Assembly (NCBI GenBank): GCA_040003165.1
Contig: JBDUDC010000001.1
Location: 1-54,638, forward strand
DNA from: Chloroflexota bacterium
Lineage (GTDB): Bacteria > Chloroflexota > Limnocylindria > QHBO01
Length of the DNA: 54,638 bases
Reading direction: 5' to 3'
In this document: piece after piece, positions 1 to 54,638 of the stretch
How positions within the stretch are numbered: the stretch's first letter is position 1
Layout: each line of letters starts with the position of its first letter
The notes under the pieces: generated by a model
The model's database searches: none
What the model was told of the DNA's origin: nothing
The model's input: only the letters and a program-made list of their open reading frames with translations
Translations under genes and position numbers: made by a program

Positions 1-566
1 AGGAAGAACTCGCGCGAGCCGACCGACGGGCCGATGCAGTCGTACAGCAGCGCAGAATCGGTCTGGTCCTTGAATCGCAGCTGGCTGAGGATGCTCGACC
101 GGCGCTTCCAGAGATTGTCCGGCTCGCTCCATGCGCGCATGACAGGCGCCACCTCGGCCGGGTGCGCGAGCAGGATCGGGCCGATTCGATCGCTGGCGAT
201 CTCGTCGACGTAGTCCCACCAGGCCCCGGTCACGACTAGCTCCTCGTAGAGCGGCAGCAGCTTTGGGGTCTGAAAGGCTCGCGCTCTTCGGTCACCGGCG
301 AGGATCAGGGCCGCGTACCGCTCCTCCCGGAAGCGTGCGCCGCGCCAGAGGCCCAGCACCTCGTCGCGCCACGCGGCGAGCGATGGCAGCGCAACCTCGC
401 CAAAGACCCTCCGGGCGACCGCCTTGAGCAGCGGGCTCGGCACGCCGTGGAACGGCATCGCCGACTTCATGTAACCCTGCATCCGCGGCGCCCTCTGTGG
501 GTCGGCGACGTTGGTCAGCTCGGCGCGGAGCTGCCGCAGGAGCGGTGTGCCGGGCGCAATCGCCAT
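1..566 (-). CDS. DNA alkylation repair protein (AlkD-like HEAT-repeat family), 3' end cut by window edge
   Basis: Not in the ORF track because it runs off the window. Hand translation of the minus strand from the ATG at 566 gives MAIAPGTPLLRQLRAELTNVADPQRAPRMQGYMKSAMPFHGV...TGAWWDYVDEIASD...NLWKRRSSILSQLRFKDQTDSALLYDCIGPSVGSREFF. High GC3; typical AlkD-family motifs. Confidence 0.75.
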   Translation of the reverse strand, partial: MAIAPGTPLLRQLRAELTNVADPQRAPRMQGYMKSAMPFHGVPSPLLKAVARRVFGEVALPSLAAWRDEVLGLWRGARFREERYAALILAGDRRARAFQTPKLLPLYEELVVTGAWWDYVDEIASDRIGPILLAHPAEVAPVMRAWSEPDNLWKRRSSILSQLRFKDQTDSALLYDCIGPSVGSREFF

Positions 567-637
567 CGCACGAGTATCGTTCAGCGCCGGAGGAACGCTT
601 GGCACAAGACGACGGATACGCCCGCCTCGCCCAGGGC

Positions 638-1894
638 ATGGCGAAGATGGCTGACCATCCGTGGACGCGCCGTCAATTCCTGTGGGCCAGTTGGCTCGGG
701 GCGGCCGCGTTCCTTGCCGCATGCGCCGCTACCACCGTTCGGCGCCCCAGCCCCAGCGTGCCGCCGAGCGCCACCACCGCCGCGACGCCGTCGCCAACGC
801 CATCGCCGACCTCGTCGCCGACGGCAGAGCCGTCCCCGAGCCCGCGCCCGAAGCCGGATCTGCGAACCCGGATCGGCCAGATGCTGCTGGTGGGTTTTCG
901 GGGCCTGACCGTCGACGACCAGTCCCTGATCGTCCAGGACATCCGCGACCGCGGGCTCGGCGGGGTCGTGCTCTTCGACTTCGACACGCCGACCAACAGC
1001 CCGGTCCGCAATGTCCAGTCGCCCGCGCAGCTGAAGGCGCTGGTTGCGGCGCTCAAGTCGGCCGTCGCGGCGGGTGGGTCGCCGCTACTGGTCAGCATCG
1101 ACGAGGAGGGGGGCCGGGTGGCTCGCCTCGACCAGCGACACGGCTTCCCCGCCACCGAGTCCGCTGCCGCGCTCGGCGCGCGCAATGGTCCGGCGTACAC
1201 CCGGCAACGCTCAACGGCGATGGGCGCCACCCTGGCGTCGATCGGCATCAACCTCAACCTCGCGCCCGTCGTCGACCTGAACGTGAACCCGACCAATCCG
1301 ATCATCGGCGCGCTCGACCGCAGTTTCTCTGCGGACCCCGCCATCGTCACCGCCCAGGCGCTCGCATTCATCGCCGGCCAGCACGAGTCGCGGATCCAGA
1401 CCGCGCTCAAGCACTTTCCCGGCCACGGAAGCTCGACCGGTGACACGCATCTCGGCGTTGTCGACGTGACGAGCACATGGACCGATGTGGAGCTCCAGCC
1501 GTTCGCGTCGATCGTCGCGCAGCGCAAGGCCGATGCGATTCTGACCGCGCACGTGTTCAATGCGAACCTCGACCCAGACTATCCCGCCACGCTCTCGAAG
1601 GCGACTGTGACGGGCATCCTGCGCGGGCGGCTCGGCTACGACGGGGTCGTGATCAGCGACGACCTGCAGATGGGCGCCATCCGGCAGGCGTTCGGCTACC
1701 CGGAGGCGGTCGCGCTGGCGATCAGCGCGGGCGTCGACATCCTCACCATCGCCAACCAGCAGGTCGTCGAGGAAGGGATCGTTGCGCGCACGATCGAGAT
1801 CATCGCGGGGCACGTCGGCTCGGGTCGCCTGACCGAGGAGCGGATCGACGAATCGTGGGCCCGAATCCAGGCGCTCAAGGCGCGTGTGGGGTAA
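638..1894 (+). CDS. nagZ: Glycoside hydrolase family 3 beta-N-acetylhexosaminidase (NagZ-like) lipoprotein
   Basis: Inside ORF 497..1894. Likely start is the ATG at 638 or 647, giving MAKMADHPWTRRQFLW (Tat-like RR) plus lipobox LAAC and a Pro/Ser/Thr linker. GH3 motif KHFPGHGSSTGDTHLG. Confidence 0.85.
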   Translation: MAKMADHPWTRRQFLWASWLGAAAFLAACAATTVRRPSPSVPPSATTAATPSPTPSPTSSPTAEPSPSPRPKPDLRTRIGQMLLVGFRGLTVDDQSLIVQDIRDRGLGGVVLFDFDTPTNSPVRNVQSPAQLKALVAALKSAVAAGGSPLLVSIDEEGGRVARLDQRHGFPATESAAALGARNGPAYTRQRSTAMGATLASIGINLNLAPVVDLNVNPTNPIIGALDRSFSADPAIVTAQALAFIAGQHESRIQTALKHFPGHGSSTGDTHLGVVDVTSTWTDVELQPFASIVAQRKADAILTAHVFNANLDPDYPATLSKATVTGILRGRLGYDGVVISDDLQMGAIRQAFGYPEAVALAISAGVDILTIANQQVVEEGIVARTIEIIAGHVGSGRLTEERIDESWARIQALKARVG

Positions 1895-1991
1895 GGGAGA
1901 CTCTTCCTCGGTCCGGGTGGGTGCGGTGTGGTGAGGTTGGGTACGCTTCCGTGCGGTTGCGCAATCGGTCGGGTCGGGTTCTCATTGATTC

Positions 1992-2678
1992 ATGGACCGA
2001 CGCGATGTTGCCCCGCGCCCGCCCGCCGACATGCCGGACCCCTATGGAACCTTCTCCGTGGCCGTTCACCGCGTGCGTCAGGGCGAGGACGTGCTGACCC
2101 TGATCGATCCGGCCGCCGCACAGCGCGACCCGGCCCGGTTCGGCGCGTGGCTCAGCGCGCGTCTCAGCGTGAGCGAGCTGCAGCGCCTGATGCTGCCTCC
2201 CTGCGACGCGCGATGCCGATCCAGCCCGCATCGGCCGGACGCCTACGTGGTCCTGGCCGACATTGCCCTGGACCCGACCCAGCCGCGCAGCCAGTCCCGC
2301 TGGGAAGGCTGGAACGCGACGCTGCAGCGTGAATATCAGTCGGGACGGATCCTGTTCGCCGGAACGCCGGCCAACGCCGCCACCCGTCCAGACCGGCGGC
2401 TGAAGGCCGGCACCCGCCTGACTAGAGTCACCGCCACGGATCCGTTCTGGGTGCATTACGACGCGGTGCCGCGCGAGATGCTGTTTCGGATCGCGAGCGG
2501 CCGGCATACGGGTGACACGCTGATCGCGGTGACCTTCGGCTCGTCGCCCCTGCTCCCAGGGCTCGCCGGCGCGTTGATCGTGCCCGAGCACCCGCCGGTC
2601 CACGACGCGATGGTGGCGGAGCGACTCCTGGCCGCCGGCTGGGCCGCGGTTGAGCGCGGCCTCCCGTACGAGGAGTAG
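1992..2678 (+). CDS. Hypothetical protein
   Basis: 228-aa ORF with strong GC3 bias in this frame. No domain recognised. The start could also be the internal Met at about 2031. Confidence 0.5.
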   Translation: MDRRDVAPRPPADMPDPYGTFSVAVHRVRQGEDVLTLIDPAAAQRDPARFGAWLSARLSVSELQRLMLPPCDARCRSSPHRPDAYVVLADIALDPTQPRSQSRWEGWNATLQREYQSGRILFAGTPANAATRPDRRLKAGTRLTRVTATDPFWVHYDAVPREMLFRIASGRHTGDTLIAVTFGSSPLLPGLAGALIVPEHPPVHDAMVAERLLAAGWAAVERGLPYEE

Positions 2679-2682
2679 CTCC

Positions 2683-2901
2683 CTAGAGCTTTGCCCCGGA
2701 GCGGTCCTTTGGCACACGGCGGGCCGGCCGCTCCGGCGGAAGATCGACCCGCAGGCCGTCGAGGGTCAGCTGTGTGCGCTGGGAATGCTGCTCGATCGTC
2801 TCCTGGATGGGCGTGCGGTGCAGGATCTTCTGCTCCAACCCGACCAGGAAGGCGCCGACCGACGGCAGGTTCGGCAGCGGGGTGCGCGATTTTTCGGCCA
2901 T
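2683..2901 (-). CDS. Small hypothetical protein (72 aa)
   Basis: Internal ATG of ORF 2683..3018 (MAEKSRTPLPNLPSVGAFLVGLEQKIL...). High GC3. Convergent with the previous gene. No family recognised. Confidence 0.35.
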   Translation of the reverse strand: MAEKSRTPLPNLPSVGAFLVGLEQKILHRTPIQETIEQHSQRTQLTLDGLRVDLPPERPARRVPKDRSGAKL

Positions 2902-3032
2902 CGCCGCCACTCTCGCGTCGAGAGCCCCGGCTGTCAATCGACCGTGCGGCCTCTCCGCACCCCGTTCACATCCTGCGCACAACCGCGCCCCAGGCTGAGG
3001 GTCATCGAACCCAACCACACAGGAGACTATTC

Positions 3033-3380
3033 ATGTTCGGAAGCGCATTGTTTCGAGCCATCGCAGCGCTGGTGCTGATCGGGCTCGTCGTCCTCATCGG
3101 GGTGAACCTGTACGACGCAGGGGTGGCGCAGGGCATCGCCGAGGCAGGCCGAACGGCGGTCAGCTCGGGCCAGCCCGTGCCGGTTGCCTACTACCCGGGT
3201 CCGCACTGGGGCTACGGTGGCGGATTCGGCTTCTTCTGGCCGATCTTCTGGATCATCGGCATCTTCCTGATCTTCGGGCTGCTGCGCGGTGGTCGCGGCC
3301 GATGGGGAGGCCACCACGGCGGCGGCCTTGAGGACTGGCACCGTCGCGCGCACCAGGGCGGCGACGACAAGGCCGCCTGA
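3033..3380 (+). CDS. Small Gly-rich integral membrane protein (115 aa)
   Basis: ATG at 3033 preceded by AGGAG (acaggagactattcATG). Two hydrophobic segments and a GGRGRWGGHHGGG tail. Lies directly upstream of the two-component system. Confidence 0.55.
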   Translation: MFGSALFRAIAALVLIGLVVLIGVNLYDAGVAQGIAEAGRTAVSSGQPVPVAYYPGPHWGYGGGFGFFWPIFWIIGIFLIFGLLRGGRGRWGGHHGGGLEDWHRRAHQGGDDKAA

Positions 3381-3417
3381 GCCCGCGGAGGCGGGCGGCC
3401 ACCCGGGCGTCCGCCCG
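3381..3417 (+). terminator. GC-rich hairpin(s) directly after the stop codon (possible terminator or attenuator)
   Basis: GCCCGC-GGAG-GCGGGC (3381-3396), with an alternative pairing CGGGCGG...CCGCCCG (3392-3417). No T tract, as is common in high-GC genomes. Confidence 0.3.
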
Positions 3418-3422
3418 AGGGC

Positions 3423-3428
3423 TAGGAT
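3423..3428 (+). promoter_or_regulatory. -10-like box TAGGAT, 11 nt upstream of the response regulator ATG
   Basis: gGCTAGGATCGGCggacgacATG. It has the same GCTAGnATCGGC context as at 48892 and 53240. Confidence 0.3.
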
Positions 3429-3439
3429 CGGCGGACGAC

Positions 3440-4117
3440 ATGCACCAGATTCTGATCGTTGACGACGAGCCGAAGATCACGCGGCTCGTCGGCGATTACC
3501 TTACCGATGCCGGCTTCGCCGTGACGGTCGCACGCGATGGACGCGAGGCGCTGATGCGAGCGAGGACCGAGCGGCCCGACCTGATCGTGCTCGACCTCGG
3601 CCTGCCCGGCCTCGACGGGCTTGACGTCACGCGCGCCCTGCGGCGTGACGCCGGGGTGCCGATCATCATGCTCACCGCCCGCGCGGCCGAGGCTGATCGC
3701 GTTGTTGGGCTCGAGCTCGGCGCGGACGACTACGTGACCAAGCCGTTCAGCCCGCGGGAGCTGGTTGCGCGCGTCCGGGCCGTACTGCGGCGCCACGAGC
3801 TCAACGTCGGGAGCGAGCTGCTGCGGGCCGCGGATCTCACCCTCGACGTCCCGCGAATGCGGGTCGAGGCCGCCGGCCGGCGCATCGATCTCACGCCGAC
3901 CGAGTTCGCGCTCCTCGAGGCGCTCGCCCGACAGCCCGGCCGCGTCTTCACCCGCTCCCAGCTGCTCGACGCGATTCACGGCGTCGCATTCGAGTCCTAC
4001 GAGCGGGCCATCGACGCGCACGTGAAGAACATCCGACGCAAGCTGGAGTCGGATCCCCGTCGGCCGCGCTACCTGCTCACCGTCTACGGGGTCGGATATC
4101 GGCTTGCCGATGCCTGA
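3440..4117 (+). CDS. OmpR/PhoB-family DNA-binding response regulator
   Basis: Receiver domain (ILIVDDEP...DLIVLDLGLPGLDG...KPF) followed by a winged-helix output (LTPTEFALLEAL...YLLTVYGVGYRL). Confidence 0.92.
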   Translation: MHQILIVDDEPKITRLVGDYLTDAGFAVTVARDGREALMRARTERPDLIVLDLGLPGLDGLDVTRALRRDAGVPIIMLTARAAEADRVVGLELGADDYVTKPFSPRELVARVRAVLRRHELNVGSELLRAADLTLDVPRMRVEAAGRRIDLTPTEFALLEALARQPGRVFTRSQLLDAIHGVAFESYERAIDAHVKNIRRKLESDPRRPRYLLTVYGVGYRLADA

Positions 4118-5240
4118 GTGGCGCCGCGGCCCGCACGGTCGTCGAGGGCGGCCCCCGTGGTGGCCGGAGGGCGAATCGTGGCCCCCGCGCGGCCCCGCTG
4201 CGGCCGAGGGCTGGCGCCGGATGCGAGCGCGCATGTTCTGGCGCATCGGCTGCGCGCTGGCGTTCCTGGTTCTCCTGGGGGCGGCGGCGGGCACGCTCCT
4301 GGTCCTGGCGCTCTCGCGATCGTGGGTCGGGGGGCTTATTGCCGTTCTTGTGCTGATCGCCGCCTTCCTGGTGATCGGGTCGCTGCGACGTGCGGCGGGG
4401 CCCGTGGCGGACCTGGTAGCGGCCGCCGAGCGGGTTGAGGCAGGGGACTACTCCGGGCGGCTGGCCGAGCGCGGGCCCTGGGAGATCCGCTCGGTGACGC
4501 GCGCCTTCAATGCGATGAACGCCCGGCTGGAGGAGTCCAACGAGCAGCGCCGTCGCCTTCTTGCCGACCTGTCGCACGAGCTGCGCACGCCGCTCAGCGT
4601 GATCCAGGGCAACCTCGAAGGGCTGATCGACGGCGTCTACCCGGCCGATGCGGCTCACCTCGCCCCGATCCTCGAGGAGACGCACCTCCTCGAGCGCCTG
4701 ATCGAGGACCTGCGGACGCTGGCGCTGGCCGAGGCGGGCAGGCTGCGGCTGCGTCGCGAGCCCACTGATCTCGGGGCACTGCTGCAGGACATCGCCGCCG
4801 CGTTCGCCGCCCGGGCCGATGCGGCGGGAGTGGAGCTGGCGGTCGCGGCCTCGGGCGATTTGAGCTCGATCGAGCTCGACCCGACCCGCATTCACGAGGT
4901 GGTCGCCAACCTGCTCACCAACGCCCTGCGGCACACGCCGCGCGGCGGCCGGGTCGACATCACCGCGCGCGGAGACGCGGAGGGGGCTTCGGTCTCGGTC
5001 CGCGACAGCGGCAGCGGGATCGCGCCCGAGGCGCTGCCCCATGTCTTCGAACGCTTCTACCGAGCAAGCGACTCCGGCGGCAGCGGCCTGGGGCTGCCGA
5101 TCGCCCGGAGCCTGGTCGCCGCCCACGGCGGCGAGATGAGCGCGTCCAGCGCGCAGGGCGGGGGCACGACCATCGTATTCACGGTGCCTCGTGGATTGGC
5201 TGTGGACGAAGCGCCGACGGAGGCGGAAACTCGGGGATAA
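4104..5240 (+). CDS. Sensor histidine kinase (2 TM, HAMP, HisKA, HATPase_c)
   Basis: H-box LADLSHELRTPLS, N-box NLLTNALRHTP, and G-boxes DSGSGI and GSGLGL. Overlaps the RR stop (ATGCCTGA coupling). The last 16 codons and the stop codon lie inside repeat copy A. Confidence 0.9.
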   Translation: MPMPEWRRGPHGRRGRPPWWPEGESWPPRGPAAAEGWRRMRARMFWRIGCALAFLVLLGAAAGTLLVLALSRSWVGGLIAVLVLIAAFLVIGSLRRAAGPVADLVAAAERVEAGDYSGRLAERGPWEIRSVTRAFNAMNARLEESNEQRRRLLADLSHELRTPLSVIQGNLEGLIDGVYPADAAHLAPILEETHLLERLIEDLRTLALAEAGRLRLRREPTDLGALLQDIAAAFAARADAAGVELAVAASGDLSSIELDPTRIHEVVANLLTNALRHTPRGGRVDITARGDAEGASVSVRDSGSGIAPEALPHVFERFYRASDSGGSGLGLPIARSLVAAHGGEMSASSAQGGGTTIVFTVPRGLAVDEAPTEAETRG

Positions 5241-5398
5241 GGGGCCTTGTGGCCCGCGCACCCGGGGCATACATTGTTGGCGTCCCGAAGGGGCAGCGAA
5301 TACCGGTTCAGGAGATTGCATCAAGCGTTCCGGTACCGTTACGGTGGCTTCGGTCACCGCGTCGGGCGCCGTTCCTTCGGGGCATTGCCATGCCCGGC
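5191..5398 (+). repeat. Copy A of a ~200-nt hairpin-rich non-coding repeat element (possible MITE-like element or structured sRNA)
   Basis: Hand alignment to 15065-15273. The 105-nt core 5282-5386 has 6 mismatches, and the left arm 5191-5242 is about 41/52 identical. Contains UUCG tetraloop hairpins and shows no coding-type GC3. Confidence 0.7.
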
Positions 5399-5401
5399 GT
5401 T

Positions 5402-6055
5402 CTATCGGCTCGGAGATGCTTTCCAAGGCCAGCGAACGATGCTCGGTAGCGTTCCGGGGCCCGTCCGGGCAGCCCGGACCAGGTTGCCGCCGAAGGCGAC
5501 CACCGCCCCCGCGGCGATCAGCCAGAGGCCCACGCTCGCGCTCGCCGTCGCATAGCCGAACGCCTGGAGGTCGAACGCGGCTGCAGCGGCGCCGACCCGT
5601 CCGAGGTTGATCCAGAAGAGCAGGAGCGCGACCACGCTCAGCAGGCCGACCGCTGCCCGATTGAACTCGGTGGCGCCCTTCCTGCCGACGATCGCCAAAC
5701 CGGCGATCCCGATACCGATCGCGAGCGTGATCCAGCCGTCACCGCCGCCCTCGACTCCGCTGAAGCCCTGCCAGGTGCCGTCGACTGAGCTGGTCGTCAG
5801 CCACGGCAGGAGCGAGCCGAGGGCGACCAGCGCCCCGCCGCCGATGACAGCGCGCACGGGGCGCGAAAGGGCGTCGTACCAGGGCTGCGAGATCGCGTAA
5901 TTGGCGGCTGTCGGGACCGATGCCGCCCTTTCCTCGGCGCGCCCAGCGGCCGCGCCCCAGAAGTCGTAGGCGCAGCCCGTGCAGAACCGGATTGCGCCCT
6001 GCTTTGCGGCTCCGCAGGTCGGGCAATAGGCGAGTGGTGGTACGCGCGCGGCCAT
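5402..6055 (-). CDS. Zinc-ribbon domain membrane protein
   Basis: Internal ATG at 6055 (MAARVPPLAYCPTCGAAKQGAIRFCTGCAYDFW) followed by about 4 hydrophobic segments. High GC3. Confidence 0.6.
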   Translation of the reverse strand: MAARVPPLAYCPTCGAAKQGAIRFCTGCAYDFWGAAAGRAEERAASVPTAANYAISQPWYDALSRPVRAVIGGGALVALGSLLPWLTTSSVDGTWQGFSGVEGGGDGWITLAIGIGIAGLAIVGRKGATEFNRAAVGLLSVVALLLFWINLGRVGAAAAAFDLQAFGYATASASVGLWLIAAGAVVAFGGNLVRAARTGPGTLPSIVRWPWKASPSR

Positions 6056-6158
6056 GGATGCGAGGCTACGCCTGATTATTGGGCTGGGGAGTGGCCCGAA
6101 TGGACTATGCCGTCCCGGCCGACGCGCGCGCCCGGCGCGCGTTGCGGCGTGACGCAGA

Positions 6159-8435
6159 ATGGGGGACATGACGCGCAGCGAGACCCCTCGACGCGTGGGC
6201 GAGCCAGCGACGGTGCGCGTCGCGATGTGGAGCTCCCGTCACCGATGGCCGGTTGCCGGGGCCTGGTTCGTGTTCACCATCGGCCTTTTCGCCCTCAGCC
6301 AGGTGCTGGGCGGCATCCGCACCGACGACCCGAACGGCAGCCCGGAGGACGTGAAGACCGAGTCGGCGCGGGCATACGAGGCGTTCGGCGCCAGCGGCAG
6401 TGACACGCCGTCGGAGTCGGTGACGGTGGTCGTGACGCACCCGACCCTCCACGTCACCGATCCCGCCTTCCGGGCCTTCGTCACCAAGACCGTGAGCGAG
6501 CTGGCCGCATTGACGGTCAGCCAGTCCGGTCAGACGATCGGGGCCTTCGACCAGGTCGAGGATCCGATTACCGCCCCGCCGGAGTCCGGGCTCGTCTCGC
6601 CGGACGGGTCGGCGGCCCGCATCCTCGGCCACATCAAGGGCGATCAGGCCACCATCGACGCGCACCTCGTGCCGGTGAGGCCTGCAATCGCGTCGATCGA
6701 GGCGGATGCGGGCGCGTTCATCGTCCACTCGATCAGCGGCACGCTCACCAACGAGGACATCACCAAGCTGATCAACAGCAGCCTCGATCGGACCTTCGCG
6801 ACCATCGGTCTGACCTTCATCATCCTGCTGATCACCTTCGGCGCCCTCGTCGCGTCGCTGATCCCGCTCTTGCTGGCAACCACCGCCTTGCTGGCGGCAT
6901 TCGGAATCCTGGGCATCTTCAGCCAGGCCATCACGCCGGCAAGCCCGTACGCAACCCAGCTGGTGGTGCTCATCGGCCTCGCCGTGTCGGTCGACTACTC
7001 GCTCTTCATGATCACGCGCTTCCGCTCGGAGCGCCGCCGTTGCGTCGACAAGCTGCTCGCGATCGAGACCGCCAGCAGCACGGCCGGTCGGGCGGTCTTC
7101 TTCAGCGGCCTCGCGGTGATGATCTCGATCGCCAGCCTGTTCATGATCGACGTCTCGATCTTCCGGTCGATGGCGATCGGCACCATCGGCGTGATTCTGG
7201 TGGCAGTCATCGGGAGCCTCACCTTCCTGCCCGCCACGCTCGCGATCCTCGGAGATCGCATCAATGCCGGGCGCATCCCGTTCTTTGGCCGCGATCGAGC
7301 CGAGGGCAGCGGGCTGTGGTCGATGCTGGTATCGGCCGTCATGCGGAGGCCGATTCGACTCGCGCTGGTGGCGACAGCGGCCCTGCTGGCCCTGGCCGCT
7401 CCGACGCTGCACCTGAGGATCGGGGTGACCGACTTCACTTCATTCCCCGAGCAGATTGACGGCGTCCAGGCTGTGAAGCTGCTCAATGCGAAATGGCCGC
7501 AGGGGAGCACCCTCGATCTGTCGGTCGTGGTCACCGGCTTCGATCGGGCCGATGTGAAGGCGGCGGTCGATGCGTTTCAGACCACCGGGCTCAAGGTCCC
7601 GGGGCTGAGTGGCCCGGCGCATGTCAACACATCGCGCGATGGCAACGTCGCGCTCATCTCATTCACCCTGGCCGGCACGCAGAACGACCCGGCCAGCCAG
7701 GCGGTCGTGCGCCACATACGCGCCGATGTCGTCCCGAAGGCGTTCGGCGGCCTCCCCGGTGTGCACGCATATGTCACCGGCCAGGCGGCGCAGGCCATGG
7801 ACGTGACCCAGATCTACCTCGATGCCATGCCGCTCGTGTTCGCCTTTGTCCTCGGGCTCTCGTTCCTGCTCCTGCTGGTGGTCTTCCACTCACTGATCAT
7901 CCCGCTGAAGGCCCTGGCCCTGAACCTCCTCTCGACCGCCGCGGCCTTTGGGGTAATGGTGGCGGTCTTCCAGGATGGGATCGTCGGCCACGCCTTCGGC
8001 CTCGAGCAGTCGAGCGTCATCGAGAGCTGGGTGCCGATCTTCGTCTTCGCGATCCTGTTCGGCCTCTCGATGGACTACCACGTCTTCATCCTGACGCGGG
8101 TCAAAGAGGCCCGCGATCGTGGGCTCGACTCGCGGTCCGCGGTCGCGCGGGGGATCTCGATCACCGCCGGTACGGTCACCAGCGCGGCGACGATCATGGT
8201 GCTCGTCTTCGCGGCTTTCGTGACGATCCCATTCGCCTTCATCCAGGAGCTGGGCCTGGGGCTCGCCGTCGCGGTGCTGCTCGACGCCACGGTGGTGCGC
8301 AGCGTCCTGCTGCCGGCCAGCATGACCCTGCTCGGGGACTGGAACTGGTGGCTGCCGGGCTTCCTGCGCTGGCTGCCGCGGGTGACGATCGAAGGTGAGC
8401 CCGAAGCGCGTCCGGCGTCCGCTCCTTTGACGTAG
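6159..8435 (+). CDS. MMPL/RND-superfamily membrane transporter
   Basis: 758 aa with two 6-TM bundles separated by large loops and conserved SVDYSLF / SMDYHVFIL motifs. The start may instead be 6168. Confidence 0.9.
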   Translation: MGDMTRSETPRRVGEPATVRVAMWSSRHRWPVAGAWFVFTIGLFALSQVLGGIRTDDPNGSPEDVKTESARAYEAFGASGSDTPSESVTVVVTHPTLHVTDPAFRAFVTKTVSELAALTVSQSGQTIGAFDQVEDPITAPPESGLVSPDGSAARILGHIKGDQATIDAHLVPVRPAIASIEADAGAFIVHSISGTLTNEDITKLINSSLDRTFATIGLTFIILLITFGALVASLIPLLLATTALLAAFGILGIFSQAITPASPYATQLVVLIGLAVSVDYSLFMITRFRSERRRCVDKLLAIETASSTAGRAVFFSGLAVMISIASLFMIDVSIFRSMAIGTIGVILVAVIGSLTFLPATLAILGDRINAGRIPFFGRDRAEGSGLWSMLVSAVMRRPIRLALVATAALLALAAPTLHLRIGVTDFTSFPEQIDGVQAVKLLNAKWPQGSTLDLSVVVTGFDRADVKAAVDAFQTTGLKVPGLSGPAHVNTSRDGNVALISFTLAGTQNDPASQAVVRHIRADVVPKAFGGLPGVHAYVTGQAAQAMDVTQIYLDAMPLVFAFVLGLSFLLLLVVFHSLIIPLKALALNLLSTAAAFGVMVAVFQDGIVGHAFGLEQSSVIESWVPIFVFAILFGLSMDYHVFILTRVKEARDRGLDSRSAVARGISITAGTVTSAATIMVLVFAAFVTIPFAFIQELGLGLAVAVLLDATVVRSVLLPASMTLLGDWNWWLPGFLRWLPRVTIEGEPEARPASAPLT

Positions 8436-8468
8436 CGACGGCGGCCGCGGCATCCTCACTGGCGCTGG

Positions 8469-9005
8469 CTACCAGATGCGTCCCGGGTCACATTCGATGG
8501 TCAGCATGCCGTCGAGGTCAAAGTCCGGCGTACCCCTCAGCCGCAGGATCATGACCCCCTCCTGATCGGGCGTTGGGATCAGCGTTCGTCCACTGAGTCC
8601 CGCGAGCGCACCACGCCACAGCTCCCAGCCCAAGCGCTCGTAGAACTGAGGGATATCCGTCTGCAGGCAGGCGACATCGTAGTCATCAACGTTCGTCCCC
8701 AAGAGCTTCAGGACAGCGGTCGCGTGCCCCTGGCCCTGGCGGGCCGGCTTCGTCGCCACGGCATCCACGTAGGCAGTCTTCAAGCGGCGCTCCCCTTCGA
8801 GATGAAGCCAGCGCGTCGTGACCACCGCGTGGCTTACCAACTCCCTGCCGCGATAGGCCATGAAGTGCCGCCCACCGGACGGAATGTACGAAAAGAGTCG
8901 CTCGAAGTCCTGTTCACGGTGAGCGCCGATGCACACCCGGACGATCTCGGCCCGCGTTTCTGCGTCGAGGTCCTCGGTGGCCAAGGAGCTGATGGTGGTG
9001 GCCAT
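8469..9005 (-). CDS. GNAT acetyltransferase resembling aminoglycoside 2'-N-acetyltransferase AAC(2')
   Basis: Colinear resemblance to mycobacterial AAC(2')-I: DLDAETRAEI, GGRHFMAY..SHAVV, YVDAVAT..QGQG, FYERLGW, and a C-terminal ...CDPGRIW. Confidence 0.75.
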   Translation of the reverse strand: MATTISSLATEDLDAETRAEIVRVCIGAHREQDFERLFSYIPSGGRHFMAYRGRELVSHAVVTTRWLHLEGERRLKTAYVDAVATKPARQGQGHATAVLKLLGTNVDDYDVACLQTDIPQFYERLGWELWRGALAGLSGRTLIPTPDQEGVMILRLRGTPDFDLDGMLTIECDPGRIW

Positions 9006-9042
9006 GCGGGTCAGCGAACCGGCTCTGGCGCAGCGCCTCGGG

Positions 9043-9702
9043 CTAGACCTGCTTCATCTGGACGACCGGACCGAGCAGCACGCCGGTGGCGTGCACGGGG
9101 CAGTAGCCGCCCGGATTCTTGGCGAGGTACTGCTGGTGGTAGTCCTCCGCGAAATAGAACTCCGGGGCGGGCCGAATCTCGGTCGTGATCTCGCCGTAGC
9201 CAGCCTTCGACAGCTCGGCCTGATACGCGTCGCGCGATGCCTCGGCCGCCGCCTGCTGCGCTTCGGAATGCGTGTAGATGGCGGACCGATACTGCGTTCC
9301 CACATCGTTTCCCTGGCGCATGCCCTGGGTCGGGTCGTGGTCCTCCCAGAAGATGCGAAGGAGGTCGTCGTATGAGACGACCTTCGGGTCGAAGACGACA
9401 CGCACCGCCTCCGCCTGTCCCGTCCTGCCGGAGCAGACCTCCTTGTACGTCGGATTCGGTGTGATGCCGCCCTGGTAGCCGACCGCCGTGACAATCACGC
9501 CGGGCGTCTGCCAGAAGACCTTCTCGGCGCCCCAGAAGCAACCGAATGCGAAGTCGGCGACCTCGGCGCCTTCGGGGTACGGGCCCTTCAGGGCCGCCCC
9601 GTTGACGTGGTGGTGCTCGGCGGTGGGGATCGGATCCGGCCGCCCGCCGCTGGCGTCGCCGGGATCAGGGAGCTTGCTCTTGGTCGAATTGAAGGGCCAC
9701 AT
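9043..9702 (-). CDS. msrA: Peptide-methionine (S)-S-oxide reductase
   Basis: Catalytic [11 protein letters not shown] motif, GYQGG, and [17 protein letters not shown]. Confidence 0.92.
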
Positions 9703-9746
9703 GCCGAAAGTCTAGTCCGATTGCGGACGGGCGCCACGAAGGTGGA

Positions 9747-10124
9747 TCAATTCGCGGCCATTGGGGGTCCGTCAATCTCGCGGCGGACGGCATCCAGCAG
9801 GTCGCCGATGCCGAACGGCTTGGCAAGGTAGCCGTCGGCGCCGATCTCGCTCGCCCAGCTGGCACCATCGCGCGCGGCGGTCATGACCAGGATCGGGACC
9901 CGAATGCCACGCTCGGCGAGCATGCGCGCCACGCCCCAGCCGTCGAGGACCGGCATCCGCATATCGAGCAGGATGAGGGCGGGGCGCGACCGGGCGATCG
10001 CATCCAGCGCCGCCGCGCCATTGACCGCCGTCTCGACCTCGTAGCCTTCCACGCGCAGGAGCTCCGCCACCGCGTCCAGGATGCCGGGGTCGTCGTCGAC
10101 GACCAGGATCGGCCGCTCAGGCAT
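9747..10124 (-). CDS. Single-domain (CheY-like) response regulator
   Basis: Internal ATG at 10124 (MPERPILVVDDDPGILD...ILLDMRMPVLDG...KPF). Its start overlaps the stop of the upstream kinase gene (ATGCCTGA). Confidence 0.85.
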   Translation of the reverse strand: MPERPILVVDDDPGILDAVAELLRVEGYEVETAVNGAAALDAIARSRPALILLDMRMPVLDGWGVARMLAERGIRVPILVMTAARDGASWASEIGADGYLAKPFGIGDLLDAVRREIDGPPMAAN

Positions 10125-12042
10125 TGGCGCCGGACCCCGCCGCCTCCGGGTTGATCGGCTCGACGAGCGGCGCCTCAGGCTGGGTTGGCGGGATCGGCTC
10201 GAGGTCGAGCGCCGGCATCGGCAGGACCGGCAGCACGACGTGGAAGGTGCTTCCCGTTCCCAGCTCGCTCTCCGCTGAGATCTCCCCGCCGTGCTCTTCG
10301 ACGATGGCGCGGCAGATGTAAAGGCCCAGGCCAAGGCCCTGGAAGCGGCGGTCGTCGACGTTGCTCCCCCGATGGAAGCGATCGAACAGCCGCGGCAGAT
10401 CGGCGGCCGGTATGCCGATCCCGTGATCGGTCACGCTCAGATGCGCCGTGTCGCCTTCCTGCCAGGCGCGGACCAGCACCTCGCTCTCTGGCGGGCTGTA
10501 CTTCAGCGCGTTCTCAATCAGGTTATCGAGCAGCTGCTGCACGCGATCGAGGTCATAGCTGCCCAGGATCGGCCCGTCGACCTCCGCCCGGCACAAGTGG
10601 CCGTTGCCTGACACCCGGCTGCAGGCCTCTTCGACCAGGGCTGCCAGGTCGACCGTCTCATGGTGTCCGAGCAGCTGGCCTCGCTCGGCGCGTGACGCGT
10701 CGAGGAAGCTGGTGACGAGCTCCTGGAGGCGATGCGCCTCGCGGACCATGCTGCTGATCCGCTGAAGCTCGAGCGGCGCGGCGGGGTCCTGGTCCGCGCG
10801 TCGCTGCAGCAGCTCCGCGTGCAGCAGCAGCGTGGTGAGGGGTGTGCGCAGGTCGTGGGCGGCCGCCGACAGGAAGTCGTCCTTCAGGCGCGTCGCCTCC
10901 TCGCGCGCCTGGACGCTGGCGGCCTCTTCGATGAGGGTGCGACTCTCGAGCACGACGGCGGCCTGGTCCGCCAGCAGCTTGACCAGGCTGAGGTCGTCCT
11001 CTGCAAAGATCGGCGCCCGGCGGGCGTAGACCAGGAGTACGCCGAGCGATCGCCCCTCGGTCATGATCGGCGCCCCGACGACTGCGGTGGCGTCGCGCTG
11101 GTCATAGAGCTGTGCGTTGGCGGGATCGGCACGTCGCGCATCGGCGGTGAAAAACGGCCGGCCCTCGGTGAACACCTTCCCGCCGATCAGGGCATCGGGC
11201 TCGGTCTCGAACAGCGTGCCGCTCCGCTCGTGGTACTGCAGCTTGTTGCGATGCCGGTCGAAGAGGCCCACCGTGGCCGACGGCGCTCCGGTCGACTCCG
11301 CCGCGCCGCGCTCCAGCTCAGCGACGAGCGCCGCCGTGCTCGGCAGCCGTGGCAGGCTGGCCGCGCGGCCCAGGAAGCGGCGCAGCTCGGGCTCCTGCCA
11401 GGCGCGTCGCAGCGCCGGTGGCGTCGAGAACCCGACGAAATAGGCGACCCCCGCCGTCAGTCCGATCAGCTGCGTGCCGATCGCGAGGCTTGCAGAGATG
11501 CCGGGCGCGAGGAGCCCGACGATGGCGAGGGCGAAGGCGAGCGCGACCAGCGCGGATCCCGTCGCGACGGCTTGCATGCGGCGCTGCGTGACGCCGCGGG
11601 AACGCGCGGCGAGGCGCGCAAAGGCAAGGCTGCCATACCCGCCGAGCGCCGCGAACCAGGCGACGCTGAGTATCGCGAACCATGTCGGCGCGGGGTGGGG
11701 CACCGCGAAGGCGCCGACGACCAGCAGGAGGGTGCCTCCGGCGGTGGCACCCATGATCCAGCTGCGTTGCGGGGCGAAGTCGTCGACGGTCCGCACCATT
11801 ACGTAGCCGAGCAGGCTCACCAGGGCAAGCAGGCCCGACTCCAGCAGCGGGCTCCCGCCCGGGCCAGGGAGCCGATTCAGGTCGCTGAGGCCGATGATCG
11901 CCGCGATCACGCCGAAGAAGAGCGCGATGTCCAGGCGGGCTCGATCGCGCCCGTGGATGGCTCGGATCACCACGTCGCCGAAAACGACCAGGAAGACGAT
12001 CTGCGTCACGAGCGAGAGGAAGTCGTCGGCGCTCAATCTCAA
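10117..12042 (-). CDS. Multi-TM GAF-domain sensor histidine kinase
   Basis: About 7 N-terminal TM segments, a GAF-like region, H-box SAAAHDLRTPLT and HATPase (DHGIGI, GLGLGLYI). The start is uncertain. The track start 12177 overlaps the upstream gene, so a TTG at 12042 or 12036 downstream of that gene's stop (12107) is more plausible. Confidence 0.85.
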   Translation of the reverse strand: MRLSADDFLSLVTQIVFLVVFGDVVIRAIHGRDRARLDIALFFGVIAAIIGLSDLNRLPGPGGSPLLESGLLALVSLLGYVMVRTVDDFAPQRSWIMGATAGGTLLLVVGAFAVPHPAPTWFAILSVAWFAALGGYGSLAFARLAARSRGVTQRRMQAVATGSALVALAFALAIVGLLAPGISASLAIGTQLIGLTAGVAYFVGFSTPPALRRAWQEPELRRFLGRAASLPRLPSTAALVAELERGAAESTGAPSATVGLFDRHRNKLQYHERSGTLFETEPDALIGGKVFTEGRPFFTADARRADPANAQLYDQRDATAVVGAPIMTEGRSLGVLLVYARRAPIFAEDDLSLVKLLADQAAVVLESRTLIEEAASVQAREEATRLKDDFLSAAAHDLRTPLTTLLLHAELLQRRADQDPAAPLELQRISSMVREAHRLQELVTSFLDASRAERGQLLGHHETVDLAALVEEACSRVSGNGHLCRAEVDGPILGSYDLDRVQQLLDNLIENALKYSPPESEVLVRAWQEGDTAHLSVTDHGIGIPAADLPRLFDRFHRGSNVDDRRFQGLGLGLYICRAIVEEHGGEISAESELGTGSTFHVVLPVLPMPALDLEPIPPTQPEAPLVEPINPEAAGSGANA

Positions 12043-12106
12043 CCCCAGGGCACTTTCGGGTGCGGGGGATTGTACGGCCAGAGCTCGAGAGCGCTCGCGC
12101 CCAGGC

Positions 12107-14119
12107 CTAGAGGAGCTCCGGTCGCACGAACTCCTTCCCCAGCACGTGCTCGTCGAGGAAGGCGAGGACGGTGGCATACCAGACCCGCGCGTTCTGCGGC
12201 TTGAGCACCCAGTGATTCTCGTCGGGGAAGTACAGGAATTTGGACTCGACCCCCCGTCGCTGAAGATCGGTCCACAGGCGAAGCCCCTCGCTGATGGGGA
12301 CCCGGTGGTCGAGCTCGCCGTGTACCACGAGCATGGGCGTCCGGATCGCGGCGAGCAGCCGGCTGGGCGAGTGCTCCTCGTAGCGGGAGGCGTCGAGGTA
12401 CGGATCTCCGAACTCCCGCTCCCATTCCGGCCCCAGGTCGGTGGTTCCGTGGAACCCGCGCAGCTCCCAGAGGCTGGCGTGGGTCACGATCGCGCGGAAG
12501 CGATCCGTGTTGCCGGCGACCCAGTTCGCCATGTAACCGCCGAACGAGCCGCCCATCAGCGCGGTGCGCTGCGGATCGAGATCGTCACGCTGGAGCGCCC
12601 CGTCGACGGCGGCCATGACGTCACTGTACGGCTCGGCGCCCCAGCGTCCCCAACCCCGACCGATGAAGTCCAATCCATAGCCGGTGGAGAGCGCGGGGTC
12701 GGGGAGCAGCACCGCATACCCGCGGGCGGCCAGGAGCTGGGGGTTCCAGCGCCAGCTCCAGCCCTGCCACGAGCTCAGCGGCCCGCCATGGACGAAGACG
12801 ACGAGCGGCGCCGGGGCCGCGGCATCCTTCGGGAGTACGAGCCAGGACTCGATAGCCACGCCATCCGCGGCGTTGGCGCTGATCCGCTCGACTCGGCCGG
12901 GGAGCTCGAGGGCCTCGAGCTCCGGGAGGGAGGGGATCGGCCGCGGCTCCTGGTCGGTGGCGCGCGCGTCGAGTGCCACGATCCGTGGCGGCTGCGCGGG
13001 CCCGGCGGCCATCGCGTACAGGGTGGCGCCATCCGGCGAAGGGCAGAGGCTGTCGAAGCTCGCCGCCGACGAGAGGACTGTCACTACGCGGGTGGCGAGC
13101 TCAAGCCGGTAGGCGGCTGAAACGCCGTGGCTATCGGCGATGAAGAAGATCGCGGCGCCGTCCTGCGACCAGACCGGAGCGTGTGGCCAGACGTCGAGCT
13201 CGGGCGTGAGGTCGCGGCCCGGCCCTCCATCGACGTCGATCAGCCAGAGGGTCGTATCGCTCGGCTGGTCAGGACTGCCGGGCAGGCTGCGGGTGCATGC
13301 CACCTGCCTGCCGTCGGGAGAGATCGCGGCGCCCTCGTACCACCCGTCCGGGGCTGTGAGGACGCGATGCTCGCCGCTTGCGCGCTCGATCGCAACGAGG
13401 TCGACGTGGAGGTCGGTGAGCTTCTCGGTCCGCTCCCAGCCGGTCACCACCGTTGCCCCATCGGGCGACAGGTCGAAGCCGATCTCTGCGAGGCCATGGC
13501 GCGCGTCCGGCGTCAGGTCCTTCGCTGCGTCGATCCGGGCCTCGCCCGGCGGCACGGCCGCCGCGAACAGGTGCAGCTCGCGCGGGCCGAGATAATGGTC
13601 CCAGCGACGGATCGGGAACGACTCGAACAGCTGGGCCTGCACCCCGGCGTCCTTGCGAGCCTTCTCCCGCTCGCCGTCCGCGCCGAAATCGCCACTCCCC
13701 GGATGCACCGCGGCGCTGAACGCGATCACCTCCGCGTCACGAGCCGCCTTGACGGCATCGACGCCGCCCGGCGGAGCAACCAGCAGGCGCGCCTCGCCCC
13801 CGTCGGCGGGGAGGAGCCACAGCGAGGTGACGTCATCGGCCTTTTCATCGCCGGTGCGCTCGGGATCCGGGCGGGTCGAGGTGAACAGGACTGAGCCGTC
13901 GCGCAGGAAGCTGCCTGAGCTCTCGCCCGGCGCGGACCTGGTGAGGCGGCGCGTCGGCCGCACCCCGGAGGGATCCACCTCCCAGAGCGCACTCGTCATC
14001 TTCTTCCCGTCGGGAGCAGGCCGCGAGATCGACACGATCAGCCGGCCGCCGTCCGGCGAGAGGCTCAGCCCAGAGAGGCGAGGGATGGCGAGGTAGGCGT
14101 CGAAGCTGAGGTCATTCAT
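12107..14119 (-). CDS. S9 family serine peptidase (beta-propeller plus alpha/beta hydrolase, acylaminoacyl/prolyl oligopeptidase-like)
   Basis: 670 aa. Nucleophile elbow GGSFGGYM and a C-terminal HGELDHRVP. Confidence 0.9.
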   Translation of the reverse strand: MNDLSFDAYLAIPRLSGLSLSPDGGRLIVSISRPAPDGKKMTSALWEVDPSGVRPTRRLTRSAPGESSGSFLRDGSVLFTSTRPDPERTGDEKADDVTSLWLLPADGGEARLLVAPPGGVDAVKAARDAEVIAFSAAVHPGSGDFGADGEREKARKDAGVQAQLFESFPIRRWDHYLGPRELHLFAAAVPPGEARIDAAKDLTPDARHGLAEIGFDLSPDGATVVTGWERTEKLTDLHVDLVAIERASGEHRVLTAPDGWYEGAAISPDGRQVACTRSLPGSPDQPSDTTLWLIDVDGGPGRDLTPELDVWPHAPVWSQDGAAIFFIADSHGVSAAYRLELATRVVTVLSSAASFDSLCPSPDGATLYAMAAGPAQPPRIVALDARATDQEPRPIPSLPELEALELPGRVERISANAADGVAIESWLVLPKDAAAPAPLVVFVHGGPLSSWQGWSWRWNPQLLAARGYAVLLPDPALSTGYGLDFIGRGWGRWGAEPYSDVMAAVDGALQRDDLDPQRTALMGGSFGGYMANWVAGNTDRFRAIVTHASLWELRGFHGTTDLGPEWEREFGDPYLDASRYEEHSPSRLLAAIRTPMLVVHGELDHRVPISEGLRLWTDLQRRGVESKFLYFPDENHWVLKPQNARVWYATVLAFLDEHVLGKEFVRPELL

Positions 14120-14643
14120 GCGCCCAGTATCCCCGAGCCGGGCCGGTCGAGATGGACGCGCGGCAGGGGCCAGCTGACACGCAGCTCATCGGCCAGGAGC
14201 TGGGAGATCGTCCGGCAGCGCTGGCATACCGCCCGCGCCGGCAGCTCTGGAAGCTCGGGCGGGTGCTCCTGCACGACGGCGCGGAGGATCGGAATCGGCG
14301 CGCGGATGAGCCGACGCCACCACCCGTTCAGGGCGCGGTACTGGGTCTGCGGCTGATCCGCACCCCGCGCTTCGTGGAGATCCCACACCCCGTCGGGACG
14401 CTGCACCCAGCCGGGCGGAAAGGCGAAGAGCCGCAGGGCGACCGCGGGCGAGCGGGGATAGCCGGGCCGCGGCTCAAGGGCGAGCTGCCGCCGGCCGCTC
14501 AGCACGCCCGGCGGGAGCTCCAGCTCGTCGATCGGGCCGACTTCGCGATTGCACAGGTACGCCCCGTCGCGCTGGCTGCCGCACAGCACGTGGTGCCCGG
14601 TCGGATCGAGCCGAGCGACTCGGCGAGGCTCTTCGAGCGGCAT
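14116..14643 (-). CDS. Hypothetical protein (175 aa)
   Basis: Strong GC3 bias. Its stop overlaps the peptidase start by 4 nt (ATGA coupling). No family recognised. Confidence 0.5.
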   Translation of the reverse strand: MPLEEPRRVARLDPTGHHVLCGSQRDGAYLCNREVGPIDELELPPGVLSGRRQLALEPRPGYPRSPAVALRLFAFPPGWVQRPDGVWDLHEARGADQPQTQYRALNGWWRRLIRAPIPILRAVVQEHPPELPELPARAVCQRCRTISQLLADELRVSWPLPRVHLDRPGSGILGA

Positions 14644-14661
14644 GGTCCGACGATCGCTCGC

Positions 14662-15045
14662 CTAGGCGGGTTCCTGCATGAAGAACTCGGTGAAGTCGGT
14701 GCAGCGCATCTCGTCGTTGAGCCGCACGATGAGGATGTTGTGGTAGCGGCGCTGCTGCGCCGCATCGGTCGCCTGGTAGGTGGTGACGCAGCGCGCGACG
14801 CCGAGGTCGCCGTTCACCGCGATCGGCTCGCAGAGCATCGTCCAACTCTCCGGATCGTCTGGCTCCTTCAGCCACGCCTCGACGATCTCCTCGCGGTCGC
14901 GCGCACCCTCGCTCAGCGACTCCCACGGATGCCAGCGGTAGACGGCGTCGTGGGTGAAGAGATCGCGGATCGTGTCGGCGTCGTTGCTTCGCCACGCGAC
15001 GATGTACCGGTCGAGCCAGTTGTCGAGGGCGGCAAGCTCAGTCAT
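14662..15045 (-). CDS. SnoaL-like / NTF2 family protein
   Basis: ATG at 15045 preceded by GGAAGGAG. MTELAALDNWLDRYIVAWRSNDADTIRDLFTHDAVY... is a typical SnoaL-like N-terminus. The longer track ORF, which runs to 15102, extends into repeat copy B. Confidence 0.7.
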   Translation of the reverse strand: MTELAALDNWLDRYIVAWRSNDADTIRDLFTHDAVYRWHPWESLSEGARDREEIVEAWLKEPDDPESWTMLCEPIAVNGDLGVARCVTTYQATDAAQQRRYHNILIVRLNDEMRCTDFTEFFMQEPA

Positions 15046-15064
15046 CGATCTCCTTCCATCAACT

Positions 15065-15273
15065 GTGGGTTGGCTGTGGATGAAGCCACGAACGGCTCGC
15101 AAACTCGGGGATAAGTGGGATTGCCTCGGTCGTCAGTGCAAGCCTATTCTCTGGGTGTCCCGAAGGGGCAGCGAATACCGGTTCATGAGATTGCATCAAG
15201 CGTTCCGGTACCGTTTCGGTGGCTTCGGTCACCGGGCCGGACGCAGTTCCTTCGGGGCATTTCTTTGTCCATC
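15065..15273 (+). repeat. Copy B of the ~200-nt hairpin-rich non-coding repeat element
   Basis: Aligns with 5191-5398 (core 15157-15261). Fills almost the entire gap between two minus-strand genes. Confidence 0.7.
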
Positions 15274-15802
15274 ACGCGCGCTCGATTGCGACGCGCTCGA
15301 CCTCCTCGGACGAGCGAAGGAGATCGATCCGGGCGAAGCCTTCGGCGCCGAGCATCGGCTTCGATTCGGCCAGCCATCGCGCCTGTCGGCGGATCGCGGA
15401 TTCGGGAAGTGGATGCGTGAGGCGCAGCCGGTTGCGCTCGAGGCATGTCTCCAGGGGCAGGTCGAGGACGACCGCGATTGCGGGCCGCCGACCGTGGCGA
15501 CGGGCCGCGTCGAGGAGCAGGCGGCGCGCCCAGCGCTGGACGTTGGTGGCATCAACCACGGTCAGATGGCCCCGGGCGAGGCGCATGGCGAGCGCGATGC
15601 GCAGCAGCTCAAACGCGTCCTTGGTCGCGGATTGGTCAGCCCCGTCGCCGGCGATCAGGCCGCGCAGGGCGTCCGAGGAGAGCACGTCGGTTGGCCCGAA
15701 ATGGCGAGCAGCCAACGTCGATTTTCCCGAGCCGGAGATGCCGACCAGCATCACGAGGGCGTCTCCGGGGATGCGCAGCGGTATGAGTGGTGGCGGCTTC
15801 AT
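15272..15802 (-). CDS. P-loop kinase (AAA_33 / polynucleotide-kinase-like ATP-binding protein)
   Basis: Walker A GISGSGKST and Walker B-like VVDATN. Start at the ATG at 15802 (MKPPPL), or alternatively at 15838. Confidence 0.75.
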   Translation of the reverse strand: MKPPPLIPLRIPGDALVMLVGISGSGKSTLAARHFGPTDVLSSDALRGLIAGDGADQSATKDAFELLRIALAMRLARGHLTVVDATNVQRWARRLLLDAARRHGRRPAIAVVLDLPLETCLERNRLRLTHPLPESAIRRQARWLAESKPMLGAEGFARIDLLRSSEEVERVAIERA

Positions 15803-15816
15803 GGCCGTCAGCCGGG

Positions 15817-16005
15817 TCAGCCCTCGTTCGCGATGCACTCCGCGCAGAGCTCGGAGTCCGGGATCGGCGGGACGGGCGAGCCGGTGGCGCGGGGCAGGGT
15901 GCGGCCACAGACGGTCAGCTCCGGATCACGCATCAGGTGGACCTTGGAGAAGTGGCGATCCGGCAGGCGCCAGGTGACGTAGCGGCGGGTGGGCATCGTC
16001 TTCAT
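15817..16005 (-). CDS. Small hypothetical protein (62 aa)
   Basis: Internal ATG at 16005 (MKTMPTRRYVTWRLPDRHF...ELCAECIANEG). High GC3. No family recognised. Confidence 0.4.
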   Translation of the reverse strand: MKTMPTRRYVTWRLPDRHFSKVHLMRDPELTVCGRTLPRATGSPVPPIPDSELCAECIANEG

Positions 16006-16070
16006 ATCGGACCGCGAAGTATGCCCTAAATCGAGCTCCGGCACAACTCGGCCGTTCCGAATCTGGCAGC

Positions 16071-17267
16071 ATGAGGCGCTGTATGGCACTCGCGAGGCGG
16101 ATTGGCGTTCTGACCGGCGGCGGCGACGTGCCGGGGCTCAACTCGGTGATCAAGAGCGTTGTCTACCGATCCACCGAGCTCGGCTGTGAGGTCCTCGGCA
16201 TCCGGCGCGGCTGGCAGGGGCTCACCCATCTGCCGCCCGCAGACCAGCCGGATGGCGGCTACATCTGGCCGCTCGATCGGCGCAACACGCGGGCGATCGA
16301 TCGCACGGGCGGCACGGTCCTGCACACGTCGCGCACCAACCCGGCGCGGATGCCGCGGGCCGCGCTGCCGGATTCGATTGACCCACGCCGTTTGGCCACC
16401 ATGCAGACTGATGAGGACGTGTACGACCTCACGCCGCTCGTGCTCGAAAACCTCGAGCGCATGCGCATCGAGTCGCTGGTGGCGATCGGCGGCGACGACA
16501 CCCTCGGCTACGCACAGCGCCTCGGCGCCGAGGGGGTGCCCCTTGTCGCGATCCCCAAGACCATGGACAACGACGTGCAGGGCACCGAGTACTGCATCGG
16601 CTTCTCGACAGCGGTCACGCGCGCGAAGGAGCTGATCAACCGCCAGCGGACGACGCTCGGCTCGCACGAGCGGATCGGAGTCTTTCGCATCTTCGGCCGC
16701 AACTCGGGCTACACGGCGTGGTACTCGGCCTACGTGACCAGCGCGCGCTGCGTCATTCCGGAAGCCCCCTTCGACCTCGAGTCGCTGGCGGGCCTGCTCG
16801 CGGACGACCGACGCCTGAATCCGTCCGGCTACGCGTTCGTGATCGCCAGCGAGGGCGCCATCTGGACCGGCGGCCGCCTCGACGACGTGGGCGAGCCCGA
16901 TGCCTACGGCCACCGACACAAGGCCGATGTCGGCTACGCGCTCGCGCTCGAGCTGCGCGGCCGCACCGGAATCGAGACGGTCCACAGCGACCTCACCTAC
17001 GACCTGCGCTCCGGCGAGCCCGATGCCCTCGATCAGACGGTCGCGATCACCTTCGCGAACGTCGCGATGGACCTGCTCGCGTCGGGGGTGACCGGGCGCA
17101 TGGCCGCCATCCGCGAGGGGAAGTACGCCCACGCGCCGCTCCCCAATGCGTCCCTGGGGCCGCGGCAGCTGGACGTCGAGACGATGTACAACGCGGACCG
17201 ATTCCGTCCGCGCTACGAGGCCCGGCTGGGCTCGCCGCTCCTGCTCGGCCGCTCGGTGGGGGAGTGA
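16071..17267 (+). CDS. pfk: 6-phosphofructokinase (ATP- or PPi-dependent)
   Basis: RIGVLTGGGDVPGLN, IGGDDTL and PKTMDNDV motifs. The start may be the ATG at 16083. Confidence 0.9.
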   Translation: MRRCMALARRIGVLTGGGDVPGLNSVIKSVVYRSTELGCEVLGIRRGWQGLTHLPPADQPDGGYIWPLDRRNTRAIDRTGGTVLHTSRTNPARMPRAALPDSIDPRRLATMQTDEDVYDLTPLVLENLERMRIESLVAIGGDDTLGYAQRLGAEGVPLVAIPKTMDNDVQGTEYCIGFSTAVTRAKELINRQRTTLGSHERIGVFRIFGRNSGYTAWYSAYVTSARCVIPEAPFDLESLAGLLADDRRLNPSGYAFVIASEGAIWTGGRLDDVGEPDAYGHRHKADVGYALALELRGRTGIETVHSDLTYDLRSGEPDALDQTVAITFANVAMDLLASGVTGRMAAIREGKYAHAPLPNASLGPRQLDVETMYNADRFRPRYEARLGSPLLLGRSVGE

Positions 17268-18718
17268 CCGAGGGCTCGCGATCGGATCGCTCGGTCTGGG
17301 CGCCGTCGCAACGAGTCCTCACGGTCGGGCTCATCGGGCTGGTCACCGCCGTCGCGTTCGAGGGGATGGCGGTTCCGACCATCCTGCCCGCCATGGTCGC
17401 CGAGCTCGGACAGCTGGAGCTTTACGGCTGGGCCTTCAGCGCGTTCTGGCTGACGAACATCATCGGCATCACGCTGGGCGGCGGCGATGCGGATCGCCAC
17501 GGGCCGGGGCGCGCGTTCGGGCTCGGCGCGCTCCTGTTCGCCGCGGGCCTCGTCGTCTCGGCGATGGCGACCAGCATGCCGATCGTGATCGTCGGGCGAG
17601 CGGTCCAGGGCTTCGGCTCGGGGGCGCTCGGCGCAGTGGTCTACGTCGTCATCGCGCGGGGGTACGGGCCGTCCGCCATACCGCGCATGATTGCCTTCCT
17701 GTCGAGCGCTTGGGTGGTGCCCGGCCTCGTCGGCCCTGCGGCCGCCGGACTGGTCGCCGAGCAGCTTTCCTGGCGCTGGGTCTTTGCCGGGCTGGCGCCC
17801 GCCGTGCTGCTGATGGCGCTGGCCGTGCTGCGGCCGATCGCGGACCTGGGCAGATCCGAGGACGCGCTCGCGCCTCACGAGGGGACCGGACGTGGCCGGC
17901 GCGCGGTCGATGCGCTGCGATTGGCCCTCGGCAGCTCAGCCCTGCTCGCCGGCCTGAGCGCGCGCCAGCCGATCGTCGTCGCCGCGCTGCTGGTGATCGG
18001 CAGCTGGCTCTCCCTTGGCGCTCTGCGCCGGCTCCTGCCCGAGGGCAGCCTCGCCGCCCGCCCGGGTCGGCCGGCGGTGGTGGCGCTCATGTTCCTGGTC
18101 GCCTTTGCCTTCTTCGGCACCGAGGCCTTCGTGCCCCTTGCCGTGACGGCCGTGCGCGGGGCGTCCACGGTGGTGGGCGGGCTGGCGCTGAGCGCGGCTG
18201 CCGTGACATGGGCGCTCGGCTCTTGGCTGCCTGCCCGCCTCGCCAGCCGAAGCCTGCGCCGCCAGCTGGTGGGCGGCGGCGCCGGCCTGGTTGCGGCCGG
18301 CATTGCGCTCACCGCCTTGGTGCTGCTTCCCACGCTTCCCATCGCGATGGCGGCGGTCGGCTGGGCAGTGGCCGGGCTTGGAATGGGGCTCGCCTACTCG
18401 ACCCTCTCGCTGCTCATCCTGGAGACCGCCGCGCCGGGCCAGGAGGGCACCTCGTCGTCCGCGCTGCAGCTCATGTTCACGCTTGGCACGGCCCTGGGAG
18501 CCGGAGCCGGCGGCGCGCTCATCGCGCTCTCGGAGGCGGGCCTCTATTCGCTCGGCACGGCGATCGCCCTGGCCGACGGCGTGATGGTCGCGGCCGCCCT
18601 GCTGGTTGCACTCCTTGCGCGGCGCGTGCCCGCCCGAGCGCCGAGCCCGACCGCGGGCCGACACGAGCGCCGGGTCGCCTCGCCTGCCGGGGCGGTGGGC
18701 CTCGCCGAAGAGTCATAG
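17264..18718 (+). CDS. MFS transporter
   Basis: GTG at 17264 overlaps the pfk stop (GTGA). About 12-14 TM segments; motif GGGDADRHGPGRA. Confidence 0.85.
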   Translation: MTEGSRSDRSVWAPSQRVLTVGLIGLVTAVAFEGMAVPTILPAMVAELGQLELYGWAFSAFWLTNIIGITLGGGDADRHGPGRAFGLGALLFAAGLVVSAMATSMPIVIVGRAVQGFGSGALGAVVYVVIARGYGPSAIPRMIAFLSSAWVVPGLVGPAAAGLVAEQLSWRWVFAGLAPAVLLMALAVLRPIADLGRSEDALAPHEGTGRGRRAVDALRLALGSSALLAGLSARQPIVVAALLVIGSWLSLGALRRLLPEGSLAARPGRPAVVALMFLVAFAFFGTEAFVPLAVTAVRGASTVVGGLALSAAAVTWALGSWLPARLASRSLRRQLVGGGAGLVAAGIALTALVLLPTLPIAMAAVGWAVAGLGMGLAYSTLSLLILETAAPGQEGTSSSALQLMFTLGTALGAGAGGALIALSEAGLYSLGTAIALADGVMVAAALLVALLARRVPARAPSPTAGRHERRVASPAGAVGLAEES

Positions 18719-18741
18719 CGGCCTCGCGCTACGCTGGAACG

Positions 18742-19950
18742 GTGCCGATCCCGATCATCCGCTACGCAACGGAGCTCCCTCCGCGCGCAGACGTGGTGGT
18801 CGTGGGAGGAGGGATCGTGGGCTGCGCGACCGCCTTCTTCGCGGCGCGCGCCGGGCTCGACGTGGTGGTGCTCGAGCGCCGGCCGGCGCTCGCAACGCTG
18901 ACCACGCCCGCCAGCACGGGTGCCTTTCGGCTGCAGTTCGACAATCCCGATGAGATCGCTCTCGTGCGCGAGGGAATCGAGCTCTTCGACCATTTCGCCG
19001 AACGGACCGGCCTTGACGGCTGGGATCTGGGCCTGCGGCACGGCGGCTACCTCTTCTGCTCTCTGACCGATGCGACGCTCGACCGCTCGCATCGCCTCGT
19101 GGAACGCCAGCGCGAATGGGGCCTGACCGATGTCGAGCTCCTGTCCGGCGACGAGGCGCGCTATCGCTGGCCCTGGCTGGCGCCGGCGCTGGTCGGGGCG
19201 CGGTACCGTGCCGGCGACGGCTGGCTCGACCCGAAACGCCTGGCGATCGGGTACGCCGTCGCCTCCGGCGCCGTGTTCTGCATGGCAACCGAGGCGACCG
19301 CCTTCGAGCTGACGGCTGACGGCTCGCGGATCGCCGCCGTGCAGACCCCGCGGGGCGCAATCGCGGCCGATGCGGTGGTCATCGCTGCGGGGCCGTTCAG
19401 CGCCCAGGTGGCGGCGCGCGCCGGGGTGCGAGTGGAGATCGCGACCCTCCCGCGCCAGAAGATGGTGATTCCCGAGCTGCCGGCCGTCCCGCGCGACGCA
19501 CCGATGACCATCGAGGAGGAGACGGCGGCGCACTGGCGACCCGCGCTGCACGGCTGCATGGCGCTGTGGACCGCTGCCGGGACGCCGGCATCAGAGCCCG
19601 CGGAGGCGCCGCCGATCGACCCGAGCTGGGCTTTCGGCCTGCTCGACCCGACGTCGGACCATGCCCTGGCGCGGGTCGCACCCTTCTGGGCGGACGTGTG
19701 GCGCGATGGATCGGTCGCCTGGTATCTCCAGTCCGGGCAGTACGAGATGACCCCGGACCGGCGTCCGTACCTCGGGCCTGCAGGGCCGCAGGGGTTCCAC
19801 CTGAACGCCGGCTACTCCGGCCACGGGATCATGGCCTCGACCGGGGGCAGCCGGCGCGTCGTCGACCTGCTCACTGGCGCGGCGGAACCGGAAGCCAACG
19901 CATTTCGGGTCGACCGGCCGATGACGTCGCGCGAGCACGACATCCTGTAG
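18742..19950 (+). CDS. FAD-dependent oxidoreductase (DAO family)
   Basis: GTG at 18742. Dinucleotide fold DVVVVGGGIVGCATAFFAARAG. The long upstream part of track ORF 17146..19950 is a shadow of the MFS gene. Confidence 0.85.
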   Translation: MPIPIIRYATELPPRADVVVVGGGIVGCATAFFAARAGLDVVVLERRPALATLTTPASTGAFRLQFDNPDEIALVREGIELFDHFAERTGLDGWDLGLRHGGYLFCSLTDATLDRSHRLVERQREWGLTDVELLSGDEARYRWPWLAPALVGARYRAGDGWLDPKRLAIGYAVASGAVFCMATEATAFELTADGSRIAAVQTPRGAIAADAVVIAAGPFSAQVAARAGVRVEIATLPRQKMVIPELPAVPRDAPMTIEEETAAHWRPALHGCMALWTAAGTPASEPAEAPPIDPSWAFGLLDPTSDHALARVAPFWADVWRDGSVAWYLQSGQYEMTPDRRPYLGPAGPQGFHLNAGYSGHGIMASTGGSRRVVDLLTGAAEPEANAFRVDRPMTSREHDIL

Positions 19951-19954
19951 GCGG

Positions 19955-21466
19955 CTAGCGGTACACCCCGTTGTGGCCGAGGCTGATGACGCCCGGCTGC
20001 GGGAAGTAGGTCAGGCCATGCGGGCTGTTGCCGACGCCGATCTGGGCAATCACGCCACCGGTGGCGGTGTCGACCACCGTGACCGTCGCGCCCGAGCGAT
20101 TCGAGGTCCACAGCTGCTTGCCGTCGGCAGAGACCTGCAGCATGTCCGGGCTCCCGCCGATGCTCCAGGTCGCGGCCACCTTGCGCGATGCGAAGTCGAT
20201 CTTCGAGATCGAGCCGTCGAGCCGGTTGCTGACGTAGAGCGAGCGGGTATCGCGGCTGATCGCCATGCCATGCGCGCCCTGGCCGGTGGTGAGGAATCCG
20301 ATCTCGGTCATGCTGATCGGGTCGATGATCGAGACGCCGGCCCTGCCCTGGTTGGCGACATAGAAGACCGTGCCGTCCGGGGCCAGCTTGACGTCGATCG
20401 GGAGGCCGCCGACGTTGAGGTCGCCCACCAGCTGCATGCTCACGACGTCGACCTTCATCAGGTGTCCGCCGTACTCGCAGCTGGCGAGCAGGTAGCGGCC
20501 GCCGGCGGAGAAGTCGGCGTGATCGATTCCCGGCGATGGGATCGCGATGCTGCTCAGCAGCGCCCAGGTCTTGGAATCGTAGAAGTCGATCCGGTTGAGG
20601 GGCTCGGCCATGACGACCGCCTTCGTCCCGTCAGGGGTGAAGTAGAGGTTGTAGGGACTCGGGACGCTGATCCCGCCCGAGATCGACCCCGCTGCCGGAT
20701 TGATCACGCTCAGCAGGTTCGAGTTCATGTTGTTGACGTACAGGGCGGACATGTCGTGTGCGGGCGTGATGTGCTGTGGAAGGACTCCCACCGGCAGGGT
20801 CCCGATGACGGCGAAGGTCGCGGGGTCGATGACCGTGACCGTCGCGGAGCCCTCGTTCGGCACGTACACGCGCGGCGCGATCTTGCGCAACGCAGGCGCG
20901 ATCGGGCCGGTATCCGCCTTCCACACGTTGAACGCGCGCGATCGCTTGCTTCGCCCGTCGATGAGCCGGGGCTGGTCGGGTGGGCCCTCGGTCGCCCAGC
21001 CATCGAGCGAGCCGACAGACACGTGCCACCAGGTCTGCCCGCCACGCTGCACCGGGGCGCCGCCGACGGCCAGGATCTCTCCGCTCGTCACGCTGGCGAG
21101 GACCGCGGCCTTCGGATCCGCCTTGGCGCGGACCTCGACGGTGGCCGTCGCCACGCGGAGAGTCGCAACGTCCGTCGGCGCGGGGGTTGGCGCAGGGGTC
21201 GGCGTGGGAGAGCCGGTTGGGGCCGGAGTGGGGGTCGCCGTCGGGGTGGGGGCCGAGGTCGCTGAAGCCGTGAGCTGCGGGCTCGAAGGGATGCTGGGAG
21301 TCGAGCCGCAACCGACCACCAGCAGCGCCCCCAGCAGCAGGGCCCCGAATCGTCTGATCGGCAATGTGCCCGCATTGTGGCGACTCGCGGTTACCGGTGC
21401 CACTGTTCGCTGCCGGTTCGGCTGGCCGAGACGGCGAGATGGGTCGATACTGGGTCGCCTCCCCAA
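19955..21466 (-). CDS. Lipoprotein with SH3-like domain and YVTN-type beta-propeller repeats
   Basis: Lipobox LLVVGCGS, a Pro/Thr linker, and repeated ...P..I..SPDG..LYV.N... propeller blades. Confidence 0.8.
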   Translation of the reverse strand: MGRRPSIDPSRRLGQPNRQRTVAPVTASRHNAGTLPIRRFGALLLGALLVVGCGSTPSIPSSPQLTASATSAPTPTATPTPAPTGSPTPTPAPTPAPTDVATLRVATATVEVRAKADPKAAVLASVTSGEILAVGGAPVQRGGQTWWHVSVGSLDGWATEGPPDQPRLIDGRSKRSRAFNVWKADTGPIAPALRKIAPRVYVPNEGSATVTVIDPATFAVIGTLPVGVLPQHITPAHDMSALYVNNMNSNLLSVINPAAGSISGGISVPSPYNLYFTPDGTKAVVMAEPLNRIDFYDSKTWALLSSIAIPSPGIDHADFSAGGRYLLASCEYGGHLMKVDVVSMQLVGDLNVGGLPIDVKLAPDGTVFYVANQGRAGVSIIDPISMTEIGFLTTGQGAHGMAISRDTRSLYVSNRLDGSISKIDFASRKVAATWSIGGSPDMLQVSADGKQLWTSNRSGATVTVVDTATGGVIAQIGVGNSPHGLTYFPQPGVISLGHNGVYR

Positions 21467-21497
21467 CCGCCATCTGCGGAGAGCTAAGGATCGCGTG

Positions 21498-22370
21498 GTG
21501 AAGTTCGGCCTTCAGATCAACAGCTTCACCTGGCCCGGCGGGCCGGGAAATATCGGTCCCACTCTGGCGAGAGTCGTGCGGACGGCCGATCAGGTCGGCT
21601 TCGACTCGATCTGGGTGATGGACCACTTCTGGCAGATTCGCGGACTCGGCCCTCCCGAGGCGCCGATGCTCGAAGGGCAGACCGCCCTCGGCTTCGCGGC
21701 GGCGAACTCGGAGCGCGCGCGGCTCGGCCTGCTGGTGGGTGGGATTCATTACCGCCTGCCGGGGCTCTGGATCAAGGCGACCACCACGCTCGACGTCCTG
21801 TCCGGCGGCCGCGCCTGGCTGGGCCTCGGGGCGGCGTGGAACGAGCAGGAGTCGCGGGGGCTCGGCTTCCCGTTTCCGCCGCTCCGCGAGCGATTCGAGG
21901 CGCTCGAGGAGACGCTGCAGATGGCGCACGCAATGTGGTCGGGCGGAACGGGTAGCGGCGAGGCGTTCGCCGGCCCGCGCTTCAGCGCCGAGCGGCTTCT
22001 TAACTCGCCGCAGGCGATCAGCCGCCCGCGAGTCCCGATCATGATCGGCGGGGGCGGCGAGCGAAAGACGCTGCGTCTGGTGGCCCAGTACGCCGATGCC
22101 TGCAACATCTTCGGCCGCCCCGAGCTGCTGCGGCAGAAGCTGCCCATCCTGCGCGAGCATTGCGAGGCGGTCGGCCGTCCCTACGACGAGATCGAGAAGA
22201 GCACGCTCACCTCGGTCGACCTCGAGGCCGAGTCCCCGGACCAGATCGTCGAGCGCTTTGGCAGCCTGGTGGAGGCGGGCGCCCAGCACGTCATCTTCAG
22301 CGTTCGCGGCCTCGCCGACACGAGCAGGCTGGAGCGGATCGCGGCGGAGGTCTTTCCGCAGCTCGCCTAG
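21498..22370 (+). CDS. LLM-class F420-dependent oxidoreductase (Rv1855c-like)
   Basis: GTG at 21498 with AAGGA 7 nt upstream. VKFGLQINSFTWPGG...FDSIWVMDHF...LSGGRAWLGLGAAWNEQE. Confidence 0.85.
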   Translation: MKFGLQINSFTWPGGPGNIGPTLARVVRTADQVGFDSIWVMDHFWQIRGLGPPEAPMLEGQTALGFAAANSERARLGLLVGGIHYRLPGLWIKATTTLDVLSGGRAWLGLGAAWNEQESRGLGFPFPPLRERFEALEETLQMAHAMWSGGTGSGEAFAGPRFSAERLLNSPQAISRPRVPIMIGGGGERKTLRLVAQYADACNIFGRPELLRQKLPILREHCEAVGRPYDEIEKSTLTSVDLEAESPDQIVERFGSLVEAGAQHVIFSVRGLADTSRLERIAAEVFPQLA

Positions 22371-22458
22371 GATCCCCCGGCCGCAGGGACTCCGAGCGAC
22401 GCCCGCCCGGCTACCATGTCGACCTCCACCCGAGCCTTTTCCGCGCAGAGGAGCCGCG

Positions 22459-23916
22459 ATGTCGCAGCCCCGCTTCGTCACCAGTATCGCCAGCCAGTCG
22501 GAGGACTTCCCCGGCTGGTACAACGACGTGGTCCGCAAGGCCGAGCTCGCCGACTACTCACCGGTGCGTGGCTGCATGATCATCCGGCCGTACGGCTACG
22601 CGATCTGGGAGTCGATGCGCGACGAGCTCGACCGCCACATCAAGGCGACCGGCCACAGCAACGTCTACTTCCCGCTCTTCGTGCCGCGCTCGCTCCTCGA
22701 GAAGGAGGCGGAGCACGTCGAGGGCTTCGACCCGCAGGTCGCCTGGGTCACGCACGCCGGCGGTGAGCCGCTGGCCGAGTGGCTCGCCATCCGCCCGACC
22801 AGCGAGGCGCTGATCGCCGAGGTGGTCAAGGACTGGATCCACTCCTACCGCGACCTGCCGCTGCTCATGAACCTATGGAACAACGTCGTGCGCTGGGAGC
22901 TGCGCACGCGCCTCTTCCTGCGGACGGCGGAGTTCCTGTGGCAGGAGGCGCACACCTTCCACGCCACCGAGGCGGAGGCCGCCGACGAGGTCGCCACCGG
23001 GCTGGAGTGCTACCGGGCTGTGTCGGAGGACTGGCTTGCGATCCCCGTGATCAAGGGTCGCAAGAGCGAGACCGAGAAGTTCCCCGGTGCGGTCTACAGC
23101 CACTCGATCGAGGCCATGATGCGCGACGGCAAGGCCCTGCAGGCGGGCACCAGCCACATGCTCGGCCAGAACTTCGCGCGCTCGGCGGGGATCGAGTTCC
23201 TCGACCGCGAGAACCAGCTCCAGGCGCCGTTCGGCACGTCGTGGGGCTTTTCGACCCGGATGGTGGGAGCGGTGATCATGGCTCACGGGGACGAGTCCGG
23301 CCTCGTCCTCCCGCCCCGCCTGGCGCCGGTGCAGGTTGTGGTGGTGCCGATCTTCCGGACCGATGAGGATCGGGCAGCAGTCACGGAGGCGGTCGAGCGC
23401 CTGACCTCGGAGCTTGCCGCGACCGACGAGGGCCGGGCGGTCCGCATCAAGGTCGACTGGCGCGAGGAGTCGCCCGGCTTCAAGTACAGCCACTGGGAGC
23501 TGCGCGGCGTTCCGTTTCGCATCGAGATCGGCCCGCGCGACGTGGCCGCTGGGCAGGCGGTGCTCGTGCGACGCGTCGATCGTGCGAAGGAGGTGCTGCC
23601 GATCTCGACCATCGTCGCCGAGCTCCCATCGCGCCTGGCCGCCTACCAGGACCACCTCTTCCAGCGTGCGCTGGACTTCCGCGCGGCCAACAGCCACGAG
23701 GTCGAGACGTACGACGAGTTCAAGGCGGTTCTCGAGGAGCGCGGGGGATTCCTATGGGCCCACTGGTGCGGGGACGCGGCTTGCGAGAAGCAGGTGGCCG
23801 CGGACACCGGAGCCACGCTGCGCGTCATCCCCTTCGACGGCCCGGCCGATCCCGGCAGCTGCCTCATCGACGGGCGCCCCTCGGAGCGCCGCGTGGTGTT
23901 CGCCCGCGCCTACTGA
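22459..23916 (+). CDS. proS: Prolyl-tRNA synthetase, archaeal/eukaryote-like type (no INS editing domain, C-terminal Zn-binding domain)
   Basis: 485 aa. FPGWYNDVVRKAELADYSPVRGCMIIRPYGYAIWE, class II motifs, and C-terminal WCGDAACEK...C. Confidence 0.92.
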   Translation: MSQPRFVTSIASQSEDFPGWYNDVVRKAELADYSPVRGCMIIRPYGYAIWESMRDELDRHIKATGHSNVYFPLFVPRSLLEKEAEHVEGFDPQVAWVTHAGGEPLAEWLAIRPTSEALIAEVVKDWIHSYRDLPLLMNLWNNVVRWELRTRLFLRTAEFLWQEAHTFHATEAEAADEVATGLECYRAVSEDWLAIPVIKGRKSETEKFPGAVYSHSIEAMMRDGKALQAGTSHMLGQNFARSAGIEFLDRENQLQAPFGTSWGFSTRMVGAVIMAHGDESGLVLPPRLAPVQVVVVPIFRTDEDRAAVTEAVERLTSELAATDEGRAVRIKVDWREESPGFKYSHWELRGVPFRIEIGPRDVAAGQAVLVRRVDRAKEVLPISTIVAELPSRLAAYQDHLFQRALDFRAANSHEVETYDEFKAVLEERGGFLWAHWCGDAACEKQVAADTGATLRVIPFDGPADPGSCLIDGRPSERRVVFARAY

Positions 23917-25265
23917 GCGCCGGGGCTCTCCGCGGGCCGTCCGCCAGGGGGCGGCATCGGTTCCGGCCTGACGCCGACCAGGTGCTCGTTCTCGCGCAGG
24001 GCGCGGACCGGCAGCAGGGCGACGAGAAGCATCCCCACACCGGCGGCGAGCAGCCCGTCGATGCCGGCCCACTGGGCCGCGCTGCCTCCGATCAGGCTTC
24101 CGCTGATCTGGCCGAGTGCCAGGAAGACCGAGTACAGGCCCATGATCGCGCCGCGATCGCTTGGGTGGCCCTCGCTGATATCGGCCAGCAGGCCCAGGGC
24201 CGCGGGCGTGGCGCCGGCCAGCACGAAGAGCCCTGCGGCCGCAACCAGGGCCAGTCCCACCTGCGCGGCGAGGCCCCAGCTGGTCGAATGGTTCAGCGCG
24301 TACAGCGCCGCCTGCTGGGCCAACCCGCCGCCGATCCCGATGACGATGATGGTCGTGCGCCGGTAGCGCTTGAACTTGTTGCCCCAGTACAGCAGGCCCG
24401 CGAAGAAGACGACCAGCCAGGCGGCCAGGCCGATGCTCACCTCCATCGGCGCGAAGCCGCCCATCAGCAGCTGTGCGTCGAATCCGGGGCGCGGCTTCTG
24501 GACGAGCTGAAAGATCGATTGGCTGGTCCAGACGCCGACGAAGGCGTTGACCGCGATCCAGGTCGGGGCCAGCAGCCAGACGCCCGGCGTCCGGATGATG
24601 CGGAGGTAGCGATCGAGGTCGAACCGGTCTCGGACGACGGCCGCGACGCCCTCGGCCGGCAGCTCGACAGCCGCCTCGGCAGGACCCTCCACCTTGCGGA
24701 CGCCGTATCGGTAGATGACGAAGGAGACGAGATAGATGGCCGCGTTGACAAAGAACGCATTGCGACCGATCAGCGTGAAGAGGCCTCCGGCGGCGACGAC
24801 GCCGCCGCCGAGACCTGCCAGCGTGGCTGCCTCGAAGCGGGCCACCGTCTTGCCTCGCAGTCCTTCGTCGTGGGAGGTCGCAACCGCGATGTAGCCCAGG
24901 ATCGAGGGAATGCTGGCCGCCGCCGCGGCGCCCTCGATCCAGCGCGTCACCCCGAGCAGGAAGAGGTCCGTGGTGAGCGCGGTCATGACCACCGCGACCG
25001 CGCCGAAGATCGGACCCAGCTGCATGATCGGATGGGTGCCAACCCGATCCGAAAGGATCCCGAAGCCGGGCGAGAGGACCAGCTCCGCCACGAAGTAGAG
25101 AGCCGTGAGCAGGCCGACCTCGAATGCGCCGACCGGCCGGCCACCGGGCAGATCGCCGAGCGAGGCGAGGTAGTAGAGCAGCAGCCCACCGGTGAGCCCG
25201 GTGCTGAAGCGGAGCGTGAAGGTCCCGCCGACGACGGCGAGGAGCGAGCGTTTCACTGCGCGCAC
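23910..25265 (-). CDS. MFS transporter
   Basis: 451 aa, about 12 TM segments, motif LSDRVGTHP. Its 3' end overlaps proS by 7 nt (convergent). Confidence 0.85.
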   Translation of the reverse strand: MRAVKRSLLAVVGGTFTLRFSTGLTGGLLLYYLASLGDLPGGRPVGAFEVGLLTALYFVAELVLSPGFGILSDRVGTHPIMQLGPIFGAVAVVMTALTTDLFLLGVTRWIEGAAAAASIPSILGYIAVATSHDEGLRGKTVARFEAATLAGLGGGVVAAGGLFTLIGRNAFFVNAAIYLVSFVIYRYGVRKVEGPAEAAVELPAEGVAAVVRDRFDLDRYLRIIRTPGVWLLAPTWIAVNAFVGVWTSQSIFQLVQKPRPGFDAQLLMGGFAPMEVSIGLAAWLVVFFAGLLYWGNKFKRYRRTTIIVIGIGGGLAQQAALYALNHSTSWGLAAQVGLALVAAAGLFVLAGATPAALGLLADISEGHPSDRGAIMGLYSVFLALGQISGSLIGGSAAQWAGIDGLLAAGVGMLLVALLPVRALRENEHLVGVRPEPMPPPGGRPAESPGAQ

Positions 25266-25422
25266 AGCCTAGCGGGCGCAGCGCAACGGCCGCGTACCGC
25301 CCCTGTCGACTGACGCTGGTCCCAATGCGCTCGACAGTCCCGTCAGGAGAGGGAAGGGGCTCTCACCGAGCGCTTACGTGCTTGGCCGGCGCATCAGCCC
25401 CGCAACGGTGCGCAGCTGAACA

Positions 25423-25761
25423 TCACGCGCTCTCGGCGAGACCCGCCAGCTCGAATGCGAGCTCGAGCGCCTCGAGCGGACGGAACCCGACCGCAGCGCG
25501 CGGCGGCTCGCCGGGCTTGAAGTACGCGACGGTAGGGATGCTCATGATCCCGTACTTCATCGCGGTCTGCGGGTTGGCATCGACGTCCATCTTGACCACG
25601 TCGACCGATCCGGCGTACTTCTCCGCCAGCTTGTCGATCTCCGGGGCGACCAGGCGGCAGGGCCCGCACCACGTTGCCCAGAAGTCGACAACGGTCGGCT
25701 TGTCGTTCTGGAGCACGAGCTGATCAAAGGTGGCATCGGTCGCTTCGGTGACGTTCGACAT
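25423..25761 (-). CDS. trxA: Thioredoxin
   Basis: WATWCGPCR active site, 112 aa. RBS AGGAAGGA upstream. Confidence 0.93.
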   Translation of the reverse strand: MSNVTEATDATFDQLVLQNDKPTVVDFWATWCGPCRLVAPEIDKLAEKYAGSVDVVKMDVDANPQTAMKYGIMSIPTVAYFKPGEPPRAAVGFRPLEALELAFELAGLAESA

Positions 25762-25797
25762 CGGTATCGGTCCTTCCTGGAAAATGGATTTCGTGAT

Positions 25798-26091
25798 TTA
25801 TCGAGCAACCTGCTGCAGGAGCCGATAGATTTCGAGCACCTGCTGATCGGCAAGTCGGTAGAAGATCGTGTTTCCGTCGCGCCGCGAGGTGACGATCCCC
25901 GCCGTGCGCAGGATCGCCAGGTGCTGGCTCATGTTCGGGACCTGGCAGCCGACCTCGCGGGAGAGGTCACTCACCGAATGCTCCCCGTCTGCCAGCCGCT
26001 CAAGGACGCAGAGCCGTTTGGGGTCAGCGAGTGCGCGCGCGATGGCGGCGCTGCGCTCACGGTCTGTATCGGTGCTGGCTATGACGGGCAT
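25798..26091 (-). CDS. ArsR/SmtB-family metalloregulator-type transcriptional repressor
   Basis: 97 aa. LADPKRLCVLERLADGEHSVSDLSREVGCQVPNMSQHLAILRTAGIV winged HTH. Sits upstream of trxA on the same strand. Confidence 0.85.
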   Translation of the reverse strand: MPVIASTDTDRERSAAIARALADPKRLCVLERLADGEHSVSDLSREVGCQVPNMSQHLAILRTAGIVTSRRDGNTIFYRLADQQVLEIYRLLQQVAR

Positions 26092-26110
26092 GCGGGGATT
26101 GTCTCATCGT

Positions 26111-26126
26111 TTGCGCAATAACGCAA
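26111..26126. promoter_or_regulatory. Candidate operator: 8-bp palindrome TTGCGCAA plus adjacent CGCAA half-site
   Basis: Lies in the divergent arsR / zinc-ribbon intergenic region, about 20 nt upstream of the arsR ATG. The arms are short, so the evidence is weak. Confidence 0.2.
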
Positions 26127-26199
26127 GTAGAACGGAACGTGCCCCAGGGGGAAGAATTGCGACACACGAGTTGTCACGAGCCGTGCCGAGACTCGCGCC

Positions 26200-26355
26200 A
26201 TGACTGTTCTGCTCACCTGCCCCTGGTGCGACGACGAGGTCGCCTTCCTGGTGGACGAGGCCGACGACGAGATCGTCTGCACCGCCTGCAACACCCGGAT
26301 GGCCTTCGCGCCGGACCCCATCACCACGTTCGACCTGCTCTACCAGGCCGCCTGA
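26200..26355 (+). CDS. Small zinc-ribbon protein (51 aa)
   Basis: Below the track length cut-off, so hand translated: MTVLLTCPWCDDEVAFLVDEADDEIVCTACNTRMAFAPDPITTFDLLYQAA. CxxC...CxxC motif, high GC3. Confidence 0.45.
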   Translation: MTVLLTCPWCDDEVAFLVDEADDEIVCTACNTRMAFAPDPITTFDLLYQAA

Positions 26356-26362
26356 CACCACG

Positions 26363-26392
26363 CTGCCGAGCCGGCTGAGGCCGACTCGGCAG
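26363..26392. terminator. Bidirectional terminator-like hairpin between convergent genes
   Basis: CTGCCGAG-(14 nt)-CTCGGCAG, an 8-bp perfect stem. Confidence 0.35.
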
Positions 26393-26410
26393 GGAGGCCG
26401 CCGCCCGGAA

Positions 26411-26923
26411 TCAGGGCCGCTGGAGCGCTCGGGATGCGATGGTCCGCATGCCGCCGCGCAAGACGACGAGCGCGGCGAGGAGGAGCCCGGCGCCGACGGC
26501 GAGGATGAACGGCACGGCGGAGCCGCCGGCCTCGGGAGCCGCCGCTGCGGCCCGGACCTGAAGCGGCTCGAGGGCCGTCTGGACCTCCAGCTGGTCGGGC
26601 ATGGTGACTGACCATTGCCAGCTGCCTGAGGTCGGGAGGGTCACGTCGACCACCCAATGACCCGGCTTCCCCTCGGTGCGCGCCTTGTAGGCGAGTACCT
26701 GCCCGTCAGGGCCGATCGCGTTGACGATCACAGTTCCCTGGCCAACGGGGGTCCTGCCGTGCTGGAGGACCGTGAAGCCGACGGTGGTGGTCTGGCCGGC
26801 CACCGGCCCAGCCGTGGCCGGGTCCGGGGTGACCGTTGCCCAGCCGCCGGCCATCGCCGCTCCAGCGCTGAGGAGCAGCGCAGCCGACGCGATAGATGAT
26901 GCGAGAGTCACTCGCTGGCGCAT
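26411..26923 (-). CDS. Secreted protein with C-terminal TM anchor, paralog 1 (possible FixH/YtkA-like Ig fold)
   Basis: Signal peptide ...AGAAMA|GGWATV, a ~110-aa beta-rich domain (GHWVVDVTLPTSGSWQWSVTM), Ala/Pro linker, TM segment and basic tail. Paralogous to 27041..27577. Confidence 0.65.
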   Translation of the reverse strand: MRQRVTLASSIASAALLLSAGAAMAGGWATVTPDPATAGPVAGQTTTVGFTVLQHGRTPVGQGTVIVNAIGPDGQVLAYKARTEGKPGHWVVDVTLPTSGSWQWSVTMPDQLEVQTALEPLQVRAAAAAPEAGGSAVPFILAVGAGLLLAALVVLRGGMRTIASRALQRP

Positions 26924-26950
26924 GGTGTTTGCCTCTGCGGTATGTGCCTT

Positions 26951-26979
26951 ATCTACCCATCTCCCCGGGCATCGGTTCC
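26951..26979 (-). promoter_or_regulatory. ECF-type promoter GGAACC-N17-GTAGAT upstream of paralog 1
   Basis: Minus strand reads GGAACCgatgcccggggagatggGTAGAT, 27 nt upstream of the ATG at 26923. Same architecture as at 27611-27639 and 27652-27680. Confidence 0.5.
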
Positions 26980-27040
26980 ATCGCGGGGACCACTTCCGTT
27001 GACGGCGGGCCGGATCCCCGGCGCAGGCTTGAGCTCCGAG

Positions 27041-27577
27041 TCAGGAGCGTCCCAGCGCGCGCGAGGCGGCCGTTCGCAGGCTGCCGCGGAGCGCGATGCC
27101 GAATGCCGCCAGGAGCAGCGCCGCAAAGGCGGGAACCAGGATTGGCAGCGCGGAGCCGCCGCTGGTCGGGACGGGCGCGACTGCGGCGACCTGCAACGGC
27201 TGCAATGGCGTCGTCACCGGCAGCTGGTCCGGCATCGTGACTGCCCAGCTCCAGCGACCCGCCTTTGGCAGCGTCAGCTCGACGACCCAATGGCCGGCTG
27301 TTCCCTGAGCTCGCGCGGGGAATGAGAGGAGCTTGCCGTCCGGGCCGGTCGCTTCGACGATTACCTCTCCCTGGCTGATCGGGGCCGTGCCTCGCTGCAG
27401 AAGCGTGAAGCCGATGCTCACCGGGCCGCCGGCGGTTGGCTTCGGCACACCCGGATCGAGCTCGACGGTCGCCCAGCCGCCCGCCCCGACCGGGGGCTCT
27501 TTGGCCAGCGCCGCACCGGCGCCGAGCAGCAGGACGGCGGATGCGATCAGCGAGGCGAGCGAGAGACTCTGGCGCAT
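27041..27577 (-). CDS. Secreted protein with C-terminal TM anchor, paralog 2
   Basis: Start taken at the ATG at 27577 (MRQSLSLASLIASA..), by analogy with paralog 1 and the shared RBS context cgcagaggca. GGWATVELDP...GHWVVELTLPKAGRWSWAVTM. Confidence 0.65.
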   Translation of the reverse strand: MRQSLSLASLIASAVLLLGAGAALAKEPPVGAGGWATVELDPGVPKPTAGGPVSIGFTLLQRGTAPISQGEVIVEATGPDGKLLSFPARAQGTAGHWVVELTLPKAGRWSWAVTMPDQLPVTTPLQPLQVAAVAPVPTSGGSALPILVPAFAALLLAAFGIALRGSLRTAASRALGRS

Positions 27578-27610
27578 GATGGGATGCCTCTGCGATTGTT
27601 CCAACGTCCG

Positions 27611-27639
27611 ATCTACACCCCCGGCCGCCTGACGGTTCC
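27611..27639 (-). promoter_or_regulatory. ECF-type promoter GGAACC-N17-GTAGAT upstream of paralog 2
   Basis: Minus strand reads GGAACCgtcaggcggccgggggtGTAGAT, 33 nt upstream of the ATG at 27577. Confidence 0.5.
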
Positions 27640-27651
27640 GTCGCGGTGGCG

Positions 27652-27680
27652 GGAACCCGGTCGGTTCGGCAGGTGTATCG
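27652..27680 (+). promoter_or_regulatory. ECF-type (autoregulatory) promoter GGAACC-N17-GTATCG upstream of the sigma factor gene
   Basis: GGAACCcggtcggttcggcaggtGTATCG. Its -35 element is back-to-back with that of the paralog 2 promoter, 12 nt apart. Confidence 0.5.
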
Positions 27681-27704
27681 GGATCAGCTGGTGGAGGGCC
27701 GTCA

Positions 27705-28265
27705 CTGACCGATACGGAGCTGGTCGAGCGGGCGCGGAATGGGGATGTGCCCGCCTACGAGGAGCTGATGCGTCGCCATGAATCGCTCGCCTTCCGCACG
27801 GCGTATCTGATCGTCGCCGATGCAGACGAGGCGCGCGATGCCGCGCAGGACGGATTTCTGCGGGCGTATGCGGCGCTGGGCCGCTTTCGGGCGGGTGCCG
27901 AGTTCCGACCGTGGCTGCTCCGCATCGTCGCCAACGCAGCGCGGAATCGACGGCGCGGCCGGACGCGACGAGCGGGCCTCGCGCTGCGCGCCGCGGCGGA
28001 TCGACAGGACGATCTCGCAGCCCCTTCCCCGGAGGTTGCGGTGCTGGCCGCCGAGCGGCGGGCACTGCTGCTGGCAGCAATCGAGCGCCTCAGCCTGGAG
28101 GATCGCGACGTGATCGTGATGCGGTGGTTCGCGGAGCTGAACGAGGCCGAGATGGCGGCCGCCCTCGACTGCCCGCGTGGGACCGTCAAATCTCGTCTCT
28201 CGCGAGCCATGGCCCGCCTCCGCCATCAGCTGCCTGATCGCGAGCTGGAGGGTCCCCATGACTGA
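27705..28265 (+). CDS. ECF-family RNA polymerase sigma factor (probable CTG start)
   Basis: Region 2 (PAYEELMRRHESLAFRTAYLIVADADEARDAAQDGFLRAY) and region 4 (LSLEDRDVIVMRWFAELNEAEMAAALDCPRGTVKSRLSRA). The track start is the GTG at 27747. However, the in-frame upstream LTDTELVERARNGDV matches the usual ECF N-terminus, and GGAGG lies 7 nt before the CTG at 27705. Confidence 0.85.
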   Translation: MTDTELVERARNGDVPAYEELMRRHESLAFRTAYLIVADADEARDAAQDGFLRAYAALGRFRAGAEFRPWLLRIVANAARNRRRGRTRRAGLALRAAADRQDDLAAPSPEVAVLAAERRALLLAAIERLSLEDRDVIVMRWFAELNEAEMAAALDCPRGTVKSRLSRAMARLRHQLPDRELEGPHD

Positions 28266-29025
28266 GCCGTTCGACTCTGCCCTCGACCGCGAGCTGTCGC
28301 AGCTGGCCGCCGAGATCGCACTCCCTCCGACGCCATCCCTTGCACTGGCGGTGGGAGCCACACTGCGCCAACCGCCGGCGCCATCCCGAATCGGGCTTCG
28401 CCTCTCACGCGGTCTCGTACTCGCCATCGTCGCGACGTTGCTGCTGGTCGGGATTGCGGCGGCGATCGGCATCGCGATCGGCGGGATCCGATTCGTCACC
28501 GGTTCGGGCACCCCGCCGCCGCTGCCCGCCGGCGTGGCAGCGCAGCGCGGACTGGGGAGGCTGGTCACCCTCGACGAGGCTCGGTCCGCGGTCGCATTCA
28601 CGATCCGCCTCCCGAGCGACGCTGCCCTGTCCGAGCCGGATCATGTCTATCTCTCGGCGCTGGCGCCGATGGGCGGCCGGGTCGGGCTGGTCTACGGCGA
28701 CCGGCCAGGGTTCCCTGCCGATCCGAAGAGCGGCATTGGGTTGCTGATCACCGAGTTCCGCGCCGACATCGGCCCAGACAGCTTCGAGAAGCTCATTCAG
28801 AAGGGCGTGCGCGTGGACGGAGTGACCGTCAACGGGCAGCCGGGCTACTGGGTCGCCGGCGGGAACCACTTCTTTTACTACCGCAACGCGGACGGCAGGG
28901 TTGTGGACGAGACGATGCGGCTGGTCGGGGACACGCTGATCTGGGCAGAGGGCGGCCTCACGCTTCGCATCGAAGGAGCGCCCTCGCTCGCGGCCGCCAG
29001 GGAGCTGGCAGCCTCGCTCCATTGA
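28258..29025 (+). CDS. Single-pass membrane protein with DUF4367-like extracytoplasmic domain (putative anti-sigma factor)
   Basis: ATG at 28258 overlaps the sigma stop (ATGACTGA). Short cytoplasmic N-terminus, one TM (LVLAIVATLLLVGIAAAIGIAIGG), and a C-terminal domain ...VNGQPGYWVAGG.HFF.... No ZAS HxxxCxxC motif. Confidence 0.7.
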   Translation: MTEPFDSALDRELSQLAAEIALPPTPSLALAVGATLRQPPAPSRIGLRLSRGLVLAIVATLLLVGIAAAIGIAIGGIRFVTGSGTPPPLPAGVAAQRGLGRLVTLDEARSAVAFTIRLPSDAALSEPDHVYLSALAPMGGRVGLVYGDRPGFPADPKSGIGLLITEFRADIGPDSFEKLIQKGVRVDGVTVNGQPGYWVAGGNHFFYYRNADGRVVDETMRLVGDTLIWAEGGLTLRIEGAPSLAAARELAASLH

Positions 29026-29038
29026 GCGTCGGAGTGCG

Positions 29039-31174
29039 TCAGCTGACGGTCGCGTCGATCCCCAGCTCTGCACACAGGAATTCGAGGGAGCGCCGCTCGC
29101 GCAGCATCAGCGCGGCCCGTCCGCGAGGACCGTGCCGCTCGCCGGCCAGCAGGAGCAGGTCGACGCTCCGCCCCAGCTCGCCGAGCCTGGTCAGCAGCCG
29201 GGCGGTATGCCGGAAATGCACGTTTTCGTCGAGCAGGCCATGGATGACGAGGACCGCTCCGCGCAGGTCGCCGGCGTGGGTCAGCACCGAGCTTGCGCGA
29301 TACCCGTCAGGGTTGGCCGCCGGCGTGCCCATGTAGCGCTCGGTGTACGCCGTGTCATAGCCGTCCCAATCGACGACCGGCGCGCCCGCCACGCCCACCT
29401 TGAACAGGTTCGGCTCGCGCGCCATGCAGAGCAGCGTCATGTAGCCGCCGTACGACCACCCGTACAGGCCGATGCGCCCGGGGTCTGCGTCTCCGCGCCT
29501 GACCATCTCACGGACGGCCGCCGCCTGGTCATCGACTTCGACGCTGCCCATCCGCCCGGCGAGTGCCGCCTCGAAGGCCACGCCCCGCCCGTGGGTGCCG
29601 CGGTTGTCGACGATCAGCACCCCGATCCCACGCTGGCGGAGCCACTGCGCGCGAAGGTCGACGGTGAGCGCCCAGGCGTTTCGCGCGCGCTGGGAATGCG
29701 GCCCGCCATAGACGGATAGGACCAGCGGCGGCGGGCCCCACGTGTGGTCGGGTCGGTAGAAGGCGCCATGCAGCGCGGTCAGGCCGTCGGCCGCGATCAG
29801 CTCCACCAGATCCGGCGGAGCGAGGCCGATCCTCGCCGCGTCGGCGCTCGGCTGGTGGACGGTCAGCGACTGACCGCCATCTCGTCCGTGGACGCTGACG
29901 CGCGGCCCTCGCTCGACGCTCGAGCAGGTGTCGACCCAGCGCTGCCCATCGGCGCTGGCGACCACCTCGTGCCAGCCCGGCTCATCGGTCAGGCGGACCG
30001 GGTCGCCGCCATCGAGCGAGACCGAATAGAGGTGCTGCTCGAGGACTCCCTCGCGTCCCGCCACGAAAAGCACCTCGTGCGCCTCGACGTTAACCTGCAC
30101 CACGCCGCCGACGGCCCACTCCCCGCTGGTGATGGGCCGAGCAGGTCCGTCGTCGCCCTCCCGCAGCTCGATGTGCCGGAAGCCGCTCGCCTCGGTCGTC
30201 CGCAGGATGCGACCATCGGTGAGGACGCGGGTGTCGTCGTCGAGGTTCAGCCACGGCTCCGACGTCTCGGTCCACAGTTCTTTGGCGACCCCATCCTGCG
30301 AGAGCACGCCCCAGCGCAGGGTGCGCTGGTCACGCGCCAGGATGGCGACCAGCCAGCCGCCGTCCGGTCGCGGTACGACGCGCGCCAGGTAGCCGTCGAC
30401 CTCGATCCCGGCGCCGGCCTCGCCCTGTCCCGTGGCGGCCACGACGTGCAGGCTCACCCGCGCGTTCTCCTGCCCGGCGAAGGGGTAGCGATGCACCTCG
30501 ACTTCGGACGCGTCCTCGCTCCAGTGCGGGATCACGAAGGCGGGCACCCGGCGCTCGTCGACCCGGGCGTAGGCCAGGAACGCCGAGTCCTCGCTCCACC
30601 ACAGGCCGTCGGTACGGTCGAGCTCCTCGGCCGCGACGAACTCGGGCAGGCCTGAGAAGAGGCCATCCTCGGCATCGTGGGTGGCGCGGCTCGGTGAGCC
30701 ACCCTCCACCAAGACCAGCCATACGTCGCCATCGACGACATAGGCGACCCGCCGGCCATCCGGAGCCAGCTTCGCGGCCTGGACGCCGCTGATGCCGGCG
30801 ATCTCCCGAGCCGGCTCGCCGCCGACGACCACGAAGAGCCGGCCGGCCAGCGGAACCAGCACCGTGGCCCGCTCGGCGCGTGATGCCCACGCGTAGTCGG
30901 TCACGCCAAGCTCGACCGTGCGCTGCCGCTGGCGCCGAAGCTCTTCCTCGCGGGAGAGGCTCTCCTCGCTGCGCGCCTCGGCGATCGGACCCATCAGCAG
31001 GCGTCGCTCGCCGGTCGCCAGCTCGTGTCGCCACAGGGAGCGGACGAGCGAGCCGTCCGACGAGGCGAGGTAGCTGATCGCATCCTCGCCGGGGACGAAC
31101 TCGATGCGACCCGGCGCGTCCATGCCGGGCAGTGGCTGTCGGACGAGGTCGTCGAGGGTCAGGCGGTCGGGCAT
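29039..31174 (-). CDS. S9 family peptidase (dipeptidyl-aminopeptidase / DPP IV-like)
   Basis: 711 aa. N-terminal propeller, nucleophile elbow YGWSYGGYM, and HGLLDENVH. Confidence 0.9.
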   Translation of the reverse strand: MPDRLTLDDLVRQPLPGMDAPGRIEFVPGEDAISYLASSDGSLVRSLWRHELATGERRLLMGPIAEARSEESLSREEELRRQRQRTVELGVTDYAWASRAERATVLVPLAGRLFVVVGGEPAREIAGISGVQAAKLAPDGRRVAYVVDGDVWLVLVEGGSPSRATHDAEDGLFSGLPEFVAAEELDRTDGLWWSEDSAFLAYARVDERRVPAFVIPHWSEDASEVEVHRYPFAGQENARVSLHVVAATGQGEAGAGIEVDGYLARVVPRPDGGWLVAILARDQRTLRWGVLSQDGVAKELWTETSEPWLNLDDDTRVLTDGRILRTTEASGFRHIELREGDDGPARPITSGEWAVGGVVQVNVEAHEVLFVAGREGVLEQHLYSVSLDGGDPVRLTDEPGWHEVVASADGQRWVDTCSSVERGPRVSVHGRDGGQSLTVHQPSADAARIGLAPPDLVELIAADGLTALHGAFYRPDHTWGPPPLVLSVYGGPHSQRARNAWALTVDLRAQWLRQRGIGVLIVDNRGTHGRGVAFEAALAGRMGSVEVDDQAAAVREMVRRGDADPGRIGLYGWSYGGYMTLLCMAREPNLFKVGVAGAPVVDWDGYDTAYTERYMGTPAANPDGYRASSVLTHAGDLRGAVLVIHGLLDENVHFRHTARLLTRLGELGRSVDLLLLAGERHGPRGRAALMLRERRSLEFLCAELGIDATVS

Positions 31175-31202
31175 CGCGGCCGATGGTAGCCGCCCACCGG
31201 AC

Positions 31203-31721
31203 TCAGGAGGCTGGCTGGCTCTCCTCGATCTCGATCGTGTCGATGCGATCGCCGGGGGCCGGGTCGGGGCCTGGATCGCGCTCGCGGATCGAGCGCAGGA
31301 CGTCCATCCCGCCGGTCACCCGCCCGAAGACGGTGTGCTTCCCGTCGAGATGCGGCGTCGGACCCAGCGTCAGAAAGAACTGCGAGCCGTTGGTGCCCGG
31401 GCCGGCGTTGGCCATCGACAGGGTGCCCGCCGCCTCATGCCGCAGCTCGGGACTGAACTCGTCGCGGAACTGGTAGCCGGGACCGCCGCGGCCGGTGCCG
31501 GTCGGATCTCCGCCCTGGGCCATGAACCCGCCGATGACGCGGTGAAAGGTCGTCCCGTCGTAGAAGCCCGACCGAGCGAGGTTGACGAAGTTCTCCACCG
31601 TGAGCGGAGCCTGTTCTGCGTACAGCTCGCACGTGATCTCGCCCTTCTCTGTCTTGAAGTGGGCGACATAGGACTTCGCGGTGTCGAGCGCGCCGGAGGG
31701 CGGCATCGGCCTATCGGACAT
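31203..31721 (-). CDS. Peptidyl-prolyl cis-trans isomerase (cyclophilin type)
   Basis: ATG at 31721 preceded by [36 protein letters not shown]. The rest of track ORF 31203..32756 is a shadow of the amidohydrolase gene. Confidence 0.9.
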
Positions 31722-31775
31722 CGGTTTCTCCTGTGGGTTGGACGGACCGATGCTACCCGAGCCGACGCTCCTTGG

Positions 31776-31781
31776 TACGCT
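31776..31781 (+). promoter_or_regulatory. -10-like box TACGCT, 6 nt upstream of an ATG (leaderless-type start)
   Basis: ggTACGCTcgcatcATG at 31788. No Shine-Dalgarno sequence. Confidence 0.3.
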
Positions 31782-31787
31782 CGCATC

Positions 31788-32990
31788 ATGACCCGAACGC
31801 TCTTCGCCGGTGGCCTCCTCTTCGACGGCACCGGGGCCGATCCGGCGATCGCCGATATCACCGTCGAGGACGGGCGCGTCGTCGAGATCGGGCGTGGCCT
31901 GGATGGTGACGAGCAGGTCGACCTGGCCGGCAAGGCCGTGCTGCCGGGCCTGTTCGACTGCCATGTGCACGTCGTGTTCAGCACCATCGACGAGCTGCAG
32001 AACATCCACACCCCGTTCAGCTACCGCTTCTACCAGGCCGAGCAGAACCTGAAGGCCACCCTGCGAACCGGGATCACCACCGTACGTGACGCCGGAGGCG
32101 CCGACCTCGGCGTGAAGCAGGCCCAGGCCGATGGGCTGATCGCGGGCCCGAGGATGCAGATCAGCCTGCGGATGATCAGCCAGACCGGCGGCCACGGAGA
32201 CCCGTGGACCGTTTCGGGGAGCGATGTCGAGGCGTTTCCCTCTCATCCGGGCATCCCGGACACCACGGTCGACGGTCCGGAAGAGATGCGGCAGGTGGTC
32301 CGGAGCCTCATCCGCCAGGGTGCCGACGTGATCAAGGTCGCCACCTCGGGCGGAGTCCTCTCGCCGCGCGACAACCCGCGCCATGCCCACTTCCGGCCCG
32401 ATGAGCTGGAGATGCTGGTCCATGAGGCAACCGCGGCCGGAATCTGGGTCATGGCCCACGCCCAGGCGACCGACGGCATCAAGAACGGCATCCGAGCCGG
32501 GATCCGATCGATCGAGCACGGCATCTTCCTCGACGACGAAGCGATCGACATGATGCTGCAGCGCGGGACCTGGCTCGTCCCGACCCTCGTCGCCCCGCAG
32601 GGAGTGATCCGCGCCGCCGACGAGGGCGCAGCCATCCCCGAGCTCGCCCTCGCCAAGGCGCGCGAGGTCGTCTCGATCCACCGCGATGCGTTCCGCCGCG
32701 CGGTCGCGGCCGGGGTCAAGGTGGCGATGGGGACCGATTCGGGCGTCACACCGCACGGCCGCAACCTCGAGGAGCTGCAGCTCATGGTCGAGGGCGGCAT
32801 GACGCCGACACAGGCGCTGGTCGCCACCACTCGAAGCGCCGCCGAGCTGATGGGTCTCGAAGGCGACCTCGGGACGCTGGAGGAGGGGAAGCGCGCCGAC
32901 CTGGTGATCGTCGACGGCGATCCGCTCGAGGTCGCGGACCTCAGCTCACGGATCGCCGCCGTATATCAGGATGGCCGCCAGGTCGTCTAG
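31788..32990 (+). CDS. Amidohydrolase family protein (metal-dependent hydrolase)
   Basis: [16 protein letters not shown]...[12 protein letters not shown] (HxH), ...AHAQ..., ...GTDSG. Confidence 0.85.
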
Positions 32991-33001
32991 CGACCAACGG
33001 C

Positions 33002-33640
33002 CTAGTGCTGGAGGTCGATCACCAGCCGGTCGGGCTCGGTGAGCGTCGAGACCCGCAGGCAGCTCGCCCGCGAGAGCCCCGCATACCAGTTGCTGACCGC
33101 CTCGAAATCGCCGCCTTCGACCAGGTTGACGAGCACCGGGAAGGTAAGGGCGAAGTTGCGCGGGCCGCTGTAGCTCGAACCGCCGGTGCCGGTCATCTTG
33201 GTGGCGCCATGCAGCGTGATGCGCAGGAACGCGCTCCCCTGGACGGTCAGCGGCTGGCCGCTGGGGTCCTGCGTGAATGGGGGACTCGCGGTCTCAATGC
33301 TGTACTGCGGGACGCCGCCGCGGAACTGGAAGACGATGCGGTCGTAGCCGTCATGGGTGCCGACCCGCACGTCGCTGATGTTGGTGTGCGTGACGGTTCC
33401 GCTTCCCTCGACCGGCAGGCCGCAGGCGAATCCGGCCGCGCCGCTGGGCTCGACCGTGGGAAGCGAGGTCGCTGACGGAGATGGACTGGTCGAGGTCGCA
33501 GAGGGGGAGGGCTCCTCGGAGGCGCTGACGCTCGTGATGACCGGCGACGCCGGGCCGCCGCCGGTCCGGGTCACCGCGCACGCTGCCAGCAGCAGCGTCA
33601 GGCTCAGGATGGCGGTTCGGGTCGCGAGAGTGGGCGGCAT
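33002..33640 (-). CDS. AMIN-like domain lipoprotein
   Basis: ATG at 33640 preceded by GAGGAG. Lipobox LLLAACA, Ser/Pro linker, YDRIVFQFRGGVPQYSIE...LRITLHGA. The remaining upstream part of track ORF 33002..34744 is a shadow of citrate synthase. Confidence 0.65.
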   Translation of the reverse strand: MPPTLATRTAILSLTLLLAACAVTRTGGGPASPVITSVSASEEPSPSATSTSPSPSATSLPTVEPSGAAGFACGLPVEGSGTVTHTNISDVRVGTHDGYDRIVFQFRGGVPQYSIETASPPFTQDPSGQPLTVQGSAFLRITLHGATKMTGTGGSSYSGPRNFALTFPVLVNLVEGGDFEAVSNWYAGLSRASCLRVSTLTEPDRLVIDLQH

Positions 33641-33721
33641 CTGGCTCCTCTTTGCCGGTTGATCCGGCGCGTTGCAATGATTTGCCCCTCTGACGGGCGG
33701 CGGGTGGGCTGCGTTACGGCC

Positions 33722-33727
33722 TAGACT
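33722..33727 (+). promoter_or_regulatory. -10-like box TAGACT, 9 nt upstream of the citrate synthase ATG
   Basis: ccTAGACTctcgcgacgATG. No Shine-Dalgarno sequence. Confidence 0.3.
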
Positions 33728-33736
33728 CTCGCGACG

Positions 33737-34828
33737 ATGAGCGAACGACCCTACTCGCCAGGCCTCGAAGGGGTCATCGCCGGCGAAACGTCGCTGGCGC
33801 TGATCGACGGGGCCGATGGCCGGCTGCTCTACCGCGGCTATCCGATCGGCGAGCTCGCCCAAAGTGGCAGTTACGCGCAGGTCTGCGAGCTGCTGTGGGG
33901 AGGTGAGTGGCCATCGCAGGCGAGCCTGTCCGTCGCTCGGCTCCCCGAGGAGGTGACCGCCGTGCTGCGGCTCCTCCCGGCCGGCACGAACGCGATGGAC
34001 GCGCTGCGCACGGCGGTCTCGACCTGGGGAGCGTGCGAGCGGCTTGGCTGGCCGCCGACCGTCGAACAGGCACGCCAGCTCACCGCTATGGCGCCTTCGG
34101 CGCTGGCGGCATTCGCTCGCCTGCGCGACGGTCTCGAGCCGATCGAGCCGGACCCCGATCTGCCCCTCGCCGCGGGCTTCCTCTACCAGCTGCGCGGTGA
34201 GCGACCGGACGAGTCGGCCGCGCGGGCGCTGGATGCGTACTTCGTCGTCGCGGCCGAGCATGGCTTCAACGCCTCGACCTTCACCGCGCGCGTCATCACC
34301 GCCACGCGCTCGGATCTCGCCAGCGCGGTGGTCGGCGCGATCGGTGCCCTCAAAGGGCCGCTCCACGGCGGGGCGCCATCCGAGGTCGTGAACCAGCTGC
34401 ACGAGATGGGCTCGGTCGAGGGAGCGGAAGCCTGGATGCGAGCCGCGCTTGCTCGCGGCGAGCGTCTGATGGGGTTCGGCCACCGCGTCTACCGCGCCTA
34501 CGATCCGAGGGCCGCCGCGCTGCGCACGGTCGCCGAGCGCCTGACCGATGTCGCCGGCTGGCTCGAGATGGCGGTCCGCGTCGAGGAGGTCGCCCTGCGC
34601 CTGCTGGCCGAGGAGAAGCCGGGCCGCGTCATCAAGACCAACGTCGAGTACTACGCCGCGGCCGTGCTGCAGGGCGTTGGGCTGGCGCCGAACCTCTTCC
34701 CGGCCACCTTCGCGCTGGCGCGCCATGCTGGCTGGACGGCGCACTGCCTTGAGCAGGCGGCCGCGAATCGGCTGATTCGGCCCGATGTGCGTTACGTGGG
34801 ACCGCCGGAGCGCTCGCTTCCCGACTGA
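33737..34828 (+). CDS. Citrate synthase (short, type-I-like / methylcitrate synthase family)
   Basis: [37 protein letters not shown] motifs. Confidence 0.9.
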
Positions 34829-36117
34829 CCTCCCACGGGGCCGATCTCCTCGCCGAGGCGCTCCGCGAGGAGGCGCCGCTCGGCAGGGTTCTCGGTCAGG
34901 GAAAGGGCGCGGCGATCCGCCTCACGCGATTCCTCCGCCCGCCCGAGGCGACGCAGGAGCTCGCCGCGGGCGGCGTGGAACAGGTGGTAGCCGTCGAGGC
35001 GTGAGGCGAGCGGCTCGATCTCCGCCAGCGCGGGCGCCGGCCCGTCGCGCTCGGCCAGCGCCAGGGCCCGGTTGAGGGCGACGACCGGCGAGGGCAGCAT
35101 CTCGAGCAGCTGGTCGTAGAGCGCCACGATCGCCGTCCAGTCGGTGGCCGCGTACGAAGGCGCCTGGGCGTGGACGCCGACGATCGCCGCCTGGAGCTGG
35201 TACGGGCCGGCGCGGTCCATCCGGCCTGCGCGCCGGACGAGCGCGAGGGCGTCGTTGATGGCAGGCCGCGTCCAGAGGGAGCGATCCTGGTCGGGGAGCA
35301 GGATGAGCGAGCCGTCGCTGGCGAACCGCGCCGCCGCGCGGGCCAGGTGCAGCCGCATGAGCGCGAGCAGGCCGATCGCCTCCGGCTCGTCCGGCATCAG
35401 CCGCACCAGCAGCGAGGCGAGCCACTCGGCGTCGGCGGCCAGCTCGCGGCGCTCTGCCGACTGACCGGCGGAGGCGAGATATCCCTCGTTGAAGATGAGA
35501 TAGAGCACGCTCAGCACCTCGGTCAGCCGGCCGGGCAGCTCCGAGGCGTCGGGGACGCGATAAGGGATCGCGGCGTCGCGGATCTTACGCTTGGCGCGGA
35601 CCAGCCGCTGCGCGATGGTGGCCTCCGAGACCAGGAAGGCGCGCGCCACCGCCGGCGTCTCTAGGCCCCCGATCGTGCGCAACGTGAGCGCCACCTGGGC
35701 CTCCCGCGAGAGCGCGGGGTGGCAGCAGGTGAAGATCAGGCGCAGCCGGTCATCGGCCGCCATCGGCCCGCCGGTCTCGATCGGTGTCTCCATCGCCGTC
35801 GCCTCCAAGCCGAGCTGAGCGAGGCGGTCGCGATAGCGGGCGTTCCGCCGCAGTCGGTCGACGGCCCGCCGACGAGCGGTGGTCATCAGCCACGCCCCGG
35901 GGTTCCGGGGGATCCCCTCGCCGGGCCAGTGCTCGAGCGCTGCGACGAGCGCGTCCTGGACGAGCTCCTCGGCGAGGTCCCAGTCCCCGAGGATGCGGAC
36001 CAGCGCTGCGGTGAGCCTGCCGCGCTCCTCGCGCACGACGAGCTCGAGACGCGGATCCACCGCCTTGCGCGTCACCGGCCCATCGGATCGCTCATTGCTC
36101 TGTTCACCTCTGCTCAT
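34792..36117 (-). CDS. ECF-like sigma-70 factor with long C-terminal extension (DUF6596-like)
   Basis: Region 2 ([19 protein letters not shown]...[20 protein letters not shown]), region 4 ([30 protein letters not shown]), then about 230 aa of helical extension. Its 3' end overlaps citrate synthase by 37 nt. Confidence 0.85.
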
Positions 36118-36238
36118 GACGACGAACGCGGAACCTCGGAATGGACATGCTCCGGTCGATTCTGCACGAGGTGAGGCTCACGCCCGCCGCCCGAAGGGCG
36201 TTTCAGCAGCGGATGAAGAAGCCGGGCAGAATGGGCAC

Positions 36239-37243
36239 GTGAGCAGCTCGCCACAGCGACGCCGAGCTTCGACGCCGGCGATCGCGATCGCCCTCCTCAT
36301 CGTGTACGTGGTCTGGGGCTCGACCTACCTCGGGATCGCGCTCATGATCGAGACGCTTCCGCCGCTCCTCGCCGCGGGCGTGCGCTACTTGGCCGCCGCG
36401 CTGCTACTGACCGGACTCGTGTATCTCTGGGCCCGGCTGCGATCCACGGATCCGCCCGAGTGGCCCACGCGCCGCCAATGGCGGTCCGCATTCATCATCG
36501 GAACGCTCCTGCTGCTGGGCGGAAACGGGTTCGTGGTGCTCGCCGAGCAGTTCATCCCGTCCGGCGTGGCGGCCGTCGTGATCGCCACTGTCCCCATCTG
36601 GCTGGCCGTCTTCGACGCGGTGCTGACCCGCCGCCGTCCCGGTCGCCTGGTCATCGGCGGCCTGGTGGCGGGCCTGCTTGGGGTGGCCATCCTGCTCGCC
36701 CCGGTCGAAGGGCTCGCCCGCATCAACCCGGTCGGCATCGGCCTGGTCTGCATTGCCGCCGTCAGCTGGGCCGCGGGCTCGCTCTACGCGCGCTCCGCCG
36801 AGATGCCGCGCTCGGGGCTTCTCGGCTCAGGAATCGAGATGTTCGCGGGCGGCGTGATGCTCGCGATCGTGGGCACGCTGCTTGGAGAGGTCGGCCAGTT
36901 CCACGCGGCCTCGGTCTCCCTCCGTTCGCTCGCCGCGCTCGCGTACCTGATCGTCTTCGGCTCGGTGATCGCCTTCAGCGCCTACATCTGGCTTCTCGGC
37001 AACGTGCCGGTTTCGACGGTCGGCACCTACGCCTACGTGAATCCGATCGTGGCCGTCGCCCTTGGCGCGATGGTGCTCCATGAGCCGATCACGCTGCGCA
37101 CCGCCGTCGCCGCGGTGGTGATCATCGCGGCCGTGATCGCGATGGTGAGCGGCCGCCCGCGCCAGGCCGGCGCGACCGAGGCGGGCGAGCTTCCGGCACC
37201 GCGCGAGGTCGAGGGGCGCTCGGTGGCGCGGGCCGCGGATTAG
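36239..37243 (+). CDS. EamA/DMT-family transporter
   Basis: GTG at 36239. 10 TM segments, VVWGSTYLGI and two EamA repeats. Confidence 0.85.
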   Translation: MSSSPQRRRASTPAIAIALLIVYVVWGSTYLGIALMIETLPPLLAAGVRYLAAALLLTGLVYLWARLRSTDPPEWPTRRQWRSAFIIGTLLLLGGNGFVVLAEQFIPSGVAAVVIATVPIWLAVFDAVLTRRRPGRLVIGGLVAGLLGVAILLAPVEGLARINPVGIGLVCIAAVSWAAGSLYARSAEMPRSGLLGSGIEMFAGGVMLAIVGTLLGEVGQFHAASVSLRSLAALAYLIVFGSVIAFSAYIWLLGNVPVSTVGTYAYVNPIVAVALGAMVLHEPITLRTAVAAVVIIAAVIAMVSGRPRQAGATEAGELPAPREVEGRSVARAAD

Positions 37244-37246
37244 GCG

Positions 37247-37549
37247 ATGTCCGCAATCGAGCAGCCGCCGCTCAGCGTCGCGTGCATCGCCGAGCCCGAC
37301 GGCTGGCGCTGCGAGGTGCGGGTCGGCGACGATGCGGCCGCCACCGACCACGTCGTCATCCTCGACCGCGATACCCTCCTCCAGCTCGCGCCCGGCGGCG
37401 CGTCGCCCGAGGATCTCGTCCTCGAGTCGTTTCGGTTCCTGATCGAGCGCGAGCCGCGCGAGGCGATCATGCGGAGCTTCGAGCTTCCGGTGATCAGCCG
37501 CTATTTCGCCGACTACGGATCGACAATTCGTCGCCGCCTCGGCGGCTGA
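37247..37549 (+). CDS. Hypothetical protein (100 aa)
   Basis: High GC3. Starts 3 nt after the EamA stop. No family recognised. Confidence 0.5.
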   Translation: MSAIEQPPLSVACIAEPDGWRCEVRVGDDAAATDHVVILDRDTLLQLAPGGASPEDLVLESFRFLIEREPREAIMRSFELPVISRYFADYGSTIRRRLGG

Positions 37550-37562
37550 GCGCGGACATCGG

Positions 37563-39134
37563 TCAGTAGGAGATGTCAGAGGCGTCGAAGACGCGCTGCA
37601 GGACGTAGTGGCCGTCGGTCGGCGGATCGGTCAGGGATGCCTGGGCCTGCTCCAGCATGATGTAAGGGTGCAGCCGCACCTGCACCAGCTGCGTGCCCCG
37701 GAAGGTGAGCTCCGGGACGACGCCCTCCTGGGTCTGCTGGCTCCACGACTGGCCGAACAGGAAGTTGCCGTGGCCCAGGATCGTGAAGTGCAGCCCGCCC
37801 GCGTTGCGGGTGAAGTCGATCGCGGCGGCCTCGTGCGGGCCGGAGCCGAGAATCTGGTCGCAGCCCGCGTCCAGGAAGAGCTTCTGCATGTCGAGCTCCG
37901 CCGGAATGAACTCGGTCCGATATTCGGGGTAGCCCCACTGCGGCATGCAGATCACGACGTCGGCCACCTTCCGTGCCCGGACCACCGACTCGCGCACGTT
38001 CGACTCGTTGATCCAGGCCACGCCCGCCTGGTTCGGACCTGCCGCCAGCACGCCATCCACGATGTTCCAGCCGACCACCGCGAACCGCAGCCCGTGCACG
38101 TTGACCACCGCGGGCTCGAGGGCCTGGTCGAGGTTGGCGCCCGCTCCGGCGTGCTTGATGCCCGCCTCGTCGAAGTACCGGATCGTCTCGAGGAGCCCAT
38201 CGGCGCCCTGGTCGGTGACGTGGTTGGCGGCCAGCGTCACGACATCGGTCCCAAGTCGCTTCATGTATCCGAGGACGCGCGGATCGATCCCGAAGGAAAC
38301 GCCCTCGTTGACCTTCCAGTTGTGGACCACCGGGCACTCGAAGTCCTGGACGGTGATGTCGGCGCCGCCGATCAGCTTCCAGACCGCCCCGTCATGGCCG
38401 GTCGGCCCGGCGTCGACGATATTGAAGCCGTCGCCCACCTGGCCCGGCCCAACGGGGTTGGGGTAGACCGCTCGATAGGCAGCGGTACCGCCCCCGAACA
38501 CGTAGTCCCAGCCCTTTCCCAGCGTGATCGCCTGGTACGCGACCCCGCGGTCGGGGCAGCTCTCGCCGACCGATGTCAGGGTCCGGATCTCGGCGGGGTC
38601 GTATGCGGTCCATTTCACCCACTCGTCGCGCCGCTCCGGCGCCGTCACATGGAAGCTCAGCGGGTATGCCTTCCTGCGTGCTTCGGCGCTCCCGAACAGG
38701 TCGGCTCCGTCGACCGGCAGCACCTTGACCTTCGGTTCGACCAGGCCGGCGGGGAGGAGGGCCAGGCTCGTCGGCGCGGCCGCGACCGCATCCACGATCT
38801 GGTCGGCCGGCAGGCAGGGGGGCCCGCCGGTGATCGCCTTCCACTCATCGAGCCCGCACGGCACGGTGACCTTCCCGGCGTCGAGCGCGGCCCGATATTC
38901 CGCCATCGTGATCGAGGCCTTCAGGTTCTCGAAGCCGGTCACCACCGCTAGCGGAAACGCAAGGGTTGGCGGCGGGGTGGGGGCGGGCGTGGAGGTCGGT
39001 TCAGGGCTTGCCGATGCGATCGCTACCGGGGGCGTCGCGCTCGATGAGGCGGAGGGAACCGAAGGCCCGCTGCCGCACGCGGTCAGGACAGAGATGCCCG
39101 CCAGCAGGACAGGGCCGAGGCGGCGCGGCAGCAT
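37563..39134 (-). CDS. CapA-family (PGA_cap metallophosphatase-like) lipoprotein
   Basis: Lipobox VLTACGS, Pro/Thr linker, ...VVTLAANHVTDQGADGL..., ...GAGANLDQAL.... Confidence 0.85.
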   Translation of the reverse strand: MLPRRLGPVLLAGISVLTACGSGPSVPSASSSATPPVAIASASPEPTSTPAPTPPPTLAFPLAVVTGFENLKASITMAEYRAALDAGKVTVPCGLDEWKAITGGPPCLPADQIVDAVAAAPTSLALLPAGLVEPKVKVLPVDGADLFGSAEARRKAYPLSFHVTAPERRDEWVKWTAYDPAEIRTLTSVGESCPDRGVAYQAITLGKGWDYVFGGGTAAYRAVYPNPVGPGQVGDGFNIVDAGPTGHDGAVWKLIGGADITVQDFECPVVHNWKVNEGVSFGIDPRVLGYMKRLGTDVVTLAANHVTDQGADGLLETIRYFDEAGIKHAGAGANLDQALEPAVVNVHGLRFAVVGWNIVDGVLAAGPNQAGVAWINESNVRESVVRARKVADVVICMPQWGYPEYRTEFIPAELDMQKLFLDAGCDQILGSGPHEAAAIDFTRNAGGLHFTILGHGNFLFGQSWSQQTQEGVVPELTFRGTQLVQVRLHPYIMLEQAQASLTDPPTDGHYVLQRVFDASDISY

Positions 39135-39184
39135 CAGCCCGATGGTAGCCGACCTGCCGAACCGGGGCCGTCGGGGCAGCCGCC

Positions 39185-39514
39185 ATGACTGCGGCGTATG
39201 ATCGTGCGCCCATGGCCACCAACGAACGAGCTGCCCTCGCCTTCGGAACGGGCATCTCCGACGACCACGACGACGGGATCCGCTGGGTCGACTACACGAA
39301 CATCAGCTGGAACCCGGTCTTCTGCAAGCGCTGCGACATCTGCGTCGACATCTGCCCCAAGCAGACCCTCGTGCTGCGCAACGACGCGATCATCGAGGAG
39401 GAGAACTGCATCCTGTGCGGCCTCTGCGAGCGCTACTGCCCCGACCTCGCGATCGAGATGATCCCGTCTGCCGTTCGCGCGCATGCCGCCGGGGCCACGG
39501 GCGCCGGCGAGTAG
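39185..39514 (+). CDS. korD: 2-oxoacid:ferredoxin oxidoreductase delta subunit (2x[4Fe-4S] ferredoxin domain)
   Basis: CKRCDICVDICP and CILCGLCERYCP cluster motifs. The alternative start ATG at 39212 lies 9 nt after a TATGAT box (39197-39202). Confidence 0.8.
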   Translation: MTAAYDRAPMATNERAALAFGTGISDDHDDGIRWVDYTNISWNPVFCKRCDICVDICPKQTLVLRNDAIIEEENCILCGLCERYCPDLAIEMIPSAVRAHAAGATGAGE

Positions 39515-39518
39515 GCCG

Positions 39519-40655
39519 ATGCGGAAGCTGAGCCAGGGGAACGAGGCGATCTTTCGCGGTGCGCTGGCCGCCGGAGCCAGCTACTACGCGGGCTATCCGA
39601 TCAGCCCCTCGACCGAGATCCTGAACGTGGCATCGGGCTGGGCGGCCGAGCATCCGGAGTTCCGCTTCCTGCAGGCCGAGGACGAGATCGCCTCCGCGAA
39701 CGCCGTGATCGGGGCAAGCCTGGCGGGCGCGAAGGCGTTCACGGCCACCAGCGGGCCGGGCTTCAGCCTCATGCAGGAGGCGATCGGCTACGCCCAGAAG
39801 GTGGGCGTGCCCTCGGTCTTCGTCAACGTGCAGCGGGTCGGGCCGGCGACCGGGATGCCCACCATGCCGGGCCAGGGCGACGTGATGCAGGTTCGCTACG
39901 GCAGCACCGGCGACTACACACCCATCGCCTTCTACCCGAATGGCGTGGCCGAGTCATTCCAGATCGCGGTCGAGGCGTTCAACGCCGCCGAGGAGTCGCA
40001 GTCGCCGGTTGTCGTCCTGTCGGACACCTTTGTCGCGCACCTCAACGAGGTGGTCGACCTCGACGAGCTGGCGGAGTCGCTCGAGATCGTCCCGCGCGCG
40101 CTCGCTCCGCTCGGACGCCACGATCCGGGAGAGCCACGCTTCTTCGCCGGCGTGCTGATGTACGAGCACGGGCCGAACGCTGGCGAGCCGGCCACCGCCG
40201 ATGCGGACGAGTACCTGCGCCAGTACTACGAGGCCAAGAATCGCCACATGGAGGTCGCGGCCCGCCACGCGCGCTTCGAGCACGGCTGGAACGTCGATGC
40301 GCCGGTCCTGATCGTCTGCTACGGGATCGTTTCGCGCGTAGCCGCGCCGCTCCGCGACGAGTACGCCCTCTTCCGGCCGATTCGCATCCACCCGATCCTC
40401 GGCGACGAGCTGCGCGCGGTCGCCGACCGCTACGAGCAGATCGTGGTGATCGAGGCCAACGATGGCCAGTACGCCGACATGGTCGAGCTTGCAGTCCACC
40501 GCGAGGTCAAGCGCGTGCCGCTGCTGGGCGGCCGCATCTCCCTCGAGGCGGTACGAGACGGGCTCGAGCGGGTGCTGGGCGGCGGCCCGTCCGAGCCCCC
40601 GGTGCCGCCCGCGCCCACCGAGCGCGCCGCGCCGTCCCCGCTGGGAATCGGCTGA
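39519..40655 (+). CDS. korA: 2-oxoacid:ferredoxin oxidoreductase alpha subunit
   Basis: MRKLSQGNEAIFRGALAAGASYYAGYPISPSTEI... is a typical KorA/PorA N-terminus. Confidence 0.9.
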   Translation: MRKLSQGNEAIFRGALAAGASYYAGYPISPSTEILNVASGWAAEHPEFRFLQAEDEIASANAVIGASLAGAKAFTATSGPGFSLMQEAIGYAQKVGVPSVFVNVQRVGPATGMPTMPGQGDVMQVRYGSTGDYTPIAFYPNGVAESFQIAVEAFNAAEESQSPVVVLSDTFVAHLNEVVDLDELAESLEIVPRALAPLGRHDPGEPRFFAGVLMYEHGPNAGEPATADADEYLRQYYEAKNRHMEVAARHARFEHGWNVDAPVLIVCYGIVSRVAAPLRDEYALFRPIRIHPILGDELRAVADRYEQIVVIEANDGQYADMVELAVHREVKRVPLLGGRISLEAVRDGLERVLGGGPSEPPVPPAPTERAAPSPLGIG

Positions 40656-41911
40656 TGCCTGAAGCGCCGATGGCCGAGATGGCCTTCAAGAAGCACCTGA
40701 AGACCGACCTTTTCCCGACGATCTGGTGCCCGGGATGCGGGATCGGCACGATCATGATCATGCTCGCCATGGTCCTGGACGAGATGGGCCTGGACGAGAC
40801 GAACACGATCATCGTGACGGGGATCGGCTGCACCGGGCGGATGGGCAGCTACATGAAGTACGAGAGCGTCTACACCCTGCACGGCCGGACGCTGCCAGTG
40901 GCCGAGGCGATCAAGGCGGTGCGCCCGGAGATGCACGTCATCGTGGTCGCCGGCGACGGCGACACGGCCAGCATCGGCGGCAACCACTTGATCCACTCGA
41001 TCCGGCGCAATGCGCGCGTTACGGTGCTCTGCAACAACAACGAGATCTACGGGCTGACCGGCGGCCAGACCGGTCCCACCACCCCCACCGGCACGAAGAC
41101 CCTGTCGAGCCCCGGCGGCAATCCGAACACGCCCATAAACCTCCAGGCGATCGTCCGCTCGTCGCCGCACGCGGTCTATGCCAAGACGACGGTCTACCAC
41201 CAGCTCCACATGCGCAACGTGATCCGCGATGCGATCGAGCACGACGGCTTCAGCCTGGTCGACATTACGAGCCAGTGCATCGAGAACAACGGACGCAGGA
41301 TCGGCTTCGCATCGGCCAACGAGATGCTCAGCTTCTATCGCAAGACCTACAAGCGCGCCGGCAAAGGGGCCACCAGCCTGAACCCATTCGAGATCGGGAT
41401 CCTATATCCAACGACCGATGCCGCCGCCTCGAATGGCCATGCCACGGCCGCCGAGCCCGAGCGTCCGTCCGCACTACCGGAGCAACCTGCCGGACCGATG
41501 ACATCCGCCACCGCGTCGCCCGGAGCTGCCGCCGCCAGCGACGACACCCGCGCGCTGCGCCGCGCGGAGTCGCAGCAGCGCGCCGCGCTGATGGGGCAGC
41601 TCGACCGGGAGACGAAGCTGCGCGTGGCGAAGGGCGATCTCACGCTGGCCGAGGCGTTCGCCCAGGCTGGGCTCGAGATGCCCGAGTCGCTGCGCACCGG
41701 GGCGAGTGCGCCGCAGGCCGCGCCGGCGCCGGCCAGTGCGCCGGCCGTGGCGTCGCCGGATGCCAAAGAGGCACGCCGAGCCGAGGCCCAGCGCAAGCTC
41801 GCGCTCATGCAGCGGCTCCCGTCTGAGCTGAAGCTGCGCGTCGCCAAGCGCGAGATCACCCTGGAGGAGGCGCTCGGCGAGGCGGGGATCGAGCCGGACG
41901 GGTCAGGCTGA
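40655..41911 (+). CDS. korB: 2-oxoacid:ferredoxin oxidoreductase beta subunit (TPP-binding) with atypical C-terminal repeat extension
   Basis: WCPGCGIG, GIGC, GDGD..SIGGNH, NNNEIYGLTGGQ. About 150 extra C-terminal residues contain a tandem ~40-aa repeat. Confidence 0.9.
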   Translation: MPEAPMAEMAFKKHLKTDLFPTIWCPGCGIGTIMIMLAMVLDEMGLDETNTIIVTGIGCTGRMGSYMKYESVYTLHGRTLPVAEAIKAVRPEMHVIVVAGDGDTASIGGNHLIHSIRRNARVTVLCNNNEIYGLTGGQTGPTTPTGTKTLSSPGGNPNTPINLQAIVRSSPHAVYAKTTVYHQLHMRNVIRDAIEHDGFSLVDITSQCIENNGRRIGFASANEMLSFYRKTYKRAGKGATSLNPFEIGILYPTTDAAASNGHATAAEPERPSALPEQPAGPMTSATASPGAAAASDDTRALRRAESQQRAALMGQLDRETKLRVAKGDLTLAEAFAQAGLEMPESLRTGASAPQAAPAPASAPAVASPDAKEARRAEAQRKLALMQRLPSELKLRVAKREITLEEALGEAGIEPDGSG

Positions 41912-42531
41912 TGGTGACCAGGATCGCCCTCGACGGCGTCGGGGGCCAGGGCGTGCGCCTCATCGCCGGCGTCCTGGGAGCGCTGCTGGCGCGGATGGGC
42001 AAGGAGGTCACCATCCTCTTCGACTACGACTCCAGCGTGCGCGGCTCTATGTCCGACGCCTTCGTCATCTTCGATGACCTGCCGATCGAGAACCCGGTCG
42101 TCGAGGAGGCCGACATCATGCTGAAGCTGGCCGACAAGGGGCACCTGCGGATCCGCGGCCGGATGGTTGTGACCGATCTCGGTCTCGGCCTTCCCGGGCA
42201 GGAGCAGATCCCGTTCGCCAGCCTGGGGAGCCAGCATTTCGGCAAGGAGCTGTTCGGCAACATGATCGCGCTCGGCCGCCTCCTGCGGCTGGCCGAGGTC
42301 GAGTTCGACGAGACCGCCATTCGCGAGTCGCTGCCGCAGCGCTTCGTCGACGACAACGTCGCGGCCATCCGGTACGGCTATGAGCTGACACCTGCGGAGA
42401 TCGCGCGGCTCGCCGCCGCGGCGCCGCCGTCGCGCTTCGAGATGAACGATGCGGCAGTCATCCAGGCGCAGGATCGGGTCGCGGCGGATCTCGAGGCCCC
42501 GGGCGCCGCTGGGGCGGCGGCGAGCCACTAG
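41911..42531 (+). CDS. korC: 2-oxoacid:ferredoxin oxidoreductase gamma subunit
   Basis: ALDGVGGQGVRLIAGVLG is a typical POR_gamma N-terminus. Start overlaps the korB stop (ATGA-type). Confidence 0.8.
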   Translation: MVTRIALDGVGGQGVRLIAGVLGALLARMGKEVTILFDYDSSVRGSMSDAFVIFDDLPIENPVVEEADIMLKLADKGHLRIRGRMVVTDLGLGLPGQEQIPFASLGSQHFGKELFGNMIALGRLLRLAEVEFDETAIRESLPQRFVDDNVAAIRYGYELTPAEIARLAAAAPPSRFEMNDAAVIQAQDRVAADLEAPGAAGAAASH

Positions 42532-42534
42532 CGG

Positions 42535-44433
42535 GTGGTGTCGCGCTTCCAGGCGCTGATCGGCTCCGTTGCGTACGGCGTCGACAGAGCCGTCGCCACC
42601 CTGCTCTGGTTCGTGCCCTTCCGCGTGCCCGGCGCGCTCCTCCTAGCCGCAGTGTTCGGGTTCCTGGCATGGCAACAGGCGACCGCTGCCAACCACACGC
42701 TGGCAACCTACCCGACCCCGCGTCCCACGACGATCGGCGCGATCCTCGAGGGCGATGTGCTCGGTTGGCTGCGGATCGATGGGCTGGTCTCGGGCCCATT
42801 CCTCGCCAGTCCGCCCGACCAGAACGGGGTGATCCGCCACTACTACGTCATCCGCGCCCCTGCCGCCCCGGCACAGGCCCTGGTCGTCCGCTCTCCGCGC
42901 CAAGCCGCCGAGGTGGGGTCCGCCCGGACCCTGCTCGCTCGCATCGAGAAGCGGCCGCAGGCGGCGGCGTCGGCGGCCACGGCCCTGGCCACTCCCGGCA
43001 TATCGGTCGACCCGGAGCGCTATCTGCTCGAGCTGCCTGCGGACCAGGCAGCCGCGACAGCCTCGCCGACGCCGCGGGCGGTGGATCCGTCCGACCTCCG
43101 CGCCGAGCAGGGCGAGGTCGCGCTCTTCAGCGGAGCGTTCGGCAGGTCGCGGAAGGTCAGCTGTGCCGCCGGCGAGCCCGCCTGCCGGAATGGGACCGCG
43201 TACGAGTACCTGGCCGCCGATGGCGTTCGCGGCGTGATCGTCCGCTCGCCGTACCCGCCCGATGCGCTCCCGGTGACGCTCTCCGGCGTCGTCACGCCCG
43301 ACCCGTTCACCCTGAAGACCGTGCTGCAGAACGCCGACCTGGCCCGCGCTCTGGTCGGCACCAGGACCCTCGACGAGTCGCTCTTCGCTGATACCGTCAC
43401 GCCTCCGCTGCCCGAGGTGACGTTCGCACCCGCGATCGTGCTGAGCGGGATCGCTGCCTTCCTCGCGATCAGCAAGCTCGTCGGCTACCCGATCTTCCGT
43501 CGCCGGCGCGTGCCGGTTGCCGACGACAGGCCGCTGGCCCCCGGCGAGGAGCTGCGCCTGGAGCTGAGCGGGCGGGTGCGGGGCGCCCATGGCACGGTTA
43601 GCCTCGATCGCGAGCCCGCGACGCTGGCGCGGCTCACGCTGGCGCAGATCGCCCGCCGCGAGTGGCAGTTCGGGGGTCGTCCGCTGGGCGAATCGGCGCC
43701 CGCCGCCGATGACCCCGATCCGACCTCGACCCAGCCCGTGCTCACCTCCGGCGGCGGCTCGCTCCTCCTGCCGCTCGACTCGCTTCGCACCGTCCTGCAG
43801 ATGGCGGCCGGTCAGCTGGTCACGCTCGGGGCGGCCCATCCCTCGCTTCGGCTGCGCGGCCCGGGGATCGACGCGGTGCTCGGCTTCCGGGACGCCGCGA
43901 CGCGGGCGCGCGCCCTCGCCGAGATCGACCCATCTCGCCCGCGGTCGGCGTCTGTCCCTACGGCGAGCGCGAATCTGCCGGCGCCCGGCGCGACCGAGGC
44001 CGGAGTCCCGGCGGCCGATCGACGGCCGTGGCAGCTCAGCATCGCCGGGCTCACCTTCGGGATCATCGGCGTGGGGCTGGTGGCCGCCGGCCTGCTCGGC
44101 CTGCTGCCGAGTGCGGAGCCGCGGCACCCGATCGCGGTATTGCTGCCGGCGGTCGTGCAGTCGGCGATCGGCGCGGGACTCGCATTCGTCGCGTCGGGAC
44201 TCTGGCGCAGGCACGAGTGGGCGCGCGAGATGGGCGTCAACCTCGCAGCGGCCGGGATCGTGGGCTCCGTCCTGCTCGCCCTCGGGGAGACGACCTGCCT
44301 GCGGCCCCTGGGTCCGACGCTCATGCCATGCGAGGCGGGCGACCTGGTCGGCGCCTTCCTGGCGCTGGCCGCGCTCGCCGGCTTCGCGTTCAGCCTGTGG
44401 GCGATCGTCAAGCTCCGCCCGTACTTCCGCTAG
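42535..44433 (+). CDS. Large multi-pass membrane protein, no recognisable domain
   Basis: 632 aa, high GC3. GTG start 4 nt after the korC stop. TM segments at the N-terminus, in the middle (APAIVLSGIAAFLAISKLVGYPIF) and about 4 at the C-terminus. Confidence 0.6.
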   Translation: MVSRFQALIGSVAYGVDRAVATLLWFVPFRVPGALLLAAVFGFLAWQQATAANHTLATYPTPRPTTIGAILEGDVLGWLRIDGLVSGPFLASPPDQNGVIRHYYVIRAPAAPAQALVVRSPRQAAEVGSARTLLARIEKRPQAAASAATALATPGISVDPERYLLELPADQAAATASPTPRAVDPSDLRAEQGEVALFSGAFGRSRKVSCAAGEPACRNGTAYEYLAADGVRGVIVRSPYPPDALPVTLSGVVTPDPFTLKTVLQNADLARALVGTRTLDESLFADTVTPPLPEVTFAPAIVLSGIAAFLAISKLVGYPIFRRRRVPVADDRPLAPGEELRLELSGRVRGAHGTVSLDREPATLARLTLAQIARREWQFGGRPLGESAPAADDPDPTSTQPVLTSGGGSLLLPLDSLRTVLQMAAGQLVTLGAAHPSLRLRGPGIDAVLGFRDAATRARALAEIDPSRPRSASVPTASANLPAPGATEAGVPAADRRPWQLSIAGLTFGIIGVGLVAAGLLGLLPSAEPRHPIAVLLPAVVQSAIGAGLAFVASGLWRRHEWAREMGVNLAAAGIVGSVLLALGETTCLRPLGPTLMPCEAGDLVGAFLALAALAGFAFSLWAIVKLRPYFR

Positions 44434-45284
44434 GCGGTCGCGAACAGCCCGCGGACGATGCCCGCGACGAGGGCCGCCTCGTCAGTACGGAGCTGCCGGA
44501 GCGGCAGCCGAACGTCCGGGCGGATCGGTACTCCGCGCTCGGCCAGCGCGACCTTGATCGCGCTGACGAAGGGCTGCGCCTCGAGCGCGGTGCGCAGCTC
44601 CGTCAGGCGGGCCTCGCCGGCCGGCGTCGGATCCCGGACCACCGCGCGGACGACGTCGGGGAAGGCGGCCGCGATGCCCGACACGGCGCCGGTCGCGCCA
44701 GCGGCCAGGGCGCGGGGGATGAGCGGCTCGGAGCCGACGTAGACGGGGAGGCCAAGCCCGAGGTACGGCTCGACCGCGTCGAAGCTGCTCTCCGAGACCT
44801 TCATCCCGCCGAGGTTCTCGATGCGCGCCGAGACTGCAGTCACGACCTCGACCGGGAGCGGGTAGCCGCTGCGCGCGGTGAATGCGTAGAGGTAGACGGG
44901 CAGCGGGGCACAGGCCTGCGCGGCGGCCACGAAATGATCGGTCAGCGCATCCGCATCGAGCCGGTAGTAGGGCGGCGGGATGACACCGATCGCGTCGGCG
45001 CCGATCTCGCGCGCATGTCTCGCCAGCTCGACGGTGTCGGCCGTCGTCTGTGCCCCGCAGTGAACGATCAGGCGCCCGCGCAGCGCCGCCCGGAAGCCGA
45101 CCGCGGCGCGGCGCCGCTCGTCGAGGGAGAGGAGCACGCCCTCGCCGGTCGTGCCGCAGGCAAAGATGCCGTCGGCGCCGTGTCCCTCCAGGAATTCGAC
45201 GAGCGGCCGGATGGCCGCCTCGTCGAGCCGCCGGCCGGCATCGGCCAGGGGGGTGACGGCGGCGACAATCAGCTCGTGGGGCAT
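44430..45284 (-). CDS. Dihydrodipicolinate synthase (DapA/NAL) family lyase
   Basis: AAVTPL...GADGIFACGTTGEG..LS..ER. Specific substrate not assignable. Confidence 0.85.
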   Translation of the reverse strand: MPHELIVAAVTPLADAGRRLDEAAIRPLVEFLEGHGADGIFACGTTGEGVLLSLDERRRAAVGFRAALRGRLIVHCGAQTTADTVELARHAREIGADAIGVIPPPYYRLDADALTDHFVAAAQACAPLPVYLYAFTARSGYPLPVEVVTAVSARIENLGGMKVSESSFDAVEPYLGLGLPVYVGSEPLIPRALAAGATGAVSGIAAAFPDVVRAVVRDPTPAGEARLTELRTALEAQPFVSAIKVALAERGVPIRPDVRLPLRQLRTDEAALVAGIVRGLFATA

Positions 45285-45378
45285 GCCGCAACACTACCTG
45301 CAATCGGCACCGGCCAATCGGGCGGATCGGTGTAAACTCGTCGCTGCCGCATGCCCCCAATCGAGGGATTTGGACGCA

Positions 45379-45621
45379 ATGACCTACGTCATCGTTGAGC
45401 CGTGCGTCGGCGTCAAGGACGCTTCGTGCGTCGACGTCTGCCCCGTCGACTGCATCCACGCCACCGACGACGACCCGCAGTTCTACATCGACCCGGCCGA
45501 GTGCATCGATTGCGGCGCGTGCGAGCCGGAATGCCCCGTGACCGCCATCTTCGCCGAGGATGCCGTGCCCGATCAGTACGCGAACTACATCCAGATCAAC
45601 GCCGACTACTTCACCAAGTAG
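45379..45621 (+). CDS. fdxA: 7Fe ferredoxin (FdxA type)
   Basis: MTYVIVEPCVGVKDASCVDVCPVDCIH...CIDCGACEPECPVTAIF. Confidence 0.9.
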   Translation: MTYVIVEPCVGVKDASCVDVCPVDCIHATDDDPQFYIDPAECIDCGACEPECPVTAIFAEDAVPDQYANYIQINADYFTK

Positions 45622-45646
45622 CCGCCACGAGACTGCCACCAGACCG

Positions 45647-45961
45647 ATGGTTCGCCTGATCGCCCTGTACAATCAGCCCGAGGACCACGACGCCTTCGAC
45701 GCCCACTATCGGGACGTCCACGCACCGATGGTCGAGCGCTATCCGAACCTGCGATCGCTTCGCCTCACGAAGCTCGACGGGGCCGGAGGCCGTCCCGCCC
45801 CGTACTACCTCATGGCGGAGATGACCTTCGACAGCCAGCGCGACCTGGCCGATGCGGTCGGCTCCGCGCCCAGCGCCGAGAGCGCGCGCGATCTGCGGAA
45901 CTTCGCGCAGGCGGGGGTCACCGTCTTCGTTGCACCCGACGAGGCCGATGCCCGAGCCTGA
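45647..45961 (+). CDS. EthD-family protein
   Basis: MVRLIALYNQPEDHDAFDAHYRDVHAPMVERYPNLRS... (TIGR02118-like). Confidence 0.75.
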   Translation: MVRLIALYNQPEDHDAFDAHYRDVHAPMVERYPNLRSLRLTKLDGAGGRPAPYYLMAEMTFDSQRDLADAVGSAPSAESARDLRNFAQAGVTVFVAPDEADARA

Positions 45962-46928
45962 GGCGCCGTTGCCGGTCGATCCGAGCACGCTCGGGTTCGA
46001 GCGCATCCGCTACGCCAAGGATCCGGCGACGGCGGTCGCCACGGTCACCATCGCGCGGCCGCAGGTGCTCAACTGCTTCGACTTCCGCACCCTGCGCGAG
46101 CTGGGGCGCGCATTCGAGGACGCCGGGTGGGACGACTCGGTGGCGGTGGTGGTGGTCACCGGAGACGGGGATCGAGCCTTCTGCACCGGCGCGGACCTCG
46201 ACGAGCAGGCCGCCATGGGCGCGACCAGCGGCCAGTACTGGCGCTGGATGGGCGCTTTCGTGGAGATGCACGATCGGCTGCGCACAGTCGGCAAGCCGAC
46301 CATCGCACGCATCAACGGGGTCTGCGTGGGAGGTGGCCAGGAGCTGCAGCTCGCGTGCGACCTGTCGGTGATGGTCGACGACACCTACATCCGGCATGTG
46401 GGGCCGGAGCACGGATCGGTACCGGCGGGCGGCGCGACCCAGTGGCTGCCGCTGGTGGTCGGCGACCGTCGCGCGCGGGAGATCGTGATGCTGTGCGAGC
46501 CGATCGCGCCGGCGAAGGCCCTCGAGTGGGGGCTCGTGTCGCGCGTCGTCCCGCGCGCCGCGCTCGACACGACCGTTGCCGGGCTGGCAGAGCAGCTCCG
46601 CAGCAAGCTCCCCGAGACGATGCGCTACACCAAGGCACAGCTGAACTGGTGGCGTGACCTGGTCTGGTCGTCGACGATCAGCCACGCCCGCGACTGGCTG
46701 GCGGTGCACTCCACCTCGGACGAGACGCGGGAAGCGGTCGCCGCTTTCGGCGAGAAGCGTCCGCCGCGCTTCGACGAGCTGCGCTCGATGCAGGCAGCGG
46801 GTGGCCGCTCCTGCAAGCGCTGCGGGGCGCGCGGACTTCCCGCGGCGCACGGGTTCTGCGGGGTCTGCGGCTCGCCGCTCGGATCGCCATGGGAGCCCGG
46901 CGACAGAGCAGAGGCGGCCGATGCCTGA
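45948..46928 (+). CDS. Enoyl-CoA hydratase/isomerase family protein with C-terminal zinc-ribbon tail
   Basis: ATG at 45948 overlaps the ethD end. Crotonase core (VVVVTGDGDRAFCTGADL, ARINGVCVGGGQELQLACD) followed by CKRCGARG...FCGVCGSPL. Confidence 0.85.
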   Translation: MPEPEAPLPVDPSTLGFERIRYAKDPATAVATVTIARPQVLNCFDFRTLRELGRAFEDAGWDDSVAVVVVTGDGDRAFCTGADLDEQAAMGATSGQYWRWMGAFVEMHDRLRTVGKPTIARINGVCVGGGQELQLACDLSVMVDDTYIRHVGPEHGSVPAGGATQWLPLVVGDRRAREIVMLCEPIAPAKALEWGLVSRVVPRAALDTTVAGLAEQLRSKLPETMRYTKAQLNWWRDLVWSSTISHARDWLAVHSTSDETREAVAAFGEKRPPRFDELRSMQAAGGRSCKRCGARGLPAAHGFCGVCGSPLGSPWEPGDRAEAADA

Positions 46929-47703
46929 CGAAGCCCTGGTCCTGGTTGAGCGCCAGCCCGACCAGCGCACCGCGGTCGTCCGGCTGAACCGGCCGAAGCA
47001 GCTGAACGCGCTCAATGGCGCGGTCATGGACGCGCTGTGCGAGGCGCTCGAGGAGCTCGATCGTGACGAAGCGGTTCGCGCGATCGTGGTGACCGGCAAC
47101 GAGCGCGCCTTCGCCGCGGGTGCGGACATCGGGGAGATGGCGCAGGCGAGCGCGGTCGAGATGCTGCGCAGCAATCGCATCGGCCAGTGGGATCGGGTCC
47201 GACGCATCAGCAAGCCGGTCATCGCGGCGGTGAACGGCTGGTGCCTGGGGGGCGGCTGTGAGCTCGCGATGACGCTCGACCTGATCGTGGCGGGGGACGG
47301 CGCCAAGTTCGGGCAGCCGGAGATCAAGATCGGGGTCATTCCGGGAGCGGGCGGGACACAGCGCCTGACCCGCGCGATCGGCAAGGCGAAGGCGATGGAG
47401 ATGATCCTGACCGGCGACCCGATCTCCGCCACCGACGCCGAGCGTGCCGGCCTGGTGGCCCGGGTGGTGCCCGACGAGCTGGTCCTTGAGGACGCGCTCG
47501 CTCTCGCCGCGGCAATCGCGAAGCAGAGCCCGCTGGCATTGCGGCTGGCCAAGGAGGCGGTGAACGCGGCCTACGAGATGAGCTTGAGCGACGCGCTCAC
47601 CCACGAGCGTCGCCTCTTCTATCTGCTCTTCGCCAGCGACGACCAGAAAGAAGGGATGGCCGCCTTCCTGGAGAAGCGCAGCCCCGACTTCACCGGCCGA
47701 TGA
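46921..47703 (+). CDS. Enoyl-CoA hydratase (crotonase)
   Basis: VRLNRPKQLNALN, IVVTGNERAFAAGADI, AAVNGWCLGGGCELAMTLD. Its start overlaps the upstream stop (ATGCCTGA). Confidence 0.9.
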   Translation: MPDEALVLVERQPDQRTAVVRLNRPKQLNALNGAVMDALCEALEELDRDEAVRAIVVTGNERAFAAGADIGEMAQASAVEMLRSNRIGQWDRVRRISKPVIAAVNGWCLGGGCELAMTLDLIVAGDGAKFGQPEIKIGVIPGAGGTQRLTRAIGKAKAMEMILTGDPISATDAERAGLVARVVPDELVLEDALALAAAIAKQSPLALRLAKEAVNAAYEMSLSDALTHERRLFYLLFASDDQKEGMAAFLEKRSPDFTGR

Positions 47704-48644
47704 CGCTCGGCAATCCCGAGCGGGCCGTCGGCGGGCTGGCTGTCGCTCGCCCGCCGGGGGTCGAGCTCCGCCCGCTGGGGCGCGGCGACTTCGAGATTGC
47801 CCTGACCCTGGTCCGCGAGTTGTACGAGCTGCCGCGGACCGATGCGGCCGTGCATCGCCAGCGATTCGACGCACTCATCGCGGACGTCGATGCCGTGCCC
47901 TTCCTGACGCTCGCCGAGGGCCATCCGGCAGGCTTCATCGTATTTCGCCTCCGCCGACGCCTGGGGCGAGGCACGTACGAGGGTTGGGTGAGCGACCTGT
48001 ACGTGCGTGCCGCGTTGCGCGGCCGCGGGATCGGGCGCGCCCTGCTGGCTGCCGCGATCGCCGAGTGGCGGCTGCGCGGTGGTCACCGGCTGGTGCTCGA
48101 GACCGGGCGCGCGAACGTGGCCGCTCGTGCCCTGTACGAGTCGTTCGGCTTCCGCGTCCGCGGGACGCACTTCCAGCAGCGGCCGCTCCAGGCGCGTGGC
48201 GCGCCCGCGGTCGCGCGGCGAGCTGCGTCGGCGGACGACTTCAAGGCAATCCAGGCGTTGCTGGGCCTGGCCTCCGCCGATGAGGAGCGGCAGGCGGCCC
48301 TGACCCGCGTCCTGGACGCTCACCTCGCACGGCCGGACGTCGTGACCTGGCTTGCCGAAACGGACGGCTCGGCCACCGGGCTAGCGGCGCTCGAGCTGCG
48401 AGATCCGTTCTTCACCGTCGCGCCGCAGGGCTGGATCTCCGACCTGGTCGTCGGCGAGCCGGCGCGCGGGCGAGGCCTGGGCCGCGCCCTGCTCGACGCG
48501 GCGCTGATGGAGGCGGCGCGGCGGGGCGCATACGCGGTCGTGCTGGAGTGCGAGGCGGAGGCGGCGGCCACCGCACTTCTCACGCATGCCGGGTTCGTTG
48601 ACGTCGGCAGCAGCTACGTCCTCGAGCGGCAAGGCCCCGCGTGA
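47700..48644 (+). CDS. Tandem-GNAT N-acetyltransferase
   Basis: Two acetyl-CoA binding motifs: RGRGIGRALL (followed by ...YESFGF) and RGRGLGRALL. ATGA overlap with the upstream crotonase. Confidence 0.8.
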   Translation: MTLGNPERAVGGLAVARPPGVELRPLGRGDFEIALTLVRELYELPRTDAAVHRQRFDALIADVDAVPFLTLAEGHPAGFIVFRLRRRLGRGTYEGWVSDLYVRAALRGRGIGRALLAAAIAEWRLRGGHRLVLETGRANVAARALYESFGFRVRGTHFQQRPLQARGAPAVARRAASADDFKAIQALLGLASADEERQAALTRVLDAHLARPDVVTWLAETDGSATGLAALELRDPFFTVAPQGWISDLVVGEPARGRGLGRALLDAALMEAARRGAYAVVLECEAEAAATALLTHAGFVDVGSSYVLERQGPA

Positions 48645-48659
48645 TGCGCATCTTCTAAC

Positions 48660-48699
48660 GTGCTGTCCAGTCGCTCGCTGCCCCAATGTGCTGTCCAGT
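48660..48699 (+). promoter_or_regulatory. Direct repeat GTGCTGTCCAGT x2 (candidate regulator binding sites)
   Basis: Identical 12-mers at 48660-48671 and 48688-48699, each preceded by AAC or AAT. A partial inverted GGACAG sits at 48710-48715. All lie in a 260-nt lower-GC intergenic region. Confidence 0.3.
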
Positions 48700-48891
48700 G
48701 ACGTAGCGCGGACAGATCGCCACTAATGCGCCGCGGAGTTCCATTGACCTGCCCAAGGGCCAGTTAATGCACTACGGGGTCCCGTTGGGCTGCCAGCGGA
48801 CCTGATCGGCGCAGCGAACGGGGCTGGTGGGAGCATTGGCCGCGCTCGTCGGAATCGAGATCGCCCGGACCGAAGCGCGGATGCCAGTCGC

Positions 48892-48897
48892 TAGAAT
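48892..48897 (+). promoter_or_regulatory. -10-like box TAGAAT, 7 nt upstream of an ATG (leaderless-type start)
   Basis: cGCTAGAATCGGCcacATG at 48905. No Shine-Dalgarno sequence. Confidence 0.35.
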
Positions 48898-48904
48898 CGG
48901 CCAC

Positions 48905-49693
48905 ATGGAGCCGTCCCCGCCGTTCGAGTCCATCCGCTACCAGGTGGCGGACCGCATCGCCACGATCACGCTCAACCGGCCCGACAGCCTGAACGCGCTC
49001 AATGCCGAGATGCGCCGGGAGCTGCTCGAGGCCGTCAAGGCGGTGCGCCGCGACGACGGGATCCGGGCGGTGATCATCACCGGGGCGGGACGCGGTTTCT
49101 GCTCGGGCGCGGACCTACGGGGAGGCGGCGGCGAGCGCGAGTTCCGGCGCGTTCTCGTCGCGGAGTACAACCCGCTGATCACCGCCCTGCGCGACCTCGA
49201 GAAGCCGGTCGTGGCCGCGGTCAACGGTGTGGCGGCCGGGGCGGGTGTCTCGCTGGCGCTGGCGGCGGACCTGGTCGTGGCCAGCATCGAGGCCCGATTC
49301 ATTCTCGCCTTCGTGCGGATCGGCCTGGTGCCCGATTCGGGTGCCACGCGGACGCTGGTTCGCGCGCTCGGCCGCCACCGCGCGGCACAGCTCATCTTCA
49401 CAGGGGATCCACTGAGCGCGGAAGACGCAGCGAGCCGTGGGCTAGTGGCGGCGGTGGTGGCCGCGGAGGAGCTGGCGGCCGCCGCGTGGCAGCTCGCCGC
49501 CCGGCTGGCGGAGGGACCGACCAGGGCGATCGGCTACGCCAAGCGGATGATCAACGCGGCCGAGGACGCGACACTGGGCGAGAGCCTCGCCCTCGAGGCC
49601 GCGCTGCAGGAGATGGCGGGCAGGACCGAGGATCACGCAGAGGGGGTGGCCGCCTTCGGCGAGAAGCGCGAGCCGCGCTTCGCCGGACGCTGA
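48905..49693 (+). CDS. Enoyl-CoA hydratase/isomerase (PaaG-like)
   Basis: ATG at 48905 (MEPSPPFESIRYQVADRIATITLNRPDSLNALN). ITGAGRGFCSGADL, AAVNGVAAGAGVSLALAAD. Confidence 0.9.
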   Translation: MEPSPPFESIRYQVADRIATITLNRPDSLNALNAEMRRELLEAVKAVRRDDGIRAVIITGAGRGFCSGADLRGGGGEREFRRVLVAEYNPLITALRDLEKPVVAAVNGVAAGAGVSLALAADLVVASIEARFILAFVRIGLVPDSGATRTLVRALGRHRAAQLIFTGDPLSAEDAASRGLVAAVVAAEELAAAAWQLAARLAEGPTRAIGYAKRMINAAEDATLGESLALEAALQEMAGRTEDHAEGVAAFGEKREPRFAGR

Positions 49694-49697
49694 GCAG

Positions 49698-50906
49698 GTG
49701 GCCGAGATCTCCACCATCGGCGTGCTGGGAGCGGGGACCATGGGTGCCGGGATTGCGCAGGTCGCCGCCGAGTCCGGCTTCCAGGTGCTCGTCCACGAGG
49801 CACAGGAGGGCGGCTTCGACCGCGCTCGCCAGCGGATCGATGGCTTCCTCCGGCGCAAGGCGGAGAAGGGCGAGCTGAAGGGCGACGAGGTGGCGGACGC
49901 GCTGCGACGGATCACGGCCGTCGACGCGATCGAGAAGCTCGGGGCCGCGGACCTGGTGATCGAGGCCATTCCCGAGGACCTGGAGCTCAAGCGCGACGCG
50001 TTCGGGCGCCTGGACGCGGCCGCCGGCGACGAGACGATCCTCGCCACCAACACGAGCTCGCTCTCCGTCGCGCGCATCGCGGCCGCCACCGAGCACCCGG
50101 AGCGGGTGGTCGGGATGCACTTCTTCAACCCGGTGCCGCTCATGGCCCTCGTCGAGGTGATCGCCGGGCCGATGACCGGGCCCGCCTGCCTCGAGGCGAC
50201 GGTGCGGGCGGCGACGCGGCTCGGCAAGACCCCGGTGATCGCGGCCGACACGCCCGGCTTCATCGTCAACCGGGTCGCCCGGCCGTACTACCTCGAAGCG
50301 CTGCGGATCGTGGGCGACGCGGCTGCGAGCGTGGAGGCGGTCGACGGCGCCATGCGGGGAATCGGCTTTCGGATGGGTCCGTTTGAGCTCATTGACGCCA
50401 TCGGCGCCGACGTCAACCTCGCCGTCAGCCAGGCGGTCTTCGAGCAGTTCTTCTTCGACGCTCGATACCGCCCCCATCCCCTGCAGCGCACCCTGGTGGA
50501 GGCCGGACGCCTCGGGCGCAAGTCGGGTGGTGGCTTCTACGACTATGCCGAGGATGGATCGCCCCGCGGCGTCTGGGAGGGAGTCTCCCGGCACGTTTCG
50601 GGTCCCACCCTCGATACCCTCGAGGAGGGCGGCATCGTCGCGCGCATCCTTGCCACCATCGTCAACGAGGCCGCCTCGGCGGTGGCGGCGGGCGGCGCGA
50701 CGCCGGAAGCCATCGACACCGCGATGAGGCTCGGCACGAACTACCCGTCGGGGCCGCTCGAGTGGGGTGAGCGGATCGGCCTCGGCCCGGTGGTCGGCAC
50801 GCTCGACACGCTGCACGACCTGGTGCCTGACGGTCGCTACCGGGTGACCCCGCTTCTCCGTTCGCTGGCGGAGCGGAATGGCTCCTTCTTTGAGCTGCGA
50901 GACTGA
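49698..50906 (+). CDS. 3-hydroxyacyl-CoA dehydrogenase (NAD-binding plus duplicated C-terminal domain)
   Basis: GTG start. IGVLGAGTMGAGIAQV Rossmann motif, NTSSL, HFFNPV. Confidence 0.9.
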   Translation: MAEISTIGVLGAGTMGAGIAQVAAESGFQVLVHEAQEGGFDRARQRIDGFLRRKAEKGELKGDEVADALRRITAVDAIEKLGAADLVIEAIPEDLELKRDAFGRLDAAAGDETILATNTSSLSVARIAAATEHPERVVGMHFFNPVPLMALVEVIAGPMTGPACLEATVRAATRLGKTPVIAADTPGFIVNRVARPYYLEALRIVGDAAASVEAVDGAMRGIGFRMGPFELIDAIGADVNLAVSQAVFEQFFFDARYRPHPLQRTLVEAGRLGRKSGGGFYDYAEDGSPRGVWEGVSRHVSGPTLDTLEEGGIVARILATIVNEAASAVAAGGATPEAIDTAMRLGTNYPSGPLEWGERIGLGPVVGTLDTLHDLVPDGRYRVTPLLRSLAERNGSFFELRD

Positions 50907-50912
50907 GCCGGG

Positions 50913-51554
50913 GTGCCCCTTCTCGGCCGGTTTCGGGCCGTCGTCTTCGACATGGACGGGCTCCTACTCGACACCGAGGTCCTCTGGCAGCAGGCGGAGG
51001 AGGAGCTCTTCCGGCGCCACGGGGACCGGTTCACGCACGCCGACAAGCTGGCGGTGATGGGCACCAGCTTCGCGATGACCGCGCGCTACTTCGCCGAGCG
51101 GCTTGGCGAGCCCGAGGACCGGGGCTCTGCGCTCGTCGATGAGCTGCGCGAGGTGATGCACGGGCTGCTGCAGGAGCAGGTCTCGAGCCGGCCCGGGGCG
51201 CTGGAGCTGATCGCTCGGCTCCGCGACGACGGGGTCCGCCTGGCCCTCGCCTCCAACTCGTCGCGCTTCCTGGTCGACACCGCGCTTGCGACCGCGGGCG
51301 TGACCGATGCGTTCGAGGCGATCGTCACTTCCGACGACGTCGACCACGCCAAGCCGGCACCCGACATCTACCTGCTCGCCTGCGCTCGCCTGGGCGTGCC
51401 ACCGGCCGACGCGCTCGCGCTCGAGGATTCCGCCCCCGGCATCGAGGCCGCGAAGGCGGCGGGGATGGTCTGCATCGCGGTCCCGCAGTTCGCCGAGACC
51501 GATGTCTCGGCCGCGGACCGGGTCATCGACTCGCTGGAAGAGCTGCTCGTCTGA
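50913..51554 (+). CDS. HAD-superfamily hydrolase (subfamily IA)
   Basis: VVFDMDGLLLDTE (DxD motif), ...ASNS..., ...EDSAPGIEAAKAAGM. Confidence 0.85.
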   Translation: MPLLGRFRAVVFDMDGLLLDTEVLWQQAEEELFRRHGDRFTHADKLAVMGTSFAMTARYFAERLGEPEDRGSALVDELREVMHGLLQEQVSSRPGALELIARLRDDGVRLALASNSSRFLVDTALATAGVTDAFEAIVTSDDVDHAKPAPDIYLLACARLGVPPADALALEDSAPGIEAAKAAGMVCIAVPQFAETDVSAADRVIDSLEELLV

Positions 51555-51566
51555 CGCCGCGCTACC

Positions 51567-51797
51567 ATGTTCGGCATGTGCCGAAGCATCAAGACCCTCC
51601 GGGTCGGAGCCATTCCCGCCAGCGAAGACGAGATCACCGCGGCCGCTCTGCAGTACGTCCGCAAGGTGAGCGGCTACCGCAAGCCCTCGGGCGCCAACGA
51701 GAGCGCCTTCAACAAAGCCGTGGCCGACGTGGCGGTGGCGTCGAAGCGGCTTCTCGACGCGGTGGCGGAGACCCACCCCGCTCGTCGGAGCGCGTAG
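51567..51797 (+). CDS. DUF2277-like small protein
   Basis: MCRSIKTLR....SEDEITAAALQYVRKVSG is the family signature. The start may be the ATG at 51576. Confidence 0.65.
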   Translation: MFGMCRSIKTLRVGAIPASEDEITAAALQYVRKVSGYRKPSGANESAFNKAVADVAVASKRLLDAVAETHPARRSA

Positions 51798-53189
51798 TCA
51801 GCCCAGCCGGTAGCCGAGCAGGCGGGGCAGCCGGGCGAAGAAGCGGACGATCGCGCCCGGACGGCGGCCGGCGTCGGTCGCGTCGTCGTGCCGGATCAGG
51901 GCCTCACGGATGAGCCGCGCGCCGAGGTAGCGCATCGGCTCGGGCGGGAAGGCCCTGGCCCGATGGTTCACGATCGGCAGCCGGGCCAGGCGGTCGTCGC
52001 CCCCGTCGATCCGCGCCGCCAGGATGCGCCCCGCCAGGTACGAAGGACCAACCCCGTTGCCCGAGTAGCCGTGCGCGAAGTGCACCCGGCCGCCGGCGCG
52101 CGAGCCGATCGCCGGCAGCCGCTCCGAGGAGACATCGATCGGCCCTCCCCAGGCGTCGGTGAATCGGGCGTCGCTCAGCATTGGAAAGAGCCGCGCCAGC
52201 CCGGCGCGCGCTCGCTGCGAGGCGCGCTCGTCGTGGTCGAAGACGCTGCCGATCCGCCCGCCGAAGCCGGCAGCCCCGACCCCCGCACCGAACGCGATGC
52301 GGCCATCGGCCGTGGTGCGGAAGTAGTGGATCGTGAAGCGTGCGTCGCTGATCCCCTCGCCGCCGGTCCAGCCGATCGCCTCGAGCCGTTCGGGGATCGG
52401 CTCGGTCAGCACGATGTGGCTGCCCCACGTCACGAGCGAGGTGCGGAAGCCGGGCCAGCCGGCGGCCCACGCGTTCAGGGCGAGCACGACCTGGGGCGCC
52501 CTCACCTCGCCGCGCTCCGCGACGATTCGCATCGGGGAGCCGGTTACGACGCGCTGCACCCGGGTGGCCTCGTGGATCTTGACCCCGCGCTCGAGCAGGA
52601 TCCGGCGCAGTCCGCGGGCGAGGCGCGCGGGCTGGACGGTCGCCGCACTCGGCATGAAGACGGCCCCCCGGAAGGCGGGAGAGTCGCAATGCCGCCGCGC
52701 CTCCTCGCCGCTCAGCTCGACGTACTGCTCGCCGACGCCCAGCCGGGCGCAGGTGCTGACCGCATGCTCCCAGTCGTGGTCCTGAGCCACCGACGCGCTC
52801 ATCTGGAGGTAGCCCGCCTCCCGAAACCAGGCGTCTACCTCGTGCCGCGCGCAGAAGTCGCGGATCCCGGCCACCGACTCGTCCGCCGCCCACGCCAGCT
52901 CCAGCGCGCCCTCCGCCCCGTACAGCTCCTCAAGCAAGGGGAGCTGATCCCACCACCCGTGCAGGAAGCCGCCGTTGCGGCCGCTGGGGCCGCTACCGCA
53001 GATGTCCTGCTCGAACAGCACGATGCGAACGCCAGGAGCCCGCTCGGTGAGGGCGTAGGCGGTCCACATCCCCGTGTAGCCGCCGCCGATGATTGCCACG
53101 TCGCACTCGGCCGAACCCACGAGCGGAGGCGCCGGAGCCTCGTCGTCGGCACCTGCCTCGCGCAGCCAGTAGCTTCGGTCGCTGCTCAT
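51798..53189 (-). CDS. FAD-dependent oxidoreductase (DAO family)
   Basis: ATG at 53189 (MSSDRSYWL...). DVAIIGGGYTGMWTAYAL dinucleotide fold. The upstream part of track ORF 51798..53726 is a shadow of the thiolase gene. Confidence 0.85.
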   Translation of the reverse strand: MSSDRSYWLREAGADDEAPAPPLVGSAECDVAIIGGGYTGMWTAYALTERAPGVRIVLFEQDICGSGPSGRNGGFLHGWWDQLPLLEELYGAEGALELAWAADESVAGIRDFCARHEVDAWFREAGYLQMSASVAQDHDWEHAVSTCARLGVGEQYVELSGEEARRHCDSPAFRGAVFMPSAATVQPARLARGLRRILLERGVKIHEATRVQRVVTGSPMRIVAERGEVRAPQVVLALNAWAAGWPGFRTSLVTWGSHIVLTEPIPERLEAIGWTGGEGISDARFTIHYFRTTADGRIAFGAGVGAAGFGGRIGSVFDHDERASQRARAGLARLFPMLSDARFTDAWGGPIDVSSERLPAIGSRAGGRVHFAHGYSGNGVGPSYLAGRILAARIDGGDDRLARLPIVNHRARAFPPEPMRYLGARLIREALIRHDDATDAGRRPGAIVRFFARLPRLLGYRLG

Positions 53190-53239
53190 CGGGTAAGTAT
53201 TGCCTCGCAGCGCGCACCGGCGGCACGTCAATGCGGTGC

Positions 53240-53245
53240 TAGCAT
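53240..53245 (+). promoter_or_regulatory. -10-like box TAGCAT, 8 nt upstream of the thiolase ATG
   Basis: tGCTAGCATCGGCcgcgATG at 53254. Same sequence context as at 48892. Confidence 0.3.
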
Positions 53246-53253
53246 CGGCCGCG

Positions 53254-54483
53254 ATGCCGACGCAGACCGACCCTGCCCACACGCCCGTCATCGTGGATGG
53301 GATCCGCACCCCCTTCGGCCGGTATGGCGGCGCGTTGAAGGAGGTCCGGCCCGATGACCTCGCCGCCCACGTGGTGCGTGCCCTGGTCGAGCGGGCCGGG
53401 ATCGCCGCCGAGCAGATCGACGACGTGATCCTCGGTGCGGCGAACCAGGCCGGCGAGGACAACCGGAACGTGGGCCGCATGGCCGCCCTGCTGGCCGGGC
53501 TGCCGGTCAGCGTCGCGGGCCAGACCGTCAACCGCCTCTGCGGCTCGGGCCTGCAGGCGATCGTCAGCGCGGCGCACGCGATCGCATACGGCGACGGATC
53601 GGTCTTCGTGGCGGGTGGCGTCGAGTCGATGACCCGGGCGCCATTCGTGGTCGCGAAGGCCTCCGCTGCCTTCCCGCGCGGTGAGCAGACGATGTACGAC
53701 ACCACCCTCGGCTGGCGCTTCACCAACCCCCGCCTGGCCGATGCCTACTACCCGTACTCGATGGGTGAGACGGCCGAGAACGTGGCTGAGCGCTGCGGTG
53801 TCGGGCGGGAGGAGCAGGACGCCTTCGCGCTCCAGTCCCAGCAGCGATGGGCGGCCGCTGACGCCGCCGGCCGCTTCGCCGATGAGCTCGTTGCCATCGA
53901 GGTTCCGGCCGGCCGTGGTCAGACCGCGAAGGTCGACCGCGACGAGCACCCGCGCCCGGAGACCACGATCGAGCAGCTTGCGGGGCTCAAGCCGGCCTTC
54001 AGCAAGAAGCCGGATGCCTCCGTCACGGCGGGCAATGCCTCGGGGATCAACGACGGCGCGGCGGCGCTGCTGCTGACCTCCGCCCAGCGGGCCTCGGAGC
54101 TCGGCCTTCGACCGCTCGGCCGCCTGGTTGCCTCCGCCGTTGCCGGCGTCGACCCCGCCACGATGGGGCTGGGCCCCATCCCGGCGACGCGTGCCGCGCT
54201 CGAGCGGGCGGGCATCACCGTTGCTGACCTGGATCTCGTCGAGCTCAACGAGGCCTTCGCCTCGCAGGCGCTCGCCTGCATCCGCGAGCTCGGCCTTGAC
54301 CGCGACAAGGTGAACGTGAACGGTGGGGCGATCGCCATCGGCCACCCGCTCGGCGCGTCGGGCGCTCGGCTGGCGACCACGCTGCTGCACGAGATGCGCC
54401 GCCGCGGCGCCCGATACGGGCTGGCGACGATGTGCATCGGCGTCGGCCAGGGGATCGCGGCGGTGTTCGAGGCATCGGAGTAG
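53254..54483 (+). CDS. Acetyl-CoA C-acyltransferase (thiolase)
   Basis: [11 protein letters not shown] (active-site Cys), [31 protein letters not shown]. Confidence 0.92.
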
Positions 54484-54501
54484 AGCAGGTGGACCGCCCC
54501 G

Positions 54502-54638
54502 CTGACGAATCCGAACGCACTCCTGTCGCTGGACGACGCGCGGCGGCGGCTCCATGTGACCGGCCAGTCGGACGGCGGACTGCAGCAGCAGCGCGTCTTC
54601 CTCGAGGAGTCGGGACTCGGGCGCGCACGACCGGACGC
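54502..54638 (+). CDS. 5' part of an unidentified gene; start uncertain, continues beyond the window
   Basis: Coding-type GC3 begins right after the thiolase stop, in the same frame (..[45 protein letters not shown]). No ATG is present. Candidate starts are the CTG at 54502 and the GTG at 54556. Confidence 0.3.

Follow-up and report, generated by a model that had tools for sequence, protein, structure and literature searches.

Two direct repeats in a Limnocylindria contig as probable paralogous copies of an undescribed structured RNA gene

The window, i.e., the whole 54,638-nt stretch of Chloroflexota DNA analyzed here, contains two direct repeats that are probably paralogous copies of an undescribed structured RNA gene of about 105 nt from soil Chloroflexota (Candidatus Limnocylindria), each with what appears to be its own promoter and terminator. 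Either copy would constitute a complete, independently transcribed small RNA gene with a predicted product of about 102-112 nt. Copy B is the canonical, ancestral locus, which converges on the gene for a Pnkp-like kinase, and copy A is an older, lineage-specific paralogue, retained downstream of the genes for a two-component system. The predicted fold of the RNA, a Y-shaped three-way junction, is backed by compensatory mutations and is in this sense shown by covariation. To our knowledge, few if any members of Candidatus Limnocylindria have been cultured, and we know of almost nothing on the regulatory RNAs of this group. A covariation-supported family absent from Rfam merits a new entry in that database and supplies a ready marker and annotation model.

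Re-alignment of the two copies returned the same counts as the sequence-only reading in which the repeat had been reported: 41 of 52 positions are identical between the upstream blocks (5191-5242 and 15065-15116), the 105-nt cores (5282-5386 and 15157-15261) differ by 6 mismatches, and the middle stretch between the blocks does not align. An independent repeat search likewise recovered both blocks in the same, direct orientation (5279-5395 with 15154-15270 at 91% identity, and 5191-5249 with 15065-15123 at 78%). Across the window, the 117-nt pair is the longest direct-repeat family and the 59-nt pair is among the longer ones. A covariance model built from relatives (model R1), run over the window, picks out precisely the two repeats on the + strand and no other site; hence, the twofold repeat far exceeds chance. 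The low GC content remarked on earlier also stands, with the RNA at 0.63-0.65 against a window average of 0.70. The picture of a single ~200-nt hairpin-rich element folding into a string of short hairpins, however, had to be abandoned: the first ~90 bp are best read as promoter DNA, followed by an RNA of ~102 nt with a U-rich tail, and this RNA adopts a three-way junction with a 13-bp closing helix (Table 1).

Table 1. Positions of the two RNA gene copies, their putative control elements and adjacent genes in the window
Feature	Position	Strand	Details
Copy A, putative upstream promoter region	5191..5240	+	boxes GTGGA 5191-5195, GTGGA 5202-5206 (11 bp on), AAACTCGGGGATAA 5227-5240; overlaps the 3' end of the histidine-kinase ORF 4104-5240 (16 codons plus the TAA stop)
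Copy A, putative core promoter	5247..5275	+	-35 TTGTGG 5247-5252, 17-nt spacer, -10 TACATT 5270-5275
Copy A, RNA, 102 nt	5282..5383	+	model R1 98.9 bits, E 5.6e-19, full length; MFE fold
Copy A, P1	5282-5294 with 5371-5383		
Copy A, P1b	5296-5298 with 5367-5369		
Copy A, P2	5303-5333		GAGAUUGCAUCAA tip at 5312-5324
Copy A, P3	5336-5365		UUCG loop 5349-5352
Copy A, 3' tail AUUGCCAUG	5384..5392	+	U-tract weaker than in most family members
Copy B, putative upstream promoter region	15065..15114	+	boxes GTGGG 15065-15069, GTGGA 15076-15080, AAACTCGGGGATAA 15101-15114
Copy B, putative core promoter	15121..15150	+	-35 TTGCCT 15121-15126, 18-nt spacer, -10 TATTCT 15145-15150
Copy B, RNA, 102 nt, canonical locus	15157..15258	+	model R1 102 bits, E 1.3e-19
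Copy B, P1	15157-15169 with 15246-15258		
Copy B, P1b	15171-15173 with 15242-15244		
Copy B, P2	15178-15208		
Copy B, P3	15211-15240		
Copy B, U-rich tail AUUUCUUUGU	15259..15268	+	terminator-like site called at 15246-15258 plus ATTTCTTTGT
Stand-alone P-loop kinase, convergent with copy B	15272..15838	-	homologue of the kinase domain of Pnkp, an RNA-repair enzyme; context
OmpR-type response regulator (3440-4117) and histidine kinase (4104-5240)	3440..5240	+	directly upstream of copy A; context

In the consensus structure, the two ends of the RNA pair over 13 bp to form the closing helix P1, whose sequence (GUCCCGAAGGGGC / GUUCCUUCGGGRY) is invariant and includes two fixed G-U pairs; P1 is prolonged by P1b, a covarying 3-bp extension. 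The two arms comprise P2, which is irregular and bears the GAGAUUGCAUCAA motif at its tip, and P3, a 13-bp helix whose sequence drifts freely with its pairing preserved and which displays strong covariation. Nearly all conserved bases are helical and very few are single-stranded. Among the short hairpins proposed from the sequence, ACCGG...CCGGU is retained as the base of P2 and GGUGGC-UUCG-GUCACC as the tip of P3, whereas GUCCC-GAA-GGGGC and CC-UUCG-GG turn out to be the two strands of the long-range 13-bp P1, and ACCG-UUA-CGGU is the 5' strand of P3 rather than a hairpin. The P1 helix itself had been missed. For copy B, the RNA has an MFE of -57 kcal/mol (z = -4.8).

Covariation was assessed on a model-based alignment of ~100 distinct relatives drawn from Limnocylindria MAGs and soil metagenomes. 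In the 100 distinct sequences so aligned, 90% of the cells are paired, and double compensatory changes are present in 24 of the 42 pairs, amounting to 287 cells as opposed to 92±11 upon shuffling (0/500), with slid controls reaching no more than 54; a MAFFT alignment reveals the same pairing trend. Covariation, which the sequence-only reading had proposed to test, is thus observed, and the earlier placement of the conservation at the RNA level is borne out by these pair-preserving changes. The invariance of P1 is partly ascertained, as the second scan demanded the P1 sequence; it also holds in the 23 sequences obtained from the loop pattern alone, except for A7G in one locus (L017) and wobbles at the last two 3' positions. 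In these last two P1 columns, which are unascertained, variation is towards wobble pairs only (109 of 111 sequences). The proposal that the + strand is the sense strand is supported by frequent G-U pairs and by the scores of model R1, which are 102 and 98.9 bits on the + strand versus 27 and 25 on the - strand; a minus-strand RNA, with its weaker folds, was rejected. Further, the family lengths of 100-107 nt cover all residues modulo 3, which argues that the RNA is non-coding. Most members carry the GAGAUUGCAUCAA tip on P2; one group (L033/L046/L053/L061/L065/L125) has it on both arms, L052 has it on P3 only, and ~20 members bear a UUCG-capped helix in its stead; hence, this conserved hairpin tip is not essential in every paralogue.

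Upstream of the RNA, 116 distinct regions can be aligned gap-free, with no indels disturbing the positions of the boxes. The family geometry consists of a TTG at -36..-34, a 17-18-nt spacer and a TAnnCT at -12..-7, the last of which ends 7 nt upstream of where P1 begins. Family-wide, the TTG is 94-98% conserved, A-11 96% and T-7 100%, and the spacer sequence is free. This pattern points to a sigma-70-type promoter for each copy. A simple sigma-70 scan of the window calls a promoter at neither copy, that of copy B matching 8 of 12 consensus positions, one below the scan threshold; as the scan makes no call there, the assignment at copy A draws on conservation and geometry. The putative core promoter of copy A coincides with the middle stretch previously described as non-aligning. 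Additionally, three G(G/T)GGA boxes are located at about -92, -81 and -50, and their spacings of 11 and 31 bp would place them on one face of the helix, as a putative site for an activator binding direct repeats. The copy B boxes occupy the consensus positions without deviation (-92, -81 and -56..-43, counted from 15157), and the AAASTCGGGGATAA box pattern occurs in the window at the two copies only, against 0.07 expected. The idea that the response regulator adjoining copy A controls the RNA found no support: GTGGA-N6-GTGGA boxes are absent upstream of the operon encoding it and the histidine kinase, and their matches in the window do not exceed chance. The predicted first nucleotide of the transcript is the G that opens GTCCCG (5282 and 15157, + strand), and P1 followed by AUUUCGUUG would act as an intrinsic terminator. 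The tail consensus is AUUUCGUUG; out of 124 distinct tails, 109 contain 4-6 T within 9 nt, where the background frequency of T is 15%; a terminator scan calls copy B and not copy A.

The RNA was found in a great many soil metagenome contigs. A 20-nt loop pattern matched 21 contigs from as many different assemblies, all of them Chloroflexota/Limnocylindria MAGs but for one bin labelled Methylomirabilota, and a P1 pattern matched at least 120 metagenome contigs. Scanning the whole window with Rfam 15 at gathering thresholds gave 0 matches. The Rfam scan of both copies that the sequence-only reading had proposed found no family match and so places them outside all Rfam families; at E<=10, just two chance-level matches were obtained, namely JUMPstart, which lies outside the RNA, and p27_CRE, which is antisense to it. 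The same kind of scan of eight divergent loci produced nothing for the family and one real match, Acido-Lenti-1 in L044 (see below). In the literature, no paper was found giving these sequences or an RNA from this clade, and a phage origin was rejected as viral contigs had no match to the RNA. Out of the three explanations entertained earlier, the small structured sRNA family is the correct one. Three features of this family are unusual for bacterial sRNAs, namely a palindromic, invariant closing helix that would also serve as terminator, a tip that switches arms and a putative promoter with three phased, indel-free boxes, and together they suggest that the RNA has a protein partner specific to it and a regulator of its own.

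The kinase gene adjoining copy B (Pfam AAA_33, E 6.5e-28; TIGR04075 bacter_Pnkp positions 3-168, E 8.8e-49) encodes a protein that is homologous over its full length to the kinase domain of C. thermocellum Pnkp (PDB 4GP6/4GP7/4JST/4MDE, E 4.5e-38); the best 120 matches listed in a protein search are all at least 57% identical. Such a kinase lies downstream and convergent in 101 of the 112 loci with enough flank, at a median gap of 48 nt. In 41 of these 112 loci, an arrestin/Spo0M-like gene is found on the same strand 32-82 nt after P1; neither window copy has a same-strand downstream gene. At copy A, the histidine-kinase ORF carries Pfam HisKA/HATPase_c domains, and the order of response regulator, histidine kinase and RNA recurs in L082 and L118, with L017, L087 and L045 aligning at ~80% to this region of the window. 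Relatives possess orthologues of both window copies, with flanks 79-82% and RNAs 88-96% identical, and each fetched locus contains 1-2 copies. The lasting neighborhood with a stand-alone Pnkp-type kinase offers a lead towards RNA or DNA end-healing biology.

With regard to function, the most likely reading, held with modest confidence, is that of a trans-acting, protein-binding RNA. It would act in trans as a stable scaffold or decoy for protein and not by long antisense pairing, as suggested by the location of almost every conserved base in a helix, the invariant P1 duplex and the modularity of the tip, which may be present once, twice or arm-swapped. P1, being a sequence-invariant and pseudo-palindromic duplex, would suit a dimeric protein. 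A more specific form of this proposal, which is a long shot, regards the RNA as a subunit of a new Limnocylindria ribonucleoprotein, wherein a dimeric protein might read P1, the AUUGCAU hairpin, shaped like an anticodon loop, might be a bait or sensor, and the whole might be tied to the adjacent Pnkp-like kinase. If true, it would represent a Y-RNA-like nucleic-acid damage/repair module that arose independently in Chloroflexota.

A base-pairing sRNA, in which the 7-nt U-turn-like apical loop AUUGCAU of P2 (and in some members of P3) would be an mRNA seed and the rest scaffold and terminator, is unlikely. GAUUGCAUCAA is the most conserved sequence outside P1 and is duplicated in some members, and the apparent possession of a promoter and terminator recalls classical sRNAs, but such a seed would span at most 7 nt, conserved single-stranded bases are very few, and the ~20 members with the UUCG-capped helix carry an inert structure in place of the tip. 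A search for antisense targets of the GAGAUUGCAUCAA tip found complementary sites at no more than chance frequency in the window and in 0.69 Mb of related loci. It is also quite improbable that the RNA is the partner of an end-healing/repair module made up of the Pnkp-like kinase and, in many loci, SRAP and the arrestin/Spo0M-like protein, for which it would serve as substrate mimic, sensor or scaffold, with a loose parallel in the Y RNAs found beside rsr/rtcB. Though the recurrent proximity of the kinase gene, the full-length homology of its product to the Pnkp kinase domain and the ~100-nt RNA with a long helix formed from its two ends would all fit, the RNA and kinase genes converge rather than forming an operon, 41 loci have the arrestin-like gene in between, copy A and other paralogues are far from any such kinase, and there is no sense-strand Rfam match, no bulged Ro-binding helix and no rsr among the scanned window ORFs. 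Since the family is seen only in Chloroflexota/Limnocylindria assemblies and uncharacterized soil contigs, the adjacency of kinase and RNA may reflect inherited synteny.

The same-strand position of the arrestin/Spo0M-like gene in those 41 loci, along with remnants in L004 and L089 that suggest this arrangement to be ancestral, could be taken to mean that the RNA is a cis-acting 5' leader or attenuator, with P1 and the U-tract as a regulated terminator allowing read-through into that gene. This is very unlikely, as ~60% of the canonical loci and every paralogue, both window copies among them, are without a same-strand downstream gene, and a closing helix of 13+3 bp is much too stable for a switchable P1. 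An alternative 3' hairpin between GGGAC and a downstream GUCCC displays no covariation (A-C 49 versus A-U 40) and was rejected as a switch, which, like the count of same-strand genes, speaks against a riboswitch or cis leader; in the 41 loci themselves, a leader role keeps a small probability. Even less probable, to the point of being nearly negligible, is a DNA-level or selfish element, whether of the MITE/REP-like kind, left over from an IS end or made up of paired palindromic operator sites. The two direct copies, 9.9 kb apart, and the quasi-palindromic sequence of each single P1 strand speak for it; however, the compensatory changes prove selection on RNA pairing, and conserved synteny together with the orthologues of both copies in relatives indicates that the RNA is not mobile. 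The MITE/REP and IS-remnant readings offered earlier fail, with just two copies in the 54.6 kb of the window, both at positions of conserved synteny with relatives (~80% identical flanks), unit ends formed by a promoter box and a U-tract, and 0 of 21 window-wide inverted-repeat pairs (minimum 30 nt) in either unit. For MITE/REP in particular, a terminal inverted-repeat pair is wanting, and within the window and the fetched loci the RNA is not dispersed, its neighbors being conserved in 101 of 112 loci. The absence of mobile-element genes, remarked on before, is upheld among the 40 ORFs scanned with Pfam (most of the window), which belong to housekeeping, regulatory and transport families only; no transposase-like gene was found, and a transposon-associated guide RNA (TnpB, IscB, IS110) was rejected along with the IS end remnant. 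An island bounded by direct repeats was dismissed as well, the genes between the copies being ordinary and both sites syntenic in relatives, as was the use of the P1 strands as DNA operators elsewhere, the palindrome not being enriched in the rest of the window.

Among known RNAs, the bacterial Y RNAs (YrlA/Yrn1) share with the protein-binding RNA envisaged here a stand-alone length of ~100 nt, a long conserved end-to-end helix, a modular interior and a position beside a gene for an RNA-repair-type enzyme. Bacterial Y RNAs have a bulged Ro (Rsr)-binding helix and a tRNA-like module, and are encoded next to rsr, in association with rsr/rtcB. In contrast, P1 of the window RNA is a perfect helix without a bulged Ro site, and there is no tRNA-like T-arm/D-arm module. 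Further, neither copy has a sense-strand match at E<=10 in Rfam 15, which presumably includes the Y RNA models, and no TROVE/rsr or rtcB gene was detected with Pfam among the scanned window ORFs. Assignment to the Y RNAs was rejected on account of the uninterrupted P1 and the lack of a TROVE protein among those ORFs and of a sense-strand Rfam match.

Acido-Lenti-1 (RF01687; Weinberg et al. 2010, PMC2864571) is an orphan sRNA candidate of soil bacteria, whose 3' hairpin GUNCCUUCGGNACU resembles the 3' strand of P1. Accordingly, L044, which was caught by the P1 pattern, is a true Acido-Lenti-1 member (38.3 bits) with no match to model R1 and counts as a false positive of that pattern. Acido-Lenti-1 is, however, a 46-nt two-hairpin motif with a local, covarying 3' hairpin, differing in taxa and architecture, and its model does not match the window copies. 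The 5S rRNA and other Y-shaped RNAs are comparable in their length of 100-120 nt, a helix I made from both ends and two arms emanating from a three-way junction; 5S rRNA differs in that the window RNA lies outside an rRNA operon and has unrelated loop and junction sequences, with no RF00001 match on the window or either copy. Finally, generic trans-acting sRNA genes resemble the predicted anatomy of these loci in having an activator-type upstream region, -35 and -10 elements, a short transcript and a stem with a U-tract, and they too can have paralogues within one genome, but the window RNA differs from them in being wholly contained within its putative terminator helix, in offering no obvious single-stranded seed and in possessing a closing helix that is invariant in sequence.

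The two repeats are paralogous members of an undescribed family of structured small RNA genes, each predicted to be transcribed on its own. The sequence-only reading had described two conserved blocks per copy, and its counts are exact, with 41 of 52 positions identical in the upstream block and 6 mismatches in the 105-nt core (see the table); a repeat search of the window also recovers both blocks, in direct orientation (117 nt, 91% identical, and 59 nt, 78% identical). The ~40-nt middle between the blocks does not align between the copies, as claimed, and would represent a promoter spacer. The first block had been read as part of a ~200-nt element, a view that has to be abandoned, since it corresponds to putative promoter DNA and not to RNA. 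The lower GC content stands (0.63-0.65 in the RNA against 0.70 in the window), as does the non-coding nature of the conservation: core lengths among the relatives fall in all residue classes modulo 3 and hence no reading frame is conserved. As also stated there, the window lacks mobile-element genes: a Pfam scan of 40 ORFs, which cover most of it, turned up neither a transposase or integrase nor a reverse transcriptase or TnpB-like protein.

Relatives were collected by two scans. The first, with 20 nt of the loop of P2 (P2 and P3 being the arms of a three-way junction) as the query and one genome per species, recovered 21 contigs from 21 different assemblies, 20 of which are Chloroflexota/Candidatus Limnocylindria MAGs, the other being a bin labelled Methylomirabilota with identical synteny. 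This contig (L021, DATJIJ010000104.1, labelled Candidatus Methylomirabilota) has the RNA in the arrestin-like/kinase/SRAP setting of the Limnocylindria MAGs, and is probably mis-binned. The second scan, of metagenomes, used a pattern demanding the two strands of the closing helix P1 alone and matched at least 120 contigs. Pooled with the window, the matches come to 144 occurrences. The distinct cores number 111 and are 100-107 nt long, with one member of 109 nt and one false positive of 120 nt besides. Among the matches listed, every family member comes from a Chloroflexota/Limnocylindria assembly or an uncharacterised soil contig; a search of viral contigs for the RNA gave no match. The contig L044 was rejected as a member, as it carries an unrelated Acido-Lenti-1 RNA (RF01687, 38.3 bits) and has no match to R1, the covariance model built from the relatives. 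At 3989-4109 (-) of that contig the 46-nt Rfam motif is preceded by an extra long hairpin (GUCCCGGAGGGGCGGUGGAA...UUCCGCCGUCCCUUCAGGAC), and the Acido-Lenti-1 family may therefore exceed its Rfam model in length. One soil contig (L072) bears two paralogues of the new RNA, both of the UUCG-tip type and 4.5 kb apart (12-115 and 4557-4662, both minus), neighboured by pyruvate kinase and alpha/beta hydrolase genes; thus, some lineages possess further paralogues outside the canonical locus. Several contigs (L026, L062, L072, L083, L095, L114, L130) start or stop within ~15 nt of the RNA, which looks like assembly breakpoints at sequence common to paralogues or strains.

Single-sequence folding of the plus strand yields an identical Y shape for both copies (copy A, -56.6 kcal/mol, z = -2.1; copy B, -57.0 kcal/mol, z = -4.8), with the minus strand folding worse in each case. 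P1 is a 13-bp helix of GUCCCGAAGGGGC and GUUCCUUCGGGRY in which two G-U pairs are fixed; it is followed by the 3-bp P1b and then by the junction bearing P2 and P3. R1, derived from this structure, scores 102 bits (copy B) and 98.9 bits (copy A) on the plus strand but just 27 and 25 bits on the opposite strand, in agreement with the sense strand proposed earlier, and it detects nothing beyond these two copies in the whole 54,638 nt. The Rfam search proposed by the sequence-only reading gave no match in Rfam 15. The R1-based alignment covers 100 distinct sense sequences; standard pairs fill 90% of its cells, and both partners have changed in 24 of the 42 pairs, with 287 such cells as compared with 92±11 in column shuffles (none of 500 reaching 287) and at most 54 in a slid-partner control; a MAFFT alignment is concordant (19 pairs, 234 cells versus 90±12). 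Covariation extends to 12 of 13 pairs in P3 and all three in P1b, while P1, whose sequence the metagenome scan demanded, shows none at all. Among 23 sequences found by the loop only, P1 is invariant save for one A-to-G change, which makes a G-U pair, and wobble changes in the last two 3' positions. These last two columns lie outside both search patterns; in 109 of 111 sequences their only variation is towards wobble partners. P1 also resembles, in its outer 8 bp, the paired half-sites of the DosR box of mycobacteria (TTSGGGACTWWAGTCCCSAA); they lie ~90 bp apart in an order reversed relative to that box, and the likeness is probably a coincidence.

The double changes in P2 arise because about 20 members carry a regular, UUCG-capped helix in this arm. 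In most members its tip has G-A/A-A mismatches and then GAU/AUC enclosing UGC, or, equivalently, a 7-nt loop AUUGCAU closed by G-C. The GAGAUUGCAUCAA motif occurs on P2 and P3 together in six loci (L033, L046, L053, L061, L065, L125) and on P3 alone in L052.

Upstream of the RNA, 116 distinct regions anchored on the first P1 base align with zero gaps, and their geometry matches that of a sigma-70-type promoter with an activator-like upstream region. The box spacings of 11 and 31 bp place all three boxes on one helical face.

Features of the window and of the conserved upstream region (upstream positions relative to the first P1 base, n=116)
Feature	Position	Sequence or description	Conservation
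Box 1	-92..-88	G(G/T)GGA	
Box 2	-81..-77	GTGGA	
Box 3	-56..-43	AAA-N-TCGGGGATAA	
-35 element	-36..-34	TTG	94-98%
Spacer	between TTG and -10 hexamer	18 nt	sequence free
-10 hexamer	-12..-7	T-A-T-n-C-T	A-11 96%, T-7 100%
Upstream block, copies A/B	5191-5242 / 15065-15116		
Core, copies A/B	5282-5386 / 15157-15261		
RNA, copies A/B	5282-5383 (+) / 15157-15258 (+)		
P1 outer 8 bp, copy A	5282-5289/5376-5383	GTCCCGAA ... TTCGGGrC	
P1 outer 8 bp, copy B	15157-15164/15251-15258	GTCCCGAA ... TTCGGGrC	
Histidine kinase	4104-5240 (+)	3' part overlaps boxes at 5191-5240	
AAA_33 kinase	15272-15838 (-)	stand-alone	
Cys-rich ORF	15817-16089 (-)	90 aa, no Pfam match	
Four successive ORFs	25325-28601	no Pfam match	
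AMIN-like-domain protein	33005-34744		
ECF-type sigma factor	34795-36117 (-)	fused to DUF6596	
Oxidoreductase cluster	39483-42531	pyruvate:ferredoxin oxidoreductase-like	
Direct repeat	41584-41688 / 41800-41904	105 nt, 216 nt apart	71% identical
632-aa ORF	42535-44430 (+)	strong GC3 bias, no Pfam match	
ECH_1 paralogues	45852-49690	three, then 3-hydroxyacyl-CoA dehydrogenase	
Double-GNAT acetyltransferase	47700-48641		

The initial G of GTCCCG is located 7 nt past the -10 hexamer, and transcription would start at this base. A simple sigma-70 consensus scan called no promoter at copy A or copy B, the latter having 8 of 12 consensus positions and missing the threshold by one; hence, the promoter rests on comparative evidence. 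The consensus 3' of P1 is AUUUCGUUG, and 109 of 124 distinct tails hold 4-6 T per 9 nt against a T background of 15%, with the tail of copy B being terminator-like by scan; termination is predicted at the U-tract. A tie of the boxes to the response regulator adjoining copy A is unsupported. The last 16 codons and TAA stop of the histidine kinase ORF (tail ...PRGLAVDEAPTEAETRG*) are encoded by the putative promoter boxes, the stop lying within the GGGGATAA box. The same overlap is seen in loci L082 and L118, and the C-terminal tail in relatives is similar (RGLAVDE...ETRG*), apparently being kept because the promoter is constrained.

Downstream sequence of 600 nt or more is available for 112 loci, and 101 of these have an AAA_33 kinase gene that converges on the RNA (median gap 48 nt). 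Its product is a full-length homologue of the polynucleotide-kinase domain of Pnkp, an RNA-repair enzyme (PDB 4GP6 and related entries, E 4.5e-38) and matches TIGR04075 over positions 3-168 (E 8.8e-49). An SRAP gene lies behind the kinase in 67 loci, and the upstream divergent gene encodes TfoX_N in 46 and a SnoaL-like protein in 15. Between RNA and kinase, 41 loci have an Arrestin_N/Spo0M-like gene, which lies on the same strand as the RNA and starts 32-82 nt past P1. This gene (~300 aa, e.g., L011 607-1537) survives as remnants in L004 and L089 and is absent from the window; it appears to have been lost repeatedly with the RNA retained. Copy B, with its convergent kinase gene, is the canonical locus. 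Its kinase gene is preceded by the Cys-rich ORF, in place of which many relatives have the SRAP gene, with an operon-like 4-nt overlap with the kinase gene. Copy A lies 3' of genes for a response regulator of the OmpR type and a histidine kinase, an order repeated in L082 and L118, and three relatives (L017, L087, L045) align at ~80% to this region; being common to relatives, the arrangement marks copy A as an old, retained paralogue. Across those relatives A-type and B-type copies each have their own diagnostic P3 bases, and the RNAs are 88-96% identical versus 79-82% for the flanks.

Genes for MMPL, GNAT, MsrA, a GAF histidine kinase and an S9 peptidase occupy the 9.9 kb that separates the copies, the remaining window being ordinary chromosome (ProRS, PFK, PFOR, enoyl-CoA hydratases and others). 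The ECH_1 paralogues, with the double-GNAT gene between the second and third, explain the window repeat families D2 and D6. In the oxidoreductase cluster, the gene for the TPP-binding subunit has the direct repeat at its 3' end, the 632-aa ORF lies 3' of that cluster, and the sigma factor gene adjoins that of the AMIN-like-domain protein.

With regard to function, the conserved bases are nearly all in helices, P1 is sequence-invariant while the adjoining helices covary, each P1 strand is quasi-palindromic, so that the duplex has a pseudo-dyad, and the conserved hairpin tip acts like a portable module. Taken together, these features make a stable protein-binding RNA more probable than an antisense regulator; sites complementary to the tip do not exceed chance in the window, and the same holds for related loci totalling 0.69 Mb. 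The same-strand arrestin-like gene could suggest a leader or attenuator, which is unlikely given that most loci and both window copies lack a same-strand downstream gene, that the closing helix, at 16 bp, is too stable for switching and that the sole candidate alternative pairing shows no covariation. A functional tie between the RNA and the adjacent Pnkp-like kinase is attractive but speculative, as the adjacency may be inherited synteny in view of the family's narrow phyletic distribution.

A text search of the literature for the sequences or for RNAs of the Limnocylindria clade found nothing, and we regard this as an undescribed RNA family, well supported and with several unusual features. 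It resembles the bacterial Y RNAs in size, long terminal helix and an adjoining repair-type enzyme gene, but lacks the features that define Y RNAs, and its likeness to Acido-Lenti-1 is limited to the sequence of one short hairpin. It is best filed under the known kind of bacterial structured sRNA gene.

Follow-up and report, generated by a model that had tools for sequence, protein, structure and literature searches.

A stretch of 54,638 bp of DNA from a Chloroflexota bacterium, hereafter the window, very probably encodes an autoregulated sigma/anti-sigma switch of the ECF204 type in Candidatus Limnocylindria (Chloroflexota), with three cognate promoters that serve the sigma operon itself and two neighbouring genes for secreted, membrane-anchored proteins. 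The features concerned are the following.

27705..28265, plus strand: ECF sigma factor gene, 186 aa from CTG 27705, or 172 aa from GTG 27747
28258..29025, plus strand: putative anti-sigma partner of 255 aa, with an ATG that overlaps the stop codon of sigma (ATGACTGA)
27652..27677, plus strand: predicted autoregulatory ECF promoter of the sigma/partner operon; -35 box GGAACC at 27652-27657, -10 block AGGTGTA at 27671-27677
27614..27639, minus strand: predicted ECF promoter of paralog 2; -35 box GGAACC at 27639-27634, -10 block GGGTGTA at 27620-27614
27041..27577, minus strand: paralog 2 (P2), 178 aa; signal peptide, Ig-like beta-sandwich (YtkA-like), C-terminal membrane helix and basic tail
26954..26979, minus strand: predicted ECF promoter of paralog 1; -35 box GGAACC at 26979-26974, -10 block ATGGGTA at 26960-26954
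26411..26923, minus strand: paralog 1 (P1), 170 aa; architecture like that of P2, 56% identity to P2

The initial annotation had described GGAACC-17 nt-GTAGAT on the minus strand at 26979-26951, 27 nt upstream of the P1 ATG (26923), and at 27639-27611, 33 nt upstream of the P2 ATG (27577), as well as GGAACC-17 nt-GTATCG on the plus strand at 27652-27680, upstream of the sigma gene. Coordinates and letters were confirmed for all three sites, each of which is oriented into a gene or operon (P1, P2 and sigma/partner, respectively), and so was the back-to-back arrangement of the -35 boxes at 27634-27639 and 27652-27657, the gap between them being 12 bp. The -10 box had been given as GTA; this triplet is present at every site, but the conserved -10 block is (C)GGTGTA, of which GTA is the 3' end. 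Compared with this consensus, the P1 site (-10 block ATGGGTA) is the weakest of the three.

A search of the two strands of the 54,638-bp window gives exactly three matches to the pattern GGAACC-N17-GTA, while dinucleotide-preserving shuffles (n=100) give an expectation of 0.02 (sd 0.14), and none of the 100 shuffled windows contained three matches. All other 22 copies of GGAACC in the window lack GTA at +17, as had been noted by eye. GGAACC by itself is found in 25 copies vs 22 expected, hence the enrichment is that of the bipartite combination only. Within the window, the sites of P1 and P2 are not independent of each other, since both precede paralogous genes; the comparison with other genomes described below removes this concern.

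The P1/P2 family is narrow, comprising 30 mostly metagenomic proteins. Sixteen loci found via these proteins are syntenic with the window and share the gene order S9 peptidase, partner, sigma, P2, P1, a 51-aa ORF, an ArsR-type gene, thioredoxin and an MFS gene. P1 and P2 form a tandem pair in all syntenic loci, and every syntenic locus covering the region has kept the three sites, with neither their orientation nor their 17-nt spacing changed. When the intergenic regions from nine distinct syntenic loci, whose P2 proteins are 62-86% identical, were aligned with MAFFT in an unbiased way, few columns proved invariant; the invariant blocks are GGAAC and GGTGTAGA and, on the other strand, GGTTCC and TAC; the Shine-Dalgarno sequences and start codons are likewise invariant, and the spacers and the inter-promoter stretch have diverged, with indels. 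Since both paralogs occur in all syntenic genomes, the duplication of P1 and P2 is old and the boxes have been kept by selection. In all syntenic loci the 170-aa paralog is preceded by the P1 site, L015 having GTTAGAT instead of GTGTAGAT.

Several further observations concern this region. The P1 -10 block has moved away from CGGTGTA, being ATGGGTA in the window (26954-26960, minus strand) and AGGGTTA in L015 (site at approximately 2537-2562); these two genomes also have about 50 nt more between P2 and P1 than the other relatives. An element GGAA(C/T)A, located approximately 12-17 nt downstream of the -10 box in the P2 and P1 leaders, is conserved in the clade (L001-L016); in the window it is found at 27593-27600 (minus strand), close to the predicted mRNA 5' end, and is absent from the P1 leader. 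The 51-aa ORF (26200-26355, plus strand) converges on P1, contains two CxxC pairs with weak zinc-ribbon matches, and is called in nearly all syntenic loci (as a 68-aa ORF in L015), with no motif upstream. Two loci, L005 and L006, are syntenic with the window apart from an extra 421-aa gene (7190-8455 and 7516-8781, respectively), which separates the 51-aa ORF from the ArsR-type gene and has no Pfam hit.

To reach beyond the syntenic loci, 48 loci from species-representative genomes were fetched with an alignment of nine homologues of the partner protein, and 41 of these 48 were usable, since they contain the N-terminus of sigma and 130 nt or more of upstream sequence. The motif was found upstream of the sigma operon in 41/41 usable distant loci, counts that are non-independent as the related loci are partly of common ancestry: in 37 it lies at most 120 nt upstream of the sigma gene, and in the remaining four a same-strand gene intervenes between the motif and the sigma gene. 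The related loci belong to Candidatus Limnocylindria, Chloroflexota and Chloroflexia; the more distant ones, which are metagenome-assembled, belong to Dehalococcoidia, Thermomicrobiaceae, Microthrixaceae, Gaiellaceae and other Actinomycetes. A core of GGAACC-N13-CGGTGTA is conserved, and the distance from GGAACC to GTA is fixed at 17 nt, while back-to-back -35 boxes are separated by anything between 1 and 40 bp, depending on the lineage. Several Limnocylindria lineages have no site other than the sigma-proximal one within +/-6 kb, which indicates that the neighbouring targets are lineage-specific.

The same core was predicted for the group ECF204, for which 'GGAACC in -35 and CGGTGTA in -10' is given in the supplement of the ECF classification 2.0 (Casas-Pastor et al. 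2021; bioRxiv 10.1101/2019.12.11.873521), and within the searchable text of that supplement GGAACC is confined to ECF204 entries. The initial proposal of an autoregulated sigma factor with a local regulon is supported by the enrichment of the motif, by its conservation in all syntenic loci and in the 41 distant ones, and by the published ECF204 motif. The regulon had also been called self-contained, a statement that is limited to the 54.6-kb window.

We built a weight matrix from 72 unique sites of orthologous loci, the window being excluded. Its information content is high only at GGAACC and (C)GGTGTA and near zero in the 13-nt spacer and the flanks; the frequency of C at position 19 is 0.68, and each of the positions 20-25 (GGTGTA) has a frequency of at least 0.91. 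With this matrix, which serves as a ranking aid and not as independent proof because the box positions had been pre-selected by a regular expression, the P2 site scores 26.8 bits, the sigma site 26.7 bits and the P1 site 22.3 bits; the next-best position in the window scores 2.3 bits, and the maximum over each of 100 random sequences is 6.6 +/- 2.6 bits on average and 15.7 bits at the highest. A fourth candidate site, GGAACT-N16-GTA at 33322-33346 (plus strand), was rejected: its spacing is wrong, its matrix score is low, and it lies within an AMIN-like coding sequence, in antisense orientation. It is conserved in L001, L002, L006 and L017, and we judged it to be a chance match preserved by coding constraint.

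The identification of the divergent gene as an ECF (group 4) sigma factor of the sigma-70 family was confirmed. The protein contains sigma-70 regions 2 and 4 only (Pfam Sigma70_r2, E 1.8e-13; r4/r4_2, E 2e-12), Pfam giving no match to region 1 or region 3; it matches TIGR02937 with 90.6 bits vs the cut-off of 42.9 and reaches no NCBIfam equivalog cut-off. The nearest solved structures are those of AlgU, RpoE and SigW (E 3e-24 to 4e-17). No second ECF sigma gene was found in the 54.6-kb window.

The start of the gene, previously set at GTG 27747, had to be corrected. GTG 27747 is the first canonical in-frame start, there being no ATG, GTG or TTG in the sigma frame between the stop at 27630 and this codon; the codons at 27705-27746, which encode the N-terminus LTDTELVERARNGD, are conserved among relatives, with changes mostly at third codon positions. 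CTG 27705 is a likely start, as it is situated 6 nt after GGAGGG (27693-27698), and the sigma protein probably begins there rather than at GTG 27747. The lengths assigned to the sigma protein by gene callers vary among relatives (172, 188, 200 or 235 aa).

In more than 30 relatives an in-frame GTG follows GTA by 10-14 nt, giving a gene that looks leaderless; examples are GTGGAGGGCCGTCCACTG (MEGRPL...) and GTGGAC... in Dehalococcoidia. This is the distance at which the first base of a leaderless sigma mRNA is expected, and it provides independent geometric support for the promoter. In the clade of the window and in L025 a 1-nt indel puts this GTG (27691 in the window) out of the sigma frame, where it opens a 5-codon mini-ORF, GTG GAG GGC CGT CAC TGA, the stop of which overlaps CTG 27705. 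The sigma start may have switched in this clade, from a presumably ancestral leaderless GTG in the relatives to a Shine-Dalgarno-preceded CTG behind the mini-ORF. For the sigma operon of the window we infer a transcription start at approximately 27688-27691. A programmed frameshift joining GTG 27691 to the sigma frame was considered and rejected, since the required shift differs between the window (-1) and L001 (+1) and no slippery site is present.

The gene downstream of sigma had been described as a DUF4367-type membrane partner. The membrane part of this description stands, as a single membrane helix is predicted; the DUF4367 label is weakly supported, since the window protein has no Pfam hit, even at E <= 10, and no NCBIfam hit, and DUF4367 (PF14285) gives weak matches in five of 22 partner homologues (best E 0.0024). 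Weak matches to DUF3040 were seen in three of the 22. Pfam revealed no zf-HC2 or RskA match in the window partner, and a Foldseek search with the full-length model returned nothing at E <= 0.001. In the AlphaFold model (pLDDT 78.5) two short N-terminal helices are followed by one membrane helix at approximately 51-76 and by an outer part that forms an extracytoplasmic alpha/beta domain. The partner always adjoins the sigma gene in related loci. Its gene position, translational coupling and topology make it a putative anti-sigma factor.

Other readings of the three sites were weighed against this one. It might be that the sigma-proximal site alone works, the sites at P1 and P2 being passengers of the duplication or weak relics and the two genes being expressed otherwise; the upstream regions of the paralogs do align with each other, and both the window and L015 have a degenerate P1 -10 box. 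We regard this as very improbable: the duplication is old, with 56% identity between copies that both occur in all relatives, yet the boxes are invariant while the 13-nt spacers and the flanks have diverged; single P-like or cupredoxin genes of other lineages are also preceded by the motif; and no sigma-70-type promoter is detectable at P1/P2 (26300-29200). Hardly credible is the view of the sites as operators of a DNA-binding regulator, for example the nearby protein of the ArsR family, the gene of which (25798-26091) is 1 kb away. It would account for the inverted repeat GGTTCC-N12-GGAACC at 27634-27657, but the wide variation of the distance between the two GGAACC boxes in the relatives, at a constant distance from GGAACC to GTA, argues against a single palindromic operator. 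Moreover, the P1 site and most sigma-proximal sites of other lineages have no inverted partner, and each site is bipartite, asymmetric and always faces a gene at promoter distance.

Alternatively, the main reader of the motif could be another ECF sigma factor, with a gene elsewhere in the genome, by cross-talk or in a cascade; the adjacent sigma would then be a target and not the reader. GGAAC-type -35 boxes are common to many ECF groups, and the 54.6 kb of the window offer a limited view of the genome. Nevertheless, we find this explanation improbable: the motif accompanies the sigma/partner pair across phyla, in all 41 loci; it is the one predicted for ECF204, the group that the adjacent sigma resembles and the only one with GGAACC in the searchable supplement text; and the window has no other ECF sigma gene.

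In the reading that we prefer, an autoregulated sigma/anti-sigma switch, the sigma factor would in the resting state be held at the membrane by its co-translated single-pass partner. An envelope signal, either sensed by the outer domain of the partner or acting on it, would release sigma; both steps are modelled on RpoE/RseA and SigW/RsiW. The sigma-RNA polymerase holoenzyme would then recognise GGAACC as the -35 box and (C)GGTGTA, 13 nt apart from it, as the -10 box, with transcription predicted to start approximately 10-14 nt after GTA. It would transcribe its own operon, resulting in positive feedback, as well as P2 and P1, the presumed products of which are secreted, C-terminally anchored, YtkA-like Ig-fold proteins.

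That P1 and P2 are two secreted anchored proteins, as originally proposed, agrees with the signal peptide and the C-terminal membrane helix found in both. An AlphaFold model of the P1/P2 type (pLDDT 75) has an Ig-like fold with filamin-type Ig matches. The Pfam family YtkA-like (PF13115) matches P1 with 18.7 bits and P2 with 21.6 bits (E 3.5e-4), both under the gathering cut-off of 25.9, and it is the best family for all 22 family members (P1, P2 and 20 relatives; best E 7.1e-6). No match was obtained when PDB sequences were searched with a profile of the P1/P2 family. The Pfam matches and the predicted Ig fold suggest a distant relationship of P1 and P2 to YtkA-like proteins, with membership in the family not demonstrated.

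The weak -10 box of P1, together with the lack of a terminator or stable structure between P2 and P1, points to read-through from the P2 promoter, which probably contributes to P1 expression and could even be its main source. No intrinsic terminators were found at 26300-29200 and no Rfam families at 26000-29200, and a test for structured RNA or a terminator between P2 and P1 was not significant (z-score -0.72).

Further copies of the motif in other lineages also precede genes for secreted, C-terminally membrane-anchored proteins. The targets of these second sites are listed below.

L025 and L044: P1/P2 homologues
L022, L028, L035, L037 and L049: proteins of 185-194 aa with the N-terminus KCEH...C.GM ('KCEH' proteins)
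L056, L058 and L062: membrane-anchored cupredoxins of 181-203 aa with the copper-site signature C-x2-H-x2-M

The cupredoxin loci (L056, 4488-5100; L058, 4571-5180; L062, 4683-5340) belong to distant Chloroflexota. The L056 and L062 proteins exceed the Pfam cut-off for the plastocyanin/azurin family, and the L058 protein resembles that of L056 by inspection of the translations. The cupredoxin gene is situated upstream of the sigma gene in L056 and L058 and downstream of the partner gene in L062.

The similarity to YtkA/CtaK and the cupredoxin targets in distant relatives suggest a role in copper handling or in the envelope, and P1 and P2 may take part in extracytoplasmic copper handling. For these two proteins the copper role stays hypothetical, because no conserved set of His/Met/Cys copper ligands is evident in the P1/P2 alignment; the window contains no oxidase genes linked to P1 and P2. 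A broader reading, which we put forward tentatively and consider rather unlikely as a whole, is that sigma factors of the ECF204 type control a small module for extracytoplasmic copper handling or respiratory maturation, that the partner senses copper or redox state in the envelope, and that the sigma start was switched in the clade of the window. The module would then consist of tandem YtkA/CtaK-like Ig-fold proteins in Limnocylindria and of membrane-anchored type-1 cupredoxins in other Chloroflexota.

In summary, the ECF204 promoter motif was already predicted in the literature, and new here are the first candidate targets for this uncharacterised group, in a Chloroflexota class from soil and freshwater that is uncultured. 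With the well-supported promoter motif and the candidate targets, the system lends itself to a direct test in which a heterologous host expresses the sigma factor together with the three promoters, and it could supply an orthogonal sigma/promoter pair for synthetic biology. The view of how ECF sigma factors work is unchanged by this result.

The predicted switch resembles the envelope-stress systems RpoE/RseA of E. coli, AlgU/MucA of P. aeruginosa and SigW/RsiW of B. subtilis in having a sigma/anti-sigma operon with positive autoregulation. RpoE, AlgU and SigW promoters combine a -35 box of the GGAAC or TGAAAC type with a short -10 box that contains GT, and single-pass anti-sigma factors of the RseA, MucA and RsiW type are removed by regulated proteolysis. 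In contrast to these systems, neither an RseA nor a zinc-finger anti-sigma domain is detectable in the window partner, the -10 element (CGGTGTA) is longer, and the targets are unrelated.

YtkA of B. subtilis, now named CtaK, and the YtkA domain of YcnJ function in copper delivery to cytochrome oxidase (PMC13344008). P1 and P2 are also small extracytoplasmic membrane-tethered proteins with a predicted Ig fold, but, unlike YtkA/CtaK, they are anchored by a C-terminal helix and not by a lipid.

The closest likeness is that to ECF204. A full-text literature search found ECF204 in the main text of none of the papers covered, nor DUF4367 together with ECF, and from the former result the group appears to be experimentally unstudied. 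The searchable supplement of the ECF classification describes a putative one-helix anti-sigma factor at position +1 of ECF204 genes, in some cases with RskA, DUF3040 or DUF4367, and counts 365 members in Actinobacteria and four in Chloroflexi; its authors inferred autoregulation for large subgroups, and its ECF204 text reports no conserved context beyond the anti-sigma factor and names no targets (bioRxiv 10.1101/2019.12.11.873521). The window differs in that one or two adjacent target genes with the same promoter are found here and in many Limnocylindria, and in that its -10 blocks are AGGTGTA, GGGTGTA and ATGGGTA rather than CGGTGTA. At the same time, GGAACC-N13-AGGTGTA (27652-27677) lies upstream of the window sigma gene and relatives mostly have CGGTGTA; the +1 gene shares bases with the sigma stop codon, and its product has one predicted membrane helix and homologues with weak DUF4367 and DUF3040 matches; and the related loci come from Chloroflexota and Actinobacteria. 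In every feature tested, that is, the motif, the +1 gene and the taxon range, the predicted system fits ECF204, of which it is probably a new member.
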